A stretch of DNA of 64,000 nucleotides from Gammaproteobacteria bacterium (GTDB lineage Bacteria > Pseudomonadota > Gammaproteobacteria > GCA-001735895). Where the stretch lies: contig JASJBV010000001.1 in NCBI GenBank assembly GCA_030066335.1, positions 9,065 to 73,064 of the forward strand. Direction: 5' to 3'. Shown piece by piece: positions 1-64,000 of the stretch. The position numbers and the translations under genes are program-made. The notes under the pieces are model-generated. The model searched no databases, was not told the DNA's origin, and saw nothing but the letters and a program-made list of their open reading frames with translations. Numbering within the stretch: the first letter of the stretch is position 1; each line of letters begins with the position of its first letter.

Positions 1-270
1 TACCCCGCGCAATGCGCGGCGGCTGGCTTCATGTAATTCCTTCAGCGGAGCCCGGATCTCGGCAAACAATTTCTCACCCTGGGCGGTCAGTCTGACCCGC
101 TTATCCAGCCGATCGAACAGGGGGAAGCCGAGAATAGCCTCCAGGTTGCGAATCTGGTGGCTGACCGCGGAAGGCGTTACATAGAGTACCTCAGCGGCCT
201 GCTGAAAACTCAGCTGTTCGGCCGCCGCGGCGAATGTATTGAGGTTGTTGAGGGGTAAACGGGTTTGCAT
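1..270 (-). CDS. LysR-family transcriptional regulator, N-terminal HTH part (5' partial at window edge; start ATG at 268-270)
   Basis: Reverse translation gives MQTRLPLNNLNTFAAAAEQLSFQQAAEVLYVTPSAVSHQIRNLEAILGFPLFDRLDKRVRLTAQGEKLF..., a classic LysR wHTH signature; the ORF runs off the window. Confidence 0.75.
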   Translation of the reverse strand, partial: MQTRLPLNNLNTFAAAAEQLSFQQAAEVLYVTPSAVSHQIRNLEAILGFPLFDRLDKRVRLTAQGEKLFAEIRAPLKELHEASRRALRGV

Positions 271-293
271 ACAGATGAGGATATCTCATCTGT
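271..293. promoter_or_regulatory. Perfect 23-bp palindrome ACAGATGAGGATATCTCATCTGT directly upstream of the LysR start, in the divergent promoter region
   Basis: Seen in sequence; the position fits a LysR-type autoregulatory operator between divergent genes. Confidence 0.4.
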
Positions 294-373
294 AACAAGA
301 GATTAAGTCCTTTGATCAAATAATTTACCAGACCTATGATTACACCATATTCAATTCAGACGAGGACTAGAAA

Positions 374-613
374 ATGTTAGCTAAAACCAAACAAAACAAA
401 GGATCAAACGATACCTTTGATGCCGGCATTGATTACCAATACTATGATAACCGGGCTCGAAACCTGCGTTCTGAGGCTGCCTGGGGATGGCTCAAGGGTT
501 TATTTACAGAACAGCATTTCTCACTCATGAAGATCCGCAACAGCGTTTTCGACCAGGTTGAATCGATGCTTGACAGTATTCGCTGCAGGCTGCGCCCCTG
601 CCCACAGGTCTGA
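374..613 (+). CDS. small hypothetical protein (79 aa) divergent from the LysR regulator
   Basis: ORF with plausible divergent arrangement; no recognisable motif (MLAKTKQNKGSNDTFDAGIDYQYYDNRARNLRSEAAWGW...). Confidence 0.35.
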   Translation: MLAKTKQNKGSNDTFDAGIDYQYYDNRARNLRSEAAWGWLKGLFTEQHFSLMKIRNSVFDQVESMLDSIRCRLRPCPQV

Positions 614-634
614 GCCGGCGCGGTTTATCCCGGA

Positions 635-2806
635 CTAAAAGACCTTTTTGCGACCCGATTCTGAGGTTTTTGGCAGCTTTTCTGTCAGGTAGACCTCCGC
701 TTCGTCCACCGGCAGCGGATGACTCAGGTGATAGCCCTGCGCCATGTCACAACCTAGATCACCCAAGCACTTTAACTGCGCTTCCTGTTCCACCCCCTCG
801 GCGATGGTGTTCAGTTTCAAGCTTTTTGCCAGGGCGATGATGGCATTGACGATCTCGGCATCGGTTGGATTCTCATCGACATCCTGGACAAAGCTGCGAT
901 CGATTTTCAACGTATCCAACGGGAATCGTTTCAGGTAACTCATCGATGAGTAACCGGTACCAAAGTCATCAATCGACAGGCTGACGCCAAGGCTTTTGAG
1001 TTCATTCAGGTCCTTGATGGTTTTCTCGACCTGTTGCATGATCATGCTCTCGGTCATCTCGAGTTCGAGATACTGCGGATCCAGCCCGGCGTCATCCAGC
1101 GTGGCCTCGACCATGTGAATAAATCGCTGCTGGCGGAATTGATAGCTCGACAGGTTGACGCTCATCTTGATCGGCGCCAGCCCGGCCTGCTGCCACAGCA
1201 CCGCCTGCTGACAGGCAGTTTGTAACACCCAGTCGCCGATTGGCATAATCAGGCCTGATTCCTCGGCGACCGGAATGAATTCAGCGGGCGGAATCAATCC
1301 CCGGTCAGGGTCACGCCAGCGTAACAGGGCCTCCACCCCGACCACCGTTCCTTGCTCAATCGATAATTGCGGCTGGTAGTAAAGCATCAGCTCATCTTTT
1401 TCCAATGCATTGCGCAGCTTGGTGCGCAAACCGAGTCTTTCCTTGGAATTCTTGTTCAGGCGCGAAGTGTAAAACTGTAACCGGTTTTTGCCTTCCTTTT
1501 TGGCCTGAACCATGGCGATATCGGCATGTTTGAGTAGCGTCTCCACCGATTCACCGTCCTCGGGATAGGTGGCGATCCCCATACTGGCGGTGATGAAATA
1601 TTCCTGGCCCTCGATGACCATGGTCTGGCCCAGTCGTTCGAGTACACACTGGGCAAATTTTTCCAGCTGCTGCTTGTCGGTATAACTGTCCAGCAAAATA
1701 GCGAACTCATCATCACCTAAACGTGACAGAGTGCTGGATGATGCTCTTTCCTCTCTGATCAAACTATCGCTGGTACGTAAATATTGCGCCAGGGTCCGTG
1801 AAATCACCTTGAGCAAGACATCACCGATATCATGCCCGAGGGTGTCGTTCAAGCGCTTGAACTCATCCAGGTCGAGATACATCAGGGCGACTTTTTTCTC
1901 AGCTTCAGCAGCGACCTCGATTGCCTGTTGGGTGATCTGTTTGAAATGCTCCCGGTTGGGCAGCCCGGTCATCACATCAAAATAGGCCAGTTGATGTATT
2001 TTTTCCTCGGCCTGTTTGCGTTCACTGATATCCTGGATGGTCCCCTGGATACAAATGGGTTCTCCCGCCGCTGACATTAACGCTTCACCCTGGGTGTGGA
2101 TCGAGCGAATGCTGCCATCCGGCAAAAAGATGCGATGATCAATCTTATAAGGTTCACCGTCGGTCATGGCGTTATTCATCACCTGCCTGACCTTATCCCG
2201 GTCCTGTGGATGGCACATGCTGATGAACTCAAGAAAATCTATCTTGACCTGTCCGGGTTGCAGACCGAATATCTGGTAAACCTGATTGGACCAGTGAAAC
2301 TTGTTTTTCTTGATCTGCCATTCCCAGTTTCCCAGGCGTGATATCCGTTGCGCCTCGGACAGTCGATTCTCACTTTTGCGTAATGCAATGAAGGCCTGGC
2401 TGGCTTTTAGAATGTAGAGTATTCGGTGATTGAGGATCGGCCAGTTGACCGGCTTGGTGATGAAATCGGTGGCATCCACTTCGAACGCACGCATGATCGA
2501 CTCATGATCATCAAGCCCGGTTATCAGCATAATCGGGATATCCTTGCCCTCGGCTAACTGGCGGATTTTTTCACAGGCCTCGAACCCATCCATTACCGGC
2601 ATCTTGATATCCATGATCACCAGGTCTGGTTTTATCTGTTTGAACAGGATCAGGGCTTCGGCACCATTTACCGCCTCGTGCACGTTCATGTTGATCTGGG
2701 TCAGGGTTTCATTCAACATCAGCCTTTGGGCTGGGTCATCGTCGACCACCAGCACGACATGCCTTTGTAATGTTATATCTCGATCAAGCATTGGCACAGA
2801 GTTCAA
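635..2806 (-). CDS. response regulator with REC-PAS-GGDEF(degenerate GDDEF)-EAL domains (c-di-GMP phosphodiesterase type)
   Basis: N-term REC (VVLVVDDDP...[11 protein letters not shown]), [16 protein letters not shown] in place of GG[DE]EF, EAL block [10 protein letters not shown]; last gene of the SBP-HK-RR operon. Confidence 0.85.
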
Positions 2807-5666
2807 TTTCTTTGCTTAGCGCGGAACAGGCCATATGGTATGCGGATTCGAGGTCATCCAGCAACTTGTGTGCAGCCTCCAGGGTCTGCTCTCTGCCAAA
2901 TTGCTCCAGTTCCCTGCTCAGCTCGGAAACCCTCATCACGCCAAGGTTGGCACTGCTCGATTTAAGGCTGTGCGCCGCTTCCTCCAGCGCTTTGGCATCA
3001 CCGCTCTCGATCGATTGCCTGATCGCCTGCATCAGCATCGGTGAATCATTGAGGTAAATATCGATCACCTTTTTCAATAAATCCGGCGCGCCGGGCCGCT
3101 GCATCGCGCGGATTTTTTCCAGCGAGTCCTGCTGCAAAGGATTTACCGCATCAGCTTCTGTAACCGCAGCAGACGGTTGCTGATCAGCATCTACTTGTTG
3201 CGAAGCGACCGGGGCGCCCAGCCACTTGGTCAGGACTGCCCACAATTGCTGCTGATCGAATGGTTTGCTCATATAATCATCCATGCCCGCGGCACTGCAC
3301 TCCTGCTGAATGCCTTTTTGCACATTGGCGGTCAGGGCGATGATCGGCATATGCCGCTGCTGCGGCGCATCCGCCGAGCTGTGGTATCTTCTGATTTCGC
3401 TGGTGGCCTGGAAGCCATCCATGACCGGCATCTGGCAATCCATCAGTACCAGGTCGAAATCTTCGCGCAGCGTCGCTTCCACCGCCTGTTCACCATTATC
3501 AACCACGGTAACCCGACAGCCGAGGATTTCCAGCATACTCAAGGCGACCTCCTGGTTCACCGGGTTATCCTCGGCTAACAGAACATGCGCATGCAGTGGC
3601 GAGTCAGCGGCATGGGCAAGCCTGGGTTCGGTGATATCCTCAGTCGGTTCGGGGATGTTGATGACGTTGGTCAGGCAGTCGTAGAGAGCTCTTTGGCGGA
3701 CCGGTTTATTCACATAGTAATGAATTCCGGCGGCCTTGGCGCGCTGGGTCTCTTCATCGAATGCAGCTGAACTCAGCATCACCATGCGCTTGGGTGAGAT
3801 CTCCGGGTCATTTTGAATTTGCTCAGCCAGTTCTATGCCATCCATGTTTGGCATGTGCCAGTCGAGGATGATCAGTTCATAGGGATCTCCCTTGCGCTCC
3901 GCTGCGCGAATGATCTCCAGGGCCTTGTCGCCGCTGTCAGCAATGCCATCGATCATGCCCCAGGCATTACATTGATTATGCAAAATTTCCCGGTTGGTTG
4001 GGTTGTCATCCACGATCAATACGCGCACAGCATCGAGCTCACGGGTAAATTCGGTGATTGCATCGACCGGTTCCGCTACCGGTAAATCCAGAGTGAAATG
4101 GAAGTTGGAACCCTTGCCCAGCTCACTCTCTACCTCCAGTTTCCCGCCCAGGGCAGCAACCAGCTGGTGCGAGATGGCGAGACCGAGACCGGTGCCACCG
4201 AATTTGCGCGTGGTTGAACTATCCGCCTGGGAGAAAGATTCAAAGATGCCATTCTGCTGTTCCCGGGTCATACCGATGCCGGTGTCTTCAACCTCAAAGT
4301 GCAGGGTCAGGGTTTCTGCGGATTCCTGCAGCTTGCTCAGGCGCATGACAATTTCACCAACCTCGGTGAACTTGATGGCATTGCCAATCAGGTTGATCAG
4401 AATCTGGCGGATACGGTTTTCATCGCTGCTGACCATCATCACCGGATCCAGCGGCAATACCGGGGTTAGGTCGAGGCCCTTGTTGTGCGCGCGTTCAGCG
4501 AGAAATTCAGCGGTATCCTCGAGCGTGATACGCAGATCAAAATCGCGCTGCTCAAGCTCCAGTTTGCCGGCTTCGATCTTGGAAAAATCCAGGATGTCGT
4601 TAATGATCGCCATCAAGGTATCACCGGAACGCAGAATGGTCTGGGCAAAATGCTTTTGCCGTCCACTCAGCTCACTGGCCAGCAACAATTCGGCCATCCC
4701 CAGCACGCCATTCATCGGGGTGCGGATTTCATGACTCATGGTCGCCAGGAATTCACTCTTGGCGCGACTGGCCGCCTCGGCTGCTTCTTTCGCATCCTTC
4801 AGGTTACGGGTGCGCTCCTCGACGGTTTGCTCGAGGCTGTTACTGTATTCAATCAGTTGTTCGCGATTTTGCGACAACTTACTGTGCATGCTGCTGAAGC
4901 TCTTGGCCAAGTCGCCCAGTTCATCATTACGCGCAATGTCGATTTTGACACTATCATCGCCTTCACCGATTCGACGCGCAAATTCGGTCAGGCGGGTAAT
5001 CGGCCGGGACAGGCTGTTGGATACCCAGACCGCCAGTAACAGGGCCAGGATGAATAGTCCCAGGGTAATCAGCAACAACACGTAAAGGCTCTGGTTTTCA
5101 CCCCGCTGCTTGATTTGCAGCAGACGTTCATTGACCTCGGCGATATCCTCCATCACTCCGCTTAACGAGAAACCGAGGCGGATGCGGCCTATCTGGGTGT
5201 CTTCGCTGATCATCAGCGGCATCGAGTAATCGATGAAATAATTGGTCTCCTGGATCAGAAACTTATCGGATTTCCCGGCCCTTATCGCAACCGGGTCTTC
5301 AAGCCGCTGACCGAATGTCGGAATTTCATCTATGCCGTCATGAACGACCTTTTCCTCGTTATCCAGCACATAGAAATAAATCACGTCCTCCTGGTTCAGC
5401 GCGGTCTGGGAAATTTCAAATATCGCCTGGATGTCGTAGTCGTATACCGGGTTGATCAGGTTTTCGGCAAGCAGGCGGGTCATGGTCTCGCCACGCTGAT
5501 GCAGTTTACTCATCAGGCGCTGCTTCATTTCCTGTGCCGTGACCTCTGACATATCCTCGCCATGGCGCTGAAAATTGATCAGCAGTGCACCCGCCAACAA
5601 CGCGATGTTGAAAAACACCAGCGCCACGATGGCGAATGCATATTTATTTCTGAGTGGAAATCTCAC
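2784..5666 (-). CDS. hybrid sensor histidine kinase (TM-periplasmic domain-HAMP-HisKA-HATPase-REC-REC-Hpt)
   Basis: H-box [12 protein letters not shown]-box GTGLGLAI, two DxxxD/K receiver regions ([13 protein letters not shown]..., [13 protein letters not shown]...), C-terminal Hpt ([11 protein letters not shown]); ATGA overlap with upstream SBP gene. Confidence 0.9.
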
Positions 5667-6616
5667 AACCCGAGACGTTCCTCAACCCCGGGCTTCAGAC
5701 CTCGTGCACGATCTATACCCGCCTGGATCGAGTCATCGATAGGATCGAACTGGGTGGTCTTCTGGTAGGCCTTCATCGCCGCCCGGGCATTTTCGTCATC
5801 CTTGGCCGCGAGCAACACCGATATCAGGCGCTGCTTGACCTCGGGGCGCAGGCCCTTGCGCACCACTTCGATGGCCCGCGGAAATGATTCGCTCTGATAA
5901 AACACCTTCATATCGTTCTTGAATGAACCCGGATTATGATCTCCTTTCTCCCAGTCGAGATTGGAGTAGGCACCGGCATTTACCAGCCCCTTGTGTACCC
6001 AGGTAGACATATTGATTTCGTCTTTACCAAATACATAGCCTACCTCGTCACCGTCAACGCTATCCCGCGGTGATTCCAGGCGAACCAGCTCAAGTCCGGC
6101 ATCGAGCAGGATCGATGCCGGGATGAAAAATGCAGAAGTGGACCCCTCATCCTCAAAGGTGATGACCCGGCCCTTCAAATCCTGCAGTGACTCGATACCT
6201 GAATCTTTTCTGGTGAAAAATACCGAATGGTACTGGCCAACCCCTTTTTTATGCTTGACCAGAATGATCTCGGCACCGGCCTTGTCTTCGAGTTCAACCG
6301 ACGAGAACACGGTCTCAGTCACCCAGTCTACTTTACCCCGCTTCAGATAATTTATCATCTGTCGGTTGTCTTTCGCCATCAGCACCTCCACCCGGTCGAT
6401 ACCGAGGTCCTGCATGCGCTCGACCACGTAATCACCTATCGGCTTCAGGTATTTATAATGTTTCTTGGGATTTTTACTGATCTTGCCGATAACCAGGGTG
6501 CGCTCACGCTCGGCATCGGCGGCATGCGCCTCTGGTAGTGGGGAAACCAACATGCTCAGGCCAATTAACAGCCCGAACAAGGGTGTTGTCAGGGCAGATA
6601 TTTTGCTGGAATACAT
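5663..6616 (-). CDS. periplasmic PhnD/SsuA-like substrate-binding protein, partner of the downstream kinase
   Basis: Signal peptide (…[13 protein letters not shown]), PhnD-like fold motifs; start/stop overlap with kinase gene. Confidence 0.75.
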
Positions 6617-7032
6617 ACATTTCTCCTTGAAATTTAGCGGGATAATCTGGAAGTCGATCCGGCCTCGTTCAACCTGCTCGGCTTCGGTTTTTGTTGTTTT
6701 AAATCACTGCCAACATGCTTATCGGCAGTATCCGTTAACCTATGAGTATTGATTATAGAATGCACCTAAAAATATTCCGGGATTAGCGAATAATTGCATA
6801 TTGAAACTATCTCCCGTGAAATCCGCGTTCGCAAAGGGTTTTGCGGGGGTAATCGTGATGAATGCTTTACCCGTGAAGACCAGGCAGGAGCGGAAAAAGA
6901 AGAAGGGATCAATGACTGATCCCCTCGTGGTTGATGCCGGCTACACAGATTGATTCGTGTTGTTGAATCTGGCGGACCCGGTATTGGGGGCTCATCCTGC
7001 TCTCGCAGGATAAGCAACCCCGTGTTCATCAC

Positions 7033-7476
7033 CTAATAGTAAATGCACATTTTTGTTTGCAGGCAGTTTCCATGCTGGTTCTGCTGGCCGCAGCTGAAGC
7101 GATGGACCCCGCGGGTGATTTCCCCATCCCAGTAAACCGATAACTTGGTACGCTCTTGCTGTGGTTCACTATCCGGACCCCGGGTGCTCTCACGCCGCTT
7201 GGTGGTATCGCCTACCTGAATCGCGACCTGGGCAAAAGCGGTGTATCCGGCACGATCATCGAAGTCGACAAACGAGTCGCACTCGATGATCACATTCTGG
7301 GTCTGGACGATGAACAGGTCCTTTTCCACCCGGCAGGCATTGCCTGCGACCGGATCATCCCGGTGTTTGGATTTAAAACAGTCAACGGTCACGTCCTGTC
7401 TCTGCGCATAGGCAGACGGCAGCAACAGCAGTGAACCGAGGATAACGATGAAGATCGATTTGATGATATTTTTCAT
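7033..7476 (-). CDS. hypothetical secreted protein (signal peptide, several Cys)
   Basis: Internal start MKNIIKSIFIVILGSLLLLPSAYA chosen over the longer ORF; no family recognised. Confidence 0.45.
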   Translation of the reverse strand: MKNIIKSIFIVILGSLLLLPSAYAQRQDVTVDCFKSKHRDDPVAGNACRVEKDLFIVQTQNVIIECDSFVDFDDRAGYTAFAQVAIQVGDTTKRRESTRGPDSEPQQERTKLSVYWDGEITRGVHRFSCGQQNQHGNCLQTKMCIYY

Positions 7477-7697
7477 GTCTCTGTCCCTTGAGTTTTGCTG
7501 ATAAATATCATTCAAACACAAGACGCTGAGCAATAAATTGACGGTGATCAACAGACGAACACAGAGCCCGGGCCAGCCTGAAAATGGTCGTGCTACGGCT
7601 AGGACAGGTGTCTGCGGTGGCTTGTCTTAGCTAGATGATGAGTTTATCCTTGATCGACAACCAATAATGCAGTCCTCATCACCAACCGGAGCGAATC

Positions 7698-8495
7698 ATG
7701 AAAATCTATAAACTACTGTTTTCCCCGCTCATCCTGATCGGCTTGCTGGCGAGCCAGGTTGCCCAAGCGGCGGTGGTCACCGAAGAAATTACCTACCGCG
7801 ATGGCGATACCGAGATGATCGGTTATCTCGCCTATGATGATCGCAACATGTCGCCACGCCCCGGCATTCTGATCGTCCATGAATGGTGGGGGCATAACGA
7901 ATATGCGCGGATGCGGGCACGTATCCTGGCCGCGATGGGTTATACCGCGCTGGCGGTGGATATGTATGGCGATGGCAAAACCGCCAATCACCCCAGTGAT
8001 GCCGGTAAGTTTGCCGGTGCGGTGGGCGGCAACATGCCGCTGGCCAAGGCCCGGTTCGAGGCGGCTTTGCAAACCCTGAAATCACACCGCACCGTGGAGA
8101 CGGACAATATCGCGGCGATAGGTTATTGCTTCGGCGGTAGCATCGTCCTCAACATGGCGCGCCTGGGCGTGGACATCGACGGGGTAGTCAGCTTCCATGG
8201 CGGCCTCACGACCGGCAATCCCGCCCAGTCCGGTATGGTGAAAGCCAGGGTCCTGGTATTCAACGGTGAAGCGGACCCGCTGATCAAGCCGGAAGATGTC
8301 ACCGGATTCCAGCAGGAAATGGATGCTGCCGGTGTTGATTACAAACTGATCAACTATCCCGGCGTGCTGCACAGCTTCACTAACCCGCAAGCGGATCAAT
8401 TCGCCGAGGCCTTCAATTTGCCGGTAGCTTACGATCAGTATGCAGATGAGGATTCCTGGCGGCAGATGGGTGATTTCTTTCGCGAGATCTTCTGA
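7698..8495 (+). CDS. dienelactone hydrolase family protein (secreted)
   Basis: Signal peptide, HEWWG, GYCFGG nucleophile elbow, C-terminal His region typical of the DLH family. Confidence 0.85.
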   Translation: MKIYKLLFSPLILIGLLASQVAQAAVVTEEITYRDGDTEMIGYLAYDDRNMSPRPGILIVHEWWGHNEYARMRARILAAMGYTALAVDMYGDGKTANHPSDAGKFAGAVGGNMPLAKARFEAALQTLKSHRTVETDNIAAIGYCFGGSIVLNMARLGVDIDGVVSFHGGLTTGNPAQSGMVKARVLVFNGEADPLIKPEDVTGFQQEMDAAGVDYKLINYPGVLHSFTNPQADQFAEAFNLPVAYDQYADEDSWRQMGDFFREIF

Positions 8496-8524
8496 CCCAC
8501 AGCGGTTAGGCCGGATAGATTGAC

Positions 8525-8552
8525 CAAACCCATCATTATGATGGGTTTTTTA
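8525..8552 (+). terminator. rho-independent terminator AAACCCATCATTATGATGGGTTTTTT
   Basis: GC-containing stem with T-run immediately after the hydrolase stop. Confidence 0.6.
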
Positions 8553-8668
8553 TCTGAACATCCTGCTCCTTGCTCGAGTTGGATGAGCTGTCAATCCACT
8601 GCGAGCAGACAGGCTGGATTAATTGTAAAAACGCCGCAAAATCAGCAGCTAGCTGGAGTACACCGATT

Positions 8669-9190
8669 ATGAATCTATATTTCAGACTGCTGTTGATCCT
8701 GTTGAAAAGTCTGTCCCCACCCCGCATAGAGCCACTGGCTGAAAGCCGCTGCCGTTTCCGGGCCTGGCCGCTGGACTGCGACATCAACCTGCATCTTACC
8801 AATGCGCGCTATTTCGCCCTGTGTGACCTGAGTCGGATTTACCTGATGGGCCAGACCGGTATCCTGTTCAAGGCGATCAAACGCAAATGGCTGCCCGTGG
8901 TGCAGGCGCAGGAAGTCAGGTATTTCAAACCGATCAATCCCTTCCAACGCTTCGATGTCGCAACCAGGATCACCTACTGGGATGACAAGTACTGGTACAG
9001 CGAGCACAAGTTCACGGTCGGCGACAGGCTATGTGCCATCCTGCAGGTGCGGGGCGTGTTCGTGCATGGACGCAATATCATACCCATGGGCGAGATACTG
9101 GCGCTCACCGGTAAAGACATCGACCCGCCCGAGAAACCGGAAAATATCGAATCCTGGCATAACCTGATTGCGGGCAGGGACAAGGCGTAG
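8669..9190 (+). CDS. hotdog-fold acyl-CoA thioesterase-like protein
   Basis: Internal ATG (MNLYFRLLLILLK...) after the terminator; length and composition resemble 4HBT_2-type thioesterases. Confidence 0.5.
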   Translation: MNLYFRLLLILLKSLSPPRIEPLAESRCRFRAWPLDCDINLHLTNARYFALCDLSRIYLMGQTGILFKAIKRKWLPVVQAQEVRYFKPINPFQRFDVATRITYWDDKYWYSEHKFTVGDRLCAILQVRGVFVHGRNIIPMGEILALTGKDIDPPEKPENIESWHNLIAGRDKA

Positions 9191-9261
9191 ATTGGCTCAC
9201 GCTAAACCGTATGATGAAACCACCATCAAGCTCGGCAAAAGTCATTACATAAGCTATTAAT

Positions 9262-10287
9262 ATGGGTGTATATCAAGAAAATTTTAATAACAACAGCATG
9301 TCTTTATACCGGGTCATAATTTTATCTATTTTTCTGCTGTCACTCGTTGGCTGTAGCAACCAGGAATCCGCGCAAAAATCCCAACTCACCATCGGTCTGG
9401 CGACGAACAATCCGAATGGCCTGAAGAATATCGAAGGCTTCCGTCAGGCTATGGCCAGGCTGGGATACATTGAAGGTGAAAATGTCAGCTATCAATTTGC
9501 CGGGACATTTACCCGGGGAGAGGACTTATCAACGAGTCTGAGCGAGATGATCAACACCCCGGTAGACCTGATCTTCACTGCCGGTACCGGTACCGGTGTG
9601 ATGGCGCATAAACTGACCAGCGCTGAGCAGATACCGGTGGTGTTTGGTGTTATTGCTGACCCGGTGATGGCGGGGGTGCTGGATAACCTTGAACGTCCCG
9701 GTGGCCACATCACCGGCATCATGATCAGCCCCAACCAGTCCCAACGCTTGAAGTACCTGGTCGATATGGTGCCGGGTATCCAGAATATATACATCCTGCA
9801 CGATCCCGATAACAGTGCGGCAACCAGTGCCTTATCCCAGGTCAGGCAATATGCCTCCAGGCTTGGGGTCAAGCTGGACATCCATCAGGCGCATACACCG
9901 GAACAGGTCGAACAAGCCCTGGAGTCACTCCCGTCCAATATCGATGCGATATTCATGTTGCCGGATAGCACGATCAACCGGCATCAGAGCAAATTACTGC
10001 AAATAGCCATTGACCGAAAACTGCCGGTTTCCGGACCGAGTATCATTCAAGCGGAAAAGGGTGCCTTGTTTGCTTATGGGATCGTCCATCACGAGGCCGG
10101 CGCGCAGGCAGCCCCAATCGCCGACATGATACTCAAGGGTTCGAAACCGGGTGACATGCCCATCCAGACCGCAGATTTTTACCTGGGCATCAACATGGCA
10201 ACCGCAAAAAAAATCGGCATCAACATACCTGACCATTTCCTGCGACAGGCACACAAGGTCATCAGGGATAATTCCATGTCAAAATAA
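9262..10287 (+). CDS. ABC_sub_bind-type (TM1135/BMP-like) periplasmic substrate-binding lipoprotein, partner of the downstream kinase
   Basis: Lipobox LVGCS; sequence shape of PF04392-like SBPs; 9 bp upstream of hybrid kinase gene. Confidence 0.75.
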   Translation: MGVYQENFNNNSMSLYRVIILSIFLLSLVGCSNQESAQKSQLTIGLATNNPNGLKNIEGFRQAMARLGYIEGENVSYQFAGTFTRGEDLSTSLSEMINTPVDLIFTAGTGTGVMAHKLTSAEQIPVVFGVIADPVMAGVLDNLERPGGHITGIMISPNQSQRLKYLVDMVPGIQNIYILHDPDNSAATSALSQVRQYASRLGVKLDIHQAHTPEQVEQALESLPSNIDAIFMLPDSTINRHQSKLLQIAIDRKLPVSGPSIIQAEKGALFAYGIVHHEAGAQAAPIADMILKGSKPGDMPIQTADFYLGINMATAKKIGINIPDHFLRQAHKVIRDNSMSK

Positions 10288-10296
10288 CCTGGACCC

Positions 10297-13200
10297 ATGT
10301 TTTCCAGTCTACGCGCACATCTGATCTTTCTGGTATTACTGGCGGCGGTGATACCTGTGCTCATCGCCGGCATCTTGGTTACCCAGCGTAGTAATACCTA
10401 CCTCGAACAGCAAAGCATACGAGCTCTCGAGGAACAATCCGCGGGCCTTGCCGATAGAATCAAGGGATTCTTTGACCTTCGATTAAATGAGCTCGAGTTA
10501 CTGGACAAGACATTTGGCTTCAATACGCTAAGCCGGCAGGATCAAACCAACGTCCTCACCAGCCTGCTGCAACAACAGCATTATCATGGTTTCAGCATCG
10601 TTGAACCCGATGGGACAGAGATGCTTAAACTGGCCCGAGACCAGGCCTACCCGGAAAACCATATCATCAACTGGTCAACTGACTCGCTGTTCCAGCAAAC
10701 TGTCAGCAGCCGGGAAACCCAGTTCGGCTTAATCCAGTTTGATCGAGAAATTCGCGAACCCTTGATGACGATCATCATGCCCCTGTTCAATTATCAGAAT
10801 GGTCAACTCGATACCCTGCTGGTAGGCAGCATCCGCCTGAAAAAATTGTGGGAGATCTTATCGCAGATCAACAAGTCCAGGGATACGACCAGTTTTGTCA
10901 CCGACCAGACTGGAAGGATAGTGGCCCATGAAAACCCGGTAGTTGCGATAAGAGGTCAATATTACGATCGCCAGATAACGGATAGTAATTCCGGTATCGA
11001 GATTGGCCCGGAAATAATTGCCGTGACCAGGTCTGTTTACCTCGGCGATAAACAGTTTGTTATCGTCACCGAAAAACCTGCGTCAAGCGTATACGCCCTG
11101 AGTCGGGATAACATCAAAGCCACCCTGATCACTTCGTTGATCCTGATGTTTTTTATTGTGGCGATCACGGTTTTGCAGTGGCGCAATATCCAACGACCCA
11201 TAGCGCGCCTGTTAAATGCAATCAGGGAAATTGAACAGGGGAATTTCAACAGGCCGCTGGGCGAGGCAGGATTGACTGAGCTGGACCAATTGACAGATTC
11301 GTTCAATCAAATGAGCCATAGTCTGGACGCCACGATGGAAGCGTTGAGAGAAAAAGAAAGGATCGCCAGAGAAGCCAATCTTTCCAACGAGGCTAAAAGC
11401 ATTTTTCTTTCCAACATGAGCCATGAGATCCGTACACCGATGAACGGTGTGATCGGCATCACCGAACTGCTGCTCGATAGCAAACTAGACCAGGATCAGT
11501 ACGGCAAGGTCAGGTTGATCAAGCAAAATGCCGAATCCCTGCTGAACCTAATCAACGATATCCTCGACCTGTCAAAGATCGAGGCAGGCGAACTAAATTT
11601 CGAAATCTATGAATTCGATTTAAATCGGTTGCTGGCGGAAATAGTGTCAGTCATCGCTTTCAGTGCACAAGCCAAGGGCCTTGAATTAATCTGCCCGGCC
11701 GCCTGGCTGGACCAACACTGGTATCACGGTGATCCGGGGCGCATCCGCCAGGTATTGATCAACCTGTTAAGTAATGCGATCAAATTCACCGAATCGGGTG
11801 AGGTCGTCCTCAACATCGAGATCGAGGCGGTCTCTGACCAACAGGACGCCCTGCACTTCAGTGTCACCGACAGCGGCATCGGTATCGAACCGCAACAGCT
11901 TGCTCATTTATTCGACCGCTTTTATCAGGCCGATGACTCGCCGGCTCGTATCTATGGCGGTTCAGGTCTTGGCCTGGCCATCAGCCAGCAATTGGTAAAC
12001 CTGATGGGAGGCGAAATCAACGTGCAGAGCCAGCCCGGGATGGGTTCAAGCTTTTCCTTCACGATTCAACTGGAAACCGCTGCCGCAGCGGAAAACCTGG
12101 TGTTGCATACCTCCGAACTGGAGCAGCTGAGAACACTGGCAGTCTCTGCCAATCCACGAGTGCTCGCCTTGCTGGACGATATATTCGGCCACTGGTCGCT
12201 ACACCATCAGCAGGCAGATAGCGCCGAGGCGGCTGGTAGTTTGCTGCAACAGGGCAAAGATTCTGACCAGGCATTCGATATCATCCTGATCGATGATGGC
12301 TTGCCCGGCAATGATACGCTCGAACTGTGTGAAGGCATTCAACAGGATCATGAACTCAAGCAGATGCATCTCATTTTGATGCATGCCCTGTCGCAACCAG
12401 TTGATCGGGACAGGCTATCGGCCGCCGGATTCACCGCCCTGCTGGATAAACCTATCGATCAGAACAAGCTGTTGCAAACCCTGTTGCGGGTAGTCAGGGG
12501 TGAAACCAGTCTCGAAACCGCCAGCCAAACCGATAGTGCGGAGAGCTATCAACGCTTCAACGCAAGCATCCTGGTCGTCGAAGATAACCTGACCAACCAG
12601 CAGGTTATACTGGGTATGCTCAACCGACTCGGCATAGAGGCAGACCTCGCCCAGGATGGCGCAGAAGCATTGGATAAGTTGAAAACGAATACTTACGACC
12701 TGGTGTTTATGGATTGCCAGTTACCGGTCATAGATGGATATGAGGTGACCCGCCAGATTCGCTCGGTGGATTCGACGGAGATAAATGCTAACGTACCCAT
12801 TGTTGCGATGACGGCCAATGTGATGCGAAGTGATATAGAGCACAGTCTGAAAGTCGGCATGAATAGCCACCTTGGTAAACCCATTGAATCGAGAAAGCTC
12901 AAGCAGATACTACTCAGTTGGCTGCCTGAACACTGCATTCCTGACCGGGACCAGGCAGCAGACGATGATGCCAATTTTGATCAACAGGATCAAAAGCGAC
13001 AGGCGCAGACATTTGATTATGCAAAATTGAGTCAGCATATGCTGAACGATGAACATTTGATGAAGACAGTCGTCTCGACATTCGTCGACGACATACCCGT
13101 ACAAATGCAAAAATTACGCGAGCTGGTCGAATCAGACCAGCGCAACGACATTCGAAAGCAGGCACATAAAATCAAAGGTGCCTGCAGTAATGTCTGTGCA

Positions 13201-13347
13201 ACGAGTATGCAGCAGCTCGCTGTTGAATTGGAAGTAAATGCGCTGCAAATTGAGGATGACCAATTAGGCCAGCACTTCGAATCTCTCGCGACCGCCTGTA
13301 GCGAACTGGTTGCAGAATTAAAAACTATCGTATTAGAAAGGGTGTAG
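10297..13347 (+). CDS. hybrid sensor histidine kinase (periplasmic sensor-HAMP-HisKA-HATPase-degenerate REC-REC-Hpt)
   Basis: [27 protein letters not shown], receiver [13 protein letters not shown]...[11 protein letters not shown], Hpt [12 protein letters not shown]. Confidence 0.9.
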
Positions 13348-13349
13348 TT

Positions 13350-13754
13350 ATGGCCAAAATTCTGGTTGTAGACGATGATAAAACCACACTGGAATACATT
13401 AAGGGGATCCTGCAGAAGGATGGCCATGAGGTATTCCTGGTCGATGATGGAGTAAAGGTCCAACCCGTTGTAGATGCCTATCCGATAGACCTGGTCATCA
13501 CCGACATTATCATGCCGTTTCAGGAGGGATTGGCGACCATCATGAAATTAAAAAATAGCGATAAGAATATTCCGATAATTGCGATTTCCGGTGAATCAGC
13601 CGACAGCATGAATTTTTTTGATGGTGGATATCTTGAAGTAGCCAAAGATCTAGGGGCTAATGCGACATTAACCAAACCGATACAACCGCTTGAGTTAATG
13701 CAATGCGTCAACAAGCTTGTAGCCGGAACTGCAGTCAATCCTACCGATAAATAG
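13350..13754 (+). CDS. single-domain CheY-like response regulator
   Basis: MAKILVVDDDKTTLEYI...DLVITDIIMP; starts 3 bp after kinase stop. Confidence 0.85.
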   Translation: MAKILVVDDDKTTLEYIKGILQKDGHEVFLVDDGVKVQPVVDAYPIDLVITDIIMPFQEGLATIMKLKNSDKNIPIIAISGESADSMNFFDGGYLEVAKDLGANATLTKPIQPLELMQCVNKLVAGTAVNPTDK

Positions 13755-13811
13755 CGCAGTAATAAGTGACCAGCTGTTAGCGACTTGGTTAAAAAAATAC
13801 TGTTGACATAC

Positions 13812-16226
13812 CTACTGCATTGCTATCTGCAGAGAGATCGTTTGCGGTGGTAAACACAGCCGGTCATTGCAGGCCTGCAACTGCAGACTCAATGGCAGAA
13901 TTCGTGTCGCCTGGTTGCGTTGATCGATTATTATACGGAACTGAAGATCATCTTCGAACAGGGACATCGGCTCGTCCTGAAATCCAAGTACCCGGGTTTG
14001 ACCAGCTGGATAGTTGACATCCTGTATTATCCAGTCCCGGTTTGTACTATCTAATGTTAACCGGGTAGGAATGAGATTATCCTGCAGTGGTTGATCGGAA
14101 TTGATATGCCAACCATCGGCAATGAACAGATCAACAACGACTCTGTCGTAACCCGCCTGTCTGGCCTGTATACGAATGCCACCGAGGGCTGCGTATTGCA
14201 GAGGGCCTGTCTCTCCTGTTCGTGCATCACTGGCGCTGGCGAGCATGTAAGCGAAATCATCCGGACTTTGATTAACAACACCAGCAAAAGCAGCCAGTGT
14301 CGCTGTGGCCCTTTTTCCATAATCCCGATCACCGGTCCGTTCCTGTAGCATGTGTAACACCCTAACGGCCATGGAATTACCTGAGGGCATACGGTCATAG
14401 TCGGCAGCATCGCGATATCGACCCATCGCGGTGACCTGCTCACGCTGACTACTCATATAAAACCCACCGCGTTGACTGTCCCAGTAATGCTGCAGCATGC
14501 TGTCTGCGAGTTGCCCGGCCCGCTCCAACCAGCTCATATCAGCGGTTGCATCGTATAACCGCAACAGGCCCTCGGCATAGTAGGCATAGTCCTCCTGCCG
14601 GGCTTCAATCGAGGCACGTCCGTCAAGATTGATCCGCCACAGCTGTCCTGGTTTGCGCCACTGCTGCTGCCAGATAACTTTAGCCGCACGCACGGCCGCA
14701 TCGGTGTAACGCGGTTCATCGAGCAGCATCCCGGCCTCGGCCAGGGTACTGATCATCATGCCATTCCAGGCGGTAATGATTTTTTCATCACGCAGAGGAT
14801 GCACTCTTTGTTCCCGCGCCCGGTAGAGCTGTTGCAGGATGGGATCCAGGCGCTTGTTGAGCTCGGACAATGACGTGCCCTGCCGCTCGGCGAACTCGGG
14901 CAGCGACAATGGCAGAAACAGGATATTGAGGTCTCCATCATAACCCTCCTCGCGGATGTCAAACAGCTTGATCACCAGCTCAGCATCCTCTGCTGACAGG
15001 CTGGTGCGGATCTCGGCAGGACGCCAGAAGAAGAACTTACCTTCTTCCCCCTCGCTATCGGCATCGGTCGCGGAATAAAAGGCGCCCTGCTCCGAGGTCA
15101 TGTCACGCAGGGCATAGTCGAGGGTCTGAACGGCAACCCGCCGAAACAGCGGATTGCCGGTCAGATACCAGCCTCGCAGGTAAATCCGCGCCAGGTGCGC
15201 CTGGTTGTAGAGCATTTTTTCGAAGTGCGGGGTATGCCAGTAGCTATCGACGGAATAACGATGAAAACCACCACCTACATGGTCATAGATACCGCCCCTG
15301 CTCATCGCATCCAATGTATGATCGAGCAGCTTGAGGATGGCCGGGTCGGGATCACGCATGGCCTGGTTGAGCAGCAGGAATAATCTGGGCTCGTTGGGAA
15401 ACTTGGGCCTGCCGCCGAAGCCGCCGTTTTCCGTGTCATAGTCAGCGAGCATATTGCTGATCGCCTGGTCCAATGCAAGATCGCTAATGCTGGCGGCAGT
15501 TGTTTGCGATTGATTGATCTGTCCGACCCCGACGGCGATTCGCTCCGCCTCGGCCAACAGCATCGTTTGTTGTTCGGTCCATTGCCGGGCAATCTGCTGC
15601 AGCAGTTCGAGAAACTGCGCCGGTCGATAATAGTTACCACTGAAGAAAGGTTTTCCGTCCGGGGTTAGAAAACTCGAAATGGGCCAGCCACCATCGCCGG
15701 TCACGAAGATCAGTGCATTGAGATAGACCCGGTCAATATCGGGCCGACGCTCGCGATCCACCTTGATCGCGATAAAATTGCGATTGATAAAATCAGCCAC
15801 GGCGCCATGCTCGAAGCTTTGTTTCTCCATCACGTGACACCAGTGACAGGTGGAATAACCAATCGACAGTAACAGCGGCTTGTTTTCCGCCCTGGCCCTG
15901 GCAAAAGCCGCCTCACCCCAGGCGTGCCAGTCCACCGGGTTGTGCGCATGCTGGATCAGGTAGGGGGAATCCTCGAGGATCAGGCGATTGGTATATAGCG
16001 GCTTGCCATCCTGGGCCAGATGTTCGGTTCGTGGCACATAGTCTGGTGGTTTGGCATCCAGCGCCTGGCGAACTCGCCTGTCCAGTTTGGCCGGCCGCGC
16101 GGGTATGTAAGCCGCAACATCCCGTGTTTGCGGCAGCATATCATTGTCATTGGTCGCTGCCGATAGCTGACCAGGCAAAAGCAAAGCCAGTGGGATACAA
16201 ACCAGCGCTGTTTTCAGTCTTTTCAT
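13812..16226 (-). CDS. secreted thioredoxin-domain protein of the DUF255/YyaL family with C-terminal extension
   Basis: Signal peptide; [19 protein letters not shown] thioredoxin-like CxxC block followed by (alpha/alpha)6-like region. Confidence 0.8.
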
Positions 16227-16415
16227 TCGTCTTGGCTCTTATTGTCCGGCTGCCTTACAATCCGTGATGCCCGTAGTTGTACCTGTTTAGTCAGCAAGCT
16301 GGTCAATAAAATTCCCTCATCACGCAGACATTCTACCTTCAGTGTTGTTATTTCCGGAGAATAAACCCATAGCTTTACGGGTTGTATCTGCTGAGAATAA
16401 CGGCATCATAAACCC

Positions 16416-17348
16416 ATGATTCGTGCCTACTCACAACGCATGCTGCCACCCTTTTCCGGTTTCGTGCAGATTGCCGAAACCGAGCGTGCCCGCGCCCAGA
16501 GTTTTGACGGCGTGAGCTGGGAAATCCAGTATTATGCCGGAACCGACCAGGCGAACCGTGAACATAAACGTCCTCAGGGGTACGCCGTCGATAAAGGTTA
16601 TTTCAAGATAGCCCATCTGCATAATCAACAGCTAAAGCCCTACGTATTGCCATCCTGTCTTGACGCCACCGAGGTGGCCGAATGTATCACCGAGTTATCA
16701 GATTATCTCGCTACCGCGCAACTGCCCTTTCCTGCCGCTGATATCTATGAGTACTGGTTGTTGGATGGCGCGGATGGCTCACCACTGGCCTTGATTTTTT
16801 CCTGCTGCGAGGAATCGCAAAAGTTGACCTATCCTGTGCATACCGAGTGGACGGCGCTACCGCATTCGAAGATCAAGATTGACAACACTGCCGGCGAGCA
16901 GGCACGCAATGAACCACCGGTCAATCATCGTTTCCAGCACCTGGTAGCCAGGCGCGCTGGCAACAAGCCCAGGGCAGCCTGGTTCAAGCGGGATGACAAA
17001 GACGCGAACACTTTCCCCTGTTTTATGGTGCGGGAAGACTGGCAGCAGGAAGCGGATAATGATTTGTGTCAACGTTACCTGCTGCGCAATGCGCCGCGCC
17101 TGCTGATGCTGCAGGGCCTCAATCGCGACGACCGTGAGCGACTGGAGATCGCGGCCAAGGACTATGCGATCGAGGTCGATGACTATTTCCCGATGTATCC
17201 GGAGATCATCGACCAGCGGCGAATGGCGGCTATCCGGGTGGAAGCGAGATTACGTAAAGCATCACCACATCAACATAAAGTTAAATCCAGTAAAACTTCT
17301 AAAGATAAGGCTCCATTGAGCAAGGACATGCGTATCATCGAAAACTAG
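16416..17348 (+). CDS. hypothetical protein (310 aa), no recognisable domain
   Basis: Long ORF with coding-like composition; no motifs recognised. Confidence 0.5.
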   Translation: MIRAYSQRMLPPFSGFVQIAETERARAQSFDGVSWEIQYYAGTDQANREHKRPQGYAVDKGYFKIAHLHNQQLKPYVLPSCLDATEVAECITELSDYLATAQLPFPAADIYEYWLLDGADGSPLALIFSCCEESQKLTYPVHTEWTALPHSKIKIDNTAGEQARNEPPVNHRFQHLVARRAGNKPRAAWFKRDDKDANTFPCFMVREDWQQEADNDLCQRYLLRNAPRLLMLQGLNRDDRERLEIAAKDYAIEVDDYFPMYPEIIDQRRMAAIRVEARLRKASPHQHKVKSSKTSKDKAPLSKDMRIIEN

Positions 17349-17981
17349 GATTGGAATGGATGTCGACATGCGCCGGGATGACGTATTTTCCTGATTCAGT
17401 TCAGCACTCTGCAGTGAACATCCATTGTCATTAGCATCTATCCCGCTAACTATTTTTTCTATCTAGCAACACTGCCATGCTAAAAAAATCCGTGCTTGGA
17501 ATGACGGATAATTAAATTTTCTTTTTATATGTTCGGCTAATTTTTTGCTGATCATTGTCTCGCCGAGTACCTGGTCAGGGTCTCGCTTCCCCGCCGCAAG
17601 AATGAACCTGAAAAGAGATTGAGCAGAAAGCCTTAGTCACTGATTTTTCGATTATTTTTTCGGTATCTCGGTTTACATCGCATAATTAATTTACTCGCCA
17701 TTGAACCAGAACAAAATCTGCGGTGACTGCAATAAATTCGGTACCGCGTGAACCAGGTTTGTCCACAACAAAAAATAATTTGCTGAACTTTCTTCCGGGC
17801 CCGGGGTCAGTTCGGATTAAGGAGGGATGCTGTGATTAACCAAATCAGATAATTGCATTACAACTGGTTCATTTACCGCAACCTGAAAAAGTTCTGTCCT
17901 TTAATCTGACCGATTTCCGGACTTTGCATTCGACGTCACAAGAGCGTCATTATCGTTAATCATACTGAGGATATACACATC

Positions 17982-18269
17982 ATGAAAACGCAAATCGCAC
18001 TCGCCGCTACCCTTACCGCCATGGTCCTGGCCGCCCCCATGCATGCTTCTGCAGCTGCCAAGGAGAAATGCTATGGCGTGTCACTCGCTGGACAAAACGA
18101 TTGTGCCGCCGGTCCGGGCACTACCTGCGCTGGTTCATCCACCGTCGATTACCAGGGCAATGCCTGGACCCTGGTACCGAAAGGAACCTGCGAGTCCACC
18201 GTCATCAGTGCATCTGATGGAATGGACCGCAAGGGTAGCCTGGTCGCCCTGAGCCGCGACCTGCCCTAG
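17982..18269 (+). CDS. bufA: DUF2282 bufferin-type RiPP precursor (Sec signal peptide + Cys-containing core)
   Basis: [24 protein letters not shown] signal; core [25 protein letters not shown]...GTCES with 4 Cys in the DUF2282 pattern; RBS GAGGA upstream. Confidence 0.8.
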
Positions 18270-18299
18270 TCAGGGTTTGAACAGGCGGCGTCACTGATA

Positions 18300-19250
18300 G
18301 TGGCGCCGGCCTGGTTAGCGAGAAAAAGCATGCTATCCCGAGCTCAAGCAGCTGATGATAGTCAGAGCGGTGCAGATGATTTCGAGGCAGCCGATATCCC
18401 GGCTGACATACCCGCTGTCGCCGGTACCAGCTTCAAACCGGAACACGCAGCAGACATAGAGCGCGATCCCGGTGAGGTTGCCTGGTTCGAAGTCCACCCC
18501 GAGAATTACATGGTAGCCGGCGGCCCAAGACTGGCCCAGCTGGAAGCACTGCGGGCTGACTTTCCGATATCCCTGCATGGTGTCGGTATGTCGCTTGGCA
18601 CCGGCGAACTGCCGGATGCGCAACACCTGCAAGCCTTGCGTGAGCTGGTCAATCGTTTCCAGCCCGGCCTGGTTTCCGAACACCTGGCCTGGTCGTCGCA
18701 CGACGGCCTGTACCTGGCCGACCTGCTGCCCAGCGCATTGACCCGGTCTATGCTTGACGGCGTGGTCAATGCAATCGACAAGACCCAGCAAACCCTGGGC
18801 CGGCAAATCCTGATTGAGAACCCAAGCTCCTACATCCCGCGGCCGGACAGCTGGCTGCCGGAAATCCAGTTTCTCAACGAGCTCGCCCAGCGTAGCGGCT
18901 GCGGCCTGCTGGTCGATGTCAACAATGTCTTTGTCAGCGCCCATAACCTGAAATTCAATGCCAATGATTACATCGACGCGGTCCCCGGCGAGGCTGTCGG
19001 TGAGATCCACCTGGCCGGTCACAGTGTCGACAACAACGACGGCGACCCCATTTTAATCGATAGCCATGGTGCCACGGTCAGCGACGAGGTGTGGGCACTC
19101 TATCAGCGCTTAATCAGCCGGATCGGCCCCCGGCCCACCCTGGTTGAATGGGACAACGATTTGCCCGCCTGGTCAGAGTTACGCGCTGAAGCCCAGCGCG
19201 CCAATCAGCATATTGATCAGGTCATCCAGGTCCAGCGAGAAGCGTCATGA
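18300..19250 (+). CDS. bufB: DUF692 multinuclear non-heme iron oxidase (MNIO, MbnB-like)
   Basis: …WFEVHPENYM…LHGVGMSLG…LVSEHLAWS…LIENPSSY…IHLAGHS motifs of DUF692; start uncertain (GTG 18300 or ATG 18330). Confidence 0.85.
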   Translation: MAPAWLARKSMLSRAQAADDSQSGADDFEAADIPADIPAVAGTSFKPEHAADIERDPGEVAWFEVHPENYMVAGGPRLAQLEALRADFPISLHGVGMSLGTGELPDAQHLQALRELVNRFQPGLVSEHLAWSSHDGLYLADLLPSALTRSMLDGVVNAIDKTQQTLGRQILIENPSSYIPRPDSWLPEIQFLNELAQRSGCGLLVDVNNVFVSAHNLKFNANDYIDAVPGEAVGEIHLAGHSVDNNDGDPILIDSHGATVSDEVWALYQRLISRIGPRPTLVEWDNDLPAWSELRAEAQRANQHIDQVIQVQREAS

Positions 19251-20020
19251 GCGCGCGACCTGAACTCGCCTATCGCCAGCAATTCACCCAGGCACTACTG
19301 GCCCGGGCAGCCGATGCCCATCCAGCCAATCTCGCTCCGCATGAGGCACGTCGATTCCGGGTTTATCGCAACAATGTGCATACTGCACTGATCACCGCGC
19401 TGGCCGATGCTTACCCGGTAATTCAACGACTCGTTGGAGAAGAATTTTTCGCCGCGATGGCGCGTGAGTTTTTCCTGCTGGAACATGAACGGGAATCGAC
19501 TCTGGCACTTTATGGTGCAGATTTTGCCGATTTCATCGAACAATTTACCCCGGCTGCTTCACTACCCTATCTGGCCGATGTCGCACGCCTGGAACGCACC
19601 AGGCTCGAGGCACTGCATGCGGCTGACGCCGCTGTAATCGATGCATCCGCATTGCCCACTGATGGCGAACAGCTGCTGAACATGACCTTTGAGCCACACC
19701 CGGCCTTACGCCTGCTGAGTTCAGCTCATCCGGTCGTCAGTATCTGGCTGGCCAACCAGGCTGATGAACCACAGAACATCATCACCGCCAGCGCCGAATT
19801 TGCATTGATTACCCGGCCTAGGTTCGTGGTGAACACGCTGCTGCTGGACCAGGCTACCGGTCGATTTACTCGGCAGCTGATGCAGGGGCATACGCTGCAA
19901 CAGGCCTATACCAATACATCCAGCATCGCCGGCGAATTCGATATAGGCGTGGCTTTTTCCCAGTTACTCGAAGCCGGCGCCTTTACCGATGCCGCCACAT
20001 ACCAGGAGGATACAAAATGA
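19247..20020 (+). CDS. bufC: DUF2063 protein, partner subunit of the MNIO
   Basis: N-terminal FRVYRNNV motif typical of DUF2063; ATGA overlap with bufB stop. Confidence 0.8.
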   Translation: MSARPELAYRQQFTQALLARAADAHPANLAPHEARRFRVYRNNVHTALITALADAYPVIQRLVGEEFFAAMAREFFLLEHERESTLALYGADFADFIEQFTPAASLPYLADVARLERTRLEALHAADAAVIDASALPTDGEQLLNMTFEPHPALRLLSSAHPVVSIWLANQADEPQNIITASAEFALITRPRFVVNTLLLDQATGRFTRQLMQGHTLQQAYTNTSSIAGEFDIGVAFSQLLEAGAFTDAATYQEDTK

Positions 20021-20604
20021 TAAGCGCAGAATTTTCCAACGAACAGGAACGATCGCTGATTGTTAAGACCCGGAACAGCTACGATCGATTGGTGGCGGCC
20101 ATGCAACGCGGACTTGACGGCTGGTTTATCGAACTCGGTGCACGGCTGCTGTTTGCCGCCACCTTGATGGTTTACTACCTCAACAGTGCAATGACCAAGG
20201 TCGGTGACGGCCTGTTTGGCATCTTCGCGCCCTCCGCGGGTGCGTTCGCGCAGATCGCCCCTCCGGTGGCAGAACATTATTTCTATGATACGACCGCGAT
20301 CCCCTTCTTCCCCTGGCACCTGATCGTCATTGCCGGCACCATCGCCGAGATTGTGCTGCCGATCCTGATCGTCATCGGCCTGTTCACCCGCCTGGCCGCG
20401 CTCGGCATGATCGGCTTTGTCGTGGTGCAGACCATCGTCGATATCGCCTTCCACGGCTCCACCCTGGGTAGCTGGTTCAACAACCAGGCCGGCGAGTTAG
20501 TGGACCAGCGTTTGCTGTGGATTTTCCCATTGCTGTTACTGGTGGTGAAAGGCGCAGGTTCGATTTCCATCGATACCCTGTTACAGCGATTGAGGAAATC
20601 CTGA
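20017..20604 (+). CDS. bufD: DoxX-family membrane protein
   Basis: Four predicted TM segments with DoxX-like pattern; ATGA overlap with bufC stop. Confidence 0.7.
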   Translation: MISAEFSNEQERSLIVKTRNSYDRLVAAMQRGLDGWFIELGARLLFAATLMVYYLNSAMTKVGDGLFGIFAPSAGAFAQIAPPVAEHYFYDTTAIPFFPWHLIVIAGTIAEIVLPILIVIGLFTRLAALGMIGFVVVQTIVDIAFHGSTLGSWFNNQAGELVDQRLLWIFPLLLLVVKGAGSISIDTLLQRLRKS

Positions 20605-20616
20605 GCATGATTACTA

Positions 20617-20658
20617 CTGGCCGGAACCAGTCGGGGAAATTGACTGGAATCCGGCCAG
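20617..20658. terminator. long imperfect hairpin CTGGCCGGAACCAGTC-loop-GACTGGAATCCGGCCAG between convergent genes
   Basis: ~16-bp stem seen in sequence; no clear T-run, so function as a terminator is uncertain. Confidence 0.35.
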
Positions 20659-20677
20659 CGTCAAACATTTATCCGGG

Positions 20678-21469
20678 TTAAAGCGCAGGAAGCTCCGGTA
20701 ATTTCTGGCCCAACCACTTGACGGATAACGCGTCCAGGTTACCGCCGAGTTTCTTATGCAGCACGAAAACATTAACCCATTGCAGCATATTCAGTTCTCC
20801 CGCACGTACCCCGATAAAAGCCGGTGACTGGCGCACGATGAACTTGGTTTCCAGTTTCATCTCGGGGTTATCCTTACCAACCTTTGCAGCCACGGTATTC
20901 CCGGTGACCAGCACCTGAACCTGCTTGGCAACATAAGCCGAAATGGTGGCGGCATTGTCACCGAACCGGGTCAGCTTGGCACCGTCGGGCAGCACCTTGC
21001 TCAGCTCAAGATCCTCGATGGTTCCGCCGGTAACCCCGATAGTCTTACCTGCGAGATCAGCGGGTGAGTTGATCTCGATATCCGCGCTGGCGAAAGCACC
21101 GGAGAAAAACGGTGCATAGGCCGAGGAAAACCAGATCGACTTGGCACGGGCCGGATTGGCACCCATGGAAGAGATAACCAGGTCTACCTTGCCCGAAGAC
21201 AGATAGGGGATCCTCTGCTTGGAGGTTATCGGGATCAGTTCCAGTTTGACTCCAAGGTCTTCAGCCACCAGGTTGGCCACATCGACATCGTATCCCTCAT
21301 GTTTGAAATCCTTACCCACCGAACCAAATGGCGGGAAGTTTTCAGGAACACCAATCTTTATCGTCCCTCTGTCCAGAACATCCTGTAATTGATCAGCATT
21401 GGCGATAATGGTCACCATGGATAGCGAGATAACTGCGATGGTTGAAATTAATATAGATCTGAGTTTCAT
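20678..21469 (-). CDS. amino-acid ABC transporter substrate-binding protein (family 3)
   Basis: Signal peptide; polar amino acid SBP motifs. Confidence 0.8.
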   Translation of the reverse strand: MKLRSILISTIAVISLSMVTIIANADQLQDVLDRGTIKIGVPENFPPFGSVGKDFKHEGYDVDVANLVAEDLGVKLELIPITSKQRIPYLSSGKVDLVISSMGANPARAKSIWFSSAYAPFFSGAFASADIEINSPADLAGKTIGVTGGTIEDLELSKVLPDGAKLTRFGDNAATISAYVAKQVQVLVTGNTVAAKVGKDNPEMKLETKFIVRQSPAFIGVRAGELNMLQWVNVFVLHKKLGGNLDALSVKWLGQKLPELPAL

Positions 21470-21503
21470 AGCCGGCATTGCCTCCGCGTTGAGTAAAATA
21501 ACA

Positions 21504-22184
21504 TCAGGAATTTGCTAAGCGCTTTTCCATGGCTTTTGACCAGCGGGAAAGTGGAAAGCAAAGAGAAAAATAAATAACTGCCATGATGGGGTAGACGATG
21601 AATGGTTCCGCACCATCGATCTGGGAATTGGCAATTTTTTTACCCCATCGCATCAGATCGTTGTAATCGATGATGTATGCCATCGATGTCCCCTTGATTA
21701 CCTGGACCATGAAACCAACCGTGGGTGGAATCGCCACCCGCAGCGCTTGCGGTGCGATGATCGAGGTAAGGATCTGCATGAAGGTCAAACCGAGGGCCTT
21801 ACCACCCTCCCATTGACCCTGCGGTACGCTTTGCAATGCCCCGCGCCAGACTTCGGACATGTAGGCGCTGGTAAAAAGGGTCAGAGACACACCCGCCGCG
21901 AACCAGGGCGGGATATCGACTTTGAAAAAGGCCGGGATACCCAGGCCGATCAAAAACAACAGCATCAACAGCGGGATCGACTGAAACAGCCAGATATAAG
22001 TGGTGGCGGTCCATTGCACCCAGCGTACCGGGACAATCTTGAGCACGGTGAAAAGCAGACCGATCAGCCCACCGCCGATGAAAGCGGTCAGCGACAGGTA
22101 GATTGTCCACTGGGTGGCATTCAGCAGCACGCTCAGCATGTTGCCGTAGAACTCACCGAACAGCCATTGTAGTATCTCGGTCAT
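21504..22184 (-). CDS. amino-acid ABC transporter permease
   Basis: Polytopic membrane protein with EAA-like loop; 4-bp overlap with upstream permease gene. Confidence 0.8.
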   Translation of the reverse strand: MTEILQWLFGEFYGNMLSVLLNATQWTIYLSLTAFIGGGLIGLLFTVLKIVPVRWVQWTATTYIWLFQSIPLLMLLFLIGLGIPAFFKVDIPPWFAAGVSLTLFTSAYMSEVWRGALQSVPQGQWEGGKALGLTFMQILTSIIAPQALRVAIPPTVGFMVQVIKGTSMAYIIDYNDLMRWGKKIANSQIDGAEPFIVYPIMAVIYFSLCFPLSRWSKAMEKRLANS

Positions 22185-22867
22185 CTTCTATCGCTCCACC
22201 ATGGAAATGCCCAGCGCTTGATCAGCTGAAAACCACCCAGGTAGATGTAGACCATCAGCATGTAAAGTACGGTGAGGACAATGAATACCTCGAAATCACG
22301 AAAGGTTCGATCGGCGACAAATCGACCTGACCAGGTGAGTTCCTCGACTCCAATCTCGGAGATCAAACCGGTGGTCAGGAACAGGAAAATGAACTGGCTG
22401 GAGATCGAGGGTAATACATTCGCCAGGGCCTGCGGCAGAATCACGTATTGCAGACTTTGCCAGCGGGTCAGGCTAAGAGAGGCAGCAGCTTCATATTGAC
22501 CGGTCTTCACCCCATTCATCCCGGCCCGGATCACCTCGGCAAAATAGGCCGAGAAATTCAGGGTCATCGCCAACAGCGCAGAGGTCGTAAACGACCACTG
22601 GTAATCGAGCAGCAGCGGCAGACCGAAGGCCACGAAGAACAACTGGACAATGAATGGTGTGTTGCGAATAAACTCGACGTAACTGACCGAAGCCAGGCGG
22701 ATGATCGCAGGATTCTGTGGTAACTGGATAATGGCCAGGGTCAAGCCCATGATGAAGCCGGTTATCCCACCAATGAGGGTTAATGTGAAGCTGGTCAGGC
22801 AACCATTGAGGATGGCATCCACATACTCTGGAGAGCGCCAGATTTCGTAAAAGCGGAACTCAAACAT
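22181..22867 (-). CDS. amino-acid ABC transporter permease
   Basis: HisM/GlnP-like TM pattern. Confidence 0.8.
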   Translation of the reverse strand: MFEFRFYEIWRSPEYVDAILNGCLTSFTLTLIGGITGFIMGLTLAIIQLPQNPAIIRLASVSYVEFIRNTPFIVQLFFVAFGLPLLLDYQWSFTTSALLAMTLNFSAYFAEVIRAGMNGVKTGQYEAAASLSLTRWQSLQYVILPQALANVLPSISSQFIFLFLTTGLISEIGVEELTWSGRFVADRTFRDFEVFIVLTVLYMLMVYIYLGGFQLIKRWAFPWWSDRR

Positions 22868-22873
22868 AGCGGC

Positions 22874-23629
22874 TCAAAGTATTTGCCCAAGAAAGGTTTT
22901 GGTCCGATTGTGTTGCGGGTTATCAAAGAACTCATCCGGTTTGTTTTCTTCAACGATAACCCCACCATCCATGAAAATAACCCGGTCCGCCACTTCACGC
23001 GCGAAGCCCATTTCATGGGTCACACAAAGCATCGTCATGCCGGTATCGGCCAGGCCAATCATCGTATCCAGCACTTCATTGACCATCTCCGGGTCCAGTG
23101 CCGATGTCGGTTCATCGAACAACATGATCTTGGGCTCCATGCACAGCGCTCGCGCGATGGCGACACGTTGCTGCTGACCACCCGAGAGCTGGGTTGGGTA
23201 CTTATCCGATTGCTCCGGGATCTTGACCCGCTCGAGATAATTCATCGCAATTTCACGCGCTTCGAGCTTGCTTCGTTTGAGGGCTTTGCGCTGCGCCAAC
23301 ACGCAGTTATCCAGCACGGTCAGATTGGGGAACAGGTTGAATGACTGAAACACCATGCCGACATCGCGCCTGACGGCCTCGACATTTTTCATGCCTTCAT
23401 TCAATTCATGCCCGTTTACCGAGACATAACCTTGCTGAAAGGTTTCCAGATGATTGAGACAACGAATCAGGGTGGATTTGCCGGAACCGGACGGACCGCA
23501 AATGACAATGCGCTCACCATCCTTGACCGTGAGGTTGATATCATGCAGAACCCGGAAGTCGCCATACCATTTACTCATGGCGCGAACTTCGACGGCGAAT
23601 TTTTCCTCTGCTGCTTCAGTGTCTGACAT
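22874..23629 (-). CDS. amino-acid ABC transporter ATP-binding protein
   Basis: Walker [25 protein letters not shown] signature, Walker [11 protein letters not shown]. Confidence 0.85.
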
Positions 23630-23731
23630 GATCAACCTGCTCAACCATTAACGAGGATCGATCAACCAATCAACAGGCTTCACGAATCATCGGAAGCAAG
23701 CTTGTTCGATCAATCGATAACTGATGTTGGT

Positions 23732-23748
23732 TGCTATGGTCAGCCCAG
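23732..23748 (-). promoter_or_regulatory. candidate sigma54 -24/-12 element (minus strand reads TGGGCTGACCATAGCA: GG-N10-GC)
   Basis: Correct GG/GC spacing ~100 nt upstream of the ABC ATPase start. Confidence 0.3.
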
Positions 23749-23829
23749 GTAAAACACGAATGCAAATTTTGCTTTAAATGGGGCAGAGAAATGAAATCAA
23801 TGCATTGACTTGGTGCGAAAATCTCTTTT

Positions 23830-23847
23830 TGCATACACATTGGTGCA
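23830..23847. promoter_or_regulatory. NtrC-like enhancer dyad TGCATACACATTGGTGCA
   Basis: Resembles TGCACCA-N3-TGGTGCA; lies ~100 bp upstream of the candidate sigma54 promoter. Confidence 0.3.
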
Positions 23848-23885
23848 TAGAGCAGCAAAAAGGGCGCAGATTTTTATAATGTGTT

Positions 23886-25370
23886 TTACTCAATGGTCTC
23901 AATAGATAACTGACCTAGCCATTGGGTCAAAGGCAGCAGTTCTGCCGGTTCCTCACCCTCGACCAGCTTGATATGGGTGGCATCGACCGGTAACTGTTGC
24001 AGGGTGGCGTCGACCGCCTGCCAGCGATTATCGATCCAGACCTCGTTCCAGCTGTGATAGAGAAAGCCCTGATGCTGTTCAGACCAGGTCAGACCATTGA
24101 CCACCTTGGTCGGTATACCCTGGTTGCGCATCAGCCCTGCCAGCAGATAGGCATGGCCCTGGCATTCGGCCTTGCCGCGCTGGATGACATCGATCGCACT
24201 GAAACCATCGATCACTTCACGCTCGATATTGGTTTCGATCCAGGCTAACGCGGATTGCAGGTATTTCCGCTTATCCATTGCTTTCTCCTCTCCAGCTATC
24301 TGCCCGGCCAGGTCGATAATCAACGGGTGATGGTAGGGCACCGCGACGCTGTGTTGCAGGCCCAGTCGCAGCGCCTCCCTGTCCTGACTGCTGATTGAAT
24401 CATCAGCGAACTCGGAGACCCGGCAGCGGGTTTGGGTTGCTGTCATGCGTTCACATTGTTGCCGGTAATCCGATGGCACATCAGCGGCCGAGTCCGGATG
24501 GTTTAGCAGGTACTCCTGTGATGATTTACCGATCTCCAACTGCGCGGGAATCAGGCTATAGTTCAACAGTGCTTCTGACCGATTCAACGCGGCCTCCACC
24601 AGGTAAGCTTGCGCCCGCTCTCGGGTTTCCAGCGCAGAGATGAACACGCCTCGGGCCGCGATATCCAGTCTAGGTAGGCCCTGTCGATCGAGCCAGGTCT
24701 TGCTGCTTTGCCCAGCCAGGGTTGTCTTGACCAGGAACGCATGCCCCTCGAATAAGTCACTGCCTTCATAACCCTGCACCTGTTGGCGGACTTCCCTGAT
24801 CGCGCGCAGATCACTGTTGAACACCTTATAACGATACTCCTTGCCTACCGCGATGCCTTGCGTAAATGGCAGCAACATCATGGCCGCGGTGGGATAAACG
24901 GCCTGACCATTCAATGGCAGATAATCCTGCTGGGTTTGATCATTGCTTAGACTGTTGACGATCAATTGGTCATTGGCATGGTCGGTGGTGACGTTAAGTT
25001 GAAGCGTGTTGCCATCGATGATTTGCTTCGACTCAAGCTCGATCAACTCGAGCCTGTGACTCACTATGGCACGATTTTTCAGGGACAGCTGCTTATCGAT
25101 GGTTAAAAACTTGAGCCGCAGCGAAGCATCTGCATGGATGACAAAGTGCTCCTGTTGTGGCTCCAGGCGCAAGTGACTGAAACCAATTTTCTCGCCGAGA
25201 AATACAATGCCGGTCCAGTACTCCTGGTAAGGCCAGTTGGCAAGTTGATACTTGATCTCCTGCTGGGGACGATCTTCATTGGCAACCGGATGAAAATATT
25301 GCGAAGCGCAACCGGAGACCAGGGTTACCAGTAGCAACAGGATTACTACAGAATATTTCTCTACAAACAT
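23886..25370 (-). CDS. lipoprotein with C-terminal transglutaminase-like cysteine-protease core
   Basis: Lipobox LVSGC; Cys-His-Asp arrangement KAECQGHAYLLAGL...YHSWNEVWI...AVDAT. Confidence 0.7.
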   Translation of the reverse strand: MFVEKYSVVILLLLVTLVSGCASQYFHPVANEDRPQQEIKYQLANWPYQEYWTGIVFLGEKIGFSHLRLEPQQEHFVIHADASLRLKFLTIDKQLSLKNRAIVSHRLELIELESKQIIDGNTLQLNVTTDHANDQLIVNSLSNDQTQQDYLPLNGQAVYPTAAMMLLPFTQGIAVGKEYRYKVFNSDLRAIREVRQQVQGYEGSDLFEGHAFLVKTTLAGQSSKTWLDRQGLPRLDIAARGVFISALETRERAQAYLVEAALNRSEALLNYSLIPAQLEIGKSSQEYLLNHPDSAADVPSDYRQQCERMTATQTRCRVSEFADDSISSQDREALRLGLQHSVAVPYHHPLIIDLAGQIAGEEKAMDKRKYLQSALAWIETNIEREVIDGFSAIDVIQRGKAECQGHAYLLAGLMRNQGIPTKVVNGLTWSEQHQGFLYHSWNEVWIDNRWQAVDATLQQLPVDATHIKLVEGEEPAELLPLTQWLGQLSIETIE

Positions 25371-25404
25371 GACCTGATGGGTTACGAAATTAATTCCATA
25401 TAAG

Positions 25405-27276
25405 TCACAAATCCTCTCTTTTTTCGCCGGGTACCAGGGTAAAAAAGAATGTTGCACCTTCGCCCTCTTTAGCCTCGGCCCAAATACTTCCACCATGACG
25501 ATTGATAATTCTCATTACGGAAGCCAGCCCCACCCCGGAACCCGGGAAATCGTTTATATGATGGAGCCGTTCAAAAGCACCGAATAGCTTTTTCTCATGA
25601 TCCATGTTGAATCCCACTCCATTGTCCCTGACAAACAGGATATCCGGATCCTGGCTATCGCGACCCAGGATTATCGATGCAACAGGCTCACGCCCGGTGA
25701 ACTTCCAGGCATTACCCAGTAAATTATCCATTAAGACCCTTAACAACCGGGGATCACCGGATACCTTGAGATCATTGCCAAATTCAAACTCGACCTTCCT
25801 ATCCGGCTCGCCAGCCTTTAATTCCTCGATCACTTCTTGCGCGATGCTACCAAGGTCAACTTCTTCTTGTGCTATCTCATCCCGGTTGATGCGTGACAAT
25901 TGCAATAGGTCATCTATTAGCTTACCCATGCGTTGCGCACCACCGCGAACTCGATCCAGATATTCCTGTCCTTGCGGGTCGAACTTGTCATGATAATCTT
26001 CCACCAGCGCATGGCTGAATCCATCGATTGCGCGCAATGGCGCTCTCAAGTCGTGGGATACTGAATAGGCGAAGGATTCCAATTCATGGTTGACCGATTT
26101 CAGTTCAGATGTACGCTCCTGAACGCGTTGCTCCAATTCCTTGTTGAATTGTTTGACCTGCTCATTCGCTCGGTGCAGGTTGTCCGTCATCCCATTGAAG
26201 GTGCGCGCCAGGTGGGCAATCTCATCATTGCCAAAGGCCTCGACCTGGACATCCAGCTTACCCTGTGAAACCAGGGTCGACACCCGATCCAGTTCTTCGA
26301 TAGGCGATATCACCAGACGTCTTACCAGGAAGAAAACCAGCGTAGAAAACACCAGGATGGATACGATCGTGACCGCGATGACATTGATAGCCAGGCTCTG
26401 GGTTATCTGCGCCAGTTCTGCTGTGGGTAATAAAGCGACCATGTAATATCCGGGAAAAAATTCGCTGGATCTGACGTAATAATCACCCGAAACAGAAATC
26501 AACATGGGTTGCTGGTTGGCGGCGAGAACGCTGGATACCTGCCCGGGCGAAAGTTTGTTCCCAAAACTGTAAATCAGGTCCGGTGAGTTATCGGCAAACT
26601 GAATATCGCCATCACGCGATATAACCAGTAACTTGCCTGCTTCACCAAAGCGGGTGGCGGCAACCAGTGACTTCAGGCTTTGCAGGTTATAGGTAATCAA
26701 TAACGCACCGCGTAATACCTCGGGTGCACTGAGTGGTTCGACACTGAGGTCACGCAGATACAGCGGCATACCTGCGAATAAGGCCAGTTCCTGGTTATCC
26801 GGGTTGATATGGATACTGGTTTTAACTTGCCGGTCCTGGCTGAGAAGTGCCTGCACGAGGGGGTCATCCAACTCCTCCTCTGTTGCATTTTGCAGTGGTT
26901 GACTGGTGAGCCGCGCACTTTCATAGCCATCCGGCAAAATAAAACGGATCTCGTAATAATCCGGATAACTTTGTTGATAACCGCGGAATAGATTCAACAG
27001 GGGCCGTTGCAGCAGACCGAATCGCTGAGCTTCATCCGTCGTCAATGCATATTTATGCACCAGGTAATTGGATGAAAACAGGGCAATGTTGGCATTGATT
27101 GAAGTTAATTGCTGATTGAACGAATTCTCAACCTGGCTCAATACCAGCCCCATTTCCTGGAAGCGGTTGTCCAATGTATTTTGCTGTAGTTGTGAATAGG
27201 CGATAAATCCGACAATAGCGATCGGCACAGCTACTACCGGAACGAGGAACAGAATAATTTTTGACTGCAGATTCAC
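25405..27276 (-). CDS. sensor histidine kinase (Cache-like periplasmic domain-HAMP-HisKA-HATPase), no receiver
   Basis: SHDLRAPLRAIDGF H-box, N/G boxes. Confidence 0.85.
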   Translation of the reverse strand: MNLQSKIILFLVPVVAVPIAIVGFIAYSQLQQNTLDNRFQEMGLVLSQVENSFNQQLTSINANIALFSSNYLVHKYALTTDEAQRFGLLQRPLLNLFRGYQQSYPDYYEIRFILPDGYESARLTSQPLQNATEEELDDPLVQALLSQDRQVKTSIHINPDNQELALFAGMPLYLRDLSVEPLSAPEVLRGALLITYNLQSLKSLVAATRFGEAGKLLVISRDGDIQFADNSPDLIYSFGNKLSPGQVSSVLAANQQPMLISVSGDYYVRSSEFFPGYYMVALLPTAELAQITQSLAINVIAVTIVSILVFSTLVFFLVRRLVISPIEELDRVSTLVSQGKLDVQVEAFGNDEIAHLARTFNGMTDNLHRANEQVKQFNKELEQRVQERTSELKSVNHELESFAYSVSHDLRAPLRAIDGFSHALVEDYHDKFDPQGQEYLDRVRGGAQRMGKLIDDLLQLSRINRDEIAQEEVDLGSIAQEVIEELKAGEPDRKVEFEFGNDLKVSGDPRLLRVLMDNLLGNAWKFTGREPVASIILGRDSQDPDILFVRDNGVGFNMDHEKKLFGAFERLHHINDFPGSGVGLASVMRIINRHGGSIWAEAKEGEGATFFFTLVPGEKREDL

Positions 27277-27284
27277 GTAGACAA

Positions 27285-28325
27285 CTAATTGATGATTTGT
27301 AGAAAAGTCTCTCCGTATAACTTCTCTATCCGCGGTGGTAACGCCTGGTAATACTCCGAATTCTTCAAGCTGTCGGGACTTGGATAAATGACCGGGTGAT
27401 TGAGGAAACTATCGGGCAGTAGTTTTTCCGCCCCGGTATTAGGTGTGGCGTAGTAGACATACTCGGCATTCCTGGCCGCATTGGCGGGTTCGTTGAGAAA
27501 ATCGATAAAAGACCAGGCCAGGGCCTTGTTATCGCTACGCGCGGAAACCGCCAGATGATCGATCCAGATCAGGCCACCCTCCTCCGGTAACACATACTCG
27601 ATATTGTCATTGAATTCCTGGATCATCAGGGTATCGCCGCTGAAGGTGATCGCCGCCACCGTTTCCCCCGTGACCAGCGGAGAATTTTCATCCTGGGATA
27701 TGTAGACAAAGTCGTCCACATGCGGCTTCACCGCCATCAACAGTGATTTGGCCTCGGCAATCGCGGCTCGATCGGTCGTGTTCAAGGAATGATTTTGTGC
27801 CTTGAGCGCGGCACCCAGAAGATCGCGTGCCGAATTGATCAGGCGAATCTTGCCCTTCATCTCGTCTGCTGGATTGAATAACTGCTTCCAGGAAATGATC
27901 GGTGTCTCAACCAGATCCTTGCGATAGCCAATACCCATGGTCCCCCAGAAATAGGGCACGGCATATTGTTTTGCACCTTTGAATGCATCAGCCAATTCCG
28001 GCCGGATATATTTCTCATTGCGCAGACCCTGTGCGGGCTTCTCGGCCAACCAGCCACGGCGGCTATAGGCTTCGATTTTCAATCCATTGGTGACGATGAC
28101 ATCATACTCGGCGCCTTCATTGGTGAGCAACAGCGCATCCCGATGATCATCGGTCTCGAAATAAACCTGCCTGAACTTGCAGTCACAGATCTTTTCAAAA
28201 TCCTGGATCAGGGAATCTTCCAGATAGTCTCCCCAATTCAGCAGCACCAGCTCTGTCTTTGCCTCGGCACGCGGATGAAAGGCGATGACAAAACAGATCA
28301 ACGAGAGAATCAACAAACCACGCAT
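27285..28325 (-). CDS. PotD/PotF-like periplasmic substrate-binding protein, partner of the downstream kinase
   Basis: Signal peptide MRGLLILSLICFVIAFHPRAEA after AAGGAG RBS; PotD-like composition. Confidence 0.7.
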   Translation of the reverse strand: MRGLLILSLICFVIAFHPRAEAKTELVLLNWGDYLEDSLIQDFEKICDCKFRQVYFETDDHRDALLLTNEGAEYDVIVTNGLKIEAYSRRGWLAEKPAQGLRNEKYIRPELADAFKGAKQYAVPYFWGTMGIGYRKDLVETPIISWKQLFNPADEMKGKIRLINSARDLLGAALKAQNHSLNTTDRAAIAEAKSLLMAVKPHVDDFVYISQDENSPLVTGETVAAITFSGDTLMIQEFNDNIEYVLPEEGGLIWIDHLAVSARSDNKALAWSFIDFLNEPANAARNAEYVYYATPNTGAEKLLPDSFLNHPVIYPSPDSLKNSEYYQALPPRIEKLYGETFLQIIN

Positions 28326-28524
28326 ATCGGTAAGCTCCTTTGAAATCACAACATGACTACCCGGAAATGTGATCTGGCCAACACCGGGTCGAACCTTGCC
28401 GACAGCTTGGCAAGCCAATGAGTAAATTCTAGTTTTTGTAATTATGCAGGTAAGTATAGCAATGAAAATAGGCTGGAAGCATCGGAAAACAGCAAGGTTT
28501 TCCGATGCGAAATATCAATCCAGG

Positions 28525-28839
28525 CTATTCGGTAGGGGTGCTAACCAGGGTCTCGACACAGGTCCAGCCCCAGCCAGTCTGCTTGTCGACGAAAGCCTGC
28601 GCCTGGTAATCACAGTAGTTGGGATCATTCACCGCGGACCACAACACCTGGTCCTCGACTCCCTCGGTCAGCTTTTTATACACCACGTCGCAGGGTACGG
28701 GACCATCGGAATGACGCACGATCTGGATCTCGCGCACGTCATTGTCATGGCGGCAGCTCCAGGAATCGGCGGTCACGCCTAACGGCATGGCAAGAAATGC
28801 TAAGCCCAGTATCTTCAACGTCGGATAGATTTTTCTCAT
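28525..28839 (-). CDS. small secreted protein with 4 Cys (hypothetical)
   Basis: Signal peptide MRKIYPTLKILGLAFLAMPLGVTA; mature ~83 aa. Confidence 0.45.
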   Translation of the reverse strand: MRKIYPTLKILGLAFLAMPLGVTADSWSCRHDNDVREIQIVRHSDGPVPCDVVYKKLTEGVEDQVLWSAVNDPNYCDYQAQAFVDKQTGWGWTCVETLVSTPTE

Positions 28840-28908
28840 GAGTTTCTCCTGTTTTATGTATTTGGCGAAGACTACGAGACGGATCATACTCCAAACCGGA
28901 CTGTTCGA

Positions 28909-29571
28909 CTAATTAACCCGACGCCCTTGTGCGGGCGCAGACATAATCGGCGCACCTTTTTCCTCGAGCAAGCGGGAAAATAATTCCATTCGCGACAGCA
29001 CGGTTGATGCCTCGAGCAACTGCTGTTTGCTGTCGATACTGAAGTTCAGCACCAACACCAGGTTATTCACGACCTGCTCGATCGGCAGTTTATCCAGCGC
29101 TTCCCAATCCACCTGCATGTTGTGACGATCGAAATAATGGCGCAGGCTGCCTTTGAAAAAATCGATTTCCCCGGCAGAGACTTCCTCGGTCTCGTAGTCC
29201 TGTCTGAAATCACTCCAGTCGGCCCTGACCCTGCGATAACCATTTTTCATCGGTAGTTCCTCAATGATCCGGTAGCGGCACAGCCCGGTCAGCATGATAT
29301 TCAACTTGCCATCCTTGCGCTCACGATACTGCCTGACCCGACCGGCGCAACCGACCGGGTAAATATCGCTGGCTGGATCATGCAACCGTGGTTGCACCAG
29401 GCCAATCAAATGATCTGTCTTTAACACATCGACGAACATAAGCAGATCCGTAGGGCTAGAAAATTCCAGCGGCAATTCACCTCCGGGCAACAAGGCATTT
29501 TCCAATGGGTAGATGGGCAGCTCTTCGGGTAATTGTTCGAACGGTTGGATAAAAGGCGATCTAGGTTTCAT
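28909..29571 (-). CDS. LON N-terminal (substrate-binding) domain-only protein
   Basis: IYPLENALLPGGELPLEFSSPTDLLM... resembles PF02190 LON_substr_bdg; 31 bp downstream of the RND pump gene. Confidence 0.65.
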   Translation of the reverse strand: MKPRSPFIQPFEQLPEELPIYPLENALLPGGELPLEFSSPTDLLMFVDVLKTDHLIGLVQPRLHDPASDIYPVGCAGRVRQYRERKDGKLNIMLTGLCRYRIIEELPMKNGYRRVRADWSDFRQDYETEEVSAGEIDFFKGSLRHYFDRHNMQVDWEALDKLPIEQVVNNLVLVLNFSIDSKQQLLEASTVLSRMELFSRLLEEKGAPIMSAPAQGRRVN

Positions 29572-29602
29572 GGTTAATCTTCAGGTGGTTAATGCAATCA
29601 GT

Positions 29603-32600
29603 TTACGGGCGCTGCAGCTCGGCTTTCGCTTGCGCTGGGTGGCGTGACTCAAGCCACTGCAACACGGCGACGGTTAAGGCGGGGAGAAAGGTCAGGGTCA
29701 CCAGCGCGGTGCCGATGATACCGGCCATGACGATGACGCCGACACCGCGATACAGCTCGGTACCCTCGCCCGGGATGAACACCAGCGGCGCGAGACCGAA
29801 CACCGTGGTCAGGGTCGACATCGCGATCGGGCGCAGGCGGGTATCGATCGCGTTGCGTACCGCCTCGACCGCCGACATCCCCTGTTCACGCAGGTTCAGC
29901 ATTGCCTGGTGGACGATCAGGATCGGGTTGTTGACGACGGTACCCATCAGGATCAGAAAACCGAGCATCGTAATCATATCGAAGGACTGGTGAATGGCCT
30001 GCAGTCCAACCGCGGGCAATAACAGGCTGCCGACCAGGTTCAACAAGGCCAGGCCGATAATGCCCGACGCGATACCGAGCGGGATCGTGGTCATGATCAA
30101 TACCGGGTAGCCCCAGTGGGAAAAAATCGCGACCAGCAACAGGTAGATGATCACCAGCGCGACCAGGTAGTTGGCGCCTAACGATTCCTTGGTCGACTGC
30201 AGCTGGTCACTGGCGCCGGAGGTGACGATCTTGACCGCCGCCGGCAACTGGCCATTGTCCTGCATGTAACCGATCACATCCTGCTTGACGATCTCCACCG
30301 CGGTCTCCAGCGCGACCGCGTCGGGCGGGATAATGTTCAGGGTCACGGTGCGGCTGCCATCGACCCGGCGAATATTGCTGGTATCGACGGTTTCGACCAC
30401 GCTGGCCAGTGACGACAACGGCACCACGGTGCCGCCCGGGGTATACACCGGCAGCTTGTCGAGTCGATCCAGGCTGGCCTTGCGGTCAGTGTTGCTGTAG
30501 AGGTAGATATCGATCTTGTCATCGGCAAAGAAAAATTCGTCGACGAAGGCACCATCGGTCAGGGCGGCGATGGTGAACCCCATCTCATCATGAGTCATGC
30601 CGGTCTCGGCCAGGCGTTCCCAGTCCGGCCGCACCTCGACCAGCGGTTGCGACAGGTTCAGTGACGACGGATTCGAGCGTACCCGCGGCCGCTGCATGAC
30701 CTCCTTGGCCCGGTTTTCGGCATCCAGCGCCACCTGGTAGATGGTCTGCAGGTCGGGGCCGGAGATATCCAGGTTGACGCTGCGGGTACCGCCACTGTTG
30801 CTGGAGATAATCGAGCCGCGGGATACGAACGAGCGCATGCCGACATAATCGCCGAACTTGGCGCGTACCGCATCCATCAGCGGTTTGATATGGCTGGGAT
30901 CCTTCGGCTGCGAGATGATAAAGATCGTGGTGGCACGGATGCTCATGTTCATATACAGCATCGCCGGTACCTCGGTTTCACCGCGCGCAAACTGTTCCGG
31001 ATCATGCTCGAGATAGGGCAGAAAATGCTCCTGCAGGTCCATGCCGATGCGGGTCATGGTTTCCAGGTTGTAGCCGGTGGGTGAACTCATGCGCGCAAAC
31101 AGTTTCGGCTCCTCGCCCTCGGGCAGGTATTCGGCCGCGGGCGTCAGCCAGATGATGATCGCGGTGCAGATACCCCCGACCAGGGCGATGACACTGAAGC
31201 GGCGTAGCGAGGTCGCCACCAGCCAGTTGATCACAGCAACCGTGGCCCGGCGCATGCGGCCGGTTTCACGGGCGACGGCGCTGGCCGGTTGGGCAAACAC
31301 GAAGCGCCCAGCTGCCGCCGGCACCGCGGCAATCGCAATCGCCATCGACGCCAGGATCGAGGCCGAGATCGCAATCGCGACATCGCTGTAGAGCTGGCCC
31401 GCCTCTTCCGCGATGAACACGATCGGTACGAACACCATGACCGTGGTCAGGGTCGACGCGAGCACCGCCGGCCATACCCTGCGTACACCCTCGACCGCGG
31501 CACGCCAGCGATCAAGGCCCTTGCGCCAGGCTTGCTCGATACTCTCCAGCACGACGATGCTGTTATCCAGGGTCATGCCGATGGCAAAAGCCACGCCGGC
31601 GAGGGAAATCACGTTGATCGTCCGCCCGCTGGCATACAGACCGATGAAGGCCGCGATCGTACACACCGGAATCCCCATGATCCCGACCAGGGTGGCGCGG
31701 CCGGAACGCAGGAACAGGTACATGACCAGGCTGGCCAGCAGCGCGCCGATCAGCAGGTTGGTCCAGACGTTGAAAATCGACGCCTGCACATAGCCGACGT
31801 CATCGGCGACCAGGCGCAGCGCCATCCCCGCCGGCTGCAGAATTTCCGCGTTGACCGCGTCAACCTCCAGCATCATCTGGCGTTTGATATCGATGACATT
31901 GGAGCCCGGGTTGCGCCTTACCGACATGCCGATCGCCGGTTGGCCATTGGCGAAGGAATGGCGCACGATCTCGAAATGGCCGATACGGATATCCGCCAGT
32001 TCACCCAGCCGCACCAGTGCATCACCATCGCGCGTGATGATCAGGTCATTGAGTTCGTCGACATCGCTGAAGCGACCGATCGTGCGCAACAGGTAACGGC
32101 GCTTGCCGGATTCGATCTCGCCGCCGGAAACATCGATGTTGCGCTCACGAATCGCCTGGCGCACGCTGGCCACGGTCAGGTTACGCTCGGCCAGGCGGCG
32201 CGGGTCGAGCACAATCTGCACCTGGCGGTCGGCACCGCCATAAACCGAAACCTCGGACACCCCGGGAATCGCCTCCAGCCTGGATGCCACGTTGTCGCGG
32301 ATATAGTCCTGCATCGGGGTGATATCGATATTGCGCGGATTGCCCGGCAGCGGCATTATCCGGAAGTACATGAAGGCGTTGGCCGAAAACGAACTGGCGA
32401 TGATGCGCGGCTGATCGACGTTATTGGGATAGGAACTGACCCGGCTGAGCGCGTTCATGACCTCGATCAGGGTCTTGTTGAGATCGATACCGAACGGAAA
32501 TTCGAGTTCGATCCGGGCGCGGCCGAATTCGGCGGATGACTCGATGCGTTGCAGCCCACGCACGCTGCGCAGCTGTTCCTCCTGCTCGATCAGGATCTCC

Positions 32601-32776
32601 TTCTCGACATCCTGTGGGGTGGCGCCAGGCCAGGCGGTACGGACCCCAATCGTGCGTACCTCCAGGTCCGGGATCATCTGCACCGGAATATTGAACGCCG
32701 CGACCAGGCCCAGCACGACGATGATCAGCGTTGCCACGCCGACCAGGATGCCGTGTTTGACCAGGTTATCGAACAT
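29603..32776 (-). CDS. RND efflux transporter permease (AcrB/HAE1-like, 12 TM)
   Basis: 1057 aa; characteristic TM/periplasmic loop architecture. Confidence 0.9.
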   Translation of the reverse strand: MFDNLVKHGILVGVATLIIVVLGLVAAFNIPVQMIPDLEVRTIGVRTAWPGATPQDVEKEILIEQEEQLRSVRGLQRIESSAEFGRARIELEFPFGIDLNKTLIEVMNALSRVSSYPNNVDQPRIIASSFSANAFMYFRIMPLPGNPRNIDITPMQDYIRDNVASRLEAIPGVSEVSVYGGADRQVQIVLDPRRLAERNLTVASVRQAIRERNIDVSGGEIESGKRRYLLRTIGRFSDVDELNDLIITRDGDALVRLGELADIRIGHFEIVRHSFANGQPAIGMSVRRNPGSNVIDIKRQMMLEVDAVNAEILQPAGMALRLVADDVGYVQASIFNVWTNLLIGALLASLVMYLFLRSGRATLVGIMGIPVCTIAAFIGLYASGRTINVISLAGVAFAIGMTLDNSIVVLESIEQAWRKGLDRWRAAVEGVRRVWPAVLASTLTTVMVFVPIVFIAEEAGQLYSDVAIAISASILASMAIAIAAVPAAAGRFVFAQPASAVARETGRMRRATVAVINWLVATSLRRFSVIALVGGICTAIIIWLTPAAEYLPEGEEPKLFARMSSPTGYNLETMTRIGMDLQEHFLPYLEHDPEQFARGETEVPAMLYMNMSIRATTIFIISQPKDPSHIKPLMDAVRAKFGDYVGMRSFVSRGSIISSNSGGTRSVNLDISGPDLQTIYQVALDAENRAKEVMQRPRVRSNPSSLNLSQPLVEVRPDWERLAETGMTHDEMGFTIAALTDGAFVDEFFFADDKIDIYLYSNTDRKASLDRLDKLPVYTPGGTVVPLSSLASVVETVDTSNIRRVDGSRTVTLNIIPPDAVALETAVEIVKQDVIGYMQDNGQLPAAVKIVTSGASDQLQSTKESLGANYLVALVIIYLLLVAIFSHWGYPVLIMTTIPLGIASGIIGLALLNLVGSLLLPAVGLQAIHQSFDMITMLGFLILMGTVVNNPILIVHQAMLNLREQGMSAVEAVRNAIDTRLRPIAMSTLTTVFGLAPLVFIPGEGTELYRGVGVIVMAGIIGTALVTLTFLPALTVAVLQWLESRHPAQAKAELQRP

Positions 32777-32791
32777 TCACCGCTCTCGCTG

Positions 32792-33898
32792 TTAGTCGTT
32801 GGTTGGTCTGACGCTCACCTTCTGGCCTTCGCGCAGTGACTCGTTGCCTCTGACAACGACCAGCTCACCCGCGGCCAGGCCGGACGTGATATTGATGCGA
32901 CCGTTGAAACTCAAACCGGTCTGCACCTGTTTCTCGGTCACCTCGGCCTGCTCATCGTTTTGCTCGACCGCCCACACCGTAATGCGGCCATCGGGATAGC
33001 GGATCAACGCATTGCGGTCGACCACGACGCCGTCATCACTGCTGCTGATATGCAGGGTGGCACTGGCCGAGATACCGGGGATCAGGCTGACCCCGGTATC
33101 GTCGAGGAGGGTCCGCAGCGGAAAGGTCCGCGAGCCACGGTCGGTGACCGGCACCACGCTGATGATGTTGGCGCTGAAGGTTTCGCCAGGCAGGGTACCG
33201 AAGCTGACCTCGATCCGGCTGATCGCGCCGAGCCGCTGGTAGACGCGCTGCGGCACCTGGAATTCAATCTCTGGCGCGGTCATTGATACCAGCTCCACCA
33301 CCGCATGACCGGGAGCCACCCATTCCCCGCGTTCCGCGTTGCGCGCACTGATGACACCGGCGAAGGGCGCGCGCAGGGTGTGCTGACGCAGGCGTAACTG
33401 TTGTTGCTGCTCCTCGGCCTGCAGGCGGGTCACCTCGGCCGCATCGATCGACACCTCGGCTTTCAGCGAGTTGATTTCATTGGCCGATACCGTGTTGGTT
33501 CGACCGAGCCGTTCGGCATCGGCCAGCCGGCGCCGGGCGTCCGCCAGTTCACGCCGGACCTGTTCGGCTTCGGCCCGTTTGGCCTGTAGCGACAACTGCT
33601 CCAGGTCGGATTTAAGGGTCAGGATCACATCGCCCTCGCTGATCCGGTCACCAATGTCGACGTCGATGTTATCGATCAGGCCGCTGATCTCGGTCGACAG
33701 GCGGGCCTGGCGCGAGGAGATGACGGTGCCGGTCAACGGCACTTCCTCGACCACCTCGGCCTGCTGCACCCGTTCGGTGATAACCGCAGTAGCCTTGTCC
33801 TGGGCGAACAGGGGATTTGCGATTAACAGCATCAACAAGGCCTGGCCCGGCGATAGCCGGTTTGTCAAACGGGGATAATCGGGTTGCCTGGTTGTCAT
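32792..33898 (-). CDS. efflux periplasmic adaptor (membrane fusion protein, HlyD family)
   Basis: Coiled-coil rich (AEQVRRELADARRRLADAERL) plus beta-barrel region. Confidence 0.85.
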   Translation of the reverse strand: MTTRQPDYPRLTNRLSPGQALLMLLIANPLFAQDKATAVITERVQQAEVVEEVPLTGTVISSRQARLSTEISGLIDNIDVDIGDRISEGDVILTLKSDLEQLSLQAKRAEAEQVRRELADARRRLADAERLGRTNTVSANEINSLKAEVSIDAAEVTRLQAEEQQQQLRLRQHTLRAPFAGVISARNAERGEWVAPGHAVVELVSMTAPEIEFQVPQRVYQRLGAISRIEVSFGTLPGETFSANIISVVPVTDRGSRTFPLRTLLDDTGVSLIPGISASATLHISSSDDGVVVDRNALIRYPDGRITVWAVEQNDEQAEVTEKQVQTGLSFNGRINITSGLAAGELVVVRGNESLREGQKVSVRPTND

Positions 33899-33954
33899 CG
33901 GATCATCTTAAACCACGGTCAGTCGTTGGAGAAGCTTTTAACGGGGACACTGCC

Positions 33955-36471
33955 CTAGCCCGCGTTGCGTAACAGGATCGCCGGGCGCACGCGCAAACGC
34001 CTGAGCAGGTAATGGGTGCCCAGGCCGAGCGAGGCAATGCTGACCACGACCGCGGTCAGGGCACCCACCCAGACCAGGTCAGTGGACGGCAGCTTCATGC
34101 GTATTTCCAGCAGCGGCAACGCAATCGCCGAACCCAGCAGCACTGCGAATATTGCGGTGACCAGGGCCAGCAGCAGGTACTCGAGCTGCAGGCTTTGCCG
34201 AATCACCGACAGCCTCGCGCCCAGGGTATTCAACACGGTGGCCGCATAGACCTGGCGCGAACGACCGGCCGCGATCACGCTGATCAGCACCAGCAGACTG
34301 GCCGCCAGGCTGATCGCGGCGACGACCACCAGGCCCAGGGTGGCCTGGCCAAGCAGGTCTCCGGCAGTGGCGAGAATACGCGCGGTGCGCACCGTGATCA
34401 CGTTGGGTGCCACCGCTGCAATCTGGCGCTGCGCGTCGATGGCCTGGGCATCGTCCAGCCAGGCGGCACCGACGTGGCGGTTAATGAATGGATCGAGCAG
34501 CCCATCGCTGACGATGACCTCGAACCAGAACCGGGTTTGCACGCCCTTCTGTTTATGGATGGTTGCGACCTGCATATCGATCGTTTGTCCGCCGACCCGA
34601 TAACTGATGCGATCACCGGCCGTGATGCCCAGCCGGCGTGCCTCCCGGTCTTCCAGCGACATTTTCGGTAAGGTCTCACTCTGCTCCCACCAGCTACCCT
34701 CGACCAGGCTGATTCCATCGATATTGCCGGCGCGGTAACTCAACTTGTGGTCGTCATTCAGCGCATCGCGCAGTTCATGATCGCCAGCGGCCAGCAATTC
34801 ACTGACCGGCCGGCCGTTGATCGCGTCGATCCGGGCGCGCACCAGCGGCGCGGTTTCTACCCGTGCGCCTTCCGCGGCGCTCTGCACTGCGTCGATCACA
34901 TCGCTGACCTGGTTGACGTTGATATCGTACAGCACCATGCCCGGCGACTCGGCCGGGATCGTGGCTTGCAGGGTGCGCATCAGCGACACCACGACCAGGG
35001 TACAGGCGACCAGCAGGGTCAACGCCGAACCCAGCGACAGTAGGGCGCTGCGCAACGGGGTACCCGGCCGGTGCAGGTTGGCCAGGGCCAGGCGCAGGGC
35101 GAAGCGGCCCTCGAGGCGCTGGTTGTGCTGCAGCGCGATGGCGCCACGCCGGATCAGGCGCAGGATGATCTCCAGCAGGACCAGGACCAGGCCGACCACC
35201 AGGATAAAACCGACGCCAAACAGTGGGTCCGGCAGCGTCAACAACACCAGCAGGACAATCAATCCACCGTTGATCGCGGTCGCCAGGCGCCAGGCCGGCG
35301 GGGTATGCCCGGCATCCTGGTCGGCATCGCGAAACAGGGTAGCCGGCGATACTGCCAGCGCCCGGCCGACGGCCGGCAGGGCAAAACAGAAGGCGGTCAG
35401 CAGGCCGAAGGCGAAGGCCGCGACTAATGGCGCCAGCACCGCACCCAGGGTGGTCGCCAGCGCCAGCTCCGCGGCCACCATGGTCGCACCGACGAGTGCG
35501 AGCAAGGCACCGATCAGACAGCCGACCAGGCTGGAACCACCGCCGAGGATACCGACCTGTAATAGGTAAACACTGGCCAGGCGTCGATTGCGAAGACCGA
35601 GCGAACGCAGGGTGGCGATAGTCTTGAGTTTGCCCTGCAGGTAGGACTGGATACTGCTGAAAACGCCGAGACCGCCGATGAACAGGGTGCTGAAACCGAT
35701 GATCAACAGGCCGGACGCAATCTGGCCGAGGCGCTCGGCGATCCGCTGGCTGCGGTCCTCGAAGGTGCGCACCTCCCAGGTTTCATCGGGGAAGCGCTCA
35801 TAGAACATGTCTTTCCAGCGCGCCGCGGGGATATCGGTAGCGACGCGGTAATCATAATCGACCCTCGATCCGGGATGGATCAGATCGGCCTCGCGAATGG
35901 CCTGCATCGAGATCAACACCGGCGGACCGCGCCAGTCCGCGGTCAGGGCGCGGTCCGGCTGATCCATGATCAGGGCCCGCACCTGCATGATCAGGGCTCC
36001 GATGTATATTTCCTGACCCACATCAAGCCCGTAACGCAGGGCCAATGACTGGTCGATCGCGACGCCCCAGTGCTCGCCGTCAAATGCAGTGAGGTCAGAC
36101 AGTTTTGCCGCCGGTTGCAGTTGCAACTCGCCATACAGTGGATAGAGCTCATCCACGCTCTGCAGTTCGACCCGGACAAAATCGCCCTCGGCGGTGCCCA
36201 GCATGGTATAGAGTTCGGTCATCAGCGACACCGTGCCATGCTCACCCATCCAGGCGAGGGCTTCTGCGGGCAACGGCTGTTTCGAATCGACGTCGAGGTC
36301 GCCGCCCATCAACTGGCGGGTATCCGCCAGCAGACCGGTGCTGACCAGGCGATAGAGACCACCGCTGGCAGCGACCAGGGTGACCCCGAGCACGATACAG
36401 GCACAGAACACCCATAGCGAGCGACCGCTCGCGCGCAGGTCGTGCCAGGCCAGCTTAAGCAGAAAGCGCAT
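33955..36471 (-). CDS. FtsX-domain ABC transporter permease (YbbP-like, two FtsX repeats)
   Basis: ~838 aa; start taken at [15 protein letters not shown]. Confidence 0.8.
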   Translation of the reverse strand: MRFLLKLAWHDLRASGRSLWVFCACIVLGVTLVAASGGLYRLVSTGLLADTRQLMGGDLDVDSKQPLPAEALAWMGEHGTVSLMTELYTMLGTAEGDFVRVELQSVDELYPLYGELQLQPAAKLSDLTAFDGEHWGVAIDQSLALRYGLDVGQEIYIGALIMQVRALIMDQPDRALTADWRGPPVLISMQAIREADLIHPGSRVDYDYRVATDIPAARWKDMFYERFPDETWEVRTFEDRSQRIAERLGQIASGLLIIGFSTLFIGGLGVFSSIQSYLQGKLKTIATLRSLGLRNRRLASVYLLQVGILGGGSSLVGCLIGALLALVGATMVAAELALATTLGAVLAPLVAAFAFGLLTAFCFALPAVGRALAVSPATLFRDADQDAGHTPPAWRLATAINGGLIVLLVLLTLPDPLFGVGFILVVGLVLVLLEIILRLIRRGAIALQHNQRLEGRFALRLALANLHRPGTPLRSALLSLGSALTLLVACTLVVVSLMRTLQATIPAESPGMVLYDINVNQVSDVIDAVQSAAEGARVETAPLVRARIDAINGRPVSELLAAGDHELRDALNDDHKLSYRAGNIDGISLVEGSWWEQSETLPKMSLEDREARRLGITAGDRISYRVGGQTIDMQVATIHKQKGVQTRFWFEVIVSDGLLDPFINRHVGAAWLDDAQAIDAQRQIAAVAPNVITVRTARILATAGDLLGQATLGLVVVAAISLAASLLVLISVIAAGRSRQVYAATVLNTLGARLSVIRQSLQLEYLLLALVTAIFAVLLGSAIALPLLEIRMKLPSTDLVWVGALTAVVVSIASLGLGTHYLLRRLRVRPAILLRNAG

Positions 36472-37186
36472 GGTCGCGGTCTTCAATAAGTTTGCCGTCG
36501 CGCAGGCGTAGCACGCGCCGGCAGCGGGCGGCGATCGCCTCGTCATGGGTGACCATGATCATCGACGAACCGGTCTCCTGATTCAGGCCGAACAACAGCT
36601 CGATGACCCGGGCGCCGGTATTGGCATCCAGATTGCCGGTGGGCTCATCAGCCAGCAACAGTCGCGGCCGGTGCACCAGGGCGCGGGCAATCGCAACCCG
36701 CTGCTGTTCGCCACCGGACAACTGCGATGGATAATGGCTGGTGCGTTCGCCCAGGCCGACCCGCTCGAGCATGGTCAGGGCGGTCTCGCGTGGGTTGTCG
36801 CGACCGGCGATCTCGAGTGGCAGCATGACGTTGCCGAGCGCGGTCAGGCTGGGCACCAGGTGAAACGACTGGAATACGATACCGAGTCGATCACGCCGCA
36901 GGTCGGCCAGGGCCTCGGCGTCGAGATGATCGAGGTCGGCATCCTCGAACAGAATTCTGCCGCCATTGGCCTGTTCCAGCCCAGCGAGCAGTAACAACAA
37001 GGTGGTCTTGCCGGAGCCCGAAGGCCCCAGGATGGCGACGGTCTCACCCGCTTCCAGACTCAGATCAACGCCGCGCAAGACGTCGAGCTGACCCTCGGCG
37101 AGCGCATAGGACAGGCTCAACTGTTGAATATCGATCAGCGGGGCGGACGTTATTGATTCTGCAGCAAGTTCGGCACTTGGATTCAT
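36455..37186 (-). CDS. ABC transporter ATP-binding protein (YbbA/LolD-like)
   Basis: [35 protein letters not shown]. Confidence 0.85.
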
Positions 37187-37358
37187 CGTTGGCTCCTGGT
37201 TTCGGCAGGCAGGACATTAATATTAAGCCCTAATCTCCTATTAATGGTTCCATCCTGCAAAATAACAATGCTAAACCGATATCTGTCACCGAATAGTCAC
37301 CGACAATAACACTGTGCGATCCGCAGATAAGAGGGTATGGTTGCGGCAGGAATCCGCT

Positions 37359-38231
37359 ATGCAAACTTCACTTATTTTTCCACTGATCTTCGTCGTGCTC
37401 TGGTCATCCGCGTTTGCGACCGGCTCGATGGTGACCGACGATGCGACACCTTTTGCCGCACTCGCCTTTAGATTCTGCCTGGTGACCCTCGGCTTTCTGG
37501 TGGTGGCCGCTATCTTGCGCGAATTCTCCAGATTTTCTCGCCATGCCCTGGGCCACGGGATGGTGACCGGGGTGTTGTTCCATGGCCTATACCTGGGTGG
37601 CTGCTGGTATTCATTCAGTGTCGGCATCCCGGCCGGCGTATCGGCGTTGATCGTCTGCATCCAACCCATTCTGACCGCGATTTTTGCCGGTTTTTTACTG
37701 GGTGAACACATCTCCGGCAAGAACTGGGTTGGTCTGGCCCTGGGCTTTGTCGGTGCCATCCTGGTCCTCGGGGTGGATTTCGGCTCCGAATATGCAGTGG
37801 ATGGGCTGATCGCCAATGTGATCGCGCTGGCGGCGATCACCACCGGTACCATCTGGCAGAAAAAATATTCTTCGACCCAGCCACTGGCAACCAACAACGC
37901 GGTGCAGGCAGCCTCGGCCGCCGTTTTTCACGCTGCCGTGATGTGGTGGTTCGAGGAGCCGTCAATCAACTTCACGTTGAATTTCACCCTGGCGATGGGC
38001 TGGCAGATTTTTGCCGTGAGCTTCGGCGCGTTTTCGGTGTTGATGTACCTGATCAATAAAAATTCGGCGAGCCAGACCTCTGCGCTGTTTTTCCTGGTGC
38101 CGCCGGTGGCCGCCCTGATGGGATTCATGCTGCTGGATGAGCGCCTGACCACGATCGACATGTTCGGTTTTGCGGTGGCAAGTTTCGGCGTCTACCTGGC
38201 CACCCGCAAGTCCAGCAAACTCGCAGGATGA
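37359..38231 (+). CDS. EamA/DMT-family transporter
   Basis: 10-TM pattern with two EamA repeats. Confidence 0.75.
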   Translation: MQTSLIFPLIFVVLWSSAFATGSMVTDDATPFAALAFRFCLVTLGFLVVAAILREFSRFSRHALGHGMVTGVLFHGLYLGGCWYSFSVGIPAGVSALIVCIQPILTAIFAGFLLGEHISGKNWVGLALGFVGAILVLGVDFGSEYAVDGLIANVIALAAITTGTIWQKKYSSTQPLATNNAVQAASAAVFHAAVMWWFEEPSINFTLNFTLAMGWQIFAVSFGAFSVLMYLINKNSASQTSALFFLVPPVAALMGFMLLDERLTTIDMFGFAVASFGVYLATRKSSKLAG

Positions 38232-38434
38232 AGTTAATGGCATTATTGGAACGGGACAGCGCATGGAATTGGTGCGATAAAGCAGCTGTTGAGTTGGTCC
38301 CGGGATCGGCATAGTATATCGAGAGACCCAATATCAACGAATAACAACAAGCGCTGCAGCAGTTGATTACTACCCAGCCGGGTGATCAGGCAAGCGTGGA
38401 TTCACGATTATCCATCCCAAAGGAGGCGTGGGGT

Positions 38435-39193
38435 ATGCACTATTCAATAGCCTGGTTGGTAGTTCTGAGCCTGTTCTTCGCACCCACAATTCATGCCTCA
38501 TCCATTATCGTCACCGGCGATATCACCGCCAACCGGGAAGTCGTGCTGTCCACCCGCATCATGGGGCGGATCACCAGGGTCCACGCCGAGGAAGGCGACC
38601 GGGTCAAGCTTGGCCAGGTAATCATCGAACTGGATGATAAGGAATACCAGGCCCGCTTGCGCATCGCCCAGGCTGCCAGGGAACGCGCCGAGGCCGAATT
38701 GGCCCAACGTCAGCGTACCCGCAACCGGCTGCAGGAATTGACCAAAACCGATGCCGTGTCGCAGGATGCGGTGGATGAAGCTGTGTACGGACTGGAAGTG
38801 GCCGAGGCCAATGTGAAGTCGGCCGAGGCCGAGATCGAATCGATCCTGTCTACCCTTGCCGAGACCCGGATCACGGTGCCGTTTGACGCGGTGGTGATCG
38901 GGAAAATGGCAGAAGAGGGTCTGGTCACTCAACCGGGCCAGGCCCTGTACGAAATCCAGGACCAGAGCCGGTTGAAGTTCCGGGCAAGGGTCAAGGAGCG
39001 CGACCTGGCGCGGATCAAGCTCGATGCAAAGGCCACGCTAACGATCTCCGCGTTGCGCCCTGAACCGCTGGAAACCCGGGTCATCAAGGTAATCCCCAGT
39101 GGTGATTCACGCCATACCTTCCTGGTGGAAATGTCGGTGCCGCAACTACCCGGCCTGTATCCGGGTATGTTCGGCAAAGCCGTGTTCGAGTAG
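38435..39193 (+). CDS. short RND efflux periplasmic adaptor (253 aa, apparently lacking the membrane-proximal domain)
   Basis: AGGAGG RBS; signal peptide, lipoyl-like and coiled-coil segments, beta-barrel; ends GMFGKAVFE immediately before the inverted-repeat element. Confidence 0.75.
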   Translation: MHYSIAWLVVLSLFFAPTIHASSIIVTGDITANREVVLSTRIMGRITRVHAEEGDRVKLGQVIIELDDKEYQARLRIAQAARERAEAELAQRQRTRNRLQELTKTDAVSQDAVDEAVYGLEVAEANVKSAEAEIESILSTLAETRITVPFDAVVIGKMAEEGLVTQPGQALYEIQDQSRLKFRARVKERDLARIKLDAKATLTISALRPEPLETRVIKVIPSGDSRHTFLVEMSVPQLPGLYPGMFGKAVFE

Positions 39194-39197
39194 CCCA

Positions 39198-39466
39198 GTG
39201 GTCCAAGCGGAGAATAAGGTGACACTCAGCCACAGCACAATCGATGTTGGCAAGGCGCAGTCCGCAGGGAATGGTCCAGCCCTTTTCAAGGACTGCAACG
39301 CAGTCCAACATGGATTGTGCTGTGGCCCTTCGGGAGCGGCTGTGCAGGCGCGACTCTGCGTTGTGTTTCTTGCTAAGGGCTGGGCCATTGGCTGCAAAAC
39401 ACGTCTTGATTCGCACCCGCACAGCCACTCTGAGCGTTACCTTATTTTCCGTTTGGACCACTAGGA
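39198..39466. mobile_element. MITE-like non-coding element with imperfect ~33-bp terminal inverted repeats
   Basis: AGTGGTCCAAGCGGAGAATAAGGTGACACTCAG vs reverse complement AGTGGTCCAAACGGAAAATAAGGTAACGCTCAG, 29/33 identical; internal nested inverted repeat CCACAGCACAATCGATGTTGG / CCAACATGGATTGTGCTGTGG. Confidence 0.5.
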
Positions 39467-39485
39467 CCGGGACGGGAGAATCGAC

Positions 39486-42400
39486 ATGCAGGCATTTCTC
39501 CGTTACTTCGCCAGTCGGCATACCCTGGCCAACGTATTCACCATGATGGTGGTGCTGCTCGGCCTGGGTACCCTGACCCACATCCAGCGCGACAATTTCC
39601 CCAGCGTCGATCTGGCCGAGATGGTCATCACCACGCGCTACCCCGGCGCTTCGCCGCAGGACGTGGAACTCAATGTCACCAACCTGATCGAGGAACAACT
39701 GAAAGAAGTCGACGGCCTGAAACGCGTGACCTCGTTCTCGATGGAAAATATCTCGGTGATCAACGTCAGGATGGACCTGGATGCCAAGGACCTGGACAAG
39801 GTTAAAACCGATGTACGGGATGCCGTATCCCGGACCTCCGGCTTCCCACAGGAAGTCGATGAACAGCCGGTGGTGCGCGAAATCACCACCGCCACCGGGA
39901 TCCCGATCATCGAGGTTGGATTGACCGGTGCGGACATACCCTACTCGGAACTGCGCGAGTATGCGCGCAATGCCGAGAAAGAACTGGAAGAAATCCAGGG
40001 GGTGGCCAGGTTGCGGCGCTATGGCTACCTCGACCGCGAGATCCATATCGAGATGCTGCAGGACTCACTGGAACAGTGGCAGATACCCGGCGCCCAACTG
40101 GTCAGCGCGATCGCCAACCGCAACATCCGCGCCAGTGGCGGTTCCTTCGAGTCCTATACCAGTGAAAGAAACATCGTGACTCTGGCCCAATTTGAAGACC
40201 CGCTGGAAGTCGAGGATGTCATCGTCGAGGTCACCGATGACGGGACCCAGATCCGGGTCAGTGATATCGCCATCGTCAAGGATGCGTTCGAACCGGAAAA
40301 ACAGCGCTCGCGGATGAATGGCAAGCCGGCGATATCCTTCGTCGTCTACAAGAAAGAATCCGCGGATATCATACGCACGGTAGACCGGATCAAGGCCCTG
40401 GTCGAAGAGAACCAGCACCGCTTGCCGGCAGGCGTCAGCATCGAGTATTCCAACGATGTGTCGGCGAATGTCAAAAACCGGCTGCAGGTGGTCGCTTCCA
40501 ACGGTATCCTCGGCCTGATCCTGGTGCTGGTGACCCTGTCCTTTTTCCTCGATCTGCGCTCCGCGTTCTGGGTGGCGCTGGGCATCCCGGTTGCGTTGCT
40601 GGGCACGATCTTTCTGCTGCCGGTGTTCGGGGCTTACCTCGATACCATAGCCCTGGGCGCGATGATCCTGGTCATCGGTATCGTCGTCGATGATGGCATC
40701 GTGGTCGCGGAGAACATCTGGCGTTACCGGGAACAGGGCTTGTCCGCCCTGGATGCGGCGGTCAAGGGTGCTGCCGAGGTCTATCGGCCGGTGATAACAA
40801 CCCTGTTGACCACGGCCCTGGCCTTTGCGCCGATGTTCTTCATGACCGGCACCCTCGGTGACTTTATCTTCGTCATCCCGCTGGTGGTGACCCTGGCCTT
40901 GCTGGTGTCGCTGGCGGAACTATCCTTCTCACTGCCGGCGCACCTGATCTGGGGGGTCAAGGACCAGGTCATCAACGTCAAGCAAGAACCCAGGCGGCTC
41001 AACATCGAGGGCATCAAGGAAAAGTTTGGACGCCTGCTGGGGGTATTCTTAAGATGGCGTTACCCGGTGATTGCCCTGTCGGTCGTTCTGCTCGTCTCGT
41101 CGTTCTGGTACGCGGCCCGCTACATTGACTTCGTCCTGTTTCCGACCCAGTCGGCCAACCGCTTTGACATGCTGGTCGAACTGCCCACCGGTTCCTCGCT
41201 GGACCTCACCTCCAACACCATGCGTAAACTGGAACGCCTGGTCGAGGAGTTACCCGAGGGCGAGGTTGAATCCTACGTGACCCGCATCGGCGGCCTGGGT
41301 GATTTTTTTGCCGGCGAGAATGAGCACTGGGCCTACCTTGGCGTGTTCCTGACCCCATTTGCCACCCGCGAGCGCAATGCCGATGAGATCGTCGAGGAAA
41401 TGCGCCAACGCAGCCGGGCCATTGAGGAGATCGAGCGTATCAACTTCGTCGTCGACAGCGGCGGTCCGCCGGTCGGGCGCCCGGTCACCGTGCGCGTGGT
41501 CGGCAGCGATGATGATAAACGCGTGCAGCTGGCGGACCTGGTCACCGAGCGCTTGCAGAACATGGAGGGCATCAAGGACCTGGACCGCGATGACAAGAAA
41601 GGCAAGGAGCAGATCAACGTGGATATCGATTTTATCCGCCTGGCAGATGCCGGTCTGTCGGTGGCGGACGTGGCGCGCAATGTCCGCCTCGCCTTCGACG
41701 GCGAGGTCGTGACCTCGGTGCGCTATGGCGATGAAGACGTGGATTTCCGCGTATTGTTCGAGGAAACCGCGCGCAGTTCGCTGGATACCCTCTCCGACCT
41801 GGTGGTCCCGAACCGGCGCGGTGAATTCGTGCGGCTGGAGGAAGTCGCCAATTTCAGCATCGGCAGCGGCCCTTCCAATGTCTACCACTTCGATAACGAA
41901 CGCGCGATCACGATCACCAGCGATGTAGTCAAGGGGGTCTTGACTCCACTCGAAGCGACAGACCGGGTCCAGCAGGGAATCGACCTTGACCGGGACTGGC
42001 CGGGCATGCGCATCGTGGTCGGTGGCGAGGCCGAGGAATCCGCCGAATCCATGGGCAGCCTGGTGGTCGCATTCGTGGCCGCGGCGGTGGGCATATACCT
42101 GCTGCTGTTGCTGCTGTTCGATTCAATGACCCAGCCGATCCTGGTTATGATCGCGATCCCCTTCGGCATGGTCGGTGTCATCCTGTCGTTTGCCCTGCAT
42201 CAAACCGACTTTGGTTTTCTCGCCATGCTTGGCGTGGTCGGCCTGACCGGTATCCTGGTCAATGACTCGTTGATCCTGGTCAACCTGGTCAATAACCTGA
42301 AAGCCGAACATCCGGAGGTTCCACTGCATGAGCGCATCATCATGGCGGCCAAGGTACGCATGCGCCCGATCGTGTTGACCTCGATTACCACCGTTGCCGG

Positions 42401-42578
42401 CCTGCTGCCGATGGCCTATGGCATCGGTGGCTCAGACCCCTTTTCTGCACCGATGGCGCTGGCGATGGGTTATGGCATCCTGTTCGCCACCCCGATCACC
42501 CTGATCCTGGTACCCTGCCTGTTGGCGGTCATGCACGATTTACATCAGATCCCGCTCAGGCTTAAGCGTGGGCAATAG
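39486..42578 (+). CDS. RND efflux transporter permease
   Basis: 1030 aa AcrB-like. Confidence 0.9.
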   Translation: MQAFLRYFASRHTLANVFTMMVVLLGLGTLTHIQRDNFPSVDLAEMVITTRYPGASPQDVELNVTNLIEEQLKEVDGLKRVTSFSMENISVINVRMDLDAKDLDKVKTDVRDAVSRTSGFPQEVDEQPVVREITTATGIPIIEVGLTGADIPYSELREYARNAEKELEEIQGVARLRRYGYLDREIHIEMLQDSLEQWQIPGAQLVSAIANRNIRASGGSFESYTSERNIVTLAQFEDPLEVEDVIVEVTDDGTQIRVSDIAIVKDAFEPEKQRSRMNGKPAISFVVYKKESADIIRTVDRIKALVEENQHRLPAGVSIEYSNDVSANVKNRLQVVASNGILGLILVLVTLSFFLDLRSAFWVALGIPVALLGTIFLLPVFGAYLDTIALGAMILVIGIVVDDGIVVAENIWRYREQGLSALDAAVKGAAEVYRPVITTLLTTALAFAPMFFMTGTLGDFIFVIPLVVTLALLVSLAELSFSLPAHLIWGVKDQVINVKQEPRRLNIEGIKEKFGRLLGVFLRWRYPVIALSVVLLVSSFWYAARYIDFVLFPTQSANRFDMLVELPTGSSLDLTSNTMRKLERLVEELPEGEVESYVTRIGGLGDFFAGENEHWAYLGVFLTPFATRERNADEIVEEMRQRSRAIEEIERINFVVDSGGPPVGRPVTVRVVGSDDDKRVQLADLVTERLQNMEGIKDLDRDDKKGKEQINVDIDFIRLADAGLSVADVARNVRLAFDGEVVTSVRYGDEDVDFRVLFEETARSSLDTLSDLVVPNRRGEFVRLEEVANFSIGSGPSNVYHFDNERAITITSDVVKGVLTPLEATDRVQQGIDLDRDWPGMRIVVGGEAEESAESMGSLVVAFVAAAVGIYLLLLLLFDSMTQPILVMIAIPFGMVGVILSFALHQTDFGFLAMLGVVGLTGILVNDSLILVNLVNNLKAEHPEVPLHERIIMAAKVRMRPIVLTSITTVAGLLPMAYGIGGSDPFSAPMALAMGYGILFATPITLILVPCLLAVMHDLHQIPLRLKRGQ

Positions 42579-42787
42579 TTTTTTACCAACCAGCCGGTAT
42601 CATCAATAAACGGCAACCAGCTGGCCAGGCAGCGAAACCGAACATTTCATCTATTCGGGCTCAGACCCGGTTGCGGGTTAACCGGGTCGGAAAATAACGA
42701 CCAGCTGCAACCGATAAGCGTGTCTATCAATATAAAGCATTCTCTTTTAATATGCCCTGGCTAACATTGCTAGTACTCAGGTAGTTT

Positions 42788-44830
42788 ATGAATAACCAGA
42801 CTCTGTCAGAGAGTCAGCGGATCATAAGGGATAGCACTCCGGTTCACTCTGTCACCCCTCTCATCGTCACCCTCATCTTGCTGTTCATGGCCAGTATAAT
42901 CGGGGCCATCGTGTTCGGTATTTACGCGATCGATAAACAGGCGCAACACAATCTCAAGCAGAATATCCTTATCGCGTTAGATATCGAGAAGCAAAGGCAG
43001 AGGGACATCCTGGAAGAGTACTCCTACTGGGATGAAAGTTATGCAAACACCATCGCCAATCCCGATCAGTCGTTTATCGATAACAATACGGGAGAGTATA
43101 TCCTGGACAGATATGGCTACGCATTCACCGCCTCGGTCACGGGTGATCGATCATCGGCCGTGATTACCGCCGATGCTGAACATGCGTCACTGACCTTGGA
43201 TCAATTACTTGACCATGGTTTGGGCGGGCTGGCTGACGCAGCGATTAGCGACAAAGAGATGAACTATACCCTGAGCGATTACCTGACCATCGATGACCGG
43301 ATTTACCTGGTGACGCTCGGTCTGTATGTGGATGAGGATTCTGAGGTGGTCAGGCCGGATCATGCCCTGCTGGTGTTTGCCCGCAAGCTGGATAGTGACT
43401 ACTTCAGCCAACTGGGAGCCTTACACCAGATCCCGGGGTTGCAGATTCATCCCGACATTGACACCTGTGATCCAGATACCCTGTTGCTCAACAACCGGAT
43501 GAAGCAGCCGGTCATGGCCCTGAGCTGGCAGCCGGCGAGCCCAGGCGGAAGCTACCTGCCTTATCTGTTGGGCTTCGTGGCCCTGTTATCTACCATTCTG
43601 GCGATCCTGGTCATGAACATCCTGCGCAAGCAACAGAAAAATCAGCGCAGCTATGACAGCACGCTGGAAGCGGCGCTGCTGGAAGCCCAGTCCGCCAGTG
43701 AGACGAAATCGAATTTCCTCGCCACCATGAGCCACGAAATCCGTACCCCGATGAATGGGGTCATCGGTATGGCCCATGTATTGAGGGAAACCCCGCTGAC
43801 AGATGAGCAGAGTCAATGTCTGCAGGTCATCAATGATTCGGGAGAATCACTGTTGAATATCATCAATGACATCCTCGATTTCTCCAAGATCGAAGCCGGT
43901 CAAATCGAACTGGAGGAAATCGATTTCGACCTGGAGCAAATTGCCCAGAGCGTGCTTGATCTGATCTCCACCCAGGCCCGGCAAAAAGGCATCGAATACC
44001 GGTTGGACATTGCCCCGGCCTGCCAGGGCATTTATCGCAGTGACCCGGGGCGCATCCGCCAGATATTGCTCAACCTGTTGAACAACGCGGTGAAATTTAC
44101 CCAGCAGGGTAGGATCACACTTAGCATCACGACTGGTGATGCCGATTCGAATCCAAGAAATATCCATTTTGCCGTGGTTGATACCGGCATGGGCATCGCC
44201 GCTGAAGACAGCGGGCGTTTATTCCAGAGCTTTTCCCAGGTGGACAAGGGTATCGCCCGTAAGTATGGCGGGACCGGACTGGGACTGGCGATATCCAAAT
44301 CCCTGGTGGACCTGCTGGGCGGCAGCATCGGGGTGGAGAGCAAATTAGGCGAGGGCAGTACCTTCTGGTTCGAGCTGCCATTAACCTTTATCTCCAGTTA
44401 CCAGCCCCAGCAACCATCGGCCACGGAAGAAATGACGCTGTATCATCCCCCGATGAAAATTCTGCTGGTAGAGGATGTAGTCGCCAATCAACTGATCGCG
44501 AGAAAAATGCTCGATAAGTTAGGGCATGGCGTCGATACGGTAGCGAATGGTTTCGAGGCGATCGAGGCGCTTAATTTGAGACATTACGACCTGGTTTTCA
44601 TGGATATCAGGATGCCGGAATTGAATGGACTCGAGACCACCCGGATCATACGCAAATCGGATGACGAGTCCATCTCTCGCATCCCGATCTTCGCGATGAC
44701 CGCAAATGCCACCCAGCAAGACCGCCAGGAATGCCTGGATGCCGGGATGAATGATTACATATCCAAACCGCTGTCGATGGACCGGCTGAAAAAAATATTA
44801 AACCAATTCTTTAGCCGGCAGCTTCAGTAA
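42788..44830 (+). CDS. hybrid sensor histidine kinase (periplasmic sensor-HisKA-HATPase-REC)
   Basis: [27 protein letters not shown], receiver ILLVEDVVANQLI...FMDIRMPELNG. Confidence 0.9.
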   Translation: MNNQTLSESQRIIRDSTPVHSVTPLIVTLILLFMASIIGAIVFGIYAIDKQAQHNLKQNILIALDIEKQRQRDILEEYSYWDESYANTIANPDQSFIDNNTGEYILDRYGYAFTASVTGDRSSAVITADAEHASLTLDQLLDHGLGGLADAAISDKEMNYTLSDYLTIDDRIYLVTLGLYVDEDSEVVRPDHALLVFARKLDSDYFSQLGALHQIPGLQIHPDIDTCDPDTLLLNNRMKQPVMALSWQPASPGGSYLPYLLGFVALLSTILAILVMNILRKQQKNQRSYDSTLEAALLEAQSASETKSNFLATMSHEIRTPMNGVIGMAHVLRETPLTDEQSQCLQVINDSGESLLNIINDILDFSKIEAGQIELEEIDFDLEQIAQSVLDLISTQARQKGIEYRLDIAPACQGIYRSDPGRIRQILLNLLNNAVKFTQQGRITLSITTGDADSNPRNIHFAVVDTGMGIAAEDSGRLFQSFSQVDKGIARKYGGTGLGLAISKSLVDLLGGSIGVESKLGEGSTFWFELPLTFISSYQPQQPSATEEMTLYHPPMKILLVEDVVANQLIARKMLDKLGHGVDTVANGFEAIEALNLRHYDLVFMDIRMPELNGLETTRIIRKSDDESISRIPIFAMTANATQQDRQECLDAGMNDYISKPLSMDRLKKILNQFFSRQLQ

Positions 44831-45213
44831 GCCGCAATCAAATCGATCTCCACCGACGCCCCCACCGCCAGGCCGGTAACCCCGATGCAGGTGCGACAGG
44901 GCAACTTGCCCGGTTCGAAATAGGACTCATAAACCTTGTTCATCTTCGCGTAATCGCCAAAGTTGACCAGGTAGATGCGCACCGAAACCGCCCGCTCCAG
45001 GCCCAGTCCCGCGGCAGCCAGCACAATCTGCAGATTTTGCATGACCCGGTGGGTTTGCGCCTCGATATCTCCGGATACCAGCTGGGTATTGTCATCTTTC
45101 AGCGTCGGCATCTGCCCGGTGACGAACAGAAAATCACCCGCCCTTACCGCATGACTGAAGGGGGCGACCGGTTTAGGTCCATCGGCAAATAACATGTGTT
45201 CGATGTTTAACAT
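44824..45213 (-). CDS. RidA/YjgF-family protein
   Basis: PVAPFSHAVRAGDFLFVTGQ...CRTCIGV motif of RidA. Confidence 0.8.
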   Translation of the reverse strand: MLNIEHMLFADGPKPVAPFSHAVRAGDFLFVTGQMPTLKDDNTQLVSGDIEAQTHRVMQNLQIVLAAAGLGLERAVSVRIYLVNFGDYAKMNKVYESYFEPGKLPCRTCIGVTGLAVGASVEIDLIAAY

Positions 45214-45259
45214 TTTTTTCCTCCGAAAGATCAAAGTCGATGGTAACTGCAGGCTGTTG

Positions 45260-46081
45260 TCACGACGCAACCTGGATCAGCATCCGGATACCGGTCAACA
45301 ACAGCACCACCGCAAAGGCTTTTTTCAATTGGCGCGGGTTTAAACTATGTGCGATCCGGGCGCCAACCGGGGCGAACAGTATGGTCAACGGGATGATGAA
45401 CAGGAACGCCGGGATATTCACCAGGCGCCAGGTGCCGGCCAGAGCATCGGCCGGCTTGTCCCCGACCAGCAGCAGGGTGATCACTCCCGGTATCGCGATC
45501 AGTAAACCAAAAGCCGCCGCGGTACCGACCGCTCGATGCACCGCAACATTGAACAGAGTCAGCAACGGTACCCCGATGGTGCCGCCACCGATGCCGATCA
45601 TCACCGACAACCCACCCACCGAGCTCGCCATCAGCGATTGACCCAGCCTGCCCGGCAATTGATCGAACAGGGCCGCCGCATTCGCCCGGAACAGCATGTT
45701 GAAGCTGACCAGGATCGCAATGATGCCGAACATCCAGGTCAGGAAGTCGCCGGAGACCCTGGACGCAATCAAGCTGCCGGCCACCGCCGCGAGCAGGATG
45801 ATCGCTCCCCATAACTTCAAGATGTCGACATCGACATTGCCTTTGTTATGATGCGCAAGTACCGAGGAAATACCGGTGGGAATGATCGTCGCCAGGCTGG
45901 TTGCGGTCGCAATCGACATCGCCGACGCGGCACTGACCCCAAATTCCTGGAAGATGAAGTACAGCACCGGTACGATGACGATGCCGCCGCCCACGCCGAG
46001 CAAACCGGCCAGGATTCCGGCGAATATGCCGGTGCCGATCAAGGCCAGCGCGATTGGCCAGGCATTGAGGAGTTCATTCAT
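45260..46081 (-). CDS. TauE/SafE-family sulfite exporter
   Basis: Two-repeat TM protein with GxGGG motifs. Confidence 0.75.
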   Translation of the reverse strand: MNELLNAWPIALALIGTGIFAGILAGLLGVGGGIVIVPVLYFIFQEFGVSAASAMSIATATSLATIIPTGISSVLAHHNKGNVDVDILKLWGAIILLAAVAGSLIASRVSGDFLTWMFGIIAILVSFNMLFRANAAALFDQLPGRLGQSLMASSVGGLSVMIGIGGGTIGVPLLTLFNVAVHRAVGTAAAFGLLIAIPGVITLLLVGDKPADALAGTWRLVNIPAFLFIIPLTILFAPVGARIAHSLNPRQLKKAFAVVLLLTGIRMLIQVAS

Positions 46082-46103
46082 AGATTATTGTTATGGTTTG
46101 ATG

Positions 46104-47663
46104 CTACTCGGTCACGGCTTTGCCATCCGAGCGCGGATCGGTGGCGGCGGTCAACTGGCCATGATCATCGTAAATGGCGCCGGCATGGCCCATCGACTCA
46201 TTCACCGCGTCCACGCTTTGCCATTGGTGCCCGCGCGCGGTCAGCTCATCACCGATGCGGGCGGCGATGTTCGCTTCCACTTTGAGATCGTTGCTGTCGT
46301 CACCCCAGGTCCGGCCCAGCAACCAGCGACCCTCGGCAATGGCCTGCTCCAGCGTATAACCCTGCCAGACGAAGCGCGAGAACAAGATCGCCTGGGTTTG
46401 CGGCTGCCCTTCCCCGCCCATGGTGCCGTAACTCAGGCGTTTGCCGTTATTGAACACGGCCAGCGCCGGGTTCAGGGTATGCCGCGGTTTCTTGTTCGGG
46501 GCCAATACATTGATGTCATCGGGATCCAGCGAAAAACTGACCCCGCGGGTGTTCCAGACAAAACCCGCGTCCTCGATCACGTTGGCGGTACCGAACTCCC
46601 AGTAAATACTTTGAATGAAACTGACCAGTTGGCCGTGACGATCGCAGGCGCCCATCCAGATGGTGTCGCCAGGCTCGTTATCAAATGGCCAGGGTTCGGC
46701 CCGTTCGGGATCGATGGCTAGCGCCTTGGCCTTGAGCACAGAGCTATCCAGCGCGTCGAAGTAACTCACCGCGACATAATCCGGGTCTGCCCACAGATCC
46801 GGCTTGTCGTTGAAGCTCTGCTTGGTTGCCTCTATGACCAGGTGCGCCCAGTCGGCTTCGCTGTCAGGCAGGTGTTTCAACTGATCAAGCTGGCCGAGGA
46901 TCTGCATCGAGTGCACCCCCTGGGTTGGCGCGGGCAGATTGAAACAGCTGAGATTGTCCAGTTTCAGTTTGAGCGGCCTTACCTGCTCGGCGCGGGTGGA
47001 ACGATGATCTTCTGGCGACAGCGGGCTGTCGACCGCCTCCAGGGTCGCGGTGATTTTCTGCGCAACCTCGCCCCGGTAAAAATCGAACAAACCATTGTTC
47101 ACCAGGGTTCTGAAAGTCTCGGCCAGATCAGGATTCCTGAACAGGTCACCCTGCTGCAGTGGTTTGTCATTCAACGAATACAACCGGAGAAAACTCTCCG
47201 GCACATTATCTTCCGTCATGACCTTGGCGATCGCCCTGGCCATGCTCTCACTGACCTCGATGCCATCTTCCGCATACTGGATGGCCGGTTCCAGCAGGAC
47301 TGACAATGGCAGGCTTGCGCGGGCATCCAGATCCAGGGCCAGTTGCCAGCCGGCGACCGTCGCCGCCTGGGTCAGGCAGGCCTTGCCACCCCGGCCGGGT
47401 AGACTGTCGATATCGTCGTAATAGGAGAGATCACTCGCCGAGCGCCCACAGGCGTCGATCGCGAGCGGGGTAGGTTGCCCCTTTTCATGAACCAACCAGA
47501 AGCCATCGCCGCCAATCGAGTTCATGTGCGGGTAGACCACCGAGATTACCGCTGCCGCGGCCACCATCGCCTCGGTGGCAGTACCACCCTGGCGTAAAAT
47601 ACTCAAACCCGCTTCGGTAGCGGCCCAGTGTGGCGCGGTGAACCCGATTTGTTGAGAAGACAT
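46104..47663 (-). CDS. gamma-glutamyltransferase family protein
   Basis: …NSIGGDGFWLVH… and TMGGEGQPQ catalytic-Thr region. Confidence 0.8.
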   Translation of the reverse strand: MSSQQIGFTAPHWAATEAGLSILRQGGTATEAMVAAAAVISVVYPHMNSIGGDGFWLVHEKGQPTPLAIDACGRSASDLSYYDDIDSLPGRGGKACLTQAATVAGWQLALDLDARASLPLSVLLEPAIQYAEDGIEVSESMARAIAKVMTEDNVPESFLRLYSLNDKPLQQGDLFRNPDLAETFRTLVNNGLFDFYRGEVAQKITATLEAVDSPLSPEDHRSTRAEQVRPLKLKLDNLSCFNLPAPTQGVHSMQILGQLDQLKHLPDSEADWAHLVIEATKQSFNDKPDLWADPDYVAVSYFDALDSSVLKAKALAIDPERAEPWPFDNEPGDTIWMGACDRHGQLVSFIQSIYWEFGTANVIEDAGFVWNTRGVSFSLDPDDINVLAPNKKPRHTLNPALAVFNNGKRLSYGTMGGEGQPQTQAILFSRFVWQGYTLEQAIAEGRWLLGRTWGDDSNDLKVEANIAARIGDELTARGHQWQSVDAVNESMGHAGAIYDDHGQLTAATDPRSDGKAVTE

Positions 47664-48085
47664 AGCCCAATCCAGTTAACTAAAACCCGTTACTTTTTGC
47701 GCTAAGATTACCAGCATCCGCTGGTAAAAAACCACTGCTATCGAACCGCTTGAGCAGGCCTGGTCAGGCAAAACCCGCACCTAAATGCTGCACCAACCGG
47801 TGTCATTGCGCACCAACAGAATGCATTGGGCATCGGCACTTTTATTGTGAATTTCGCTGTATCTCATTGATTTTATTAAGATCTGTTTTATCGGGATCAA
47901 TTATTGCGTGAGCTCAAAATGGGCATCCATGGGTCGACTGTTATCTCGGCACAGCTAGACGCCCTCTACACCGGCAACCTGCATCCATCGTTATGCAAGC
48001 TGCATGAACATGACCGTCTGAGTCGGTTAGCTGTTTTATCCAACCGCACGACTCCAATCTTTCGCCCTAGATGAGGACCTCCAGT

Positions 48086-49696
48086 ATGCAACGACGAAAT
48101 TTCCTGAAAACGGCTGTATTAGGCGCCGCCACGCTACCGTTCCTGCGTTACCTACCTGCCGAGGCCGCCAGCCGCGCCGGAACCCTGGTGGTGGTAGTCG
48201 GTAATAACATCAACAGTCTGGATCTTCATCGAAAAGGCACCAACCGCCCCAGCTACCAGGTCACCGTGAACATCTATGATCGCCTGGTGCGTTTCGGGGT
48301 CAAGACCACGGCGGATGGATCCCTGGCCTATGACTCGACCAAGATCGAGCCAGAGGTTGCCGAATCATGGCAGTGGTCGGCTGACCGCAAATCCATCACC
48401 TTCAAACTCAACCCGAAGGCAAAATTCTGGGACGGGTCACCGGTCACCGCACAGGATGTAAAATGGTCTTTTGACCGCGCGGTGAGCCTGGGCGGTTTTC
48501 CGGCGGTACAGATGAAAGCGGGCTCGATGACCAAGCCCGAGCAATTCGTGGTCATCGATGATATGACCTTCCGCATCGACATCCCCGCACCGTCCAAACT
48601 GACACTACCCGATCTCGCGGTACCGATTCCTTTCATCATCAATTCCAAGGTCGCCAAAGCCAATGCGAGCAAGGACGATCCCTGGGCCACCGAATACCTG
48701 CATAAGAATCCCGCGGGATCCGGTGCTTACAAGATCGCACGCTGGGATCCAGGCCAGCAGTTTGTCTACCAGCTCAACGAAGACTGGGCACTCGGACCTA
48801 AACCAGGGATTAAACGGGTCATTGTGCGTGAGGTCCCTTCTGCCTCTACCCGCCGGGCCCTGACCGAGCGTGGCGATGCCGATCTATACATGGGCATTCC
48901 GGCCAAGGACTCCAAGGAACTGGCGGCCAAGGGCAAGGTCAGCATCTCCGGTGCACCTATCGATAACTGCCTGCACGTACTGGCGCTTAATCTTAAGTAC
49001 AAACCGTTTGATAACATGAAGGTACGTCAGGCGATTGCCTTCGCCTTGCCCTACAAGGAAATCGTGCAGGCCGCCGCCTATGGCAGAGGTGAACCCATGT
49101 ATGGTGGCAAGCAGGCCACACCGGCAGATATCACCTGGCCGCAACCCTTTCCCTATGACACTGACCTGGCCAAGGCAAAGGCGCTATTGGCCGAGGCCGG
49201 CATGGCCGATGGTTTCGAAACGACGCTGTCCTACAACCTGGGCCTGGCGGAATGGCAGGAACCCACGGCTTTGCTGATTCAGGAGTCACTGGGGAAAATA
49301 GGTATCAAAGTCACCCTTGATAAAATTCCTGGCGCCAATTGGCGGACCGCCTCCCTGGTCGAAAAGCGCCTACCGATGCACATGGAAAACTTTGGCGGCT
49401 GGCTGAATTACCCCGATTACTACTTCTTCTGGGCCTATAAATACGGTCACCTGTTCAATTCTTCCAACTACAAGAATCCTGAGGTAGAGGCCCTGGTCGA
49501 CAGTACCCTGCATATGGAAACGACCGATCCACAGTATGCCGAAAATGTGAAACGCATGATCGCGATCGCTTTCGAAGAAGTTCCACGCATTCCGCTCTAC
49601 CAGCCCTACCTGGATGCGGCGATGCAGAAAGACGTATCGGGTTATGCCTCCTGGTTTCACCGGCAACTCGATGTGCGCGGGATTCAGAAAGCCTAG
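48086..49696 (+). CDS. ABC transporter substrate-binding protein, family 5 (peptide/glutathione type), TAT signal
   Basis: RRNFLKTAVLGAATLP twin-arginine motif; DppA/GsiB-like length. Confidence 0.8.
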   Translation: MQRRNFLKTAVLGAATLPFLRYLPAEAASRAGTLVVVVGNNINSLDLHRKGTNRPSYQVTVNIYDRLVRFGVKTTADGSLAYDSTKIEPEVAESWQWSADRKSITFKLNPKAKFWDGSPVTAQDVKWSFDRAVSLGGFPAVQMKAGSMTKPEQFVVIDDMTFRIDIPAPSKLTLPDLAVPIPFIINSKVAKANASKDDPWATEYLHKNPAGSGAYKIARWDPGQQFVYQLNEDWALGPKPGIKRVIVREVPSASTRRALTERGDADLYMGIPAKDSKELAAKGKVSISGAPIDNCLHVLALNLKYKPFDNMKVRQAIAFALPYKEIVQAAAYGRGEPMYGGKQATPADITWPQPFPYDTDLAKAKALLAEAGMADGFETTLSYNLGLAEWQEPTALLIQESLGKIGIKVTLDKIPGANWRTASLVEKRLPMHMENFGGWLNYPDYYFFWAYKYGHLFNSSNYKNPEVEALVDSTLHMETTDPQYAENVKRMIAIAFEEVPRIPLYQPYLDAAMQKDVSGYASWFHRQLDVRGIQKA

Positions 49697-49717
49697 GTAT
49701 CCGGATCCGGTCCATAG

Positions 49718-50740
49718 ATGCCCGATCAACTGCTGCAAATCGGTCGGCGCCTGCTACAGGCGGTACCCTCGGTCATTGGTATCGTCATCATTTCCTTCGC
49801 CCTGACCCGGGCGTTACCGGGAGACCCGGCGGTTTATTTCGCCGGCGCGATGGCTGATGAGGAATCGATCGCCGAGGTGCGCCAGGCACTGGGGCTCGAC
49901 CGTAGCCTGGTTGAGCAGTTCTTCATTTATGTAAGCAATCTGCTGCAGGGTGACCTCGGGCTATCGCTGAATACCGGGCTACCGGTGCTGGAAGAACTGC
50001 TGACCCGGTTACCGGCCTCGCTCGAGCTGACCTTCACCGGCCTGGGACTGGCGGTACTCATTGCCGTCCCGCTGGGTATGCTGGCTGCAACCCGACCCGG
50101 CAGTTGGATCGACCATCTGTGCCGCGTGCTGGTGACGGCGGGCGTCTCCCTGCCGACCTTTTTCACCGGCCTGTTCCTGATCTATATCTTTTATTTTCTG
50201 CTCGGCTGGGCGCCATCACCACTGGGTCGGCTGGATATTCTTTACCTGCCGCCCCCCCACGTGACCGGGTTCTATCTGATCGACAGCCTGCTGGCCGGAG
50301 ACAGTGAGACTTTCTGGGCGGCGCTGCGCCAACTGGTGCTGCCGGCCTTCACTCTCGGCCTGTTTGCGCTGGCACCGATCGCGCGTATGACCCGCGCCTC
50401 GATGCTGTCGGCGCTGGGCAGTGAATATGTGCGTACCGCAAGGGCCAATGGTTTATCGCATCGAAAGGTTTTGTTTACCTATGCTTTCCGTAATGCCGCT
50501 CTGCCCCTTTTAACCACGCTGGGCATGGTGTTTTCATTTCTGCTCGGGGCCAACGTGCTGGTGGAGAAAGTGTTTGCCTGGCCTGGGATTGGCCTGTTTG
50601 CGATCGAGGCCCTGGTTGCCTCGGACTATGCCGCGGTCCAGGGTTTCGTGCTGTCGATGGCCCTGCTGTTCGTTGTGGTCAACCTGATGATCGACCTGTT
50701 GCTTACCCTGATCGATCCTAGAGTCTCGATGAGTGATTGA
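49718..50740 (+). CDS. ABC permease (DppB/GsiC-like)
   Basis: TM pattern and EAA loop. Confidence 0.8.
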   Translation: MPDQLLQIGRRLLQAVPSVIGIVIISFALTRALPGDPAVYFAGAMADEESIAEVRQALGLDRSLVEQFFIYVSNLLQGDLGLSLNTGLPVLEELLTRLPASLELTFTGLGLAVLIAVPLGMLAATRPGSWIDHLCRVLVTAGVSLPTFFTGLFLIYIFYFLLGWAPSPLGRLDILYLPPPHVTGFYLIDSLLAGDSETFWAALRQLVLPAFTLGLFALAPIARMTRASMLSALGSEYVRTARANGLSHRKVLFTYAFRNAALPLLTTLGMVFSFLLGANVLVEKVFAWPGIGLFAIEALVASDYAAVQGFVLSMALLFVVVNLMIDLLLTLIDPRVSMSD

Positions 50741-51596
50741 GTTATCCGCGATGAAACGATTCCTCAATCACTTTTTCTATGTCATGTCGGAGAACCCGGT
50801 AACGGTGTTCGCCTTCTCGCTGTTCATCCTGATTATCCTTACCGCGTTATTTGGCCCCTGGCTGGCTCCTTACGATCCCCTGGCAACCCAGGCCGCCAAC
50901 GCTCTGCAACCACCCTCGTTGCAGCACTGGTTTGGCACCGATCATCTTGGGCGCGACGTGTTCAGCCGGGTAATCGTGGCTACCCGGCTCGATTTGGGGA
51001 TCGCGTTATCGGCGGTCGCCCTGTCCTTCTTCATCGGCAGTGCCCTGGGCTCGGCGGCCGGATTCTGGGGCGGCTGGACCGATCGTATTATCGGGCGGCT
51101 GTCTGATACCATCATGGCTTTTCCGCTGTTCGTACTGGCGATGGGAATCGTCTCCGCGCTGGGGAACTCGGTGGAGAATATCATCTATGCCACCGCTATC
51201 ATCAACCTGCCATTTTATGCCAGGGTTGCGCGGGCCGAGACCAATGTGCGCCGTAACGCCGGCTATGTGATGGCGGCAAGACTGAGCGGCAGTTCCGATC
51301 TGCGTATCCTGGCCACCCAGGTTTTTCCCAATTGCCTGCCGCCCATGATGGTACAAATTTCGCTGAATATGGGTTGGGCTATTCTCAATGCCGCCGGCCT
51401 GTCCTTTATCGGTCTCGGGGTCCGGCCACCGGATGCGGAATGGGGCATCATGGTGGCAGAGGGTGCAACCTATATCGTTTCCGGTGAATGGTGGCTGGCC
51501 CTGTTCCCCGGAGCCGCGCTGATGCTCGCGGTGTTCTGTTTTAACCTGATTGGCGATGGTCTGCGTGACCTCGTCGATCCATTACGCCGCACCTGA
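50733..51596 (+). CDS. ABC permease (DppC/GsiD-like)
   Basis: TM pattern; 8-bp overlap with upstream gene. Confidence 0.8.
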   Translation: MIELSAMKRFLNHFFYVMSENPVTVFAFSLFILIILTALFGPWLAPYDPLATQAANALQPPSLQHWFGTDHLGRDVFSRVIVATRLDLGIALSAVALSFFIGSALGSAAGFWGGWTDRIIGRLSDTIMAFPLFVLAMGIVSALGNSVENIIYATAIINLPFYARVARAETNVRRNAGYVMAARLSGSSDLRILATQVFPNCLPPMMVQISLNMGWAILNAAGLSFIGLGVRPPDAEWGIMVAEGATYIVSGEWWLALFPGAALMLAVFCFNLIGDGLRDLVDPLRRT

Positions 51597-51604
51597 TCAA
51601 GCTC

Positions 51605-53335
51605 ATGACTCAGCCTCCCTTTGTGTCGATTGAACAACTCAGCGTGGATTTCCGCACCCGTAACGGCATCGTGCGGGCGCTGGACAAGGTTGAGCTGAGC
51701 ATCAAAAAAGGTGAAACCCTCGGTATCGTGGGTGAGAGTGGCTCGGGCAAATCGGTCACCGCTTACACCCTGATCGGTTTGCTCGACGCGGCGGGCCGGG
51801 TTGCCGGCGGCTCGGCCATGTTCGACGGCATGACGATGACCGGCGCCAGTGAATCTCAACTGCGCGATCTGCGTGGGCGTGAAATCTCGATGATTTTTCA
51901 GAATCCGCGCGGGGCGCTCAATCCGATCCGCCCGGTCGGTAAACAGATCGAGGACGTGTTGCTGCGCCATGCCCGGGCCAGTCGCCAGAACGCCAGGGCA
52001 AAAGCGATCGAGATGTTGCAGCAGGTACGCATCGTCGAACCTGAAAAACGTTACTGGTCCTTCCCTTTCGAGTTGTCGGGAGGCATGTGTCAAAGGGTTA
52101 TGATCGCCATCGCCCTGGCCTGCGACCCACGTCTGTTGATCGCCGATGAACCCACCACCGGCCTCGACGTCACCACCCAGAAAGCCACCATGGACCTGAT
52201 TCGCGACCTGACCCGTGAACGTAACATGGCGGTGATCCTGATCACCCACGACCTGGGCATGGCCGCCGCCTATGCCGACCGCATCATCGTCATGCAGCAG
52301 GGCCAGGTGGTGGAAACTGCGGACGTCAAGACTCTGTTCACGCGTCCTGCGCATGACTACACGAAAAAGCTGATTGCCGCCTCACCCGGTCCATACTCAG
52401 AGCTGGATGATCTGACCGCGGTCACCAATGGCCCTGCCGATGCGAAGCGACCACGCCGCGTCTCAGCGGCAGATCCTGGACAGCAGGCAGCAGCGGCCGC
52501 TAATAAGTTCCTGCTCGAAGTCATTGACCTGGTAAAAGAATATCCCCATCGGCAAAAACAAGGCTGGCAATGGCCCTGGTCTAAGCCAGACGATGCTGAT
52601 AGTGGGTTCCGAGCGGTGGACGGCATCAGCTTTCAAATCAAGCGCGGCGAGAGCCTTGGCCTGGTCGGCGAGTCGGGTTGCGGCAAGTCGACCACTTCAA
52701 GCATCATCGCGCGTCTACTCGACCCTACGTCTGGAGATATCATTTTCAATGGCCAGAACCTGACCACCTTTCGCGCCGACCAGTTTGCTCACCAGCCACA
52801 GCGCAGCCTGATCCAGATGGTGTTTCAGGATCCCACCGAGAGCCTGAATCCGCGTTATACCGCCCTCGACGCCATTGCCGAGCCGTTAAAACGCTTGAAG
52901 AAAATCACCGCTGCAACGGAAATTAAGCAGCGGGTAGAGAAAATGGCCGATCTGGTCGGACTGCCCCAACACTTGTTGACCCGCTTTCCGCATCAGCTTT
53001 CGGGCGGTCAGAAGGCCAGGGTGGGCATTGCCCGCGCAATTGCAGTCGACCCGCTGTTACTGATCCTGGACGAACCCACCTCCGCGCTGGACGTGTCGGT
53101 GCAGGCCGTGGTCCTGCAATTGCTGGATCAGCTGAAAACCGAACTGGGCATGAGTTATCTGTTCGTTTCCCATGACCTTAACGTCGTGCGCCTGTTATGC
53201 GAACGGGTGATCGTGATGAATCGCGGCAAGATCGTCGAACAGGGATTAGCCGATGAGGTGTTACGCAATCCAAAACAGGAATACACCCGCATCCTGGTCG
53301 ACTCGATCCCACATTTCGAGCCTGACAACCTGTAG
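51605..53335 (+). CDS. fused double ATP-binding protein (GsiA-like)
   Basis: Two Walker A ([17 protein letters not shown]) and two LSGG signatures. Confidence 0.85.
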
Positions 53336-53353
53336 TAGCTATAGCGCAGATTC

Positions 53354-54538
53354 ATGCAGGATAGCGTCCAGGCCTTTAGCGAAATCTTCCGCCTGGACGG
53401 CAACCCGGCGGGACCACTCAGTGGCCGGACCTTTGGCGCCAAGGATCTGTTCGATATTGCCGGGCATCAGACTGGTTGCGGCAATCCTGACTGGGCTGCC
53501 ACCCATGAGCCGGCGCTAACCACCGCCCCCGCGGTACAGGCCTTGCTGGATGCCGGCGCCACCCTGCTCGGCAAGACCCATACCGATGAACTGGCCTACA
53601 GCCTGATGGGGGTTAACGCCCATTACGGCACCCCACTCAATACGGCGGCTCCGGATCGGGTACCGGGTGGTTCATCCTCGGGCTCGGTGGCAGCAACCGC
53701 GGCCGGACTGGTCGATATCGGCCTCGGCACCGACACCGGTGGTTCGGTGCGTCTGCCCGCCTCTTTCAGCGGGGTCTATGGCATTCGCACCACCCATGGG
53801 CGCCTGAGTCTGGCGGCCACCATGGCGCTGGCACCCAGCTTCGATACGCTGGGCTGGTTTGCGCGTGACCCACACGCCCTGGCCCAGGCAGGCGAGGCTT
53901 ATGGCATCGGGTCACTTGAGCAAGATATCGGTCACTTGCAGTCACTGCGGCTGATAAAGGCTACCGATGCATTCGAACTGGCCTCAGTGCAAACCCAGCA
54001 AGCGCTTGGTCCGGGGCTGGCCCGATTAGAGGATTTCTTTGCTACCGCCCAGGCGCTACCGATTACCAACGGGAGCCTGACCGACTGGCGCGAAACCTTC
54101 CGGGTGTGCCAGGCGGCGGAGATTTGGCAGGAGCACGGGGAGTGGATCAGGCGCAGTCAGCCCGATTTTGGACCGGGTGTCAGGGAACGCTTCGAGATGG
54201 CCGCTTCGATTACTAGCGGGATGACACGAAAAGCTCTGGATGCGCGTGCAGAGATGCGCAATGAACTGCTGGACCTGATGGGTAATGACGGTTTACTGGT
54301 GTTACCTACCAGCCCCGGACCGGCACCATTGCGTGATGCCGATGAAACTGCCCTGGGTGGATTTCGCCAGGCAGCGCTGGAACTGCTGAGCCCGGCCGGA
54401 TTGGCCGGATTGCCGCAGATCAGTATTCCGGTCGGGATGGTGGACGGGGCACCGGTGGGATTATCAATGATCGCGCCGGCAGGAAGGGATGAATGGTTGC
54501 TGGGTCTTGCCCAGAATCTGTTTTCTGCCCGGCCATGA
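53354..54538 (+). CDS. amidase-signature family amidase
   Basis: GGSSSGSVAATAAGL...GTDTGGSVRLPA (Ser-cisSer-Lys triad region). Confidence 0.8.
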   Translation: MQDSVQAFSEIFRLDGNPAGPLSGRTFGAKDLFDIAGHQTGCGNPDWAATHEPALTTAPAVQALLDAGATLLGKTHTDELAYSLMGVNAHYGTPLNTAAPDRVPGGSSSGSVAATAAGLVDIGLGTDTGGSVRLPASFSGVYGIRTTHGRLSLAATMALAPSFDTLGWFARDPHALAQAGEAYGIGSLEQDIGHLQSLRLIKATDAFELASVQTQQALGPGLARLEDFFATAQALPITNGSLTDWRETFRVCQAAEIWQEHGEWIRRSQPDFGPGVRERFEMAASITSGMTRKALDARAEMRNELLDLMGNDGLLVLPTSPGPAPLRDADETALGGFRQAALELLSPAGLAGLPQISIPVGMVDGAPVGLSMIAPAGRDEWLLGLAQNLFSARP

Positions 54539-54628
54539 TGATACATATCCACGAGTCAGGCCTGCTGACCGCAATGTGGGTCAGACAGCTTTGTCGAGGC
54601 CAGGTCTAGTTAGCCCCCACAAATAAAA

Positions 54629-54656
54629 AAGACACGCCCGGTTAAGGGCGTGTCTT
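54629..54656. terminator. bidirectional rho-independent terminator AAGACACGCCCGGTTAAGGGCGTGTCTT flanked by A-run / T-rich
   Basis: Perfect 11-bp stem between convergent amidase and soxX genes. Confidence 0.65.
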
Positions 54657-54700
54657 ATCCATGTCATTACTGCTCAAGCGGTCTGCAACGAGACCCTAAG

Positions 54701-55396
54701 CTACTTGTTGACCGGTGACTCGGGGTCGAACAGGTAGGCCATGACGTGGCTGATCTGCTCTTCGGTCAGTACGTTCTGGGCTCCAATGCGTGGCATGTTG
54801 GTACATGGGAAGTACGCATGCGGGTTGTAGATGACCTCGTAGGTGTACTTGAGGATCGCATCGCTGCTGCCGCGTAATTTGCCATAATTGGTCAACACCG
54901 GTCCGATGTTCCCGCCGGTACGATCAGTCGCCATCTGGTGACAGTTGTAGCAGTTGCCGCCGGGACCATACTTGGTGGTTGAATGGTTATCGGTTCGGTG
55001 TCCTACCCGGTAGCCATAGCCTGACCAGGCCAACTCACGGCCGATTTTCCAGTCGCCCAGCTTGATCCCGCCTTTCGGGTACTTGATGTCGTTGCGGGCC
55101 ATGTTCATGACCTTGACCGAGGTATTCGCATCGACCGCACCACCACCGGTAACCGAGCAGGCCTTTTGCAAATCATCCTGCTCCAGGCGTTGACGGCTGA
55201 CACCGCCTTCCTGCACCTTTTGCTCGAGCTTGAAGCCGCCGCTGTTGAAGATCAGGTGCTCCGCCAATTGCTCTGGCGTCATCTTGGTGATATCCACCTT
55301 GCCGCCGTGGCCGCCGGCATAAGCCGTGTTGAATCCAACCAGCAGTCCAACACAGGTAGCCGCAAGGGCCGCTTTTTTCAGTATGTTATTAAGCAT
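54701..55396 (-). CDS. soxX: sulfur oxidation c-type cytochrome SoxX
   Basis: Signal peptide; single heme motif CYNCH in SoxX-like context (GGNCYNCHQMATD). Confidence 0.7.
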   Translation of the reverse strand: MLNNILKKAALAATCVGLLVGFNTAYAGGHGGKVDITKMTPEQLAEHLIFNSGGFKLEQKVQEGGVSRQRLEQDDLQKACSVTGGGAVDANTSVKVMNMARNDIKYPKGGIKLGDWKIGRELAWSGYGYRVGHRTDNHSTTKYGPGGNCYNCHQMATDRTGGNIGPVLTNYGKLRGSSDAILKYTYEVIYNPHAYFPCTNMPRIGAQNVLTEEQISHVMAYLFDPESPVNK

Positions 55397-55421
55397 TTTT
55401 TATCTCCTGTGAATTGAACCG

Positions 55422-56264
55422 TTAGCGTTTGAGGTCGGGCAGAATCGCGGGCTGACCGCGGGCCGCATCGGTCCAGTACGAGATCAATGCAGTCGATGCA
55501 TCGGAACCCGCAATGATCTGCGGATGACGCATCTGCCACAGGCAACCGCGCAGGCGGTGCTGGGTGCTGCGGACATTCAGCTGACCGGCACGCTCGGCAG
55601 GCCAGGAGATCGCCTTGGTCCACTCCTCGGGCTCATTGATATTGGGCAGCACCGAGGCGCGAATACGCTTGCCGGTATCGCCATGACAGGTCTGGCAGCT
55701 GAAATCCATCGGTCCGGCGCGACGGTAGAACATGACCTCGCCGGCATCACGCATGGCTTTTTCCTGCGGGTGATCCAGGGGTGGATTCCACTTCTTGCCA
55801 TTGGACTGGGCCGAAATGAAGGTCTGCAGCTTCATAAAATCCGAGCCCGAGCCGTGGCGTTTCTTGACCGGCGCGTCACTCTTTTTGAATCCCTGCAAGG
55901 TGGTCATGCAATGCACCAGCCGTGCCTCCAGGTCCATGACCTTATCGACATCGGCAAAATAGCGCGGCATCTCGACATAGGCGCCTTCAAGTACGCCAGG
56001 GCCCTTGCCGAAATCACAGCCTTCGAGGGAGGCATTTTTCGGTCCGCGCGCCTCGTAGAATAATTCCTCGCCTTCATCCACCAGCCACAATGCCGGGTTA
56101 TCGGGCATCATCTGCCGATTTTGCGGGCTCTGGTTGAGATAATTTGAACCGGTCTTATCGATCAGGGCCTCCAGAATTTCCTCCGGGGCCATGTCCTCGT
56201 AGTTGGTCGCATGGGCAACCCCTGCCGCCATAAGTATCGGCAGGGCATAAAGTATGGGTTTAGT
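55422..56264 (-). CDS. soxA: sulfur oxidation c-type cytochrome SoxA (monoheme type)
   Basis: GGAGGA RBS; signal peptide; heme motif CQTCH and SoxA-like length; adjacent to soxX. Confidence 0.7.
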   Translation of the reverse strand, partial: TKPILYALPILMAAGVAHATNYEDMAPEEILEALIDKTGSNYLNQSPQNRQMMPDNPALWLVDEGEELFYEARGPKNASLEGCDFGKGPGVLEGAYVEMPRYFADVDKVMDLEARLVHCMTTLQGFKKSDAPVKKRHGSGSDFMKLQTFISAQSNGKKWNPPLDHPQEKAMRDAGEVMFYRRAGPMDFSCQTCHGDTGKRIRASVLPNINEPEEWTKAISWPAERAGQLNVRSTQHRLRGCLWQMRHPQIIAGSDASTALISYWTDAARGQPAILPDLKR

Positions 56265-56581
56265 CATCACTATCCTCCGTTGGGTTATTTCGTCGTCGTT
56301 CGACATTATTGTTGTCTTATCGATTGACTCCGGTATCGCTGCATTTATTCCAAGCTCAGATACCGTTGGTCAAAAATAACACAGATTAATCCGTCAAGTC
56401 AGCAAGATTACCTACCTGTTTTTGCAGTTTCTGTGAATTCAGTTCGCTTTCCTGCAACCAACCGCAGTACCCGTAAATTCGTCATGGTTTTTTCTGACTG
56501 AAGCAAATCATGGCAGGAACTATGCCCAATTGGTATCTGCAGCAAAATCTGGCAGACTGCCTTATCGATTGGAGATGTGGC

Positions 56582-57310
56582 ATGACTTATTGTGTGGCGA
56601 TTAATGTTGATCAGGGTATCACCTTCTGTTCCGACTCGCGGACCAGTGCCGGGGTGGACCAGATCAATACCTATTCCAAGATGTTTCGCTTCGGCCAGGA
56701 TGGCAATCGCCAGTTTGTAATCCTGGCGGCCGGTAACCTCGCCACCACGCAAGCGGTGATTGCCCGGCTGGACAAGGACATGGCCAGCCAGACCACGGTG
56801 AACCTGAACACGGTAACGGACATGGATGAGGCTGCCGATTATCTCGGCCGGATCAGTGTCGAACAACAAAACAAGACCGGGGGCGGCCGCATGTACGAGG
56901 CCTCGTTTCTGCTCGGCGGGCAAATCCTGGGTACCAGTCCGCAGTTGATGCTGGTCTATCCGCAGGGCAATTACATAAAGTCCTCCCGCCAGACGCCATT
57001 CCTGCAGATTGGTGAAAGCCAGTATGGCAAACCGATTCTGGATCGCATCATTACCACCGACACCGATCTGCACACGGCCGCTCTGTGTTCGATCGTATCG
57101 ATGGATTCAACCATGCGCAGCAACCTTAGCGTCGGCCCGCCGATCGAGATCCAACTCTACCGTGCGGATAGCCTGTTGGCCGGGGACTATTATCATCTCG
57201 AGGAAGACAGCGATTATCTCAGGCAGATCAACCAGATCTGGAACCAGCGGATGCTGGAAAGTTTTGCCAGCCTGCCTGCATTGGATTCCGCGTTGGCGAT
57301 TTCGCAGTAA
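56582..57310 (+). CDS. Anbu-type proteasome-homologue peptidase (Ntn hydrolase)
   Basis: Starts MTYCVAINVDQG with Thr directly after Met, as in the Anbu/HslV beta-subunit family; ~243 aa. Confidence 0.7.
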   Translation: MTYCVAINVDQGITFCSDSRTSAGVDQINTYSKMFRFGQDGNRQFVILAAGNLATTQAVIARLDKDMASQTTVNLNTVTDMDEAADYLGRISVEQQNKTGGGRMYEASFLLGGQILGTSPQLMLVYPQGNYIKSSRQTPFLQIGESQYGKPILDRIITTDTDLHTAALCSIVSMDSTMRSNLSVGPPIEIQLYRADSLLAGDYYHLEEDSDYLRQINQIWNQRMLESFASLPALDSALAISQ

Positions 57311-57371
57311 GCGGAGTGGAAACCGGGAGGCCTGGACCGTCCTGGCCGACTCTGACCCTAATTGTTTGACC

Positions 57372-57839
57372 CTAATTGTTGCTTTGCTCTTCGCGCAACT
57401 TATCGCGCACCGCCATCAGCACCTTGCCGAAGGCATTGTTACCTCTGCCGTCACGTCCGCAACCCCAGAAGTAATCGTACTGGCTGGACTCGACAATCTG
57501 CTGGTCGCCGGTGGCCAGTAACTCTGCTGCCACTGCTTCGTGGGTGCGGCACTTTATGTAGACACCTCGTGTCATCATCACCTCCCGCACCTGCGGCCAG
57601 TCCTGGCGTATTTGCCCCTTGTTGGCATCGGCCAGCTTTTTCGCCTTGTCGGGGTGGTCGGTCGCACGAATCGACTCACGCAGTTCGGCATCTTCAAACT
57701 TCATGCCCTGGTAGTAGTGTTCAACCGACGGCCACTCGTAGCCGTCGAGTTCGAATCCCAACCTCGTATAGCTCGATAGCTGATGGTTAACATCACCGCG
57801 GGATAGATAGTAACGTTTGCGTGAATCAGAAAAAAACAT
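57372..57839 (-). CDS. NADAR-domain protein (YbiA-like N-glycosidase family)
   Basis: ESSQYDYFWGCGRDGRGNNAFGKVLMAVR motif block of DUF1768/NADAR. Confidence 0.75.
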   Translation of the reverse strand: MFFSDSRKRYYLSRGDVNHQLSSYTRLGFELDGYEWPSVEHYYQGMKFEDAELRESIRATDHPDKAKKLADANKGQIRQDWPQVREVMMTRGVYIKCRTHEAVAAELLATGDQQIVESSQYDYFWGCGRDGRGNNAFGKVLMAVRDKLREEQSNN

Positions 57840-58181
57840 TGGGAACCTGCTGAATGGCTGGATAAATGAACATTACGATCACCAGGATGGCTGGTTGTTG
57901 AAGGCCTTCGTCCTCAGGTTAAACCTTACTCTGCCCTCAATGGAGTCGCATCCCGATCAAGCCAGGAAATCATAAACTCAACTTCCAACCATCACAACAA
58001 TCCATTGTCACCACATGATTGCCGGCTAATTCTTCAATCAAAATCCAACAGCATTAGGAACATGCACTGATGGTGAGGAAACTTATTCATATCTCACAGA
58101 TCAAAAACAGAACTTCGATCTCGATATCACCCACCCGTATCGCGCTCGTTAAGACCATTCAAGTTTAAATGGAGTGTGCAA

Positions 58182-58757
58182 ATGTTTTCCCGCCGTACAT
58201 TGCTAAAATCTGGACTGGCAGCATTCAGCTCGCTTTCCTTACCATCGGCACTAGCTTCAGCACAAGGTTATGGCATTGCCGGTAAACAGGCTCCGGAACT
58301 CAAGGTGAACTACTGGATCGATACCCAGGGTAATGAGACTGAAGATACATTTCGCCTGTCGGATCATCAAGGCAAGTGGGTTTTTCTCAAATGCTTTCAA
58401 AGCTGGTGCCCCGGCTGTCATTCCCATGGACTACCCGCAGTCAAGAAAATATCGGACGCCCTGGCAGACAATCCCGAGGTCGTGTTTGCAGGTATTCAGA
58501 CCGTGTTCGAAGGCCGCTCGGTCAATACGATCGACAAGGTAATTAAGACCCAGAAGCAGTACGGGCTTAATTTTCCCATGGGACACGACCCGGGTGTTGA
58601 AAGATCGCTGACGATGATCGATTATCGTACCGGGGGTACGCCCTGGATGATACTGATCTCACCATCACGCCAGGTCGTTTATAACGATTTCAGTATCAAC
58701 GCTGATAAAGCGATTGAATTTCTGCAACAAGCAACTGCATCCCCACCCATTGGCTGA
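58182..58757 (+). CDS. TAT-exported thioredoxin-like (redoxin/TlpA-like) protein
   Basis: SRRTLLKSGLAAF twin-arginine signal; CxxC motif WCPGC. Confidence 0.7.
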   Translation: MFSRRTLLKSGLAAFSSLSLPSALASAQGYGIAGKQAPELKVNYWIDTQGNETEDTFRLSDHQGKWVFLKCFQSWCPGCHSHGLPAVKKISDALADNPEVVFAGIQTVFEGRSVNTIDKVIKTQKQYGLNFPMGHDPGVERSLTMIDYRTGGTPWMILISPSRQVVYNDFSINADKAIEFLQQATASPPIG

Positions 58758-59347
58758 TGCAAAAGAAACTATCCATAATATTTTGGCTTCTGGTCGCACC
58801 TGGTCTTGCCAAGGCCAGTACCGACATCGCGTCCATGTTGCCGTTTGCCGGCAGCTACCAAAGCCTGGCTTCCACCGCCCAGGAACTTACTTCGAGGGAA
58901 AAAAACAGTTGGACCACGATTCCGCAGAATGTTTACCTCAACCTGATCAGGGACCAGGAGATACTCGAGCTGCAGTTAACGATCGAGGTATTGGACAGCA
59001 CCGGCCAAAAGCTCTACCCCATCGAAAACACCATGTGGTTGCGTCATGTCGGTAACAACCAACTCGAGGTCTATAAGCTCAGCCGCAGCAACGATGCATT
59101 CGACAAGGTGGGCGACGGCGAATGCAGCGCTAGCGCTTGCGCCTACGAGTACGTGATCCTGGCGCAAAATAATGGAAACCCTTACCAGCAGAGATACACC
59201 AGCAGCATCAGCTGGAGTCCTGGCGAAGCCGGCGCTAGCTTCACCCAGGCGGGGAGTCTGTCGGCAAAACTGACCAGTGTTGAAGACGGCGAGGATCCCT
59301 GGTTGGTGTTCAAGACCTGGTCTAATAAATTTGAGGCAAGGCCTTAG
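58757..59347 (+). CDS. hypothetical secreted protein translationally coupled to the redoxin gene
   Basis: Signal peptide MQKKLSIIFWLLVAPGLAKA; TGATG stop/start overlap. Confidence 0.5.
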   Translation: MQKKLSIIFWLLVAPGLAKASTDIASMLPFAGSYQSLASTAQELTSREKNSWTTIPQNVYLNLIRDQEILELQLTIEVLDSTGQKLYPIENTMWLRHVGNNQLEVYKLSRSNDAFDKVGDGECSASACAYEYVILAQNNGNPYQQRYTSSISWSPGEAGASFTQAGSLSAKLTSVEDGEDPWLVFKTWSNKFEARP

Positions 59348-59470
59348 CAAGCTCAATCTCAACGTAGTCGCAAATGACTCTACAAATTGCGTTCAGTTTG
59401 TCATCCCAAAAACTTTTCTGATGTTATGTAACTGATACATGAGGTAACAGCTGGGGGTTAATTTACGCGG

Positions 59471-60841
59471 TTATTTTATGATTCGATAGCAGGGTGTGTA
59501 CTCTTCGCCTTCCAGTTTCATCCGGGTTTGCGCCACGAATGAGGCCAGCAGGGTATCCAGCCGCTGCATGATAGCGTGGTCGCCGTGGATCTCGAACAAT
59601 CCATGCTCTTCGACTTCACGGATGCCCTCCACCTTCACGTTGCCGGCGACGATACCGGAAAAGGCACGACGCAGATTGGCGGCCAGTTCGTGGGTTTCCA
59701 TGTCCTTGCGGATTAACAGGTTACGCATGTTGTCATGGGTCGGATGGAACGCCTGCTGAAACTCGTAATCGATATTGAGCCGCCAGTTGAAGTAATAGGC
59801 GTCGCCATGCTGTTTACGGTATTCACGAACTTGTTGCACGCCCTCGATCATTTCACGCGCGACCCGGACCGGGTCGTCGATGATGATCTGGTAGCACTGG
59901 CGGATCTCTTCACCCAGGGTCTCGACCAGGAAGGCATCGATCTCATGGAAGTAATCGGCTGAGCCACCGGGCCCGGTCATGATCAGGGGAAAGGGTATCT
60001 CCCGGTTTTCCGGATGCAGCAGGATCCCCAGGATGAATAGTATTTCTTCCGCCGTCCCCACCCCGCCGGGAAAAACCACAAAACCATGACCGGTCCGGAC
60101 AAAGGCCTCCAGGCGCTTTTCCATATCCGGCAGGATTACCAGGTCGTTGACGATCGGGTTGGGCGCTTCCGCGGCAATAATCCCGGGTTCGGAAATCCCC
60201 AGGTATTGCCCGTTGCTGATACGCTGCTTGGCATGGCCGATGGTTGCCCCTTTCATCGGGCCTTTCATCGCACCCGGGCCGCAGCCGGTGCAGACATCCA
60301 GACCACGCAGGCCCAGCTCATATCCCACCTCCTTGGTGTAATCGTATTCCAGCCTTGAGATCGAATGACCACCCCAGCAGACGATCAGGCGCGGATCGGT
60401 TTGCGGGCGCAGGATGCCGGCGTTGCGCAGGATATGAAAAACCGCGTTGGTGATACCGGCAGATTGGTTGAGATCGATATCCGGGTTGTCGCTAATGTTC
60501 TCACCGACATAGACTACATCGCGTAACACCGCAAACAGATGTTCACTGATACCCTTGATCATCTTGCCATCGACGAAGGCGCTGGCCGGCGCATTCTTGA
60601 CCTCGAGTTTTATCCCGCGTTCCACCTGTAATAGGCGAATGTCGAAGGATGGATATCGTTCCAGTAGTTGCTTGCCATCATCCAGGTAATTACCGCAATT
60701 GAGCACCGCCAGCGAGCAGTTGCGAAAGATGTCATACAGACCGCCCTGGCTGGTATCCAGCAGCTTACTGACCTCGATTTTCGATAATACATCCAGCCGG
60801 CCTGGCGGGGATATCACTGCATCAACAACATCGTATTTCAT
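59471..60841 (-). CDS. ppnN: LOG-family nucleotide 5'-monophosphate nucleosidase (PpnN/YgdH-like)
   Basis: 456 aa; GGPGAMKGP…PGGVGTAEEIL Rossmann LOG motifs with N- and C-terminal extensions typical of PpnN. Confidence 0.7.
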   Translation of the reverse strand: MKYDVVDAVISPPGRLDVLSKIEVSKLLDTSQGGLYDIFRNCSLAVLNCGNYLDDGKQLLERYPSFDIRLLQVERGIKLEVKNAPASAFVDGKMIKGISEHLFAVLRDVVYVGENISDNPDIDLNQSAGITNAVFHILRNAGILRPQTDPRLIVCWGGHSISRLEYDYTKEVGYELGLRGLDVCTGCGPGAMKGPMKGATIGHAKQRISNGQYLGISEPGIIAAEAPNPIVNDLVILPDMEKRLEAFVRTGHGFVVFPGGVGTAEEILFILGILLHPENREIPFPLIMTGPGGSADYFHEIDAFLVETLGEEIRQCYQIIIDDPVRVAREMIEGVQQVREYRKQHGDAYYFNWRLNIDYEFQQAFHPTHDNMRNLLIRKDMETHELAANLRRAFSGIVAGNVKVEGIREVEEHGLFEIHGDHAIMQRLDTLLASFVAQTRMKLEGEEYTPCYRIIK

Positions 60842-61249
60842 CGTTCCCTCTAATCATTGTAGCGATCGCTGACGATCCATAGCTGCCGAACAGCCCACAG
60901 AGTCAGTCACCCCAATAGTATAGTGAAATCCGACTTCGCGATCACTCAATGTCATGAGTTGCAACGCCTGATGATCCGGCATTACCGAGAATAAAATCTG
61001 CCCAGCCCATTGGTTTACAGCATTCATCGGCCAACCACCTCTCCTTACGCGAAAGCCTGCTTAGTCGCGGGCCGGATCAGGATACATGGATAGATGACTT
61101 ATATCAGTTCCCGCGCCGATGTTTGGCCAAAAACGTTCTGCATGGACCGGTTCGGAGATAAACTAGGAATTAGAGTCTGGTGGTTAAGATGTGGCTTTGT
61201 AAGCCAGGTTATTGCAACAGCACTCGATGACCACCAGCCGGGGGTCAAG

Positions 61250-61504
61250 ATGATTAGCATGACGAGAGCATTATCCAGCTGGATGATCACTGTTGTTATC
61301 GCAGTCAGTGGTTGTGCGACGCAAACACCCTTACCCACCCAGCCGCCCATGACAACAGATGATCAGGTAAATTGCGTAAACCGCTGTCTTACCTTGCGTG
61401 ACTGCTGTGTCAAGAGTTGTAACTGGGTTAAACCCAAAGCCCAGTATGAATGCAGGGATAACTGTGTTATCGATTTGGGTAAGTGTTACGAGACCTGCAA
61501 CTGA
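61250..61504 (+). CDS. small Cys-rich lipoprotein (8 Cys in ~50 residues)
   Basis: Lipobox AVSGC; C-terminal CVNRCLTLRDCCVKSCNWVKPKAQYECRDNCVIDLGKCYETCN. Confidence 0.5.
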   Translation: MISMTRALSSWMITVVIAVSGCATQTPLPTQPPMTTDDQVNCVNRCLTLRDCCVKSCNWVKPKAQYECRDNCVIDLGKCYETCN

Positions 61505-61617
61505 TACGACTGCCTGCAAGTGGATTAATGCCCTGCCTTTTTGTAGTCTTGTAAAACCCGTGTTTGCAAGCAACAAACACGTCTCACAGACCTGAAGCAG
61601 CCAATAAGGAAGTACCC

Positions 61618-62436
61618 ATGGCAACCAAAGTTTTCGATAGCGAAGAAGCTGCCGCATATTACGACAATGCAGCGGTAGCGGATTTTTACCAGCAGTGCTG
61701 GGGTGGCGAAGATATCCATATCGGTCATTACCCGACTGGCAACGAGAGCGTCAAGCAAGCCTCTGCTGCTATGACCCGGCATCTGCTTGAGTTTGCGGGT
61801 ATCACCGGTGGAGATCGGGTGCTTGATATCGCCTGCGGTTATGGCGGAACCCTGCGCATGCTGGCCCGCATGGGCTGCCAGGCGAAAGGCATCGATATCT
61901 CGGAGATCTGCGTGAACCGGGCTAACGCGCTAACTTCAGCGGCGGGGCTCAGTGACCGTATCGAGACCGTGACCGGGGATTTCCATCACATCGACAGTGC
62001 AGCGGATACCTGGGACGGCGTCATCTGCCAGGAAGCGATTATCCATTCCGACAATCGACCAGCCGTGTTTGCCGAGGCTTTAAGGATCCTGCGCCCGGGT
62101 GGGGTGTTTGCATTTTCCGATATTCTGACCGGGCATAATGCGGACATCAGCATGGTCGAGGCCGCATTTGCCCGGCTCGGAGCCAGCGCCGGCGCGACTG
62201 TCGGTGATTACCAGGTCATGGCCCAATCCGCCGGTTTCGTCGACATCCAGGCCGAGGAACGATTGGCTGACATCAAGACGCATTACAACAAGCTGGCTGC
62301 TGAACTGTCCGAACCTGTTCCAGGTCTCGACGCCAATGCACAACTGGCGATTGGCCAAAGTATCTCACGCTGGCAGGCTGCATTGGCTGAAGGTCATATC
62401 ACCTGGGCCTGCTTCGTCGCGCGCAAACCGGTTTAA
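61618..62436 (+). CDS. SAM-dependent methyltransferase, sarcosine/dimethylglycine N-methyltransferase-like
   Basis: AAGGAAG RBS; N-terminal YYDNAAVADFYQQCWGGEDIHIGHY and SAM motif I VLDIACGYGG. Confidence 0.6.
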   Translation: MATKVFDSEEAAAYYDNAAVADFYQQCWGGEDIHIGHYPTGNESVKQASAAMTRHLLEFAGITGGDRVLDIACGYGGTLRMLARMGCQAKGIDISEICVNRANALTSAAGLSDRIETVTGDFHHIDSAADTWDGVICQEAIIHSDNRPAVFAEALRILRPGGVFAFSDILTGHNADISMVEAAFARLGASAGATVGDYQVMAQSAGFVDIQAEERLADIKTHYNKLAAELSEPVPGLDANAQLAIGQSISRWQAALAEGHITWACFVARKPV

Positions 62437-62522
62437 TCCAGGTGTTAATCAATCGAGTCTGACCCCTTTGATCTTCTGCTTTGATCTGTAACGGGTCAAT
62501 TCAAGGATAACAAAATACTCTA

Positions 62523-63422
62523 TTAAGGTTTCGCCAGGCCAGAAGTGCTCAGGTTATATTCCTCTTTCATTGAACTCATGAAGTGAGCATCTTCACAGAG
62601 AAACATATGTTTGAAGATCAGGAACGCCCTGCTTTCATCCAGCAGAATTTCAAAAGGTATCTTGTTATCCTCGATCAGGTAATTCAGGCCATCTTTGAAA
62701 TTCCTGATATCTCCGGAAATATTCTGCGCTATGCCCTCGGTTTTTGGTTGGGCATTGGGAAAGATATTGAGCATAGGCTCATTATTTTCAAACAGGATTT
62801 CTCCACCGATGAATGGGCCATTACTTACCATCTTGTCCTTGTGGGTAAAACATAATTTTTCTACTTTTTCTTTATCTTTCAGAATGGCACCAGGCGAATT
62901 TTCCTCAGGAAACAGCTTCTGAAAAAACATCAGGTATTCAAGCGAAGGAGAATTCTTGAAGGTTTCATGTTCAGGATCCAACAGGGTGTGAACGTATTTA
63001 AGGAATTTCTTGGATATATTCTTGGGCAGATCGAATCCATATATCTGCAGTGATTTCTCCGGCATATAAATGCCTATCCCGATGGGCAGGATGTTGAGCG
63101 CATTGATAATCTTATCCAGCCCCCGATGGATTGAAATTTCCATCTTGACCGCCTTGTCAATCGGATCATTGCGGTAGGAAATGGCGATCGAATGGGAAGT
63201 TTGCCATTTGTTCTGTTCAGATTGAGGGATAACTTCAATTCTATGCTTCTGGTTAAGATTCAGATCTTTACCAGTGGAAATCAATTGCTGAATTTTCGAG
63301 TCTTTGAAAATCTGCCGATTGATCAATATTCTTCCCGGGCTTTCATTCCTCGGAAATAAGATATTTATATTTTCAGGCCTCATCTCCTGAAAATTGATAA
63401 ACATCAAGGTATTCCTATCCAT
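62523..63422 (-). CDS. hypothetical protein in AT-rich, atypical-composition segment
   Basis: 299-aa ORF rich in N/K/I/F; local GC well below the window average. Confidence 0.4.
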   Translation of the reverse strand: MDRNTLMFINFQEMRPENINILFPRNESPGRILINRQIFKDSKIQQLISTGKDLNLNQKHRIEVIPQSEQNKWQTSHSIAISYRNDPIDKAVKMEISIHRGLDKIINALNILPIGIGIYMPEKSLQIYGFDLPKNISKKFLKYVHTLLDPEHETFKNSPSLEYLMFFQKLFPEENSPGAILKDKEKVEKLCFTHKDKMVSNGPFIGGEILFENNEPMLNIFPNAQPKTEGIAQNISGDIRNFKDGLNYLIEDNKIPFEILLDESRAFLIFKHMFLCEDAHFMSSMKEEYNLSTSGLAKP

Positions 63423-63641
63423 TCGCCTTAATTCCGCTTATTTATCTGATTTTGTTTTGCTGAAGAGAACCATCGAACAACATTGATTATTTTACCAAAA
63501 AATAGCTGCGCCTTATCCGAAGCATGGAATATTTCACATTTTAATTGCGGTTTGATATTAGCGTCCGCTAATTTACTTATTGTTGCGGCCACCCGGGCCA
63601 ATGACAATCGACGGCGCAGTATAGCTAAAATCTGCTCCGGA

Positions 63642-64000
63642 TTAGAAATTGTAGACCAGAGTGACTGCGGTTTCGGTGTCGGTTTTGTCAAAACCCACCG
63701 GCACATCCGATGTACGCTTGTAGGTATAGGTAATTTTCATCGACAGGTTGTTATCTATCTGGGTCGAGAGGCCACTTACCGATTTGGTTATCCTGGTATC
63801 TTCACCGGTTTCCAATGTCAGCACCTCGGTGAATTTCGCGGTCTCGCTGACATCCCAGTCCAGTTTGGCCGCGGCGAGCAGCAGGGCTTCCTCTTCACTG
63901 ACACCATCATCGGTCTTGGTCTGGCGGGCACCCGGGCCGAGCTCAAGGTCCAGCTTTAACGTGACATCATCGATGAAGCGCCGGCCAAAACCCAGGGCCT
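63642..64000 (-). CDS. DUF481/YdiY-like outer-membrane beta-barrel protein, C-terminal part (partial at window edge)
   Basis: Frame stays open to the window end; C-terminus ...ETAVTLVYNF with terminal aromatic, typical OMP signature. Confidence 0.55.
   Translation of the reverse strand, partial: ALGFGRRFIDDVTLKLDLELGPGARQTKTDDGVSEEEALLLAAAKLDWDVSETAKFTEVLTLETGEDTRITKSVSGLSTQIDNNLSMKITYTYKRTSDVPVGFDKTDTETAVTLVYNF

Follow-up and report, generated by a model that had tools for sequence, protein, structure and literature searches.

We find that three overlapping minus-strand genes in a 64-kb stretch of DNA (the window) probably encode a two-part periplasmic receptor of the XAC2383/XAC2382 type that feeds a phosphorelay with c-di-GMP breakdown as its predicted output. 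The genes specify a secreted solute-binding protein (SBP), a hybrid kinase and a REC-PAS-GGDEF-EAL regulator, at the coordinates given in an earlier note on this DNA. This is a known receptor family rather than a new logic, and a predictable combination of known modules. In Xanthomonas citri, XAC2383 works in the periplasm as partner of the Cache-domain cyclase XAC2382, and the receptor family was first described in Xanthomonas in 2018; the XAC2383/XAC2382 paper of that year reportedly already noted homologues with other output modules. The XAC2383 family is among the few known cases of an orphan binding protein steering c-di-GMP signalling, and in the locus and its relatives the same SBP/sCache input is joined to kinase outputs and to a full phosphorelay that would end in a phosphodiesterase.

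Organization of the operon

The genes for the SBP (5663..6616; 317 aa), the kinase (2784..5666; 960 aa) and the regulator (635..2791; 718 aa from its ATG) follow one another on the minus strand, as do all features of the locus given below. A Shine-Dalgarno sequence, AAGGAG (6623..6628), is found 6 nt ahead of the SBP ATG. A terminator-like hairpin (6902..6926), an 11-bp stem followed by a T-run, lies 3' of an upstream 147-aa gene, which suggests that the transcription unit extends no further in the 5' direction and that the operon is separate from that gene. A sigma-70 scan revealed nothing above background on the operon's strand, and no Rfam RNA, riboswitches included, was detected at E ≤ 1 in 1..9300.

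The earlier note described the three genes as translationally coupled. This claim stands for the SBP and the kinase, whose stop and start codons share a 4-nt GTGA overlap (5663..5666), and is likely but not certain for the kinase and the regulator. Read from the sequence, the kinase stop overlaps the first ATG of the regulator (2791) by 8 nt, ATGCTTGA (2784..2791). Gene calls on the orthologous contig L083 show the same 4-nt and 8-nt overlaps, and the 8-nt kinase/regulator overlap is also found in the gene calls of L081 and L088. However, the regulator could start at TTG 2806 (the longest open reading frame, 635..2806), ATG 2791 or GTG 2755, and one public gene call on an identical sequence uses the GTG, 28 nt past the kinase stop, which leaves the second coupling short of certain.

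The binding protein belongs to the XAC2383 family

The SBP matches Pfam Phosphonate-bd at 2.7e-39 and has a single N-terminal hydrophobic segment with a signal-peptidase site between AHA and AD, which we read as a signal peptide of aa 1-32 (6521..6616). In a PDB sequence search its top match was XAC2383 (5ub3/4/6/7; E=1e-63), with PtxB, PhnD, HtxB and ArrX at 5e-11 or worse. Identity to XAC2383 is 41% over 260 ungapped residues. The AF2 model of the SBP (pLDDT 91) superimposed on XAC2383 with a TM-score of 0.90 and an rmsd of 2.3 Å (Foldseek); ArrX and PtxB were the next fold matches (TM 0.7-0.78), and PhnD likewise trailed well behind XAC2383. These results demonstrate that the SBP is a member of the XAC2383 family of signalling SBPs. 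Its earlier designation as a PhnD-like periplasmic binding protein agrees with the Phosphonate-bd match and secretion, but the SBP is no orthologue of PhnD, as it scored 94.9 bits against a cut-off of 261.1 for PhnD (TIGR03431) and XAC2383 is its closest solved relative. We likewise rejected the transporter equivalog TIGR01098 (104.5 against a cut-off of 112.05), and no PhnC/PhnE-type permease or ATPase gene, nor any other transporter gene, is adjacent to the SBP gene in the window.

The kinase has an sCache-like periplasmic domain and a complete predicted phosphorelay

The second gene was assigned from Pfam, NCBIfam and motif reading, and its product is arranged as TM, periplasmic domain, TM, HAMP, HisKA-HATPase, REC, REC and Hpt. 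Hydrophobic segments at about aa 10-31 and 193-216 flank a periplasmic domain of about 160 aa. The cytoplasmic part comprises a HAMP domain (aa 214-265; 4872..5027) and a HisKA and HATPase_c core (aa 302-529; 4080..4763) with H312, N429 and the G1 and G2 ATP-binding boxes, which read DTGIG and GGTGLG. Receiver 1 (aa 546-669; 3660..4031; D553, D602, S632 and K654) and receiver 2 (aa 695-811; 3234..3584; E699, D743, T779 and K801) are both intact, and the Hpt (aa 867-943; 2838..3068) carries H899. The protein is therefore predicted to be a hybrid sensor histidine kinase with the complete set of phosphorelay residues, in agreement with the earlier description of a hybrid kinase with its own periplasmic domain, two receivers and an Hpt. 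Orthology to TorS, BarA, LuxQ or ArcB was rejected: scores were 516.5 against an NCBIfam cut-off of 676.5 for TorS, 487.6 against 890 for BarA and 381 against 1200 for LuxQ, and likeness to these three models is restricted to the cytoplasmic core.

The periplasmic domain (aa 31-195; 5082..5576), delimited by hydrophobicity, appears to be sCache-like (PDC-type) and is where we propose that the SBP docks. Of the 29 members of this domain family, 20 match Pfam sCache_3_2, at best with 2.5e-11; the window's own domain matches at 7.5e-5, which is under the Pfam gathering score. A profile of the family gave weak PDB matches to the sensor domains of GacS, DcuS and CitA. We discarded a single-sequence AF2 model of the domain (pLDDT 37.7); the sCache assignment comes from the Pfam and profile matches.

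The SBP and the sCache-like domain are linked across relatives

We found 555 related stretches in species-representative genomes, and our linkage counts cover 80 related loci. A homologue of the kinase periplasmic domain is encoded directly after the SBP gene in all 80 (72 through an ORF and phmmer search, with E 1e-7 to 1e-41, and 8 on truncated contigs through tblastn), and the two genes mostly join in a 4-nt overlap. The membrane partner has a GGDEF-EAL output in 49 cases and is a kinase in 19 and a kinase-regulator fusion in 2. Divergence of the SBP correlates with that of the periplasmic domain (Mantel r=0.93, 0/999 permutations), a correlation that shared ancestry would also give.

Two alternatives bear on the role of the SBP. 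It may be mainly a subunit of a phosphonate/phosphite/phosphate ABC importer encoded elsewhere, its proximity to the kinase reflecting co-regulation or a secondary dual role like those of ChvE, the ChiS partner CBP and GltB. SBPs that act in both transport and signalling are known (PMC8050422), and the visible portion of the genome is 64 kb only. The SBP also falls within Pfam Phosphonate-bd and shares its S-T-S anion loop with PhnD and PtxB, and its public annotation reads 'phosphate/phosphite/phosphonate ABC transporter substrate-binding protein', a label of the kind with which genome annotation routinely misnames SBPs of the XAC2383 family as phosphonate or phosphate transporter subunits. 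However, the SBP scores under every transporter-equivalog cut-off, its closest relative is a signalling SBP, and its link to an sCache-domain protein is strict whatever the output. No ABC permease gene (BPD_transp_1 homologue) occurs within 8 kb of any of the 80 loci, ABC ATPase genes are found near only 10 of them and always at 3.3 kb or further, and each of the two ABC transporters in the 64-kb window has its own SBPs. Its operon thus offers the SBP no cognate ABC permease or ATPase, which makes it an orphan, and we consider the importer role, which the earlier note had itself named as a counter-reading, highly improbable.

Alternatively, the kinase could sense the ligand directly through its own sCache pocket, with the SBP scavenging or buffering the same compound and making no contact with the kinase. 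sCache/PDC domains such as those of DcuS and CitA do bind ligands directly, and these are among the domains that the family profile weakly resembles. In contrast, an obligate pair would be expected to show just the invariant linkage, overlaps of 4 nt and parallel divergence that we observe, and Teixeira et al. reportedly showed in 2018 that the Cache domain of XAC2382 physically binds XAC2383. Direct sensing by the kinase without the SBP is therefore very unlikely in our view. Family membership, the linkage in 80/80 loci and the lack of adjacent transporter genes instead argue for the SBP as a co-sensor of the kinase, as originally proposed.

Natural fusions pair the kinase with the regulator

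In two of the related loci, L002 and L005, a single ORF of 1,655 and 1,665 aa, respectively, is colinear with the window's kinase plus regulator (42% and 39% identity). Because two genomes fuse them in one protein, the kinase and the regulator are expected to act as partners, and such natural fusions provide a firm partner assignment. The orthologous contig L083 has the gene order porin-SBP-kinase-regulator, with 56% identity for the kinase and cluster matches of 64% for the SBP and 56% for the regulator. Together with the intact phospho-sites and EAL residues, the two fusions support the claimed relay from the kinase to c-di-GMP hydrolysis, at the level of sequence. 

A second SBP-kinase pair lies nearby (9262..13347), and we considered whether it is a close paralogue that shares the regulator. 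The cytoplasmic part of its kinase shows an identity of only 34%, and the first receiver is degenerate, with VSAN where VDDN stands in the alignment; thus, we found no support for sharing.

The regulator combines an intact EAL domain with a degenerate GGDEF motif

Pfam and alignment resolve the regulator into a receiver (2432..2755) with phospho-acceptor D61 in ATG numbering, a PAS_3 domain (2036..2299; Pfam), a GGDEF domain (1481..1987; Pfam 8.6e-44) and an EAL domain (716..1423; Pfam 2.2e-77). The motifs read LSRLGDDEF and VEALLRW, so the REC-PAS-GGDEF-EAL architecture with GDDEF beside an intact EALLRW is as previously described. We aligned the window protein with its 120 nearest homologues among the matches listed. 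The receiver residues are all conserved in 121/121 sequences, and the EAL catalytic set (E-x-L-x-R, with EALLR at 1316..1333; N; E-x-x-E; the DDFG(T/A)GYSS loop 6; K; E; and Q) is invariant in all 121 as well. Close solved relatives of the EAL part are MucR, MorA, DosP and RbdA. The EAL domain is thus predicted to be a catalytically competent phosphodiesterase.

The GGDEF domain differs from its family. Its motif (1703..1717; codons GGT GAT GAT GAG TTC) has the variant Asp codon (D360 in ATG numbering) at 1712..1714, where a single G-to-A transition, GGT to GAT, replaces the second Gly, and alignment of the A-site confirmed GDDEF, outside the signature GG[D/E]EF. Among the matches listed, GGDEF is present in 101 of the 121 aligned sequences, including all above 56% identity, and within the 120 nearest homologues no other organism has GDDEF. 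Since GDDEF is one base from GGDEF and, among those matches, confined to this organism, it probably reflects a recent loss and not a family trait. The earlier idea of a degenerate GGDEF domain kept for regulation accordingly suits this organism and does not extend to the family, and it hinges on one base.

We weighed whether the regulator is instead a working or bifunctional diguanylate cyclase/phosphodiesterase, either because GDDEF is still active or because it is an artefact, or a minor variant, in a gene that otherwise encodes GGDEF. Such activity would fit the prevalence of GGDEF among the homologues listed, the single transition, and the GGDEF motif with canonical RxxD spacing in the fused homologues. 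The window domain itself keeps an RxxD motif and the equivalents of the Asp that binds metal, the Asn and Asp that bind guanine and the Lys that binds phosphate, and activity is on record for some non-canonical motifs, AGDEF among them (bioRxiv 10.64898/2026.03.20.713172). However, the identical GDDEF-bearing sequence is present in NCBI, ENA and Logan assemblies, although these appear to stem from one sample. An acidic residue in place of the second Gly, as in the change from GGDEF to GEDEF, inactivates the cyclases tested (bioRxiv 10.64898/2026.03.20.713172), and the natural GEDEF domain of Caulobacter PdeA (CC3396) has no cyclase activity, binds GTP and activates its neighbouring EAL domain (PMC4823724). 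We therefore regard a working cyclase as unlikely. With the second glycine missing from the A-site, cyclase activity has probably been lost in this organism, and by analogy with PdeA the domain may well serve as a scaffold or GTP-sensing module. PdeA is alike in having an acidic residue for the second Gly beside an intact EAL; it differs in lacking a receiver, and the degeneracy in the family of the window protein is a singleton among the matches listed.

The ligand is likely a phosphate-containing anion

The earlier note had favoured a ligand of the phosphonate/sulfonate type. According to their descriptions, the PDB entries of XAC2383 contain bound chloride and ATP, the SBP has an S-T-S anion loop conserved with XAC2383 and PtxB, and 33 of the 80 related loci have a Porin_O_P gene (3.4e-75; OprO/P-type) immediately upstream in the same orientation. 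By these analogies a phosphate-containing anion is the likelier ligand, and SsuA-type sulfonate binders are only remote matches to the SBP. As a frequent fourth gene, the phosphate-selective-type porin narrows the ligand search to phosphate-type anions. Two observations count against this assignment: the porin is absent from the window's operon, tblastn having found no porin gene or remnant in the window, and a search allowing up to 3 mismatches found no Pho box.

Proposed signalling path and comparison with known systems

In the mechanism that we propose, the secreted SBP would bind a small periplasmic anion, most likely phosphate-containing (orthophosphate, pyrophosphate, polyphosphate or a nucleotide), and would then dock on, or be released from, the kinase's sCache-like domain. 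The signal would travel via TM2 and HAMP into the kinase core, and phosphate would pass from H312 to the Asp of one receiver, either D602 or D743, to Hpt H899 and on to D61 of the regulator. The phosphorylation state of the regulator's receiver would set how active the intact EAL phosphodiesterase is, and thereby the cellular c-di-GMP level, with the GGDEF domain possibly retained as a scaffold or GTP sensor. The features that we infer are the physical contact of the SBP with the kinase, the identity of the ligand, the sign of regulation, the choice of receiver and the enzyme activities.

The locus and XAC2383/XAC2382 share the SBP family, the order of SBP then membrane protein and the lack of transporter genes. 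The sCache-like domain is also homologous to that of Pseudoxanthomonas partners, whose loci have SBPs ~60% identical to XAC2383. In contrast to XAC2382, the window's membrane partner is a hybrid histidine kinase and not a cyclase, so the path to c-di-GMP would be indirect, a four-step relay ending in a separate regulator of phosphodiesterase type, with a predicted net effect of degradation instead of synthesis. AioX-AioS-AioR and ArrX likewise use a Phosphonate-bd-family SBP as the dedicated signalling partner of an sCache-like kinase (PMC8050422). Their SBPs, however, are only remotely related to the window's (18-20% identity, E about 1e-6), and these systems sense arsenic oxyanions (arsenite/arsenate), signal through classical kinases and end in a transcription factor. 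TorT-TorS and LuxP-LuxQ also have an orphan SBP as co-sensor, in their case of a hybrid kinase that relays through receiver and Hpt, and TorS is the top NCBIfam model for the cytoplasmic part of the window kinase, though under its cut-off. Their SBPs, however, are of the Peripla_BP type, their periplasmic domains are different and their outputs are transcriptional or sRNA-based instead of c-di-GMP.

On the output side, the histidine kinase of the PdeK/PdeR pair of Xanthomonas oryzae has as its partner a REC-PAS-GGDEF-EAL protein with phosphodiesterase function, and the close homologue XOC_2393 has the degenerate GGDEF motif GSDEM (PMC4823724). Neither an SBP co-sensor nor an Hpt relay is on record for PdeK/PdeR, and the likeness drawn here is one of architecture. 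In NspS-MbaA, ScrB-ScrC and YfiR-YfiN a periplasmic accessory protein also controls a membrane c-di-GMP enzyme, but it acts directly on the GGDEF/EAL protein with no intervening phosphorelay.

A possible wider modular design

More speculatively, and with considerable doubt on our part, the cassette may be one case of a wider, so far undescribed modular design for sensing across the envelope that combines a dedicated outer-membrane channel (an OprO/P-type porin or a TonB-dependent receptor), a periplasmic binder (an XAC2383-type SBP, an ABC_sub_bind SBP or a YfiR-like DUF4154 protein), a hybrid kinase with the matching periplasmic domain and a REC-PAS-GGDEF-EAL regulator, sometimes then followed by an HDOD protein. 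The TM2/HAMP boundary would be the point at which input modules are exchanged. In the SBP version, which would sense an extracellular phosphate compound, the porin might admit pyrophosphate, polyphosphate or a nucleotide such as ATP, whose presence would be reported to c-di-GMP turnover. Such a version, if real, would give its bearers a sense for phosphate anions or extracellular nucleotides, and this sense would be common among sediment bacteria and sulfur-oxidising symbionts of marine habitats. In the open-access literature that we searched, we found nothing relevant on a porin, SBP, kinase and c-di-GMP cassette or on DUF4154 with a kinase and a TonB receptor. The nearest relatives of the window's kinase-regulator pair have YfiR-like DUF4154 proteins in the place of the SBP.

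The binding protein is of the XAC2383 type and travels with its sensor domain

The periplasmic binding protein (SBP; 5663..6616, 317 aa; Phosphonate-bd, 2.7e-39), the hybrid kinase (2784..5666, 960 aa; HAMP, HisKA, HATPase_c, two Response_reg domains and Hpt) and the regulator (longest ORF 635..2806, 723 aa; Response_reg, PAS_3, GGDEF 8.6e-44, EAL 2.2e-77) lie head to tail on the minus strand, and Pfam annotation agreed in every particular with the domain make-up given in the earlier note. Hydropathy scans found a single N-terminal hydrophobic segment in the SBP, with a cleavage site between PEAHA and ADAE, two segments in the kinase (~aa 10-31 and 193-216) bracketing a domain of ~160 aa, and none in the regulator. 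The genes had been described as translationally coupled. This holds for the SBP and kinase, whose stop and start share GTGA, and probably for the kinase and regulator: the regulator's first ATG overlaps the kinase stop by 8 nt (ATGCTTGA), an overlap that recurs in related contigs (L083, L081 and L088), although one public gene call of an identical sequence begins at a GTG 28 nt past that stop.

An AAGGAG motif lies 5' of the SBP start, and a terminator-like hairpin (6902..6926, minus strand) between the SBP gene and the upstream gene (7033..7476) closes the latter. The SBP upstream region also holds a perfect TATAAT (6752..6757, within 6704..6760, minus strand) with no good -35 hexamer and an inverted repeat, ACTGCC-N12-GGCAGT (6706..6729); judged by eye, these may be a promoter and operator. 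Neither a Pho box nor a riboswitch was found when looked for at the operon.

The SBP had been called PhnD-like. It does belong to the Phosphonate-bd family; however, it scored 94.9 against the curated PhnD model, far below the cut-off of 261, and 104.5 against the phosphate/phosphite/phosphonate SBP subfamily model (cut-off 112). On these cut-offs we rejected membership of PhnD or transporter-type SBPs. The top PDB match was a 'phosphate-binding protein' (5ub3/4/6/7, E=1e-63), with PtxB, HtxB, ArrX and PhnD following at 5e-11 or worse; according to a table in PMC10942540 and the PDB descriptions, 5ub3 is the Xanthomonas citri protein XAC2383. The SBP shares 41% identity with XAC2383 over 260 ungapped residues. 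An AlphaFold model of the SBP built from 18 homologues (pLDDT 91.3) matched XAC2383 with a TM of 0.90 at 2.3 A, and the next structural matches, ArrX and PtxB, gave TM 0.7-0.78 at >4 A. XAC2383 reportedly inhibits XAC2382, a membrane cyclase to whose periplasmic Cache domain it binds, and is said to prefer phosphate-containing ligands; homologous pairs with different output modules reportedly occur in several phyla.

Scanning one genome per prokaryotic species with a profile from 18 aligned SBP homologues returned 555 related stretches, from which the best 80 loci were fetched. In 72 of these, the ORF right after the SBP has a homologue of kinase residues 31-195 (phmmer E 1e-7 to 1e-41), mostly across a 4-nt overlap; the other eight end before a full ORF, and tblastn placed the domain at the expected position. 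The association therefore holds in 80/80 of the best loci among the 555 stretches. Pfam sCache_3_2 matched this periplasmic domain in 20 of 29 members (best 2.5e-11), the window kinase giving 7.5e-5, under the gathering score, and a profile of the domain found weak PDB matches to the GacS, DcuS and CitA sensor domains. Divergence of the SBP tracked that of the periplasmic domain (r=0.93, 0/999 permutations), as expected from co-evolution or plain co-inheritance alike. Against the alternative raised in the earlier note, that the SBP serves an ABC importer, no ABC permease lay within 8 kb in any of the 80 loci; ABC ATPases occurred in 10, always at least 3.3 kb distant, and the two ABC systems found elsewhere in the window each have their own SBP. 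The SBP is most likely a signalling binding protein rather than a transporter subunit, and the system belongs to the described family of SBP plus Cache bipartite receptors.

Outputs at these loci were HAMP-(PAS)-GGDEF-EAL proteins (49 loci; Pseudoxanthomonas and relatives, tubeworm and lucinid symbionts), histidine kinases (19 loci) or a kinase fused to a regulator (two loci, L002 and L005). Because Pseudoxanthomonas SBPs are ~60% identical to XAC2383, the set spans the characterised clade.

Kinase and regulator are fused in relatives and recombine with other inputs

Contig L083 has the order porin-SBP-kinase-regulator with overlaps matching the window's (kinase 56% identical over 935 residues, SBP 64%, regulator 56%). 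Single ORFs in Thiorhodococcus minor (L005:8885-13882, 1,665 aa) and a Chromatiales MAG (L002:8858-13825, 1,655 aa) encode sCache, HAMP, HisKA, HATPase, REC, REC, Hpt, REC, PAS, GGDEF and EAL, colinear with the window kinase and regulator at 39-42% identity. By the classic fusion argument this indicates a functional link, and the sequences identify the two proteins as predicted partners. The co-sensor logic proposed earlier is sound, given the strict SBP-sCache linkage, the lack of nearby permeases and these fusions. Every phospho-site is present (kinase H312, D602 and D743 with Ser/Thr and Lys partners, and H899; regulator D61), and both kinase receivers look competent in the window and in Hpt-bearing relatives; L003 and L004 lack Hpt and have a decayed first receiver. 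Each fused ORF would place a full four-step phosphorelay and the c-di-GMP enzyme domains on one polypeptide, with an HDOD-domain gene after it in both loci.

Upstream of the regulator's nearest homologues (61-64% identity) are input sets that are not of XAC2383 type: a TonB-dependent receptor with DUF4154 (YfiR-like) and a CHASE8 kinase (L081, L086), with an ABC_sub_bind SBP and an sCache_4 kinase followed by two regulators and HDOD (L088), or with a kinase (L089). Read together, these contigs suggest that channel in the outer membrane, binder in the periplasm, kinase and phosphodiesterase make up a modular design. Across its 745 cytoplasmic residues the window kinase is 58-63% identical to the L081, L086 and L088 kinases, but their periplasmic parts are unrelated (11-19%); against the SBP-type L083 and L002 kinases, cytoplasmic and periplasmic identities were 54% and 59%, and 47% and 41%, respectively. 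Input and output units therefore have separate histories, and the SBP-sCache input and the kinase core-regulator output appear to have been recombined near TM2/HAMP.

The regulator is a predicted phosphodiesterase

As the earlier note had read, the regulator contains LSRLGDDEF and VEALLRW. All EAL catalytic residues (EALxR, N, Exx..., Q) are kept and invariant in 121/121 aligned sequences (the window protein and the 120 nearest homologues listed); the closest solved relatives of this domain are MucR, MorA, DosP and RbdA. The GGDEF domain retains RxxD and equivalents of the metal-, guanine- and phosphate-binding residues, and shares with its whole family an insertion of ~11 residues ahead of the signature. 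The degeneracy noted earlier is real but not family-wide: GDDEF (GGT GAT GAT GAG TTC, one transition from GGDEF) occurs among the 121 sequences only in the window regulator and an identical database copy, the remainder having GGDEF (101), TGDEF (13) or AGDEF/DGDEF/GSDQF/ASDEF (five), and the fused homologues in L002 and L005 have GGDEF. On this alignment GDDEF appears to have arisen recently in this lineage, and the wider family may be bifunctional. GEDEF substitutions abolish cyclase activity (bioRxiv 10.64898/2026.03.20.713172), and in CC3396 a naturally occurring GEDEF domain that binds GTP activates the EAL domain next to it (PMC4823724); we therefore predict that the regulator of this organism acts solely as a phosphodiesterase. 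This output is of a described kind, with PdeK/PdeR of Xanthomonas oryzae as precedent for a kinase-controlled REC-PAS-GGDEF-EAL phosphodiesterase (PMC4823724). To this the analysis adds statistics on the strict linkage, fusion proteins, module swapping and a porin clue on the ligand.

Ligand clues

The S159-T160-S161 loop of the SBP aligns with the equivalent loop of XAC2383 and PtxB. In E. coli PhnD, the S-T-S loop holds the phosphonate oxygens. XAC2383 has been deposited in the PDB with chloride and with ATP, and SsuA-type proteins are remote matches to the SBP. Directly 5' of the SBP, on the same strand, 33/80 loci carry a Porin_O_P (OprO/OprP-type) gene (3.4e-75; e.g. L003:2364-3671; L001-L012 and others), and these are nearly all the non-Xanthomonadales loci of the 80. 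The OprP and OprO porins select for phosphate and pyrophosphate. Together, the loop, the XAC2383 ligands and the porin linkage favour a phosphate-containing anion over a sulfonate, which makes the earlier guess of a phosphonate/sulfonate-type ligand the weaker one. Neither the window nor its two closest relatives (SBP 86% and 77% identical) have the porin gene. Exactly where distant relatives have it, the window encodes a putative secreted Cys-rich protein of 147 aa (7033..7476, minus strand; six invariant cysteines, no Pfam match), kept at 76-77% identity in the same position 5' of the SBP in the closest relatives, L090 and L092.

Neighbouring genes

A second orphan SBP (ABC_sub_bind PF04392, 9262..10287, plus strand) is immediately followed by a second hybrid kinase (10297..13347, plus strand; dCache_1-HAMP-HisKA-HATPase-REC-Hpt, first receiver degenerate). 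This pair is oriented divergently to the first operon at a distance of 2.6 kb, with no adjoining regulator; the cytoplasmic parts of the two kinases are only 34% identical, so nothing suggests that both use one regulator. The window start cuts a LysR-family regulator (1..255, minus strand), and a small ORF (377..610, plus strand; no Pfam match) converges with the 3' end of the REC-PAS-GGDEF-EAL regulator. An 804-aa protein (13812..16226, minus strand) has a DUF255/thioredoxin-like domain at its N-terminus and a DsbD_N domain at its C-terminus. Finally, an MbnB/TglH/ChrH-family enzyme (PF05114, 1.9e-96; 18300..19250, plus strand) overlaps a DUF2063 protein (19247..20020, plus strand), a pairing typical of RiPP-type (methanobactin-like) modification clusters.

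Follow-up and report, generated by a model that had tools for sequence, protein, structure and literature searches.

In the Caulobacter vibrioides bufferin Buf1, cysteines II and III bear -4 Da thiooxazoles and cysteines I and IV are joined in a disulfide bond; installing the modification requires both BufB and BufC and nothing beyond this pair, and DoxX can be left out in the model system (PMC11626156). The core of this bufferin is 68 amino acids long, and members of the family have 80-120 residues (PMC11626156). The Caulobacter operon, CC3254-57, encodes the same four domains as the locus described here and depends on sigma-F, a sigma factor of the ECF type (PMC3511200). More than 20,000 such clusters have been counted in the literature (PMC13097082), and metal specificity across the bufferin family is not yet settled there (PMC12452194, PMC13097082).

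We examined a 64-kb stretch of DNA from an uncultured gammaproteobacterium (hereafter, the window) and found four co-directional genes, bufA-bufB-bufC-bufD, on the + strand at 17982-20604, all of them with intact ORFs. The best explanation, in which we place high confidence, is that this cassette is an orthologue of the Caulobacter buf1ABCD operon. It very probably represents an intact four-gene set for a bufferin-1-type periplasmic copper-binding peptide, with the chemistry and the copper role assigned by homology. The family is already named and characterized and is very common, and the cassette is an ordinary further example of it, not a novel system.

Gene content and conservation of the cassette

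The first gene, bufA (17982-18269, + strand), begins with an ATG that lies 8 nt downstream of a Shine-Dalgarno-like GAGGA (17969-17973) and encodes a 95-aa peptide. This peptide scored 87.5 bits against the DUF2282 profile (PF10048; cut-off 22.4), and its homologues carry the NCBI name "BufA1 family periplasmic bufferin-type metallophore". An old Pfam name for the DUF2282 protein is "predicted integral membrane protein". The four cysteines of BufA (Cys30, Cys41, Cys49 and Cys70; 6, 17, 25 and 46 in the core) are spaced 11/8/21 and lie in the motifs KCYGV, NDCAAG, TTCAG and GTCES. Both the cysteines and the C-terminal tail are invariant in 22 aligned sequences. The tail, DG..R.GSL..L.RDLP, is kept in 21/21 of the aligned homologues and falls outside the Pfam model.

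By rule-based inspection, residues 1-24 (17982-18053, + strand) form a predicted Sec signal peptide, in which Lys2 is followed by hydrophobic residues from 3 to 19 (9-mer hydropathy up to 1.99) and the predicted cleavage point comes right after Ala22-Ser23-Ala24. The original prediction had placed an AXA-type cleavage after HASA, and this is consistent with the signal-peptide ends of 22 homologues, in which position -1 is always Ala and position -3 is Ala or Val. The core that remains after the predicted cleavage (18054-18266, + strand) is 71 aa long, with predicted neutral monoisotopic masses of 7135.373 Da unmodified and 7125.295 Da mature. A core of about 70 aa had been noted as long for a RiPP, along with Gly/Ala/Ser-rich spacing around the cysteines; both features are the norm for this family. 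An AF2 model of BufA, built from the 22-sequence alignment, reached a pLDDT of only 57, and values in the Cys loop were lower than 50. This model was set aside on that account and does not confirm the small-protein fold. We also note that the public record for BufA is an 82-aa protein, apparently called from an internal Met 13 codons late, so that the signal peptide is largely missing; for annotation, the full 95 aa are preferable.

The second gene, bufB, encodes the MNIO enzyme. Its longest ORF starts at GTG 18300 (316 aa), whereas an alignment with six orthologues favors the in-frame ATG at 18330. The latter is most likely the true start and would give a 306-aa product (18330-19250, + strand) and a gap of 60 nt between bufA and bufB. 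BufB scored 322.8 bits against PF05114 (MNIO; cut-off 25) and 357.1 bits against NF050167 (NCBIfam MNIO_BufB; equivalog cut-off 310), and contains WFEVHPENY at residue 62, SEHLAWS at 126 and IHLAGH at 236. The iron ligands had been singled out in advance as a place where the bufferin reading might fail; in BufB, all nine MbnB-type ligands have counterparts. In 316-aa numbering these are H93, H128, E173, D206, N209, H237, D254, H256 and E283, which align in that order to the MbnB ligands His54, His90, Glu133, Asp163, Asn166, His192, Asp208, His210 and Glu239 (PMC9060507). H93 was mapped via 3BWW and E283 via alignments to 7DZ9 and 3BWW; the others were mapped directly on 7TCR.

The third gene, bufC (19247-20020, + strand), encodes a 257-aa protein of the DUF2063 / RRE-like MNIO partner kind (PME type 1), which contains FRVYRNNV and scored 75.3 bits against PF09836 (cut-off 27.2). 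Its AF2 model was of high quality (pLDDT 94, pTM 0.89). A Foldseek search of the PDB with this model returned TglI (8HI7_A and 8HCI_A) and NGO1945 (3DEE), each with a probability of 1.00, and beyond the TglI chains and 3DEE yielded no match with E<0.001. The relationship to 3DEE was missed by phmmer and by a 20-sequence profile and emerged from the fold comparison. The model supports a TglI/NGO1945 fold for BufC, of the MNIO partner type. The last gene, bufD (20017-20604, + strand), encodes a 195-aa DoxX-family membrane protein with hydrophobic segments, which scored 31.4 bits against PF07681 (cut-off 23.6). A DoxX gene is common at this end of the operon in bufferin-1 clusters, although they do not require one.

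The original prediction of four co-directional ORFs with ATGA start/stop overlaps was accurate in its coordinates, the overlaps lying at 19247-19250 (B/C) and 20017-20020 (C/D). Its DUF2282, DUF692, DUF2063 and DoxX calls all scored above the curated cut-offs, and the sequence motifs that it quoted for BufA, BufB and BufC are those given above. Its reading of the locus as a bufferin-type cassette is upheld, in that every feature of buf1ABCD that can be tested in sequence was found here. Each of the four genes shows purifying selection, with dN/dS values of 0.05-0.16 and synonymous sites near saturation; the value for bufD is 0.14, and that for bufA, compared with the relative L006, is 0.046.

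The operon is also conserved as a unit. Our homologue search gave at least 8000 candidates, and relatives are present in at least 559 species genomes. Of 91 related loci, 79 keep the A-B-C-D order collinear, bufD following bufC, between flanks that are unrelated. In about 10 relatives the gene immediately upstream of bufA encodes a YHS (metal-binding) domain, in keeping with a role of the family in metal handling; this recurrent gene is a possible accessory component and may be of interest to bufferin workers. Three neighbors in the window were considered as parts of the cassette and rejected: a 310-aa ORF at 16416-17348, which is shared with the closest relative (L006) only and has no Pfam or NCBIfam match; an 804-aa DsbH-like flanking protein, which is absent from the relatives' loci; and the downstream ABC transporter, which is convergent. 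A second buf copy was sought within the 64-kb window and none was found. The weight of the cassette lies mainly in its correct annotation, as one more uncultured-gammaproteobacterial example of a family of tens of thousands.

The upstream region and a candidate promoter

Upstream of bufA lies a region of 633 nt (17349-17981). The Caulobacter sigma-F motif GTAACC-N16-CGAA, sought on its + strand with up to 2 mismatches, gave no match there, and neither a sigma-70 promoter nor intrinsic terminators were found around the operon above shuffled expectation. The region does contain a promoter-like motif of the ECF-sigma type, GAACTTTC-N12-GGTCAG (17785-17810, + strand), 197 nt before the start codon of bufA, which can be read as -35 GAACTT, a 16-nt spacer and -10 TCAGT, or alternatively with GGTC as the -10. 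The motif matches once in the window, against 0.01 matches expected. It recurs with a non-conserved spacer 192-243 nt upstream of bufA in related loci (L004, L006, L007/L008 and L011), and was found nowhere else on either strand of 1.75 Mb of fetched loci. The motif is a candidate clade-specific promoter, through which the operon is probably driven by an ECF-type sigma factor whose gene lies at another place in the genome. It offers a way to trace that sigma factor, and the regulon it controls, in these marine bacteria.

No window ORF of at least 130 aa matched Sigma70_r2, Sigma70_r4 or NrsF, and no ECF sigma/anti-sigma pair was found among these ORFs. In the relatives L001-L003, an ECF sigma factor and an RskA-type anti-sigma factor follow bufD. 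Neighboring ECF sigma and NrsF-type genes occur in only some of the Buf1 clusters and are accessory, not defining.

If the transcript begins just past the motif, the presumed bufA leader (17811-17981, + strand) would be about 165 nt long. We considered a hairpin in it (17932-17948, GACGTC...GCGTC), which had looked recurrent in relatives, as a family-wide element and rejected it: in a positional enrichment test, 37 of 75 loci had such a hairpin, where the background rate was 0.435 per 31-nt window (p=0.19). We also rejected the leader as a remnant of the relatives' upstream YHS gene, having found no similarity and no coding remnant, and a search for Rfam families across the whole window returned none. 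Separately, a CATCGCC...GGCGA stem is specific to the bufA leaders of Rhodobacterales, which may reflect mere shared ancestry.

Proposed function and alternative readings

Taking the chemistry, export, disulfide, copper binding and regulation from the characterized homologue, we propose the following pathway. BufA would be made as a 95-aa precursor, on which a cytoplasmic BufB-BufC complex would act, with BufB as the multi-iron MNIO oxidase and BufC binding the peptide. Four-electron oxidations would then turn Cys41 and Cys49 (core Cys17 and Cys25) into 5-thiooxazoles. The Sec signal peptide (1-24) would direct the product to the periplasm and be cut after Ala24, and a Cys30-Cys70 disulfide would stabilize a small folded protein of 71 residues. 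The mature peptide would chelate excess Cu(I)/Cu(II) via its thiooxazoles and so buffer the periplasm against copper stress, with DoxX presumably serving as a conserved accessory membrane protein.

A refinement of this proposal, which we consider unlikely, is that the marine BufA1 clade, with members in gammaproteobacteria and Rhodobacterales, differs in function as a sub-type within bufferin 1. The clade is marked by a shortened N-terminus and the invariant C-terminal tail; the ECF-type motif, which is unlike that of sigma-F, belongs to the window's own sub-clade. The tail might then be recognized by BufC in the manner of a follower, or provide an additional contact to a metal or partner, and the inducer or the metal might be other than copper.

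It is quite unlikely that the same thiooxazole chemistry serves another target altogether, whether another thiophilic metal or, together with DoxX, a role in oxidative or sulfur stress. A search for copper-resistance genes (cop/cus/cue) within the 64-kb window found none, either near the cassette or farther off. The two RND pumps of the window do not supply a metal-efflux context, as they score best as the multidrug type and not as CusA/CzcA. The window does encode SoxA and SoxX, and the host carries Sox sulfur-oxidation genes; these lie 34 kb from the cassette, however, and are unlinked to it in relatives. The promoter motif, which differs from the sigma-F type, could also speak for this reading, as could the induction of the Caulobacter operon by chromate and cadmium (PMC3511200), and the literature leaves undecided both the metal specificity and what DoxX does (PMC12452194, PMC13097082). 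Against these points, the sole characterized bufferin of the DUF2282 kind has a KD of ~6x10^-15 M for Cu(II), binds Cu(I) more tightly and is copper-protective, and its reporters showed no induction by Fe, Zn or Mn (PMC11626156). BufA keeps the Cys spacing of that peptide and the residues that flank its thiooxazoles, and in relatives bufA is paired with the YHS metal-binding gene.

The product itself could be different, if the MNIO were to make oxazolone-thioamide pairs like those of methanobactin instead of 5-thiooxazoles. BufB is homologous to MbnB, with the same ligand set; the mass change would be equal, and related products were initially taken for oxazolone/thioamide (PMC11252979). We find this very improbable. 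NMR of Buf1 supports the 5-thiooxazole, a later revision of the oxazolin structure also arrived at 5-thiooxazole, and installation of this group is reported to be widespread among MNIO-PME1 clusters (PMC13097082). Moreover, BufB reaches 357 bits with the BufB model versus 53 with the MbnB model (cut-off 325), and its partner is of the DUF2063 type and not MbnC.

Finally, a cassette that is a decaying or silent relic, with an unmodified periplasmic Cys-rich protein as its peptide, is scarcely credible. In its favor, no regulator lies nearby, the long (633-nt) upstream region is without a sigma-70 promoter, and decayed copies do occur in relatives (in L005, a lone bufA and a bufB fragment lie between transposases). 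Against it, none of the four ORFs is broken and they are translationally coupled, the catalytic ligands are complete, purifying selection acts on every gene, and the promoter motif is conserved specifically in front of bufA.

Comparison with characterized systems

The bufferin-1 reading that we favor rests on a detailed likeness to C. vibrioides buf1ABCD (CCNA_03363-03366, equivalent to CC3254-CC3257). The DUF2282-MNIO-DUF2063-DoxX order is the same, both precursors have a Sec signal peptide, and the Cys spacing of 11/8/21 is identical (Cys12/23/31/52 in Buf1). Of 15 Buf1 residues named in PMC11626156, 9 are identical in BufA at a constant offset of 6, as compared with at most 1 at any other offset. 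The shared positions include Glu-x-Cys(I), Asp-Cys(II), Cys(III)-Ala and Trp-x-x-Val. The cores are large in both (71 aa in BufA, 68 aa in Buf1), and the leader is long, as in the Caulobacter operon. The differences are that the window cassette, in an uncultured gammaproteobacterium and not in Caulobacter vibrioides, has no adjacent sigF-nrsF pair and no GTAACC-N16-CGAA, with another ECF-like motif in its place. In addition, the BufA core is 6 residues shorter ahead of Cys I and about 9 longer beyond Cys IV, where the extra tail conserved within the marine clade is found, and Cys II is followed by Ala in BufA and by Lys in Buf1.

Bufferin 2 (BufA2, BUF_6/12Cys) is similar in its MNIO and DUF2063 proteins, its Sec-exported Cys-rich precursor, its thiooxazole and its copper role (PMC11626156). 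BufA, however, has 4 cysteines and not 6 or 12, and scored 21.8 bits against NF050166 (cut-off 60); the Buf2 clusters of Caulobacter also lack DoxX. The oxazolin/fontiphorin/gonophorin systems (HvfABC, "captophorins") share the MNIO with a type 1 PME, a frequent DoxX, the 5-thiooxazole and copper (PMC13097082), whereas BufA is without EGKCG repeats, and the cassette's proteins fall below the Hvf cut-offs (BufB on HvfB, 211 versus 360; BufC on HvfC, 51.9 versus 142; BufD on HvfX, 24.3 versus 80). For BufC and BufD such scores are expected, because the HvfC and HvfX models describe the sister oxazolin system. Unlike the HvfABC type, DUF2282 products are folded small proteins with ordered Cu binding.

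The methanobactin system MbnABC resembles the cassette in its MNIO, which is homologous and has identical iron ligands, and in a heterocycle that is derived from Cys and binds copper (PMC9060507). The cassette, in contrast, has neither a short MbnA-type precursor nor MbnC, and BufB scored 53.1 bits against TIGR04159 (MbnB; cut-off 325). The products also differ in kind: a bufferin is a periplasmic buffer with thiooxazole, and methanobactin is a secreted chalkophore with oxazolone-thioamide.

Gene layout and family assignment

The cassette, whose genes we refer to as bufA to bufD, occupies positions 17982-20604, and the observation made in the original prediction is confirmed: the four co-directional ORFs of the forward strand, the ATGA start/stop overlaps at both the B/C and C/D junctions, and every peptide motif that had been quoted were found in the sequence. 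The ORFs are bufA (95 aa, 17982-18269, with a GAGGA ribosome-binding site), and, as ORF readings, bufB (316 aa from GTG 18300, 18300-19250), bufC (257 aa, 19247-20020), and bufD (195 aa, 20017-20604). The sole correction needed is to the start of bufB: when six orthologues are aligned with it, the start falls on an in-frame ATG at 18330 (306 aa) and not on GTG 18300.

Profile matches bore out the assignments to DUF2282, DUF692, DUF2063, and DoxX. The precursor reached 87.5 bits on Pfam PF10048 (cut-off 22.4), the DUF2282 profile that newer Pfam releases call BufA1; BufB matched PF05114 (MbnB_TglH_ChrH) at 322.8 bits, BufC matched PF09836 (DUF2063) at 75.3 bits, and BufD matched the DoxX profile at 31.4 bits (cut-off 23.6). 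Among the NCBIfam models, BufB cleared the equivalog threshold for "MNIO family bufferin maturase" (357.1 vs 310) and fell short of those for HvfB, ApyH, MbnB, and ChrH. A bufferin 2 identity was rejected because the precursor scored just 21.8 bits on the NCBIfam BufA2 model, for which the cut-off is 60, and our analysis thus supports the interpretation of the cassette as bufferin 1.

The precursor and its predicted maturation proteins

The cysteines of BufA lie at residues 30, 41, 49, and 70, a spacing of 11/8/21 that is identical to that of Buf1, the characterised bufferin of Caulobacter vibrioides. PMC11626156 names 15 residues of Buf1, of which 9 are identical in BufA at one offset (6); any other offset matches at most one. 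The predicted signal peptide comprises Lys2, a hydrophobic stretch (residues 3-19), and Ala-Ser-Ala ahead of the cleavage site, in agreement with the AXA end that had been proposed; across 22 homologues position -1 is an invariant Ala and position -3 is Ala or Val. The predicted mature core would be 71 residues, as compared with 68 in Caulobacter. Its length had been thought unusual, yet it is a feature of the family, in which precursors run to 80-120 residues (PMC11626156). The C-terminal tail DG..R.GSL..L.RDLP is kept in all aligned gamma- and alphaproteobacterial homologues. An AF2 model of the precursor was set aside, as its quality was too poor for use. The public record of the identical protein (P0003, "MAG: Gammaproteobacteria bacterium") is 82 aa long and begins at Met14, dropping the first 13 codons (17982-18020), so that the signal peptide loses its n-region and the greater part of its hydrophobic core; the homologues support the 95-aa start over this recorded form.

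The DUF692 iron ligands, on whose presence the original prediction had been staked, are retained in BufB. MbnB binds iron through His54, His90, Glu133, Asp163, His192, and Glu239, with Asn166, Asp208, and His210 as third-iron ligands (PMC9060507). HMMER alignments to 7TCR, 7DZ9, and 3BWW, with residue indexing, identified counterparts of all nine (H93, H128, E173, D206, N209, H237, D254, H256, and E283 in 316-aa numbering), and BufB thus looks catalytically competent.

The Pfam match on BufC spans residues 9-97 only, and neither a single-sequence nor a 20-sequence profile search found a solved structure for it. An AlphaFold2 model built with 51 homologues (pLDDT 94, pTM 0.89) gave significant Foldseek matches in the PDB only to TglI (8HI7_A and 8HCI_A), the partner of the MNIO TglH, and to NGO1945 (3DEE), the reference DUF2063-RRE protein, whose folds it shares (probability 1.00 for each; the following match had E=0.08). 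By matching both proteins, the modelled BufC fits the definition of "PME type 1" (PMC12452194).

Conservation and genomic surroundings

Relatives of the precursor number at least 8000, since every one of the 8000 candidates scored had E<=0.001; they carry the name "BufA1 family periplasmic bufferin-type metallophore", and at least 559 stretches encode relatives in one-genome-per-species data. The collinear A-B-C-D order is kept in 79 of the 91 related loci that we fetched; the others are mostly interrupted by contig ends, a few (e.g. L072 and L083) apparently have no DoxX gene, and L005 is a decayed copy amid transposases. Flanks vary from locus to locus, which marks the cassette as the unit. 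Relative to L006, the nearest of these loci (92% BufA identity), dN/dS was 0.046, 0.080, 0.160, and 0.142 for A to D, with synonymous sites near saturation.

Two neighbours were rejected as cassette parts, since neither is conserved alongside it in relatives. A 310-aa ORF (16416-17348, forward strand), with no Pfam or NCBIfam match, lies beside the cassette in L006 only. The other, an 804-aa protein (13812-16226, reverse strand), has by inspection a hydrophobic, signal-peptide-like segment at its N-terminus. Its domains are a thioredoxin of the DUF255/DsbH type, a middle part with weak resemblance to GlcNAc-2-epimerase, and DsbD_N at the C-terminus. As a periplasmic redox fusion it looks unusual, and in relatives it is unlinked to buf genes. 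About 10 of the 91 loci encode a secreted protein of ~170 aa directly upstream of bufA (L005:5360-5881, L023, L069, L063, L022, L048, L065, and L021; in L009:202-601 and L010 the gene is fragmented between frames). The L005 copy weakly matches the metal-binding YHS domain. This gene, which may be an accessory of some bufferin-1 clusters, is absent from the window. L009 also carries another MNIO-DUF2063 pair (3330-5321, reverse strand), which comes with a separate small gene of 83 aa and stands tail-to-tail with bufABCD, giving two adjoining MNIO clusters.

Elsewhere in the window, ~30000-42000 has a G+C of 0.60-0.65 vs ~0.50-0.53 in its flanks. This stretch, possibly an acquired island of efflux genes, encodes two RND pumps of the multidrug type together with membrane-fusion proteins, an FtsX ABC permease resembling YbbP and the ATPase that goes with it, and an EamA transporter. 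The sulfur-oxidation cytochromes SoxX and SoxA (54701-56306, reverse strand) score above equivalog cut-offs, so the host is probably a thiosulfate or sulfur oxidiser.

Regulation and comparison with Caulobacter bufferin 1

The 633 nt upstream of bufA yielded no sigma-70-like promoter, Rfam element, or Caulobacter sigma-F motif. The region does contain GAACTTTC-N12-GGTCAG (17785-17810), the only copy in the window, where 0.01 would be expected. Four independent related loci (L004, L006, L007/8, and L011) have the motif too, 192-243 nt ahead of bufA and with a spacer that is not conserved, and it is absent elsewhere in the 1.75 Mb fetched; in this clade it is thus specific to bufA upstream regions. 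Read as GAACTT-N16-TCAGT, it resembles ECF/sigma-E-type promoters. This reading fits both the ECF control of the Caulobacter buf1 operon (PMC3511200) and the ECF sigma/anti-sigma pair found immediately after bufD in L001-L003. No sigma factor gene was found in the window, and the cognate regulator would therefore be encoded elsewhere in the genome; we infer a putative ECF-type promoter.

A small hairpin before the bufA start codon was rejected as a conserved element, being no commoner there than elsewhere, and family-wide enrichment of a stem-loop in this position was not significant. In Rhodobacterales, a CATCGCC-loop-GGCGA/GGTGA stem-loop lies ahead of bufA at about -55 to -25, with some G-U-compatible changes (L013, L015, L024, L027, L034, L037, L040, L050, L054, L055, L067, L068, and L076), and could still be a clade-specific element.

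In Caulobacter Buf1 (PMC11626156), the core carries a Cys12-Cys52 disulfide, and Cys23 and Cys31 are modified to 5-thiooxazoles (-4.03 Da). In that system the BufB1-BufC1 pair is both necessary and sufficient for the modification while DoxX is dispensable, export is directed by a Sec signal peptide, and the KD of the product for Cu(II) is ~6x10^-15 M, with greater affinity for Cu(I). Carrying this mechanism over to the homologous cassette, BufB and BufC would convert the two central cysteines of BufA into 5-thiooxazoles in the cytoplasm, and the product would leave by Sec export, have its outer cysteines joined by a disulfide, and chelate copper in the periplasm. The choice of metal and the part played by DoxX are the least certain points of this model. 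Because the family is characterised and publicly named, with more than 20,000 known clusters (PMC13097082), we regard the cassette as a further member of a known family and of low interest.

Follow-up and report, generated by a model that had tools for sequence, protein, structure and literature searches.

A candidate CTAG-targeting miniature transposable element in the spacer between the adaptor and pump genes of a gammaproteobacterial RND efflux operon

The segment that separates an RND periplasmic adaptor gene from its pump gene in an uncultured gammaproteobacterium is best explained as a copy of a non-autonomous DNA transposon (MITE) that belongs to an uncatalogued family, targets CTAG and encodes no protein, a reading to which we assign a probability of about 0.85. 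The segment was analyzed within a 64-kb stretch of DNA, referred to here as the window, in which 292 nt lie between the adaptor stop codon TAG (39191–39193) and the pump ATG (39486). The first-pass annotation had called it MITE-like, and this was borne out by its absence from five orthologous operons and its presence at unrelated loci. A transposase acting in trans would have inserted the element at a CTAG-like site in a 26-nt adaptor–pump spacer, after its lineage had diverged from relatives with an 89% identical adaptor. The features of the locus are as follows, with the basis for each in brackets.

38435–39193, + strand: RND periplasmic adaptor gene, 252 aa, intact (Pfam HlyD_D23 and HlyD_3; homologue lengths; C-terminus of orthologues at empty sites)
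39195–39464, no strand: whole element including the flanking tetranucleotides (missing at the orthologous loci L003, L004, L005, L016 and L017; nhmmer profile match)
39194–39229, no strand: left terminal inverted repeat, the 5′ arm of the outer stem (repeat finder; compensatory changes in helix 1)
39195–39198, no strand: left flanking tetranucleotide CCAG (CTAG at this place in L009, L012 and L014; CTGG in L018)
39229–39326, no strand: internal hairpin 1 (22-bp stem 39229–39250/39305–39326 plus a distal sub-hairpin)
39327–39333, no strand: junction mini-hairpin CCTTCGG (six-copy alignment; predicted folds)
39334–39430, no strand: internal hairpin 2 (23-bp stem 39334–39356/39408–39430 plus a distal sub-hairpin)
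39430–39465, no strand: right terminal inverted repeat (repeat finder; similarity of the inner 25 nt to the inner portion of the Tn21-type 38-bp repeat)
39461–39464, no strand: right flanking tetranucleotide CTAG (sequence; copy alignment)
39474–39478, + strand: pump ribosome-binding site GGGAG (sequence; conserved in orthologues at empty sites; unpaired in the predicted fold)
39486–42578, + strand: RND inner-membrane pump gene, 1030 aa, intact (Pfam ACR_tran)

Insertion into the spacer, dispersed copies and CTAG flanks

The element proper (39195–39464) measures 270 bp including its flanking tetranucleotides and 262 bp between them (39199–39460). An earlier description of a segment of about 270 bp with imperfect 33-bp terminal repeats proved accurate, the two 33-mers matching at 29 of 33 positions. 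A repeat finder returned outer arms of 36 nt (39194–39229 and 39430–39465) that are 86% complementary, and terminal inverted repeats of 35–36 nt were present in all full copies of the element. Used as a pattern, the terminal repeat had two sites in the window, which are the two ends of the element (0/100 shuffles).

Five orthologous adaptor–pump loci lacked the element (adaptor identity 84% in L003, 83% in L004, 80% in L005, 88% in L016 and 89% in L017). Their stop-to-ATG spacers are 21–26 nt long and carry the same GGAG-type ribosome-binding site. The spacer of L017 reads TAG-CTTGAGGCCGGGCCGGGAGAGTCGAC-ATG and that of L016 reads TAG-CTTAAAGCCAGGACGGGAGAATCGAT-ATG, and the spacers of L003, L004 and L005 resemble these two. 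In the window, the corresponding region reads TAG-CC-[CCAG TGGTCC...GGACCA CTAG]-GACCGGGACGGGAGAATCGAC-ATG. Removal of the bracketed 270 bp leaves 23 nt, or 27 nt if one CTAG is retained, compared to 26 nt in the closest relatives. The spacer lengths with and without the element thus indicate that the insertion coincides with the inverted repeats and that at most 4 bases were duplicated. As judged from this comparison of orthologous spacers, the segment is an insertion. In another assembly of the same organism, where adaptor and pump are 100% identical to those of the window, two contigs end inside the element, one on each side. Such breaks are typical of a repeat, and the element family thereby breaks metagenome assemblies.

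Copies of the element were sought by two routes. An exact-pattern scan of the JGI metagenomes yielded one full copy (L009); the other matches of that scan were one solo repeat-like match of 24–26 nt (L007) and three chance matches. In addition, both element translations, the frame being open on both strands, were queried against a protein collection and the DNA of the matches was fetched, a route that detects only copies with an open frame. Counting L009, there were four further full copies (L009, L012, L014/L015 and L018/L019), 76–94% identical to the element and located at unrelated loci in other metagenomes. The L009 copy (93.7% identical) follows an unrelated gene, the stop codon of which lies within the flanking CTAG. 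The L012 copy is 87.8% identical, and that of L014/L015 (88.4%) lies on a 54-kb contig between GDPD-family and CvfB-family genes, in the opposite orientation. The most distant copy, L018/L019 (76%), is located between a flagellar-type ATPase gene and fliJ, also in the opposite orientation, and L018 carries a 36-nt insertion at the tip of hairpin 1. An internally deleted copy, L013, has lost hairpin 1. A fragment of an IS91-family transposase gene about 145 bp from the L009 copy was judged to be a separate element in the neighbourhood, because this family has neither such inverted repeats nor CTAG flanks.

The translation queries matched 24 sequences grouped in 12 protein clusters, and almost all of these came from contigs shorter than 2 kb. 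In one cluster, the element translations are nearly identical but the N-terminal flanks in front of them are of at least four kinds, a pattern that points to recent spread. A profile of the translations searched against 1.84 billion representative proteins matched 57 clusters (50% identity) at E ≤ 0.001, 15 of them at E ≤ 1e-10. Several diverged clusters are exactly 88 codons long despite less than 50% identity, and when the first and last 12 codons of diverged members were compared, 31–36 of 36 positions were compatible with reverse complementarity (23–24 ± 2.3 in shuffles). The contexts of the element comprise at least six distinct ones at the DNA level and at least four further flanks in the translated open reading frames. 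These matches indicate that the element family is large and old.

An nhmmer profile built from the copies matched 39196–39464 at E 9e-97, and neither this profile nor the terminal-repeat pattern found a further copy in the 64-kb window. The element had no BLAST match in 72,556 plasmids, and BLAST searches of plasmids and phages with the element or its terminal repeat gave nothing or chance matches of 18 nt. When 185,579 species-representative genomes were scanned for the exact pattern, no true copy emerged; the single match lies inside a long open reading frame of an acidobacterial (Pyrinomonadaceae) MAG and was dismissed as chance. Two scans of viral contigs gave no copy, and a literature search for the terminal sequences returned unrelated primers only. 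Neither the window and the fetched loci nor the plasmids and phages yielded an autonomous partner whose ends match those of the element.

We then compared the flanks of the copies. CTAG is present on both sides of the element in L009, L012 and L014, and one end is off by one base in the window (left CCAG), in L018 (CTGG) and in L013 (CAAG). The CCAG and CTGG variants represent the same T-to-C transition on opposite strands. Very-short-patch repair is expected to produce this T-to-C change at CTAG, and the depletion of CTAG in proteobacteria has also been attributed to it. We read the left CCAG of the window as a probable decayed CTAG, either the target or its duplication. The tetranucleotide occurs 30 times in the window versus 245 times expected from base composition, making it the rarest palindromic tetranucleotide there, and 16 of the 30 sites are intergenic or in stop codons, with only about 12% of the window being non-coding. 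The distance of the element from the upstream stop codon is 1 nt in the window, 9 nt in L018 and 22 nt in L014, and in L009 the position falls within that codon. Being rare and concentrated at gene ends and TAG stop codons, CTAG would direct copies to sites just after stop codons and inside operons, in agreement with these positions. The family may serve as a clean example of an element that seeks CTAG and is guided to gene ends because this target is so rare. Outside CTAG, no direct repeat was observed. The 5-mers next to the element are different in each of the five full copies, and only CTAG or TA is common to them. Because CTAG is palindromic, a target duplication is inseparable from the terminal repeat, and the flanks are compatible with three readings, namely a TA duplication within CTAG, a 4-bp CTAG duplication, or CTAG as the repeat's own end.

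The predicted Y-shaped fold and its conservation

The suggestion that the element would give a highly base-paired RNA if transcribed was upheld by folding, with −158 to −164 kcal/mol and z about −11, equal on both strands. The predicted RNA fold has a free energy of −163.5 kcal/mol on the + strand and −161.2 kcal/mol on the − strand, compared to about −100 to −105 ± 5.4 kcal/mol for the shuffled element (z −11.0 and −11.4; 0/200 as good). With DNA parameters the fold reached −79.6 kcal/mol (z −9.6). Its shape is a Y, in which a long outer stem (a 33-bp duplex) leads to two long arms of roughly 45 bp each, with the mini-hairpin CCTTCGG at the junction. Nested inverted repeats had also been noted inside the segment, and the repeat finder returned two pairs: a 22-nt pair at 39229–39250/39305–39326 (95% complementary) and a 23-nt pair at 39334–39356/39408–39430 (83%). 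The cores of the two inner hairpins are joined by a further, 53-nt inverted-repeat pair, the hairpin-2 core being the reverse complement of the hairpin-1 core at 72%. The junction block GGCCCTTCGGGAG is unchanged in all six aligned copies.

In the six-copy alignment, 93.9% of cells are in standard pairs. Both partners have changed at 11 pairs, compared to 4.9 ± 1.4 in shuffles (0/500) and 0–2 when the partners were slid by 1–3 columns. The outer stem and each of the two arms contain such double changes. Many of them are common to subfamilies and hence arose in the lineages that gave new copies. The alignment thus shows that base pairing is maintained by compensatory changes. Every copy folds equally well on both strands (−155 to −186 kcal/mol) and the G-U pairs show no strand bias, indicating a symmetric constraint rather than one specific to a transcribed strand. 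We also observed that the compensatory changes in the internal hairpins exceed the needs of a cut-and-paste transposase that recognises only terminal repeats, which is at odds with a plain MITE.

An alternative in which selection maintains the Y fold beyond the terminal repeats draws on these results. In its specific form, the element moves or functions as a folded single strand, either of the HUH/RAYT type (REPIN, IS200/IS605-derived palindromes) or as a required structured RNA. Compensatory double changes common to subfamilies occur in all three main helices, internal hairpins included, the junction block is invariant, the 88-codon length is kept in very diverged relatives, and the fold (−158 to −186 kcal/mol) is much more stable than that of known Tn3-derived miniature elements with a comparable length (−67 to −103 kcal/mol). 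However, in REP and REPIN sequences a short hairpin bears a conserved GTAG head, and IS200/IS605-derived elements have asymmetric subterminal hairpins, lack terminal inverted repeats and insert 3′ of a fixed tetra- or pentanucleotide. By contrast, the present element has symmetric, near-perfect inverted repeats of 35 nt that extend to its very ends and CTAG on both sides, which are hallmarks of DDE transposon ends and not of IS200/IS605 or REP sequences, and it has no GTAG head. Both strands fold equally, without G-U asymmetry, and hairpin 1 can be deleted (L013) or bear a 36-nt insertion (L018). Moreover, arm-to-arm correction within the palindrome could give paired changes without selection. 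We therefore regard both a folded single-strand mode of action and selection for the Y fold as distinctly improbable. A wider version is unlikely too, if slightly less so. Here propagation would require the whole Y fold, for example as an intermediate of folded single-stranded DNA or RNA or as the substrate of an unrecognised mobilising enzyme, or hosts would keep the fold within operons as a portable module for RNA processing or insulation. Besides the pairing kept in all helices, the invariant junction and the constant length, this version builds on the mixed features of the ends: no transposon class described so far combines a Tn21-like inner domain with ends unlike those of Tn3 and with CTAG flanks, which allows such a reading.

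The efflux operon, its short adaptor and the open frames

The first-pass annotation had offered a cis-regulatory RNA controlling the pump as an alternative. A native regulatory RNA that arose for control of the pump, such as an attenuator, a riboswitch or a processing site, would suit a highly structured segment in a presumably transcribed operon spacer, but the segment is missing from all five orthologous operons examined, whose spacers are 21–26 nt long, and its copies lie beside unrelated genes in both orientations. The element had no Rfam match, either at gathering thresholds over the window or at E ≤ 10 over the element itself. A promoter and terminator scan revealed no outward promoter-like site, hence none facing the pump, and no T-run after the outer stem; the matches to terminator patterns were weak and all inside the element. 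This reading was accordingly abandoned as very improbable.

The two coding sequences remain intact after the insertion, as does the ribosome-binding site of the pump. The left flanking tetranucleotide starts 1 nt past the adaptor stop codon, and the ribosome-binding site and ATG of the pump are both outside the element, the former at a distance of 10 nt from the base of the outer stem. The pump matches ACR_tran over profile positions 2–1020 of 1021 (E 1e-173). The element is presumably co-transcribed with the operon and would then give a very stable Y-shaped RNA, placing a structure of roughly 160 kcal/mol between two genes of an efflux system. We infer that the most likely effect would be cleavage of the 33-bp outer duplex by RNase III, which would uncouple the stability of the adaptor and pump mRNAs. 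There is a precedent in Neisseria: within mtrCDE, also an RND efflux operon, a Correia element is cleaved by RNase III at its paired terminal repeats, with an effect on expression (PMC10969869). Uncoupling of this kind has been reported for Correia elements in that operon. The insertion may influence pump expression, and it could equally be neutral.

The first-pass annotation had described the adaptor as a protein of 253 aa that ends right at the element and lacks the usual membrane-proximal domain. The adjacency was correct and the length was not, the gene encoding 252 aa (38435–39193 including the stop codon). The missing domain was confirmed: the adaptor aligned to residues 42–268 of the 371 residues of MacA, and the C-terminal approximately 100 residues of solved adaptors such as MacA have no counterpart. 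The further suggestion that the element had landed in a longer adaptor gene and cut off this domain did not survive. It would account for an adaptor about 100 residues shorter than solved ones and for an element that begins one base past the stop codon. However, a search of 5.8 billion proteins gave 205 homologues, and all of the 120 listed are 237–286 aa long, most of them 252–257 aa; most of the listed homologues cover 90–100% of the query, and none of the 120 has a C-terminal adaptor domain family on record. The orthologous adaptors at the empty sites end in ...GMFGKAVFE followed by the stop codon, exactly as the adaptor of the window does. In addition, no adaptor-like coding remnant is present downstream, where one comes at once to the ribosome-binding site and ATG of the pump. 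Since the homologues are equally short and the orthologues without the element stop at the same residues, these comparisons indicate that the shortness is a family trait and that the gene is intact, and truncation by the element is extremely improbable. For annotation, the locus can be considered settled as an intact operon with a genuinely short adaptor, typical of its family, and a 270-bp spacer that represents the putative mobile-element insertion. A conventional RND pair, consisting of a 368-aa adaptor and a 1057-aa pump, is encoded on the − strand of the same window (29606–33898).

The reading that the segment encodes a small protein, in a frame of 88 codons from GTG at 39198 to TAG at 39464 with an equivalent frame open on the other strand, can practically be discarded: most copies have the frame open on either strand, and gene callers annotated it as a gene in many assemblies, but substitutions show no codon-position bias (19, 22 and 16 variable sites; p = 0.55) and preserve base pairing instead, coding on both strands is impossible with codon boundaries that the two frames share, L009 has an in-frame stop, and the matching database frames have no Pfam domain on record. 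The open frames are by-products of composition and palindromy, and the corresponding database “proteins”, deposited as hypothetical proteins in the 57 clusters mentioned above, are spurious.

Comparison with known mobile elements

MITEs are shorter than 500 bp, have terminal inverted repeats, give stable stem-loop transcripts and occupy intergenic regions or 3′ UTRs (PMC10969869). Like the bacterial families Correia, ERIC of enterobacteria, Chunjie of Geobacter and QMITE of Coxiella, the present element is small, non-coding and multi-copy with terminal inverted repeats, is found at intergenic or 3′-UTR sites including operons, and has truncated or rearranged copies (PMC10969869). Unlike the MITE families examined, it shows no sequence similarity to them, has longer repeats (35 bp), is G+C-rich instead of A+T-rich, and is predicted to adopt a Y-shaped fold in which pairing is kept by compensatory changes. 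Its hosts also differ, being uncultured Gammaproteobacteria known from metagenomes alone, unlike those of Correia, ERIC, Chunjie and QMITE.

The terminal repeat resembles part of the Tn21-type repeat. The Tn21 38-bp repeat used as query was verified against plasmids, in which it was found in 4043 records, with at least 99% identity in 2594, beside Tn3-family transposase and mer genes. Local alignment of AAACGGAAAATAAGGTAACGCTCAG with the Tn21-type AAACGGAAAATAAAG-CACGCTAAG gave 21 identical positions out of 25 and ended at the inner boundary of both repeats; the score of 28 compares to 11.3 ± 2.1 in shuffles (0/2000 as high). Tn3-derived miniature elements (TIMEs) are 244–288 bp long, and the original ones are exactly 262 bp, a strongly conserved length (PMC4133298, PMC13367494). 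The present element shares with TIME1–3 the 262 bp, counted between the CTAG flanks, the conserved length, the lack of an ORF and a stable predicted RNA fold. In contrast to TIMEs, however, its ends are (CTA)GTGGTCC and not GGGG, its repeat is 35 nt and not 38 nt long, its fold is much more stable, and a 5–6-bp A+T-rich direct repeat outside the ends was found in none of the five copies. Whereas repeats of the Tn3-family type have TAAG at the inner and GGGG at the outer end, the outer end here is GTGGTCC or CTAGTGG, and the repeat is shorter by 5–7 nt. Local alignment of the core with TIME244, IMU and IS101 showed no similarity (z between −0.9 and 0.5). The TIME group was considered a poor fit on account of the ends, the target duplication and the core, and membership was rejected.

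The CTAG flanks recall two other groups. As summarized in PMC2577343, which cites Tenzen and Ohtsubo 1991, IS630 duplicates TA within its preferred target CTAG. As in MITEs derived from IS630/Tc1-mariner elements, the flanks here can be written C-TA-[element]-TA-G, the arrangement that IS630 yields at CTAG according to the same summary (PMC2577343). Neither an IS630-family transposase nor a matching terminal repeat was found. For the IS5-derived MITEPsy1, which was shown to transpose, insertion takes place at CTAG or YTAA and duplicates 4 nt (PMC3189936). As in MITEs of the IS5 group (MITEPsy1, MITEKpn1), the flanks of the present element fit a 4-bp CTAG duplication; those elements differ in being only 100–109 bp long with repeats of 16–18 bp that start with GGAAGG.

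In summary of these comparisons, the MITE family appears to be new, and its transposase class and the size of its target duplication, TA or CTAG, can only be inferred. Overall, this is a known kind of element with unusual traits, namely the conserved fold, the CTAG flanks and the Tn21-like inner repeat, and there is a small chance of something further. These mixed features might point to an undescribed partner transposase. Similarities of the terminal repeat to an IS5 repeat and to an IS3-family repeat were weaker than that to the Tn21-type repeat and are not decisive. When IS5-group repeats were aligned with the arms of the element, the IS5 repeat scored 20 (p 0.0045) with one arm and was not significant with another, and the MITEPsy1 repeat was not significant.

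Short adaptor–pump pairs and neighbouring genes

The adaptor encoded next to the element belongs to a family whose members measure only ~252–257 aa and have no membrane-proximal domain. At each of the six loci examined (the window and the orthologous, element-free loci L003, L004, L005, L016 and L017), an RND pump gene lies 3′ of the short adaptor gene, and the pump is ~1030 aa long in every locus where the gene is complete. The gap between the two genes is 21–26 nt in the orthologous loci, whereas it reaches 292 nt in the window. No outer-membrane factor gene was found adjoining the short adaptor–pump pair in the six loci examined. The genes considered in the window are as follows:

38435–39193: short RND adaptor gene
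39486–42578: RND pump gene paired with the short adaptor
29606–33898, minus strand: second, conventional RND pair (368-aa adaptor and 1057-aa pump)
33955–37186: MacB-like ABC/FtsX transporter, adjoining the conventional RND pair
2787–5666, 10297–13344 and 42788–44827: three hybrid sensor kinase genes

With two RND pairs and the MacB-like transporter, the window therefore contains three efflux systems inside 13 kb. The three kinase genes have stretches of 50–100 nt in common, on both strands and at 71–82% identity; the genes are paralogues, and these stretches are not mobile repeats.

Junction block, reading frames and CTAG sites

The block at the junction of the predicted Y-shaped fold is invariant in all copies of the element:

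39327–39333: junction block, GGCCCTTCGGGAG

Within it, one strand contains C(UUCG)G and the opposite strand CGAAG; these are mini-hairpin motifs of unusual stability, the former in RNA and the latter in DNA. The element also holds two open frames of 88 codons, running from GTG to the terminal TAG, which numerous assemblies list as genes. In public collections (P0121–P0200), "hypothetical proteins" forming at least 57 clusters at 50% identity appear to be translations of its repeat family. CTAG, the tetranucleotide flanking element copies, is strongly depleted in the whole window (30 sites, compared with 245 expected from base composition), and more than 50% of its sites fall in stop codons or are intergenic.

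Surroundings of other copies

At L009, a metagenome locus with a full copy, ~145 bp and a CTTG...GTTC hairpin separate the copy from a transposase fragment:

L009 1014–1427, minus strand: IS91-family (Y2_Tnp) transposase, C-terminal part

This fragment is probably a distinct mobile element in an insertion hotspot. At L012 (86–517 and 590–1042), another full-copy locus, a FimV-like protein contributes its first 54 residues to a fusion with the element's open frame; the remainder of L012 is non-bacterial in appearance. In the public protein P0132, half a copy is joined to an N-terminal segment that resembles a flagellar protein and has no Pfam match. Both fusions are either cases of the element inserted into a gene or assembly chimeras arising at the repeat. 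Finally, L007, a contig of high A+T content in a sister metagenome, carries a 24–26-nt stretch (57–84) identical to the element's terminal repeat, the remaining element being absent. This match may represent an isolated (solo) end of the element or belong to another element, perhaps an autonomous one, as its terminus.
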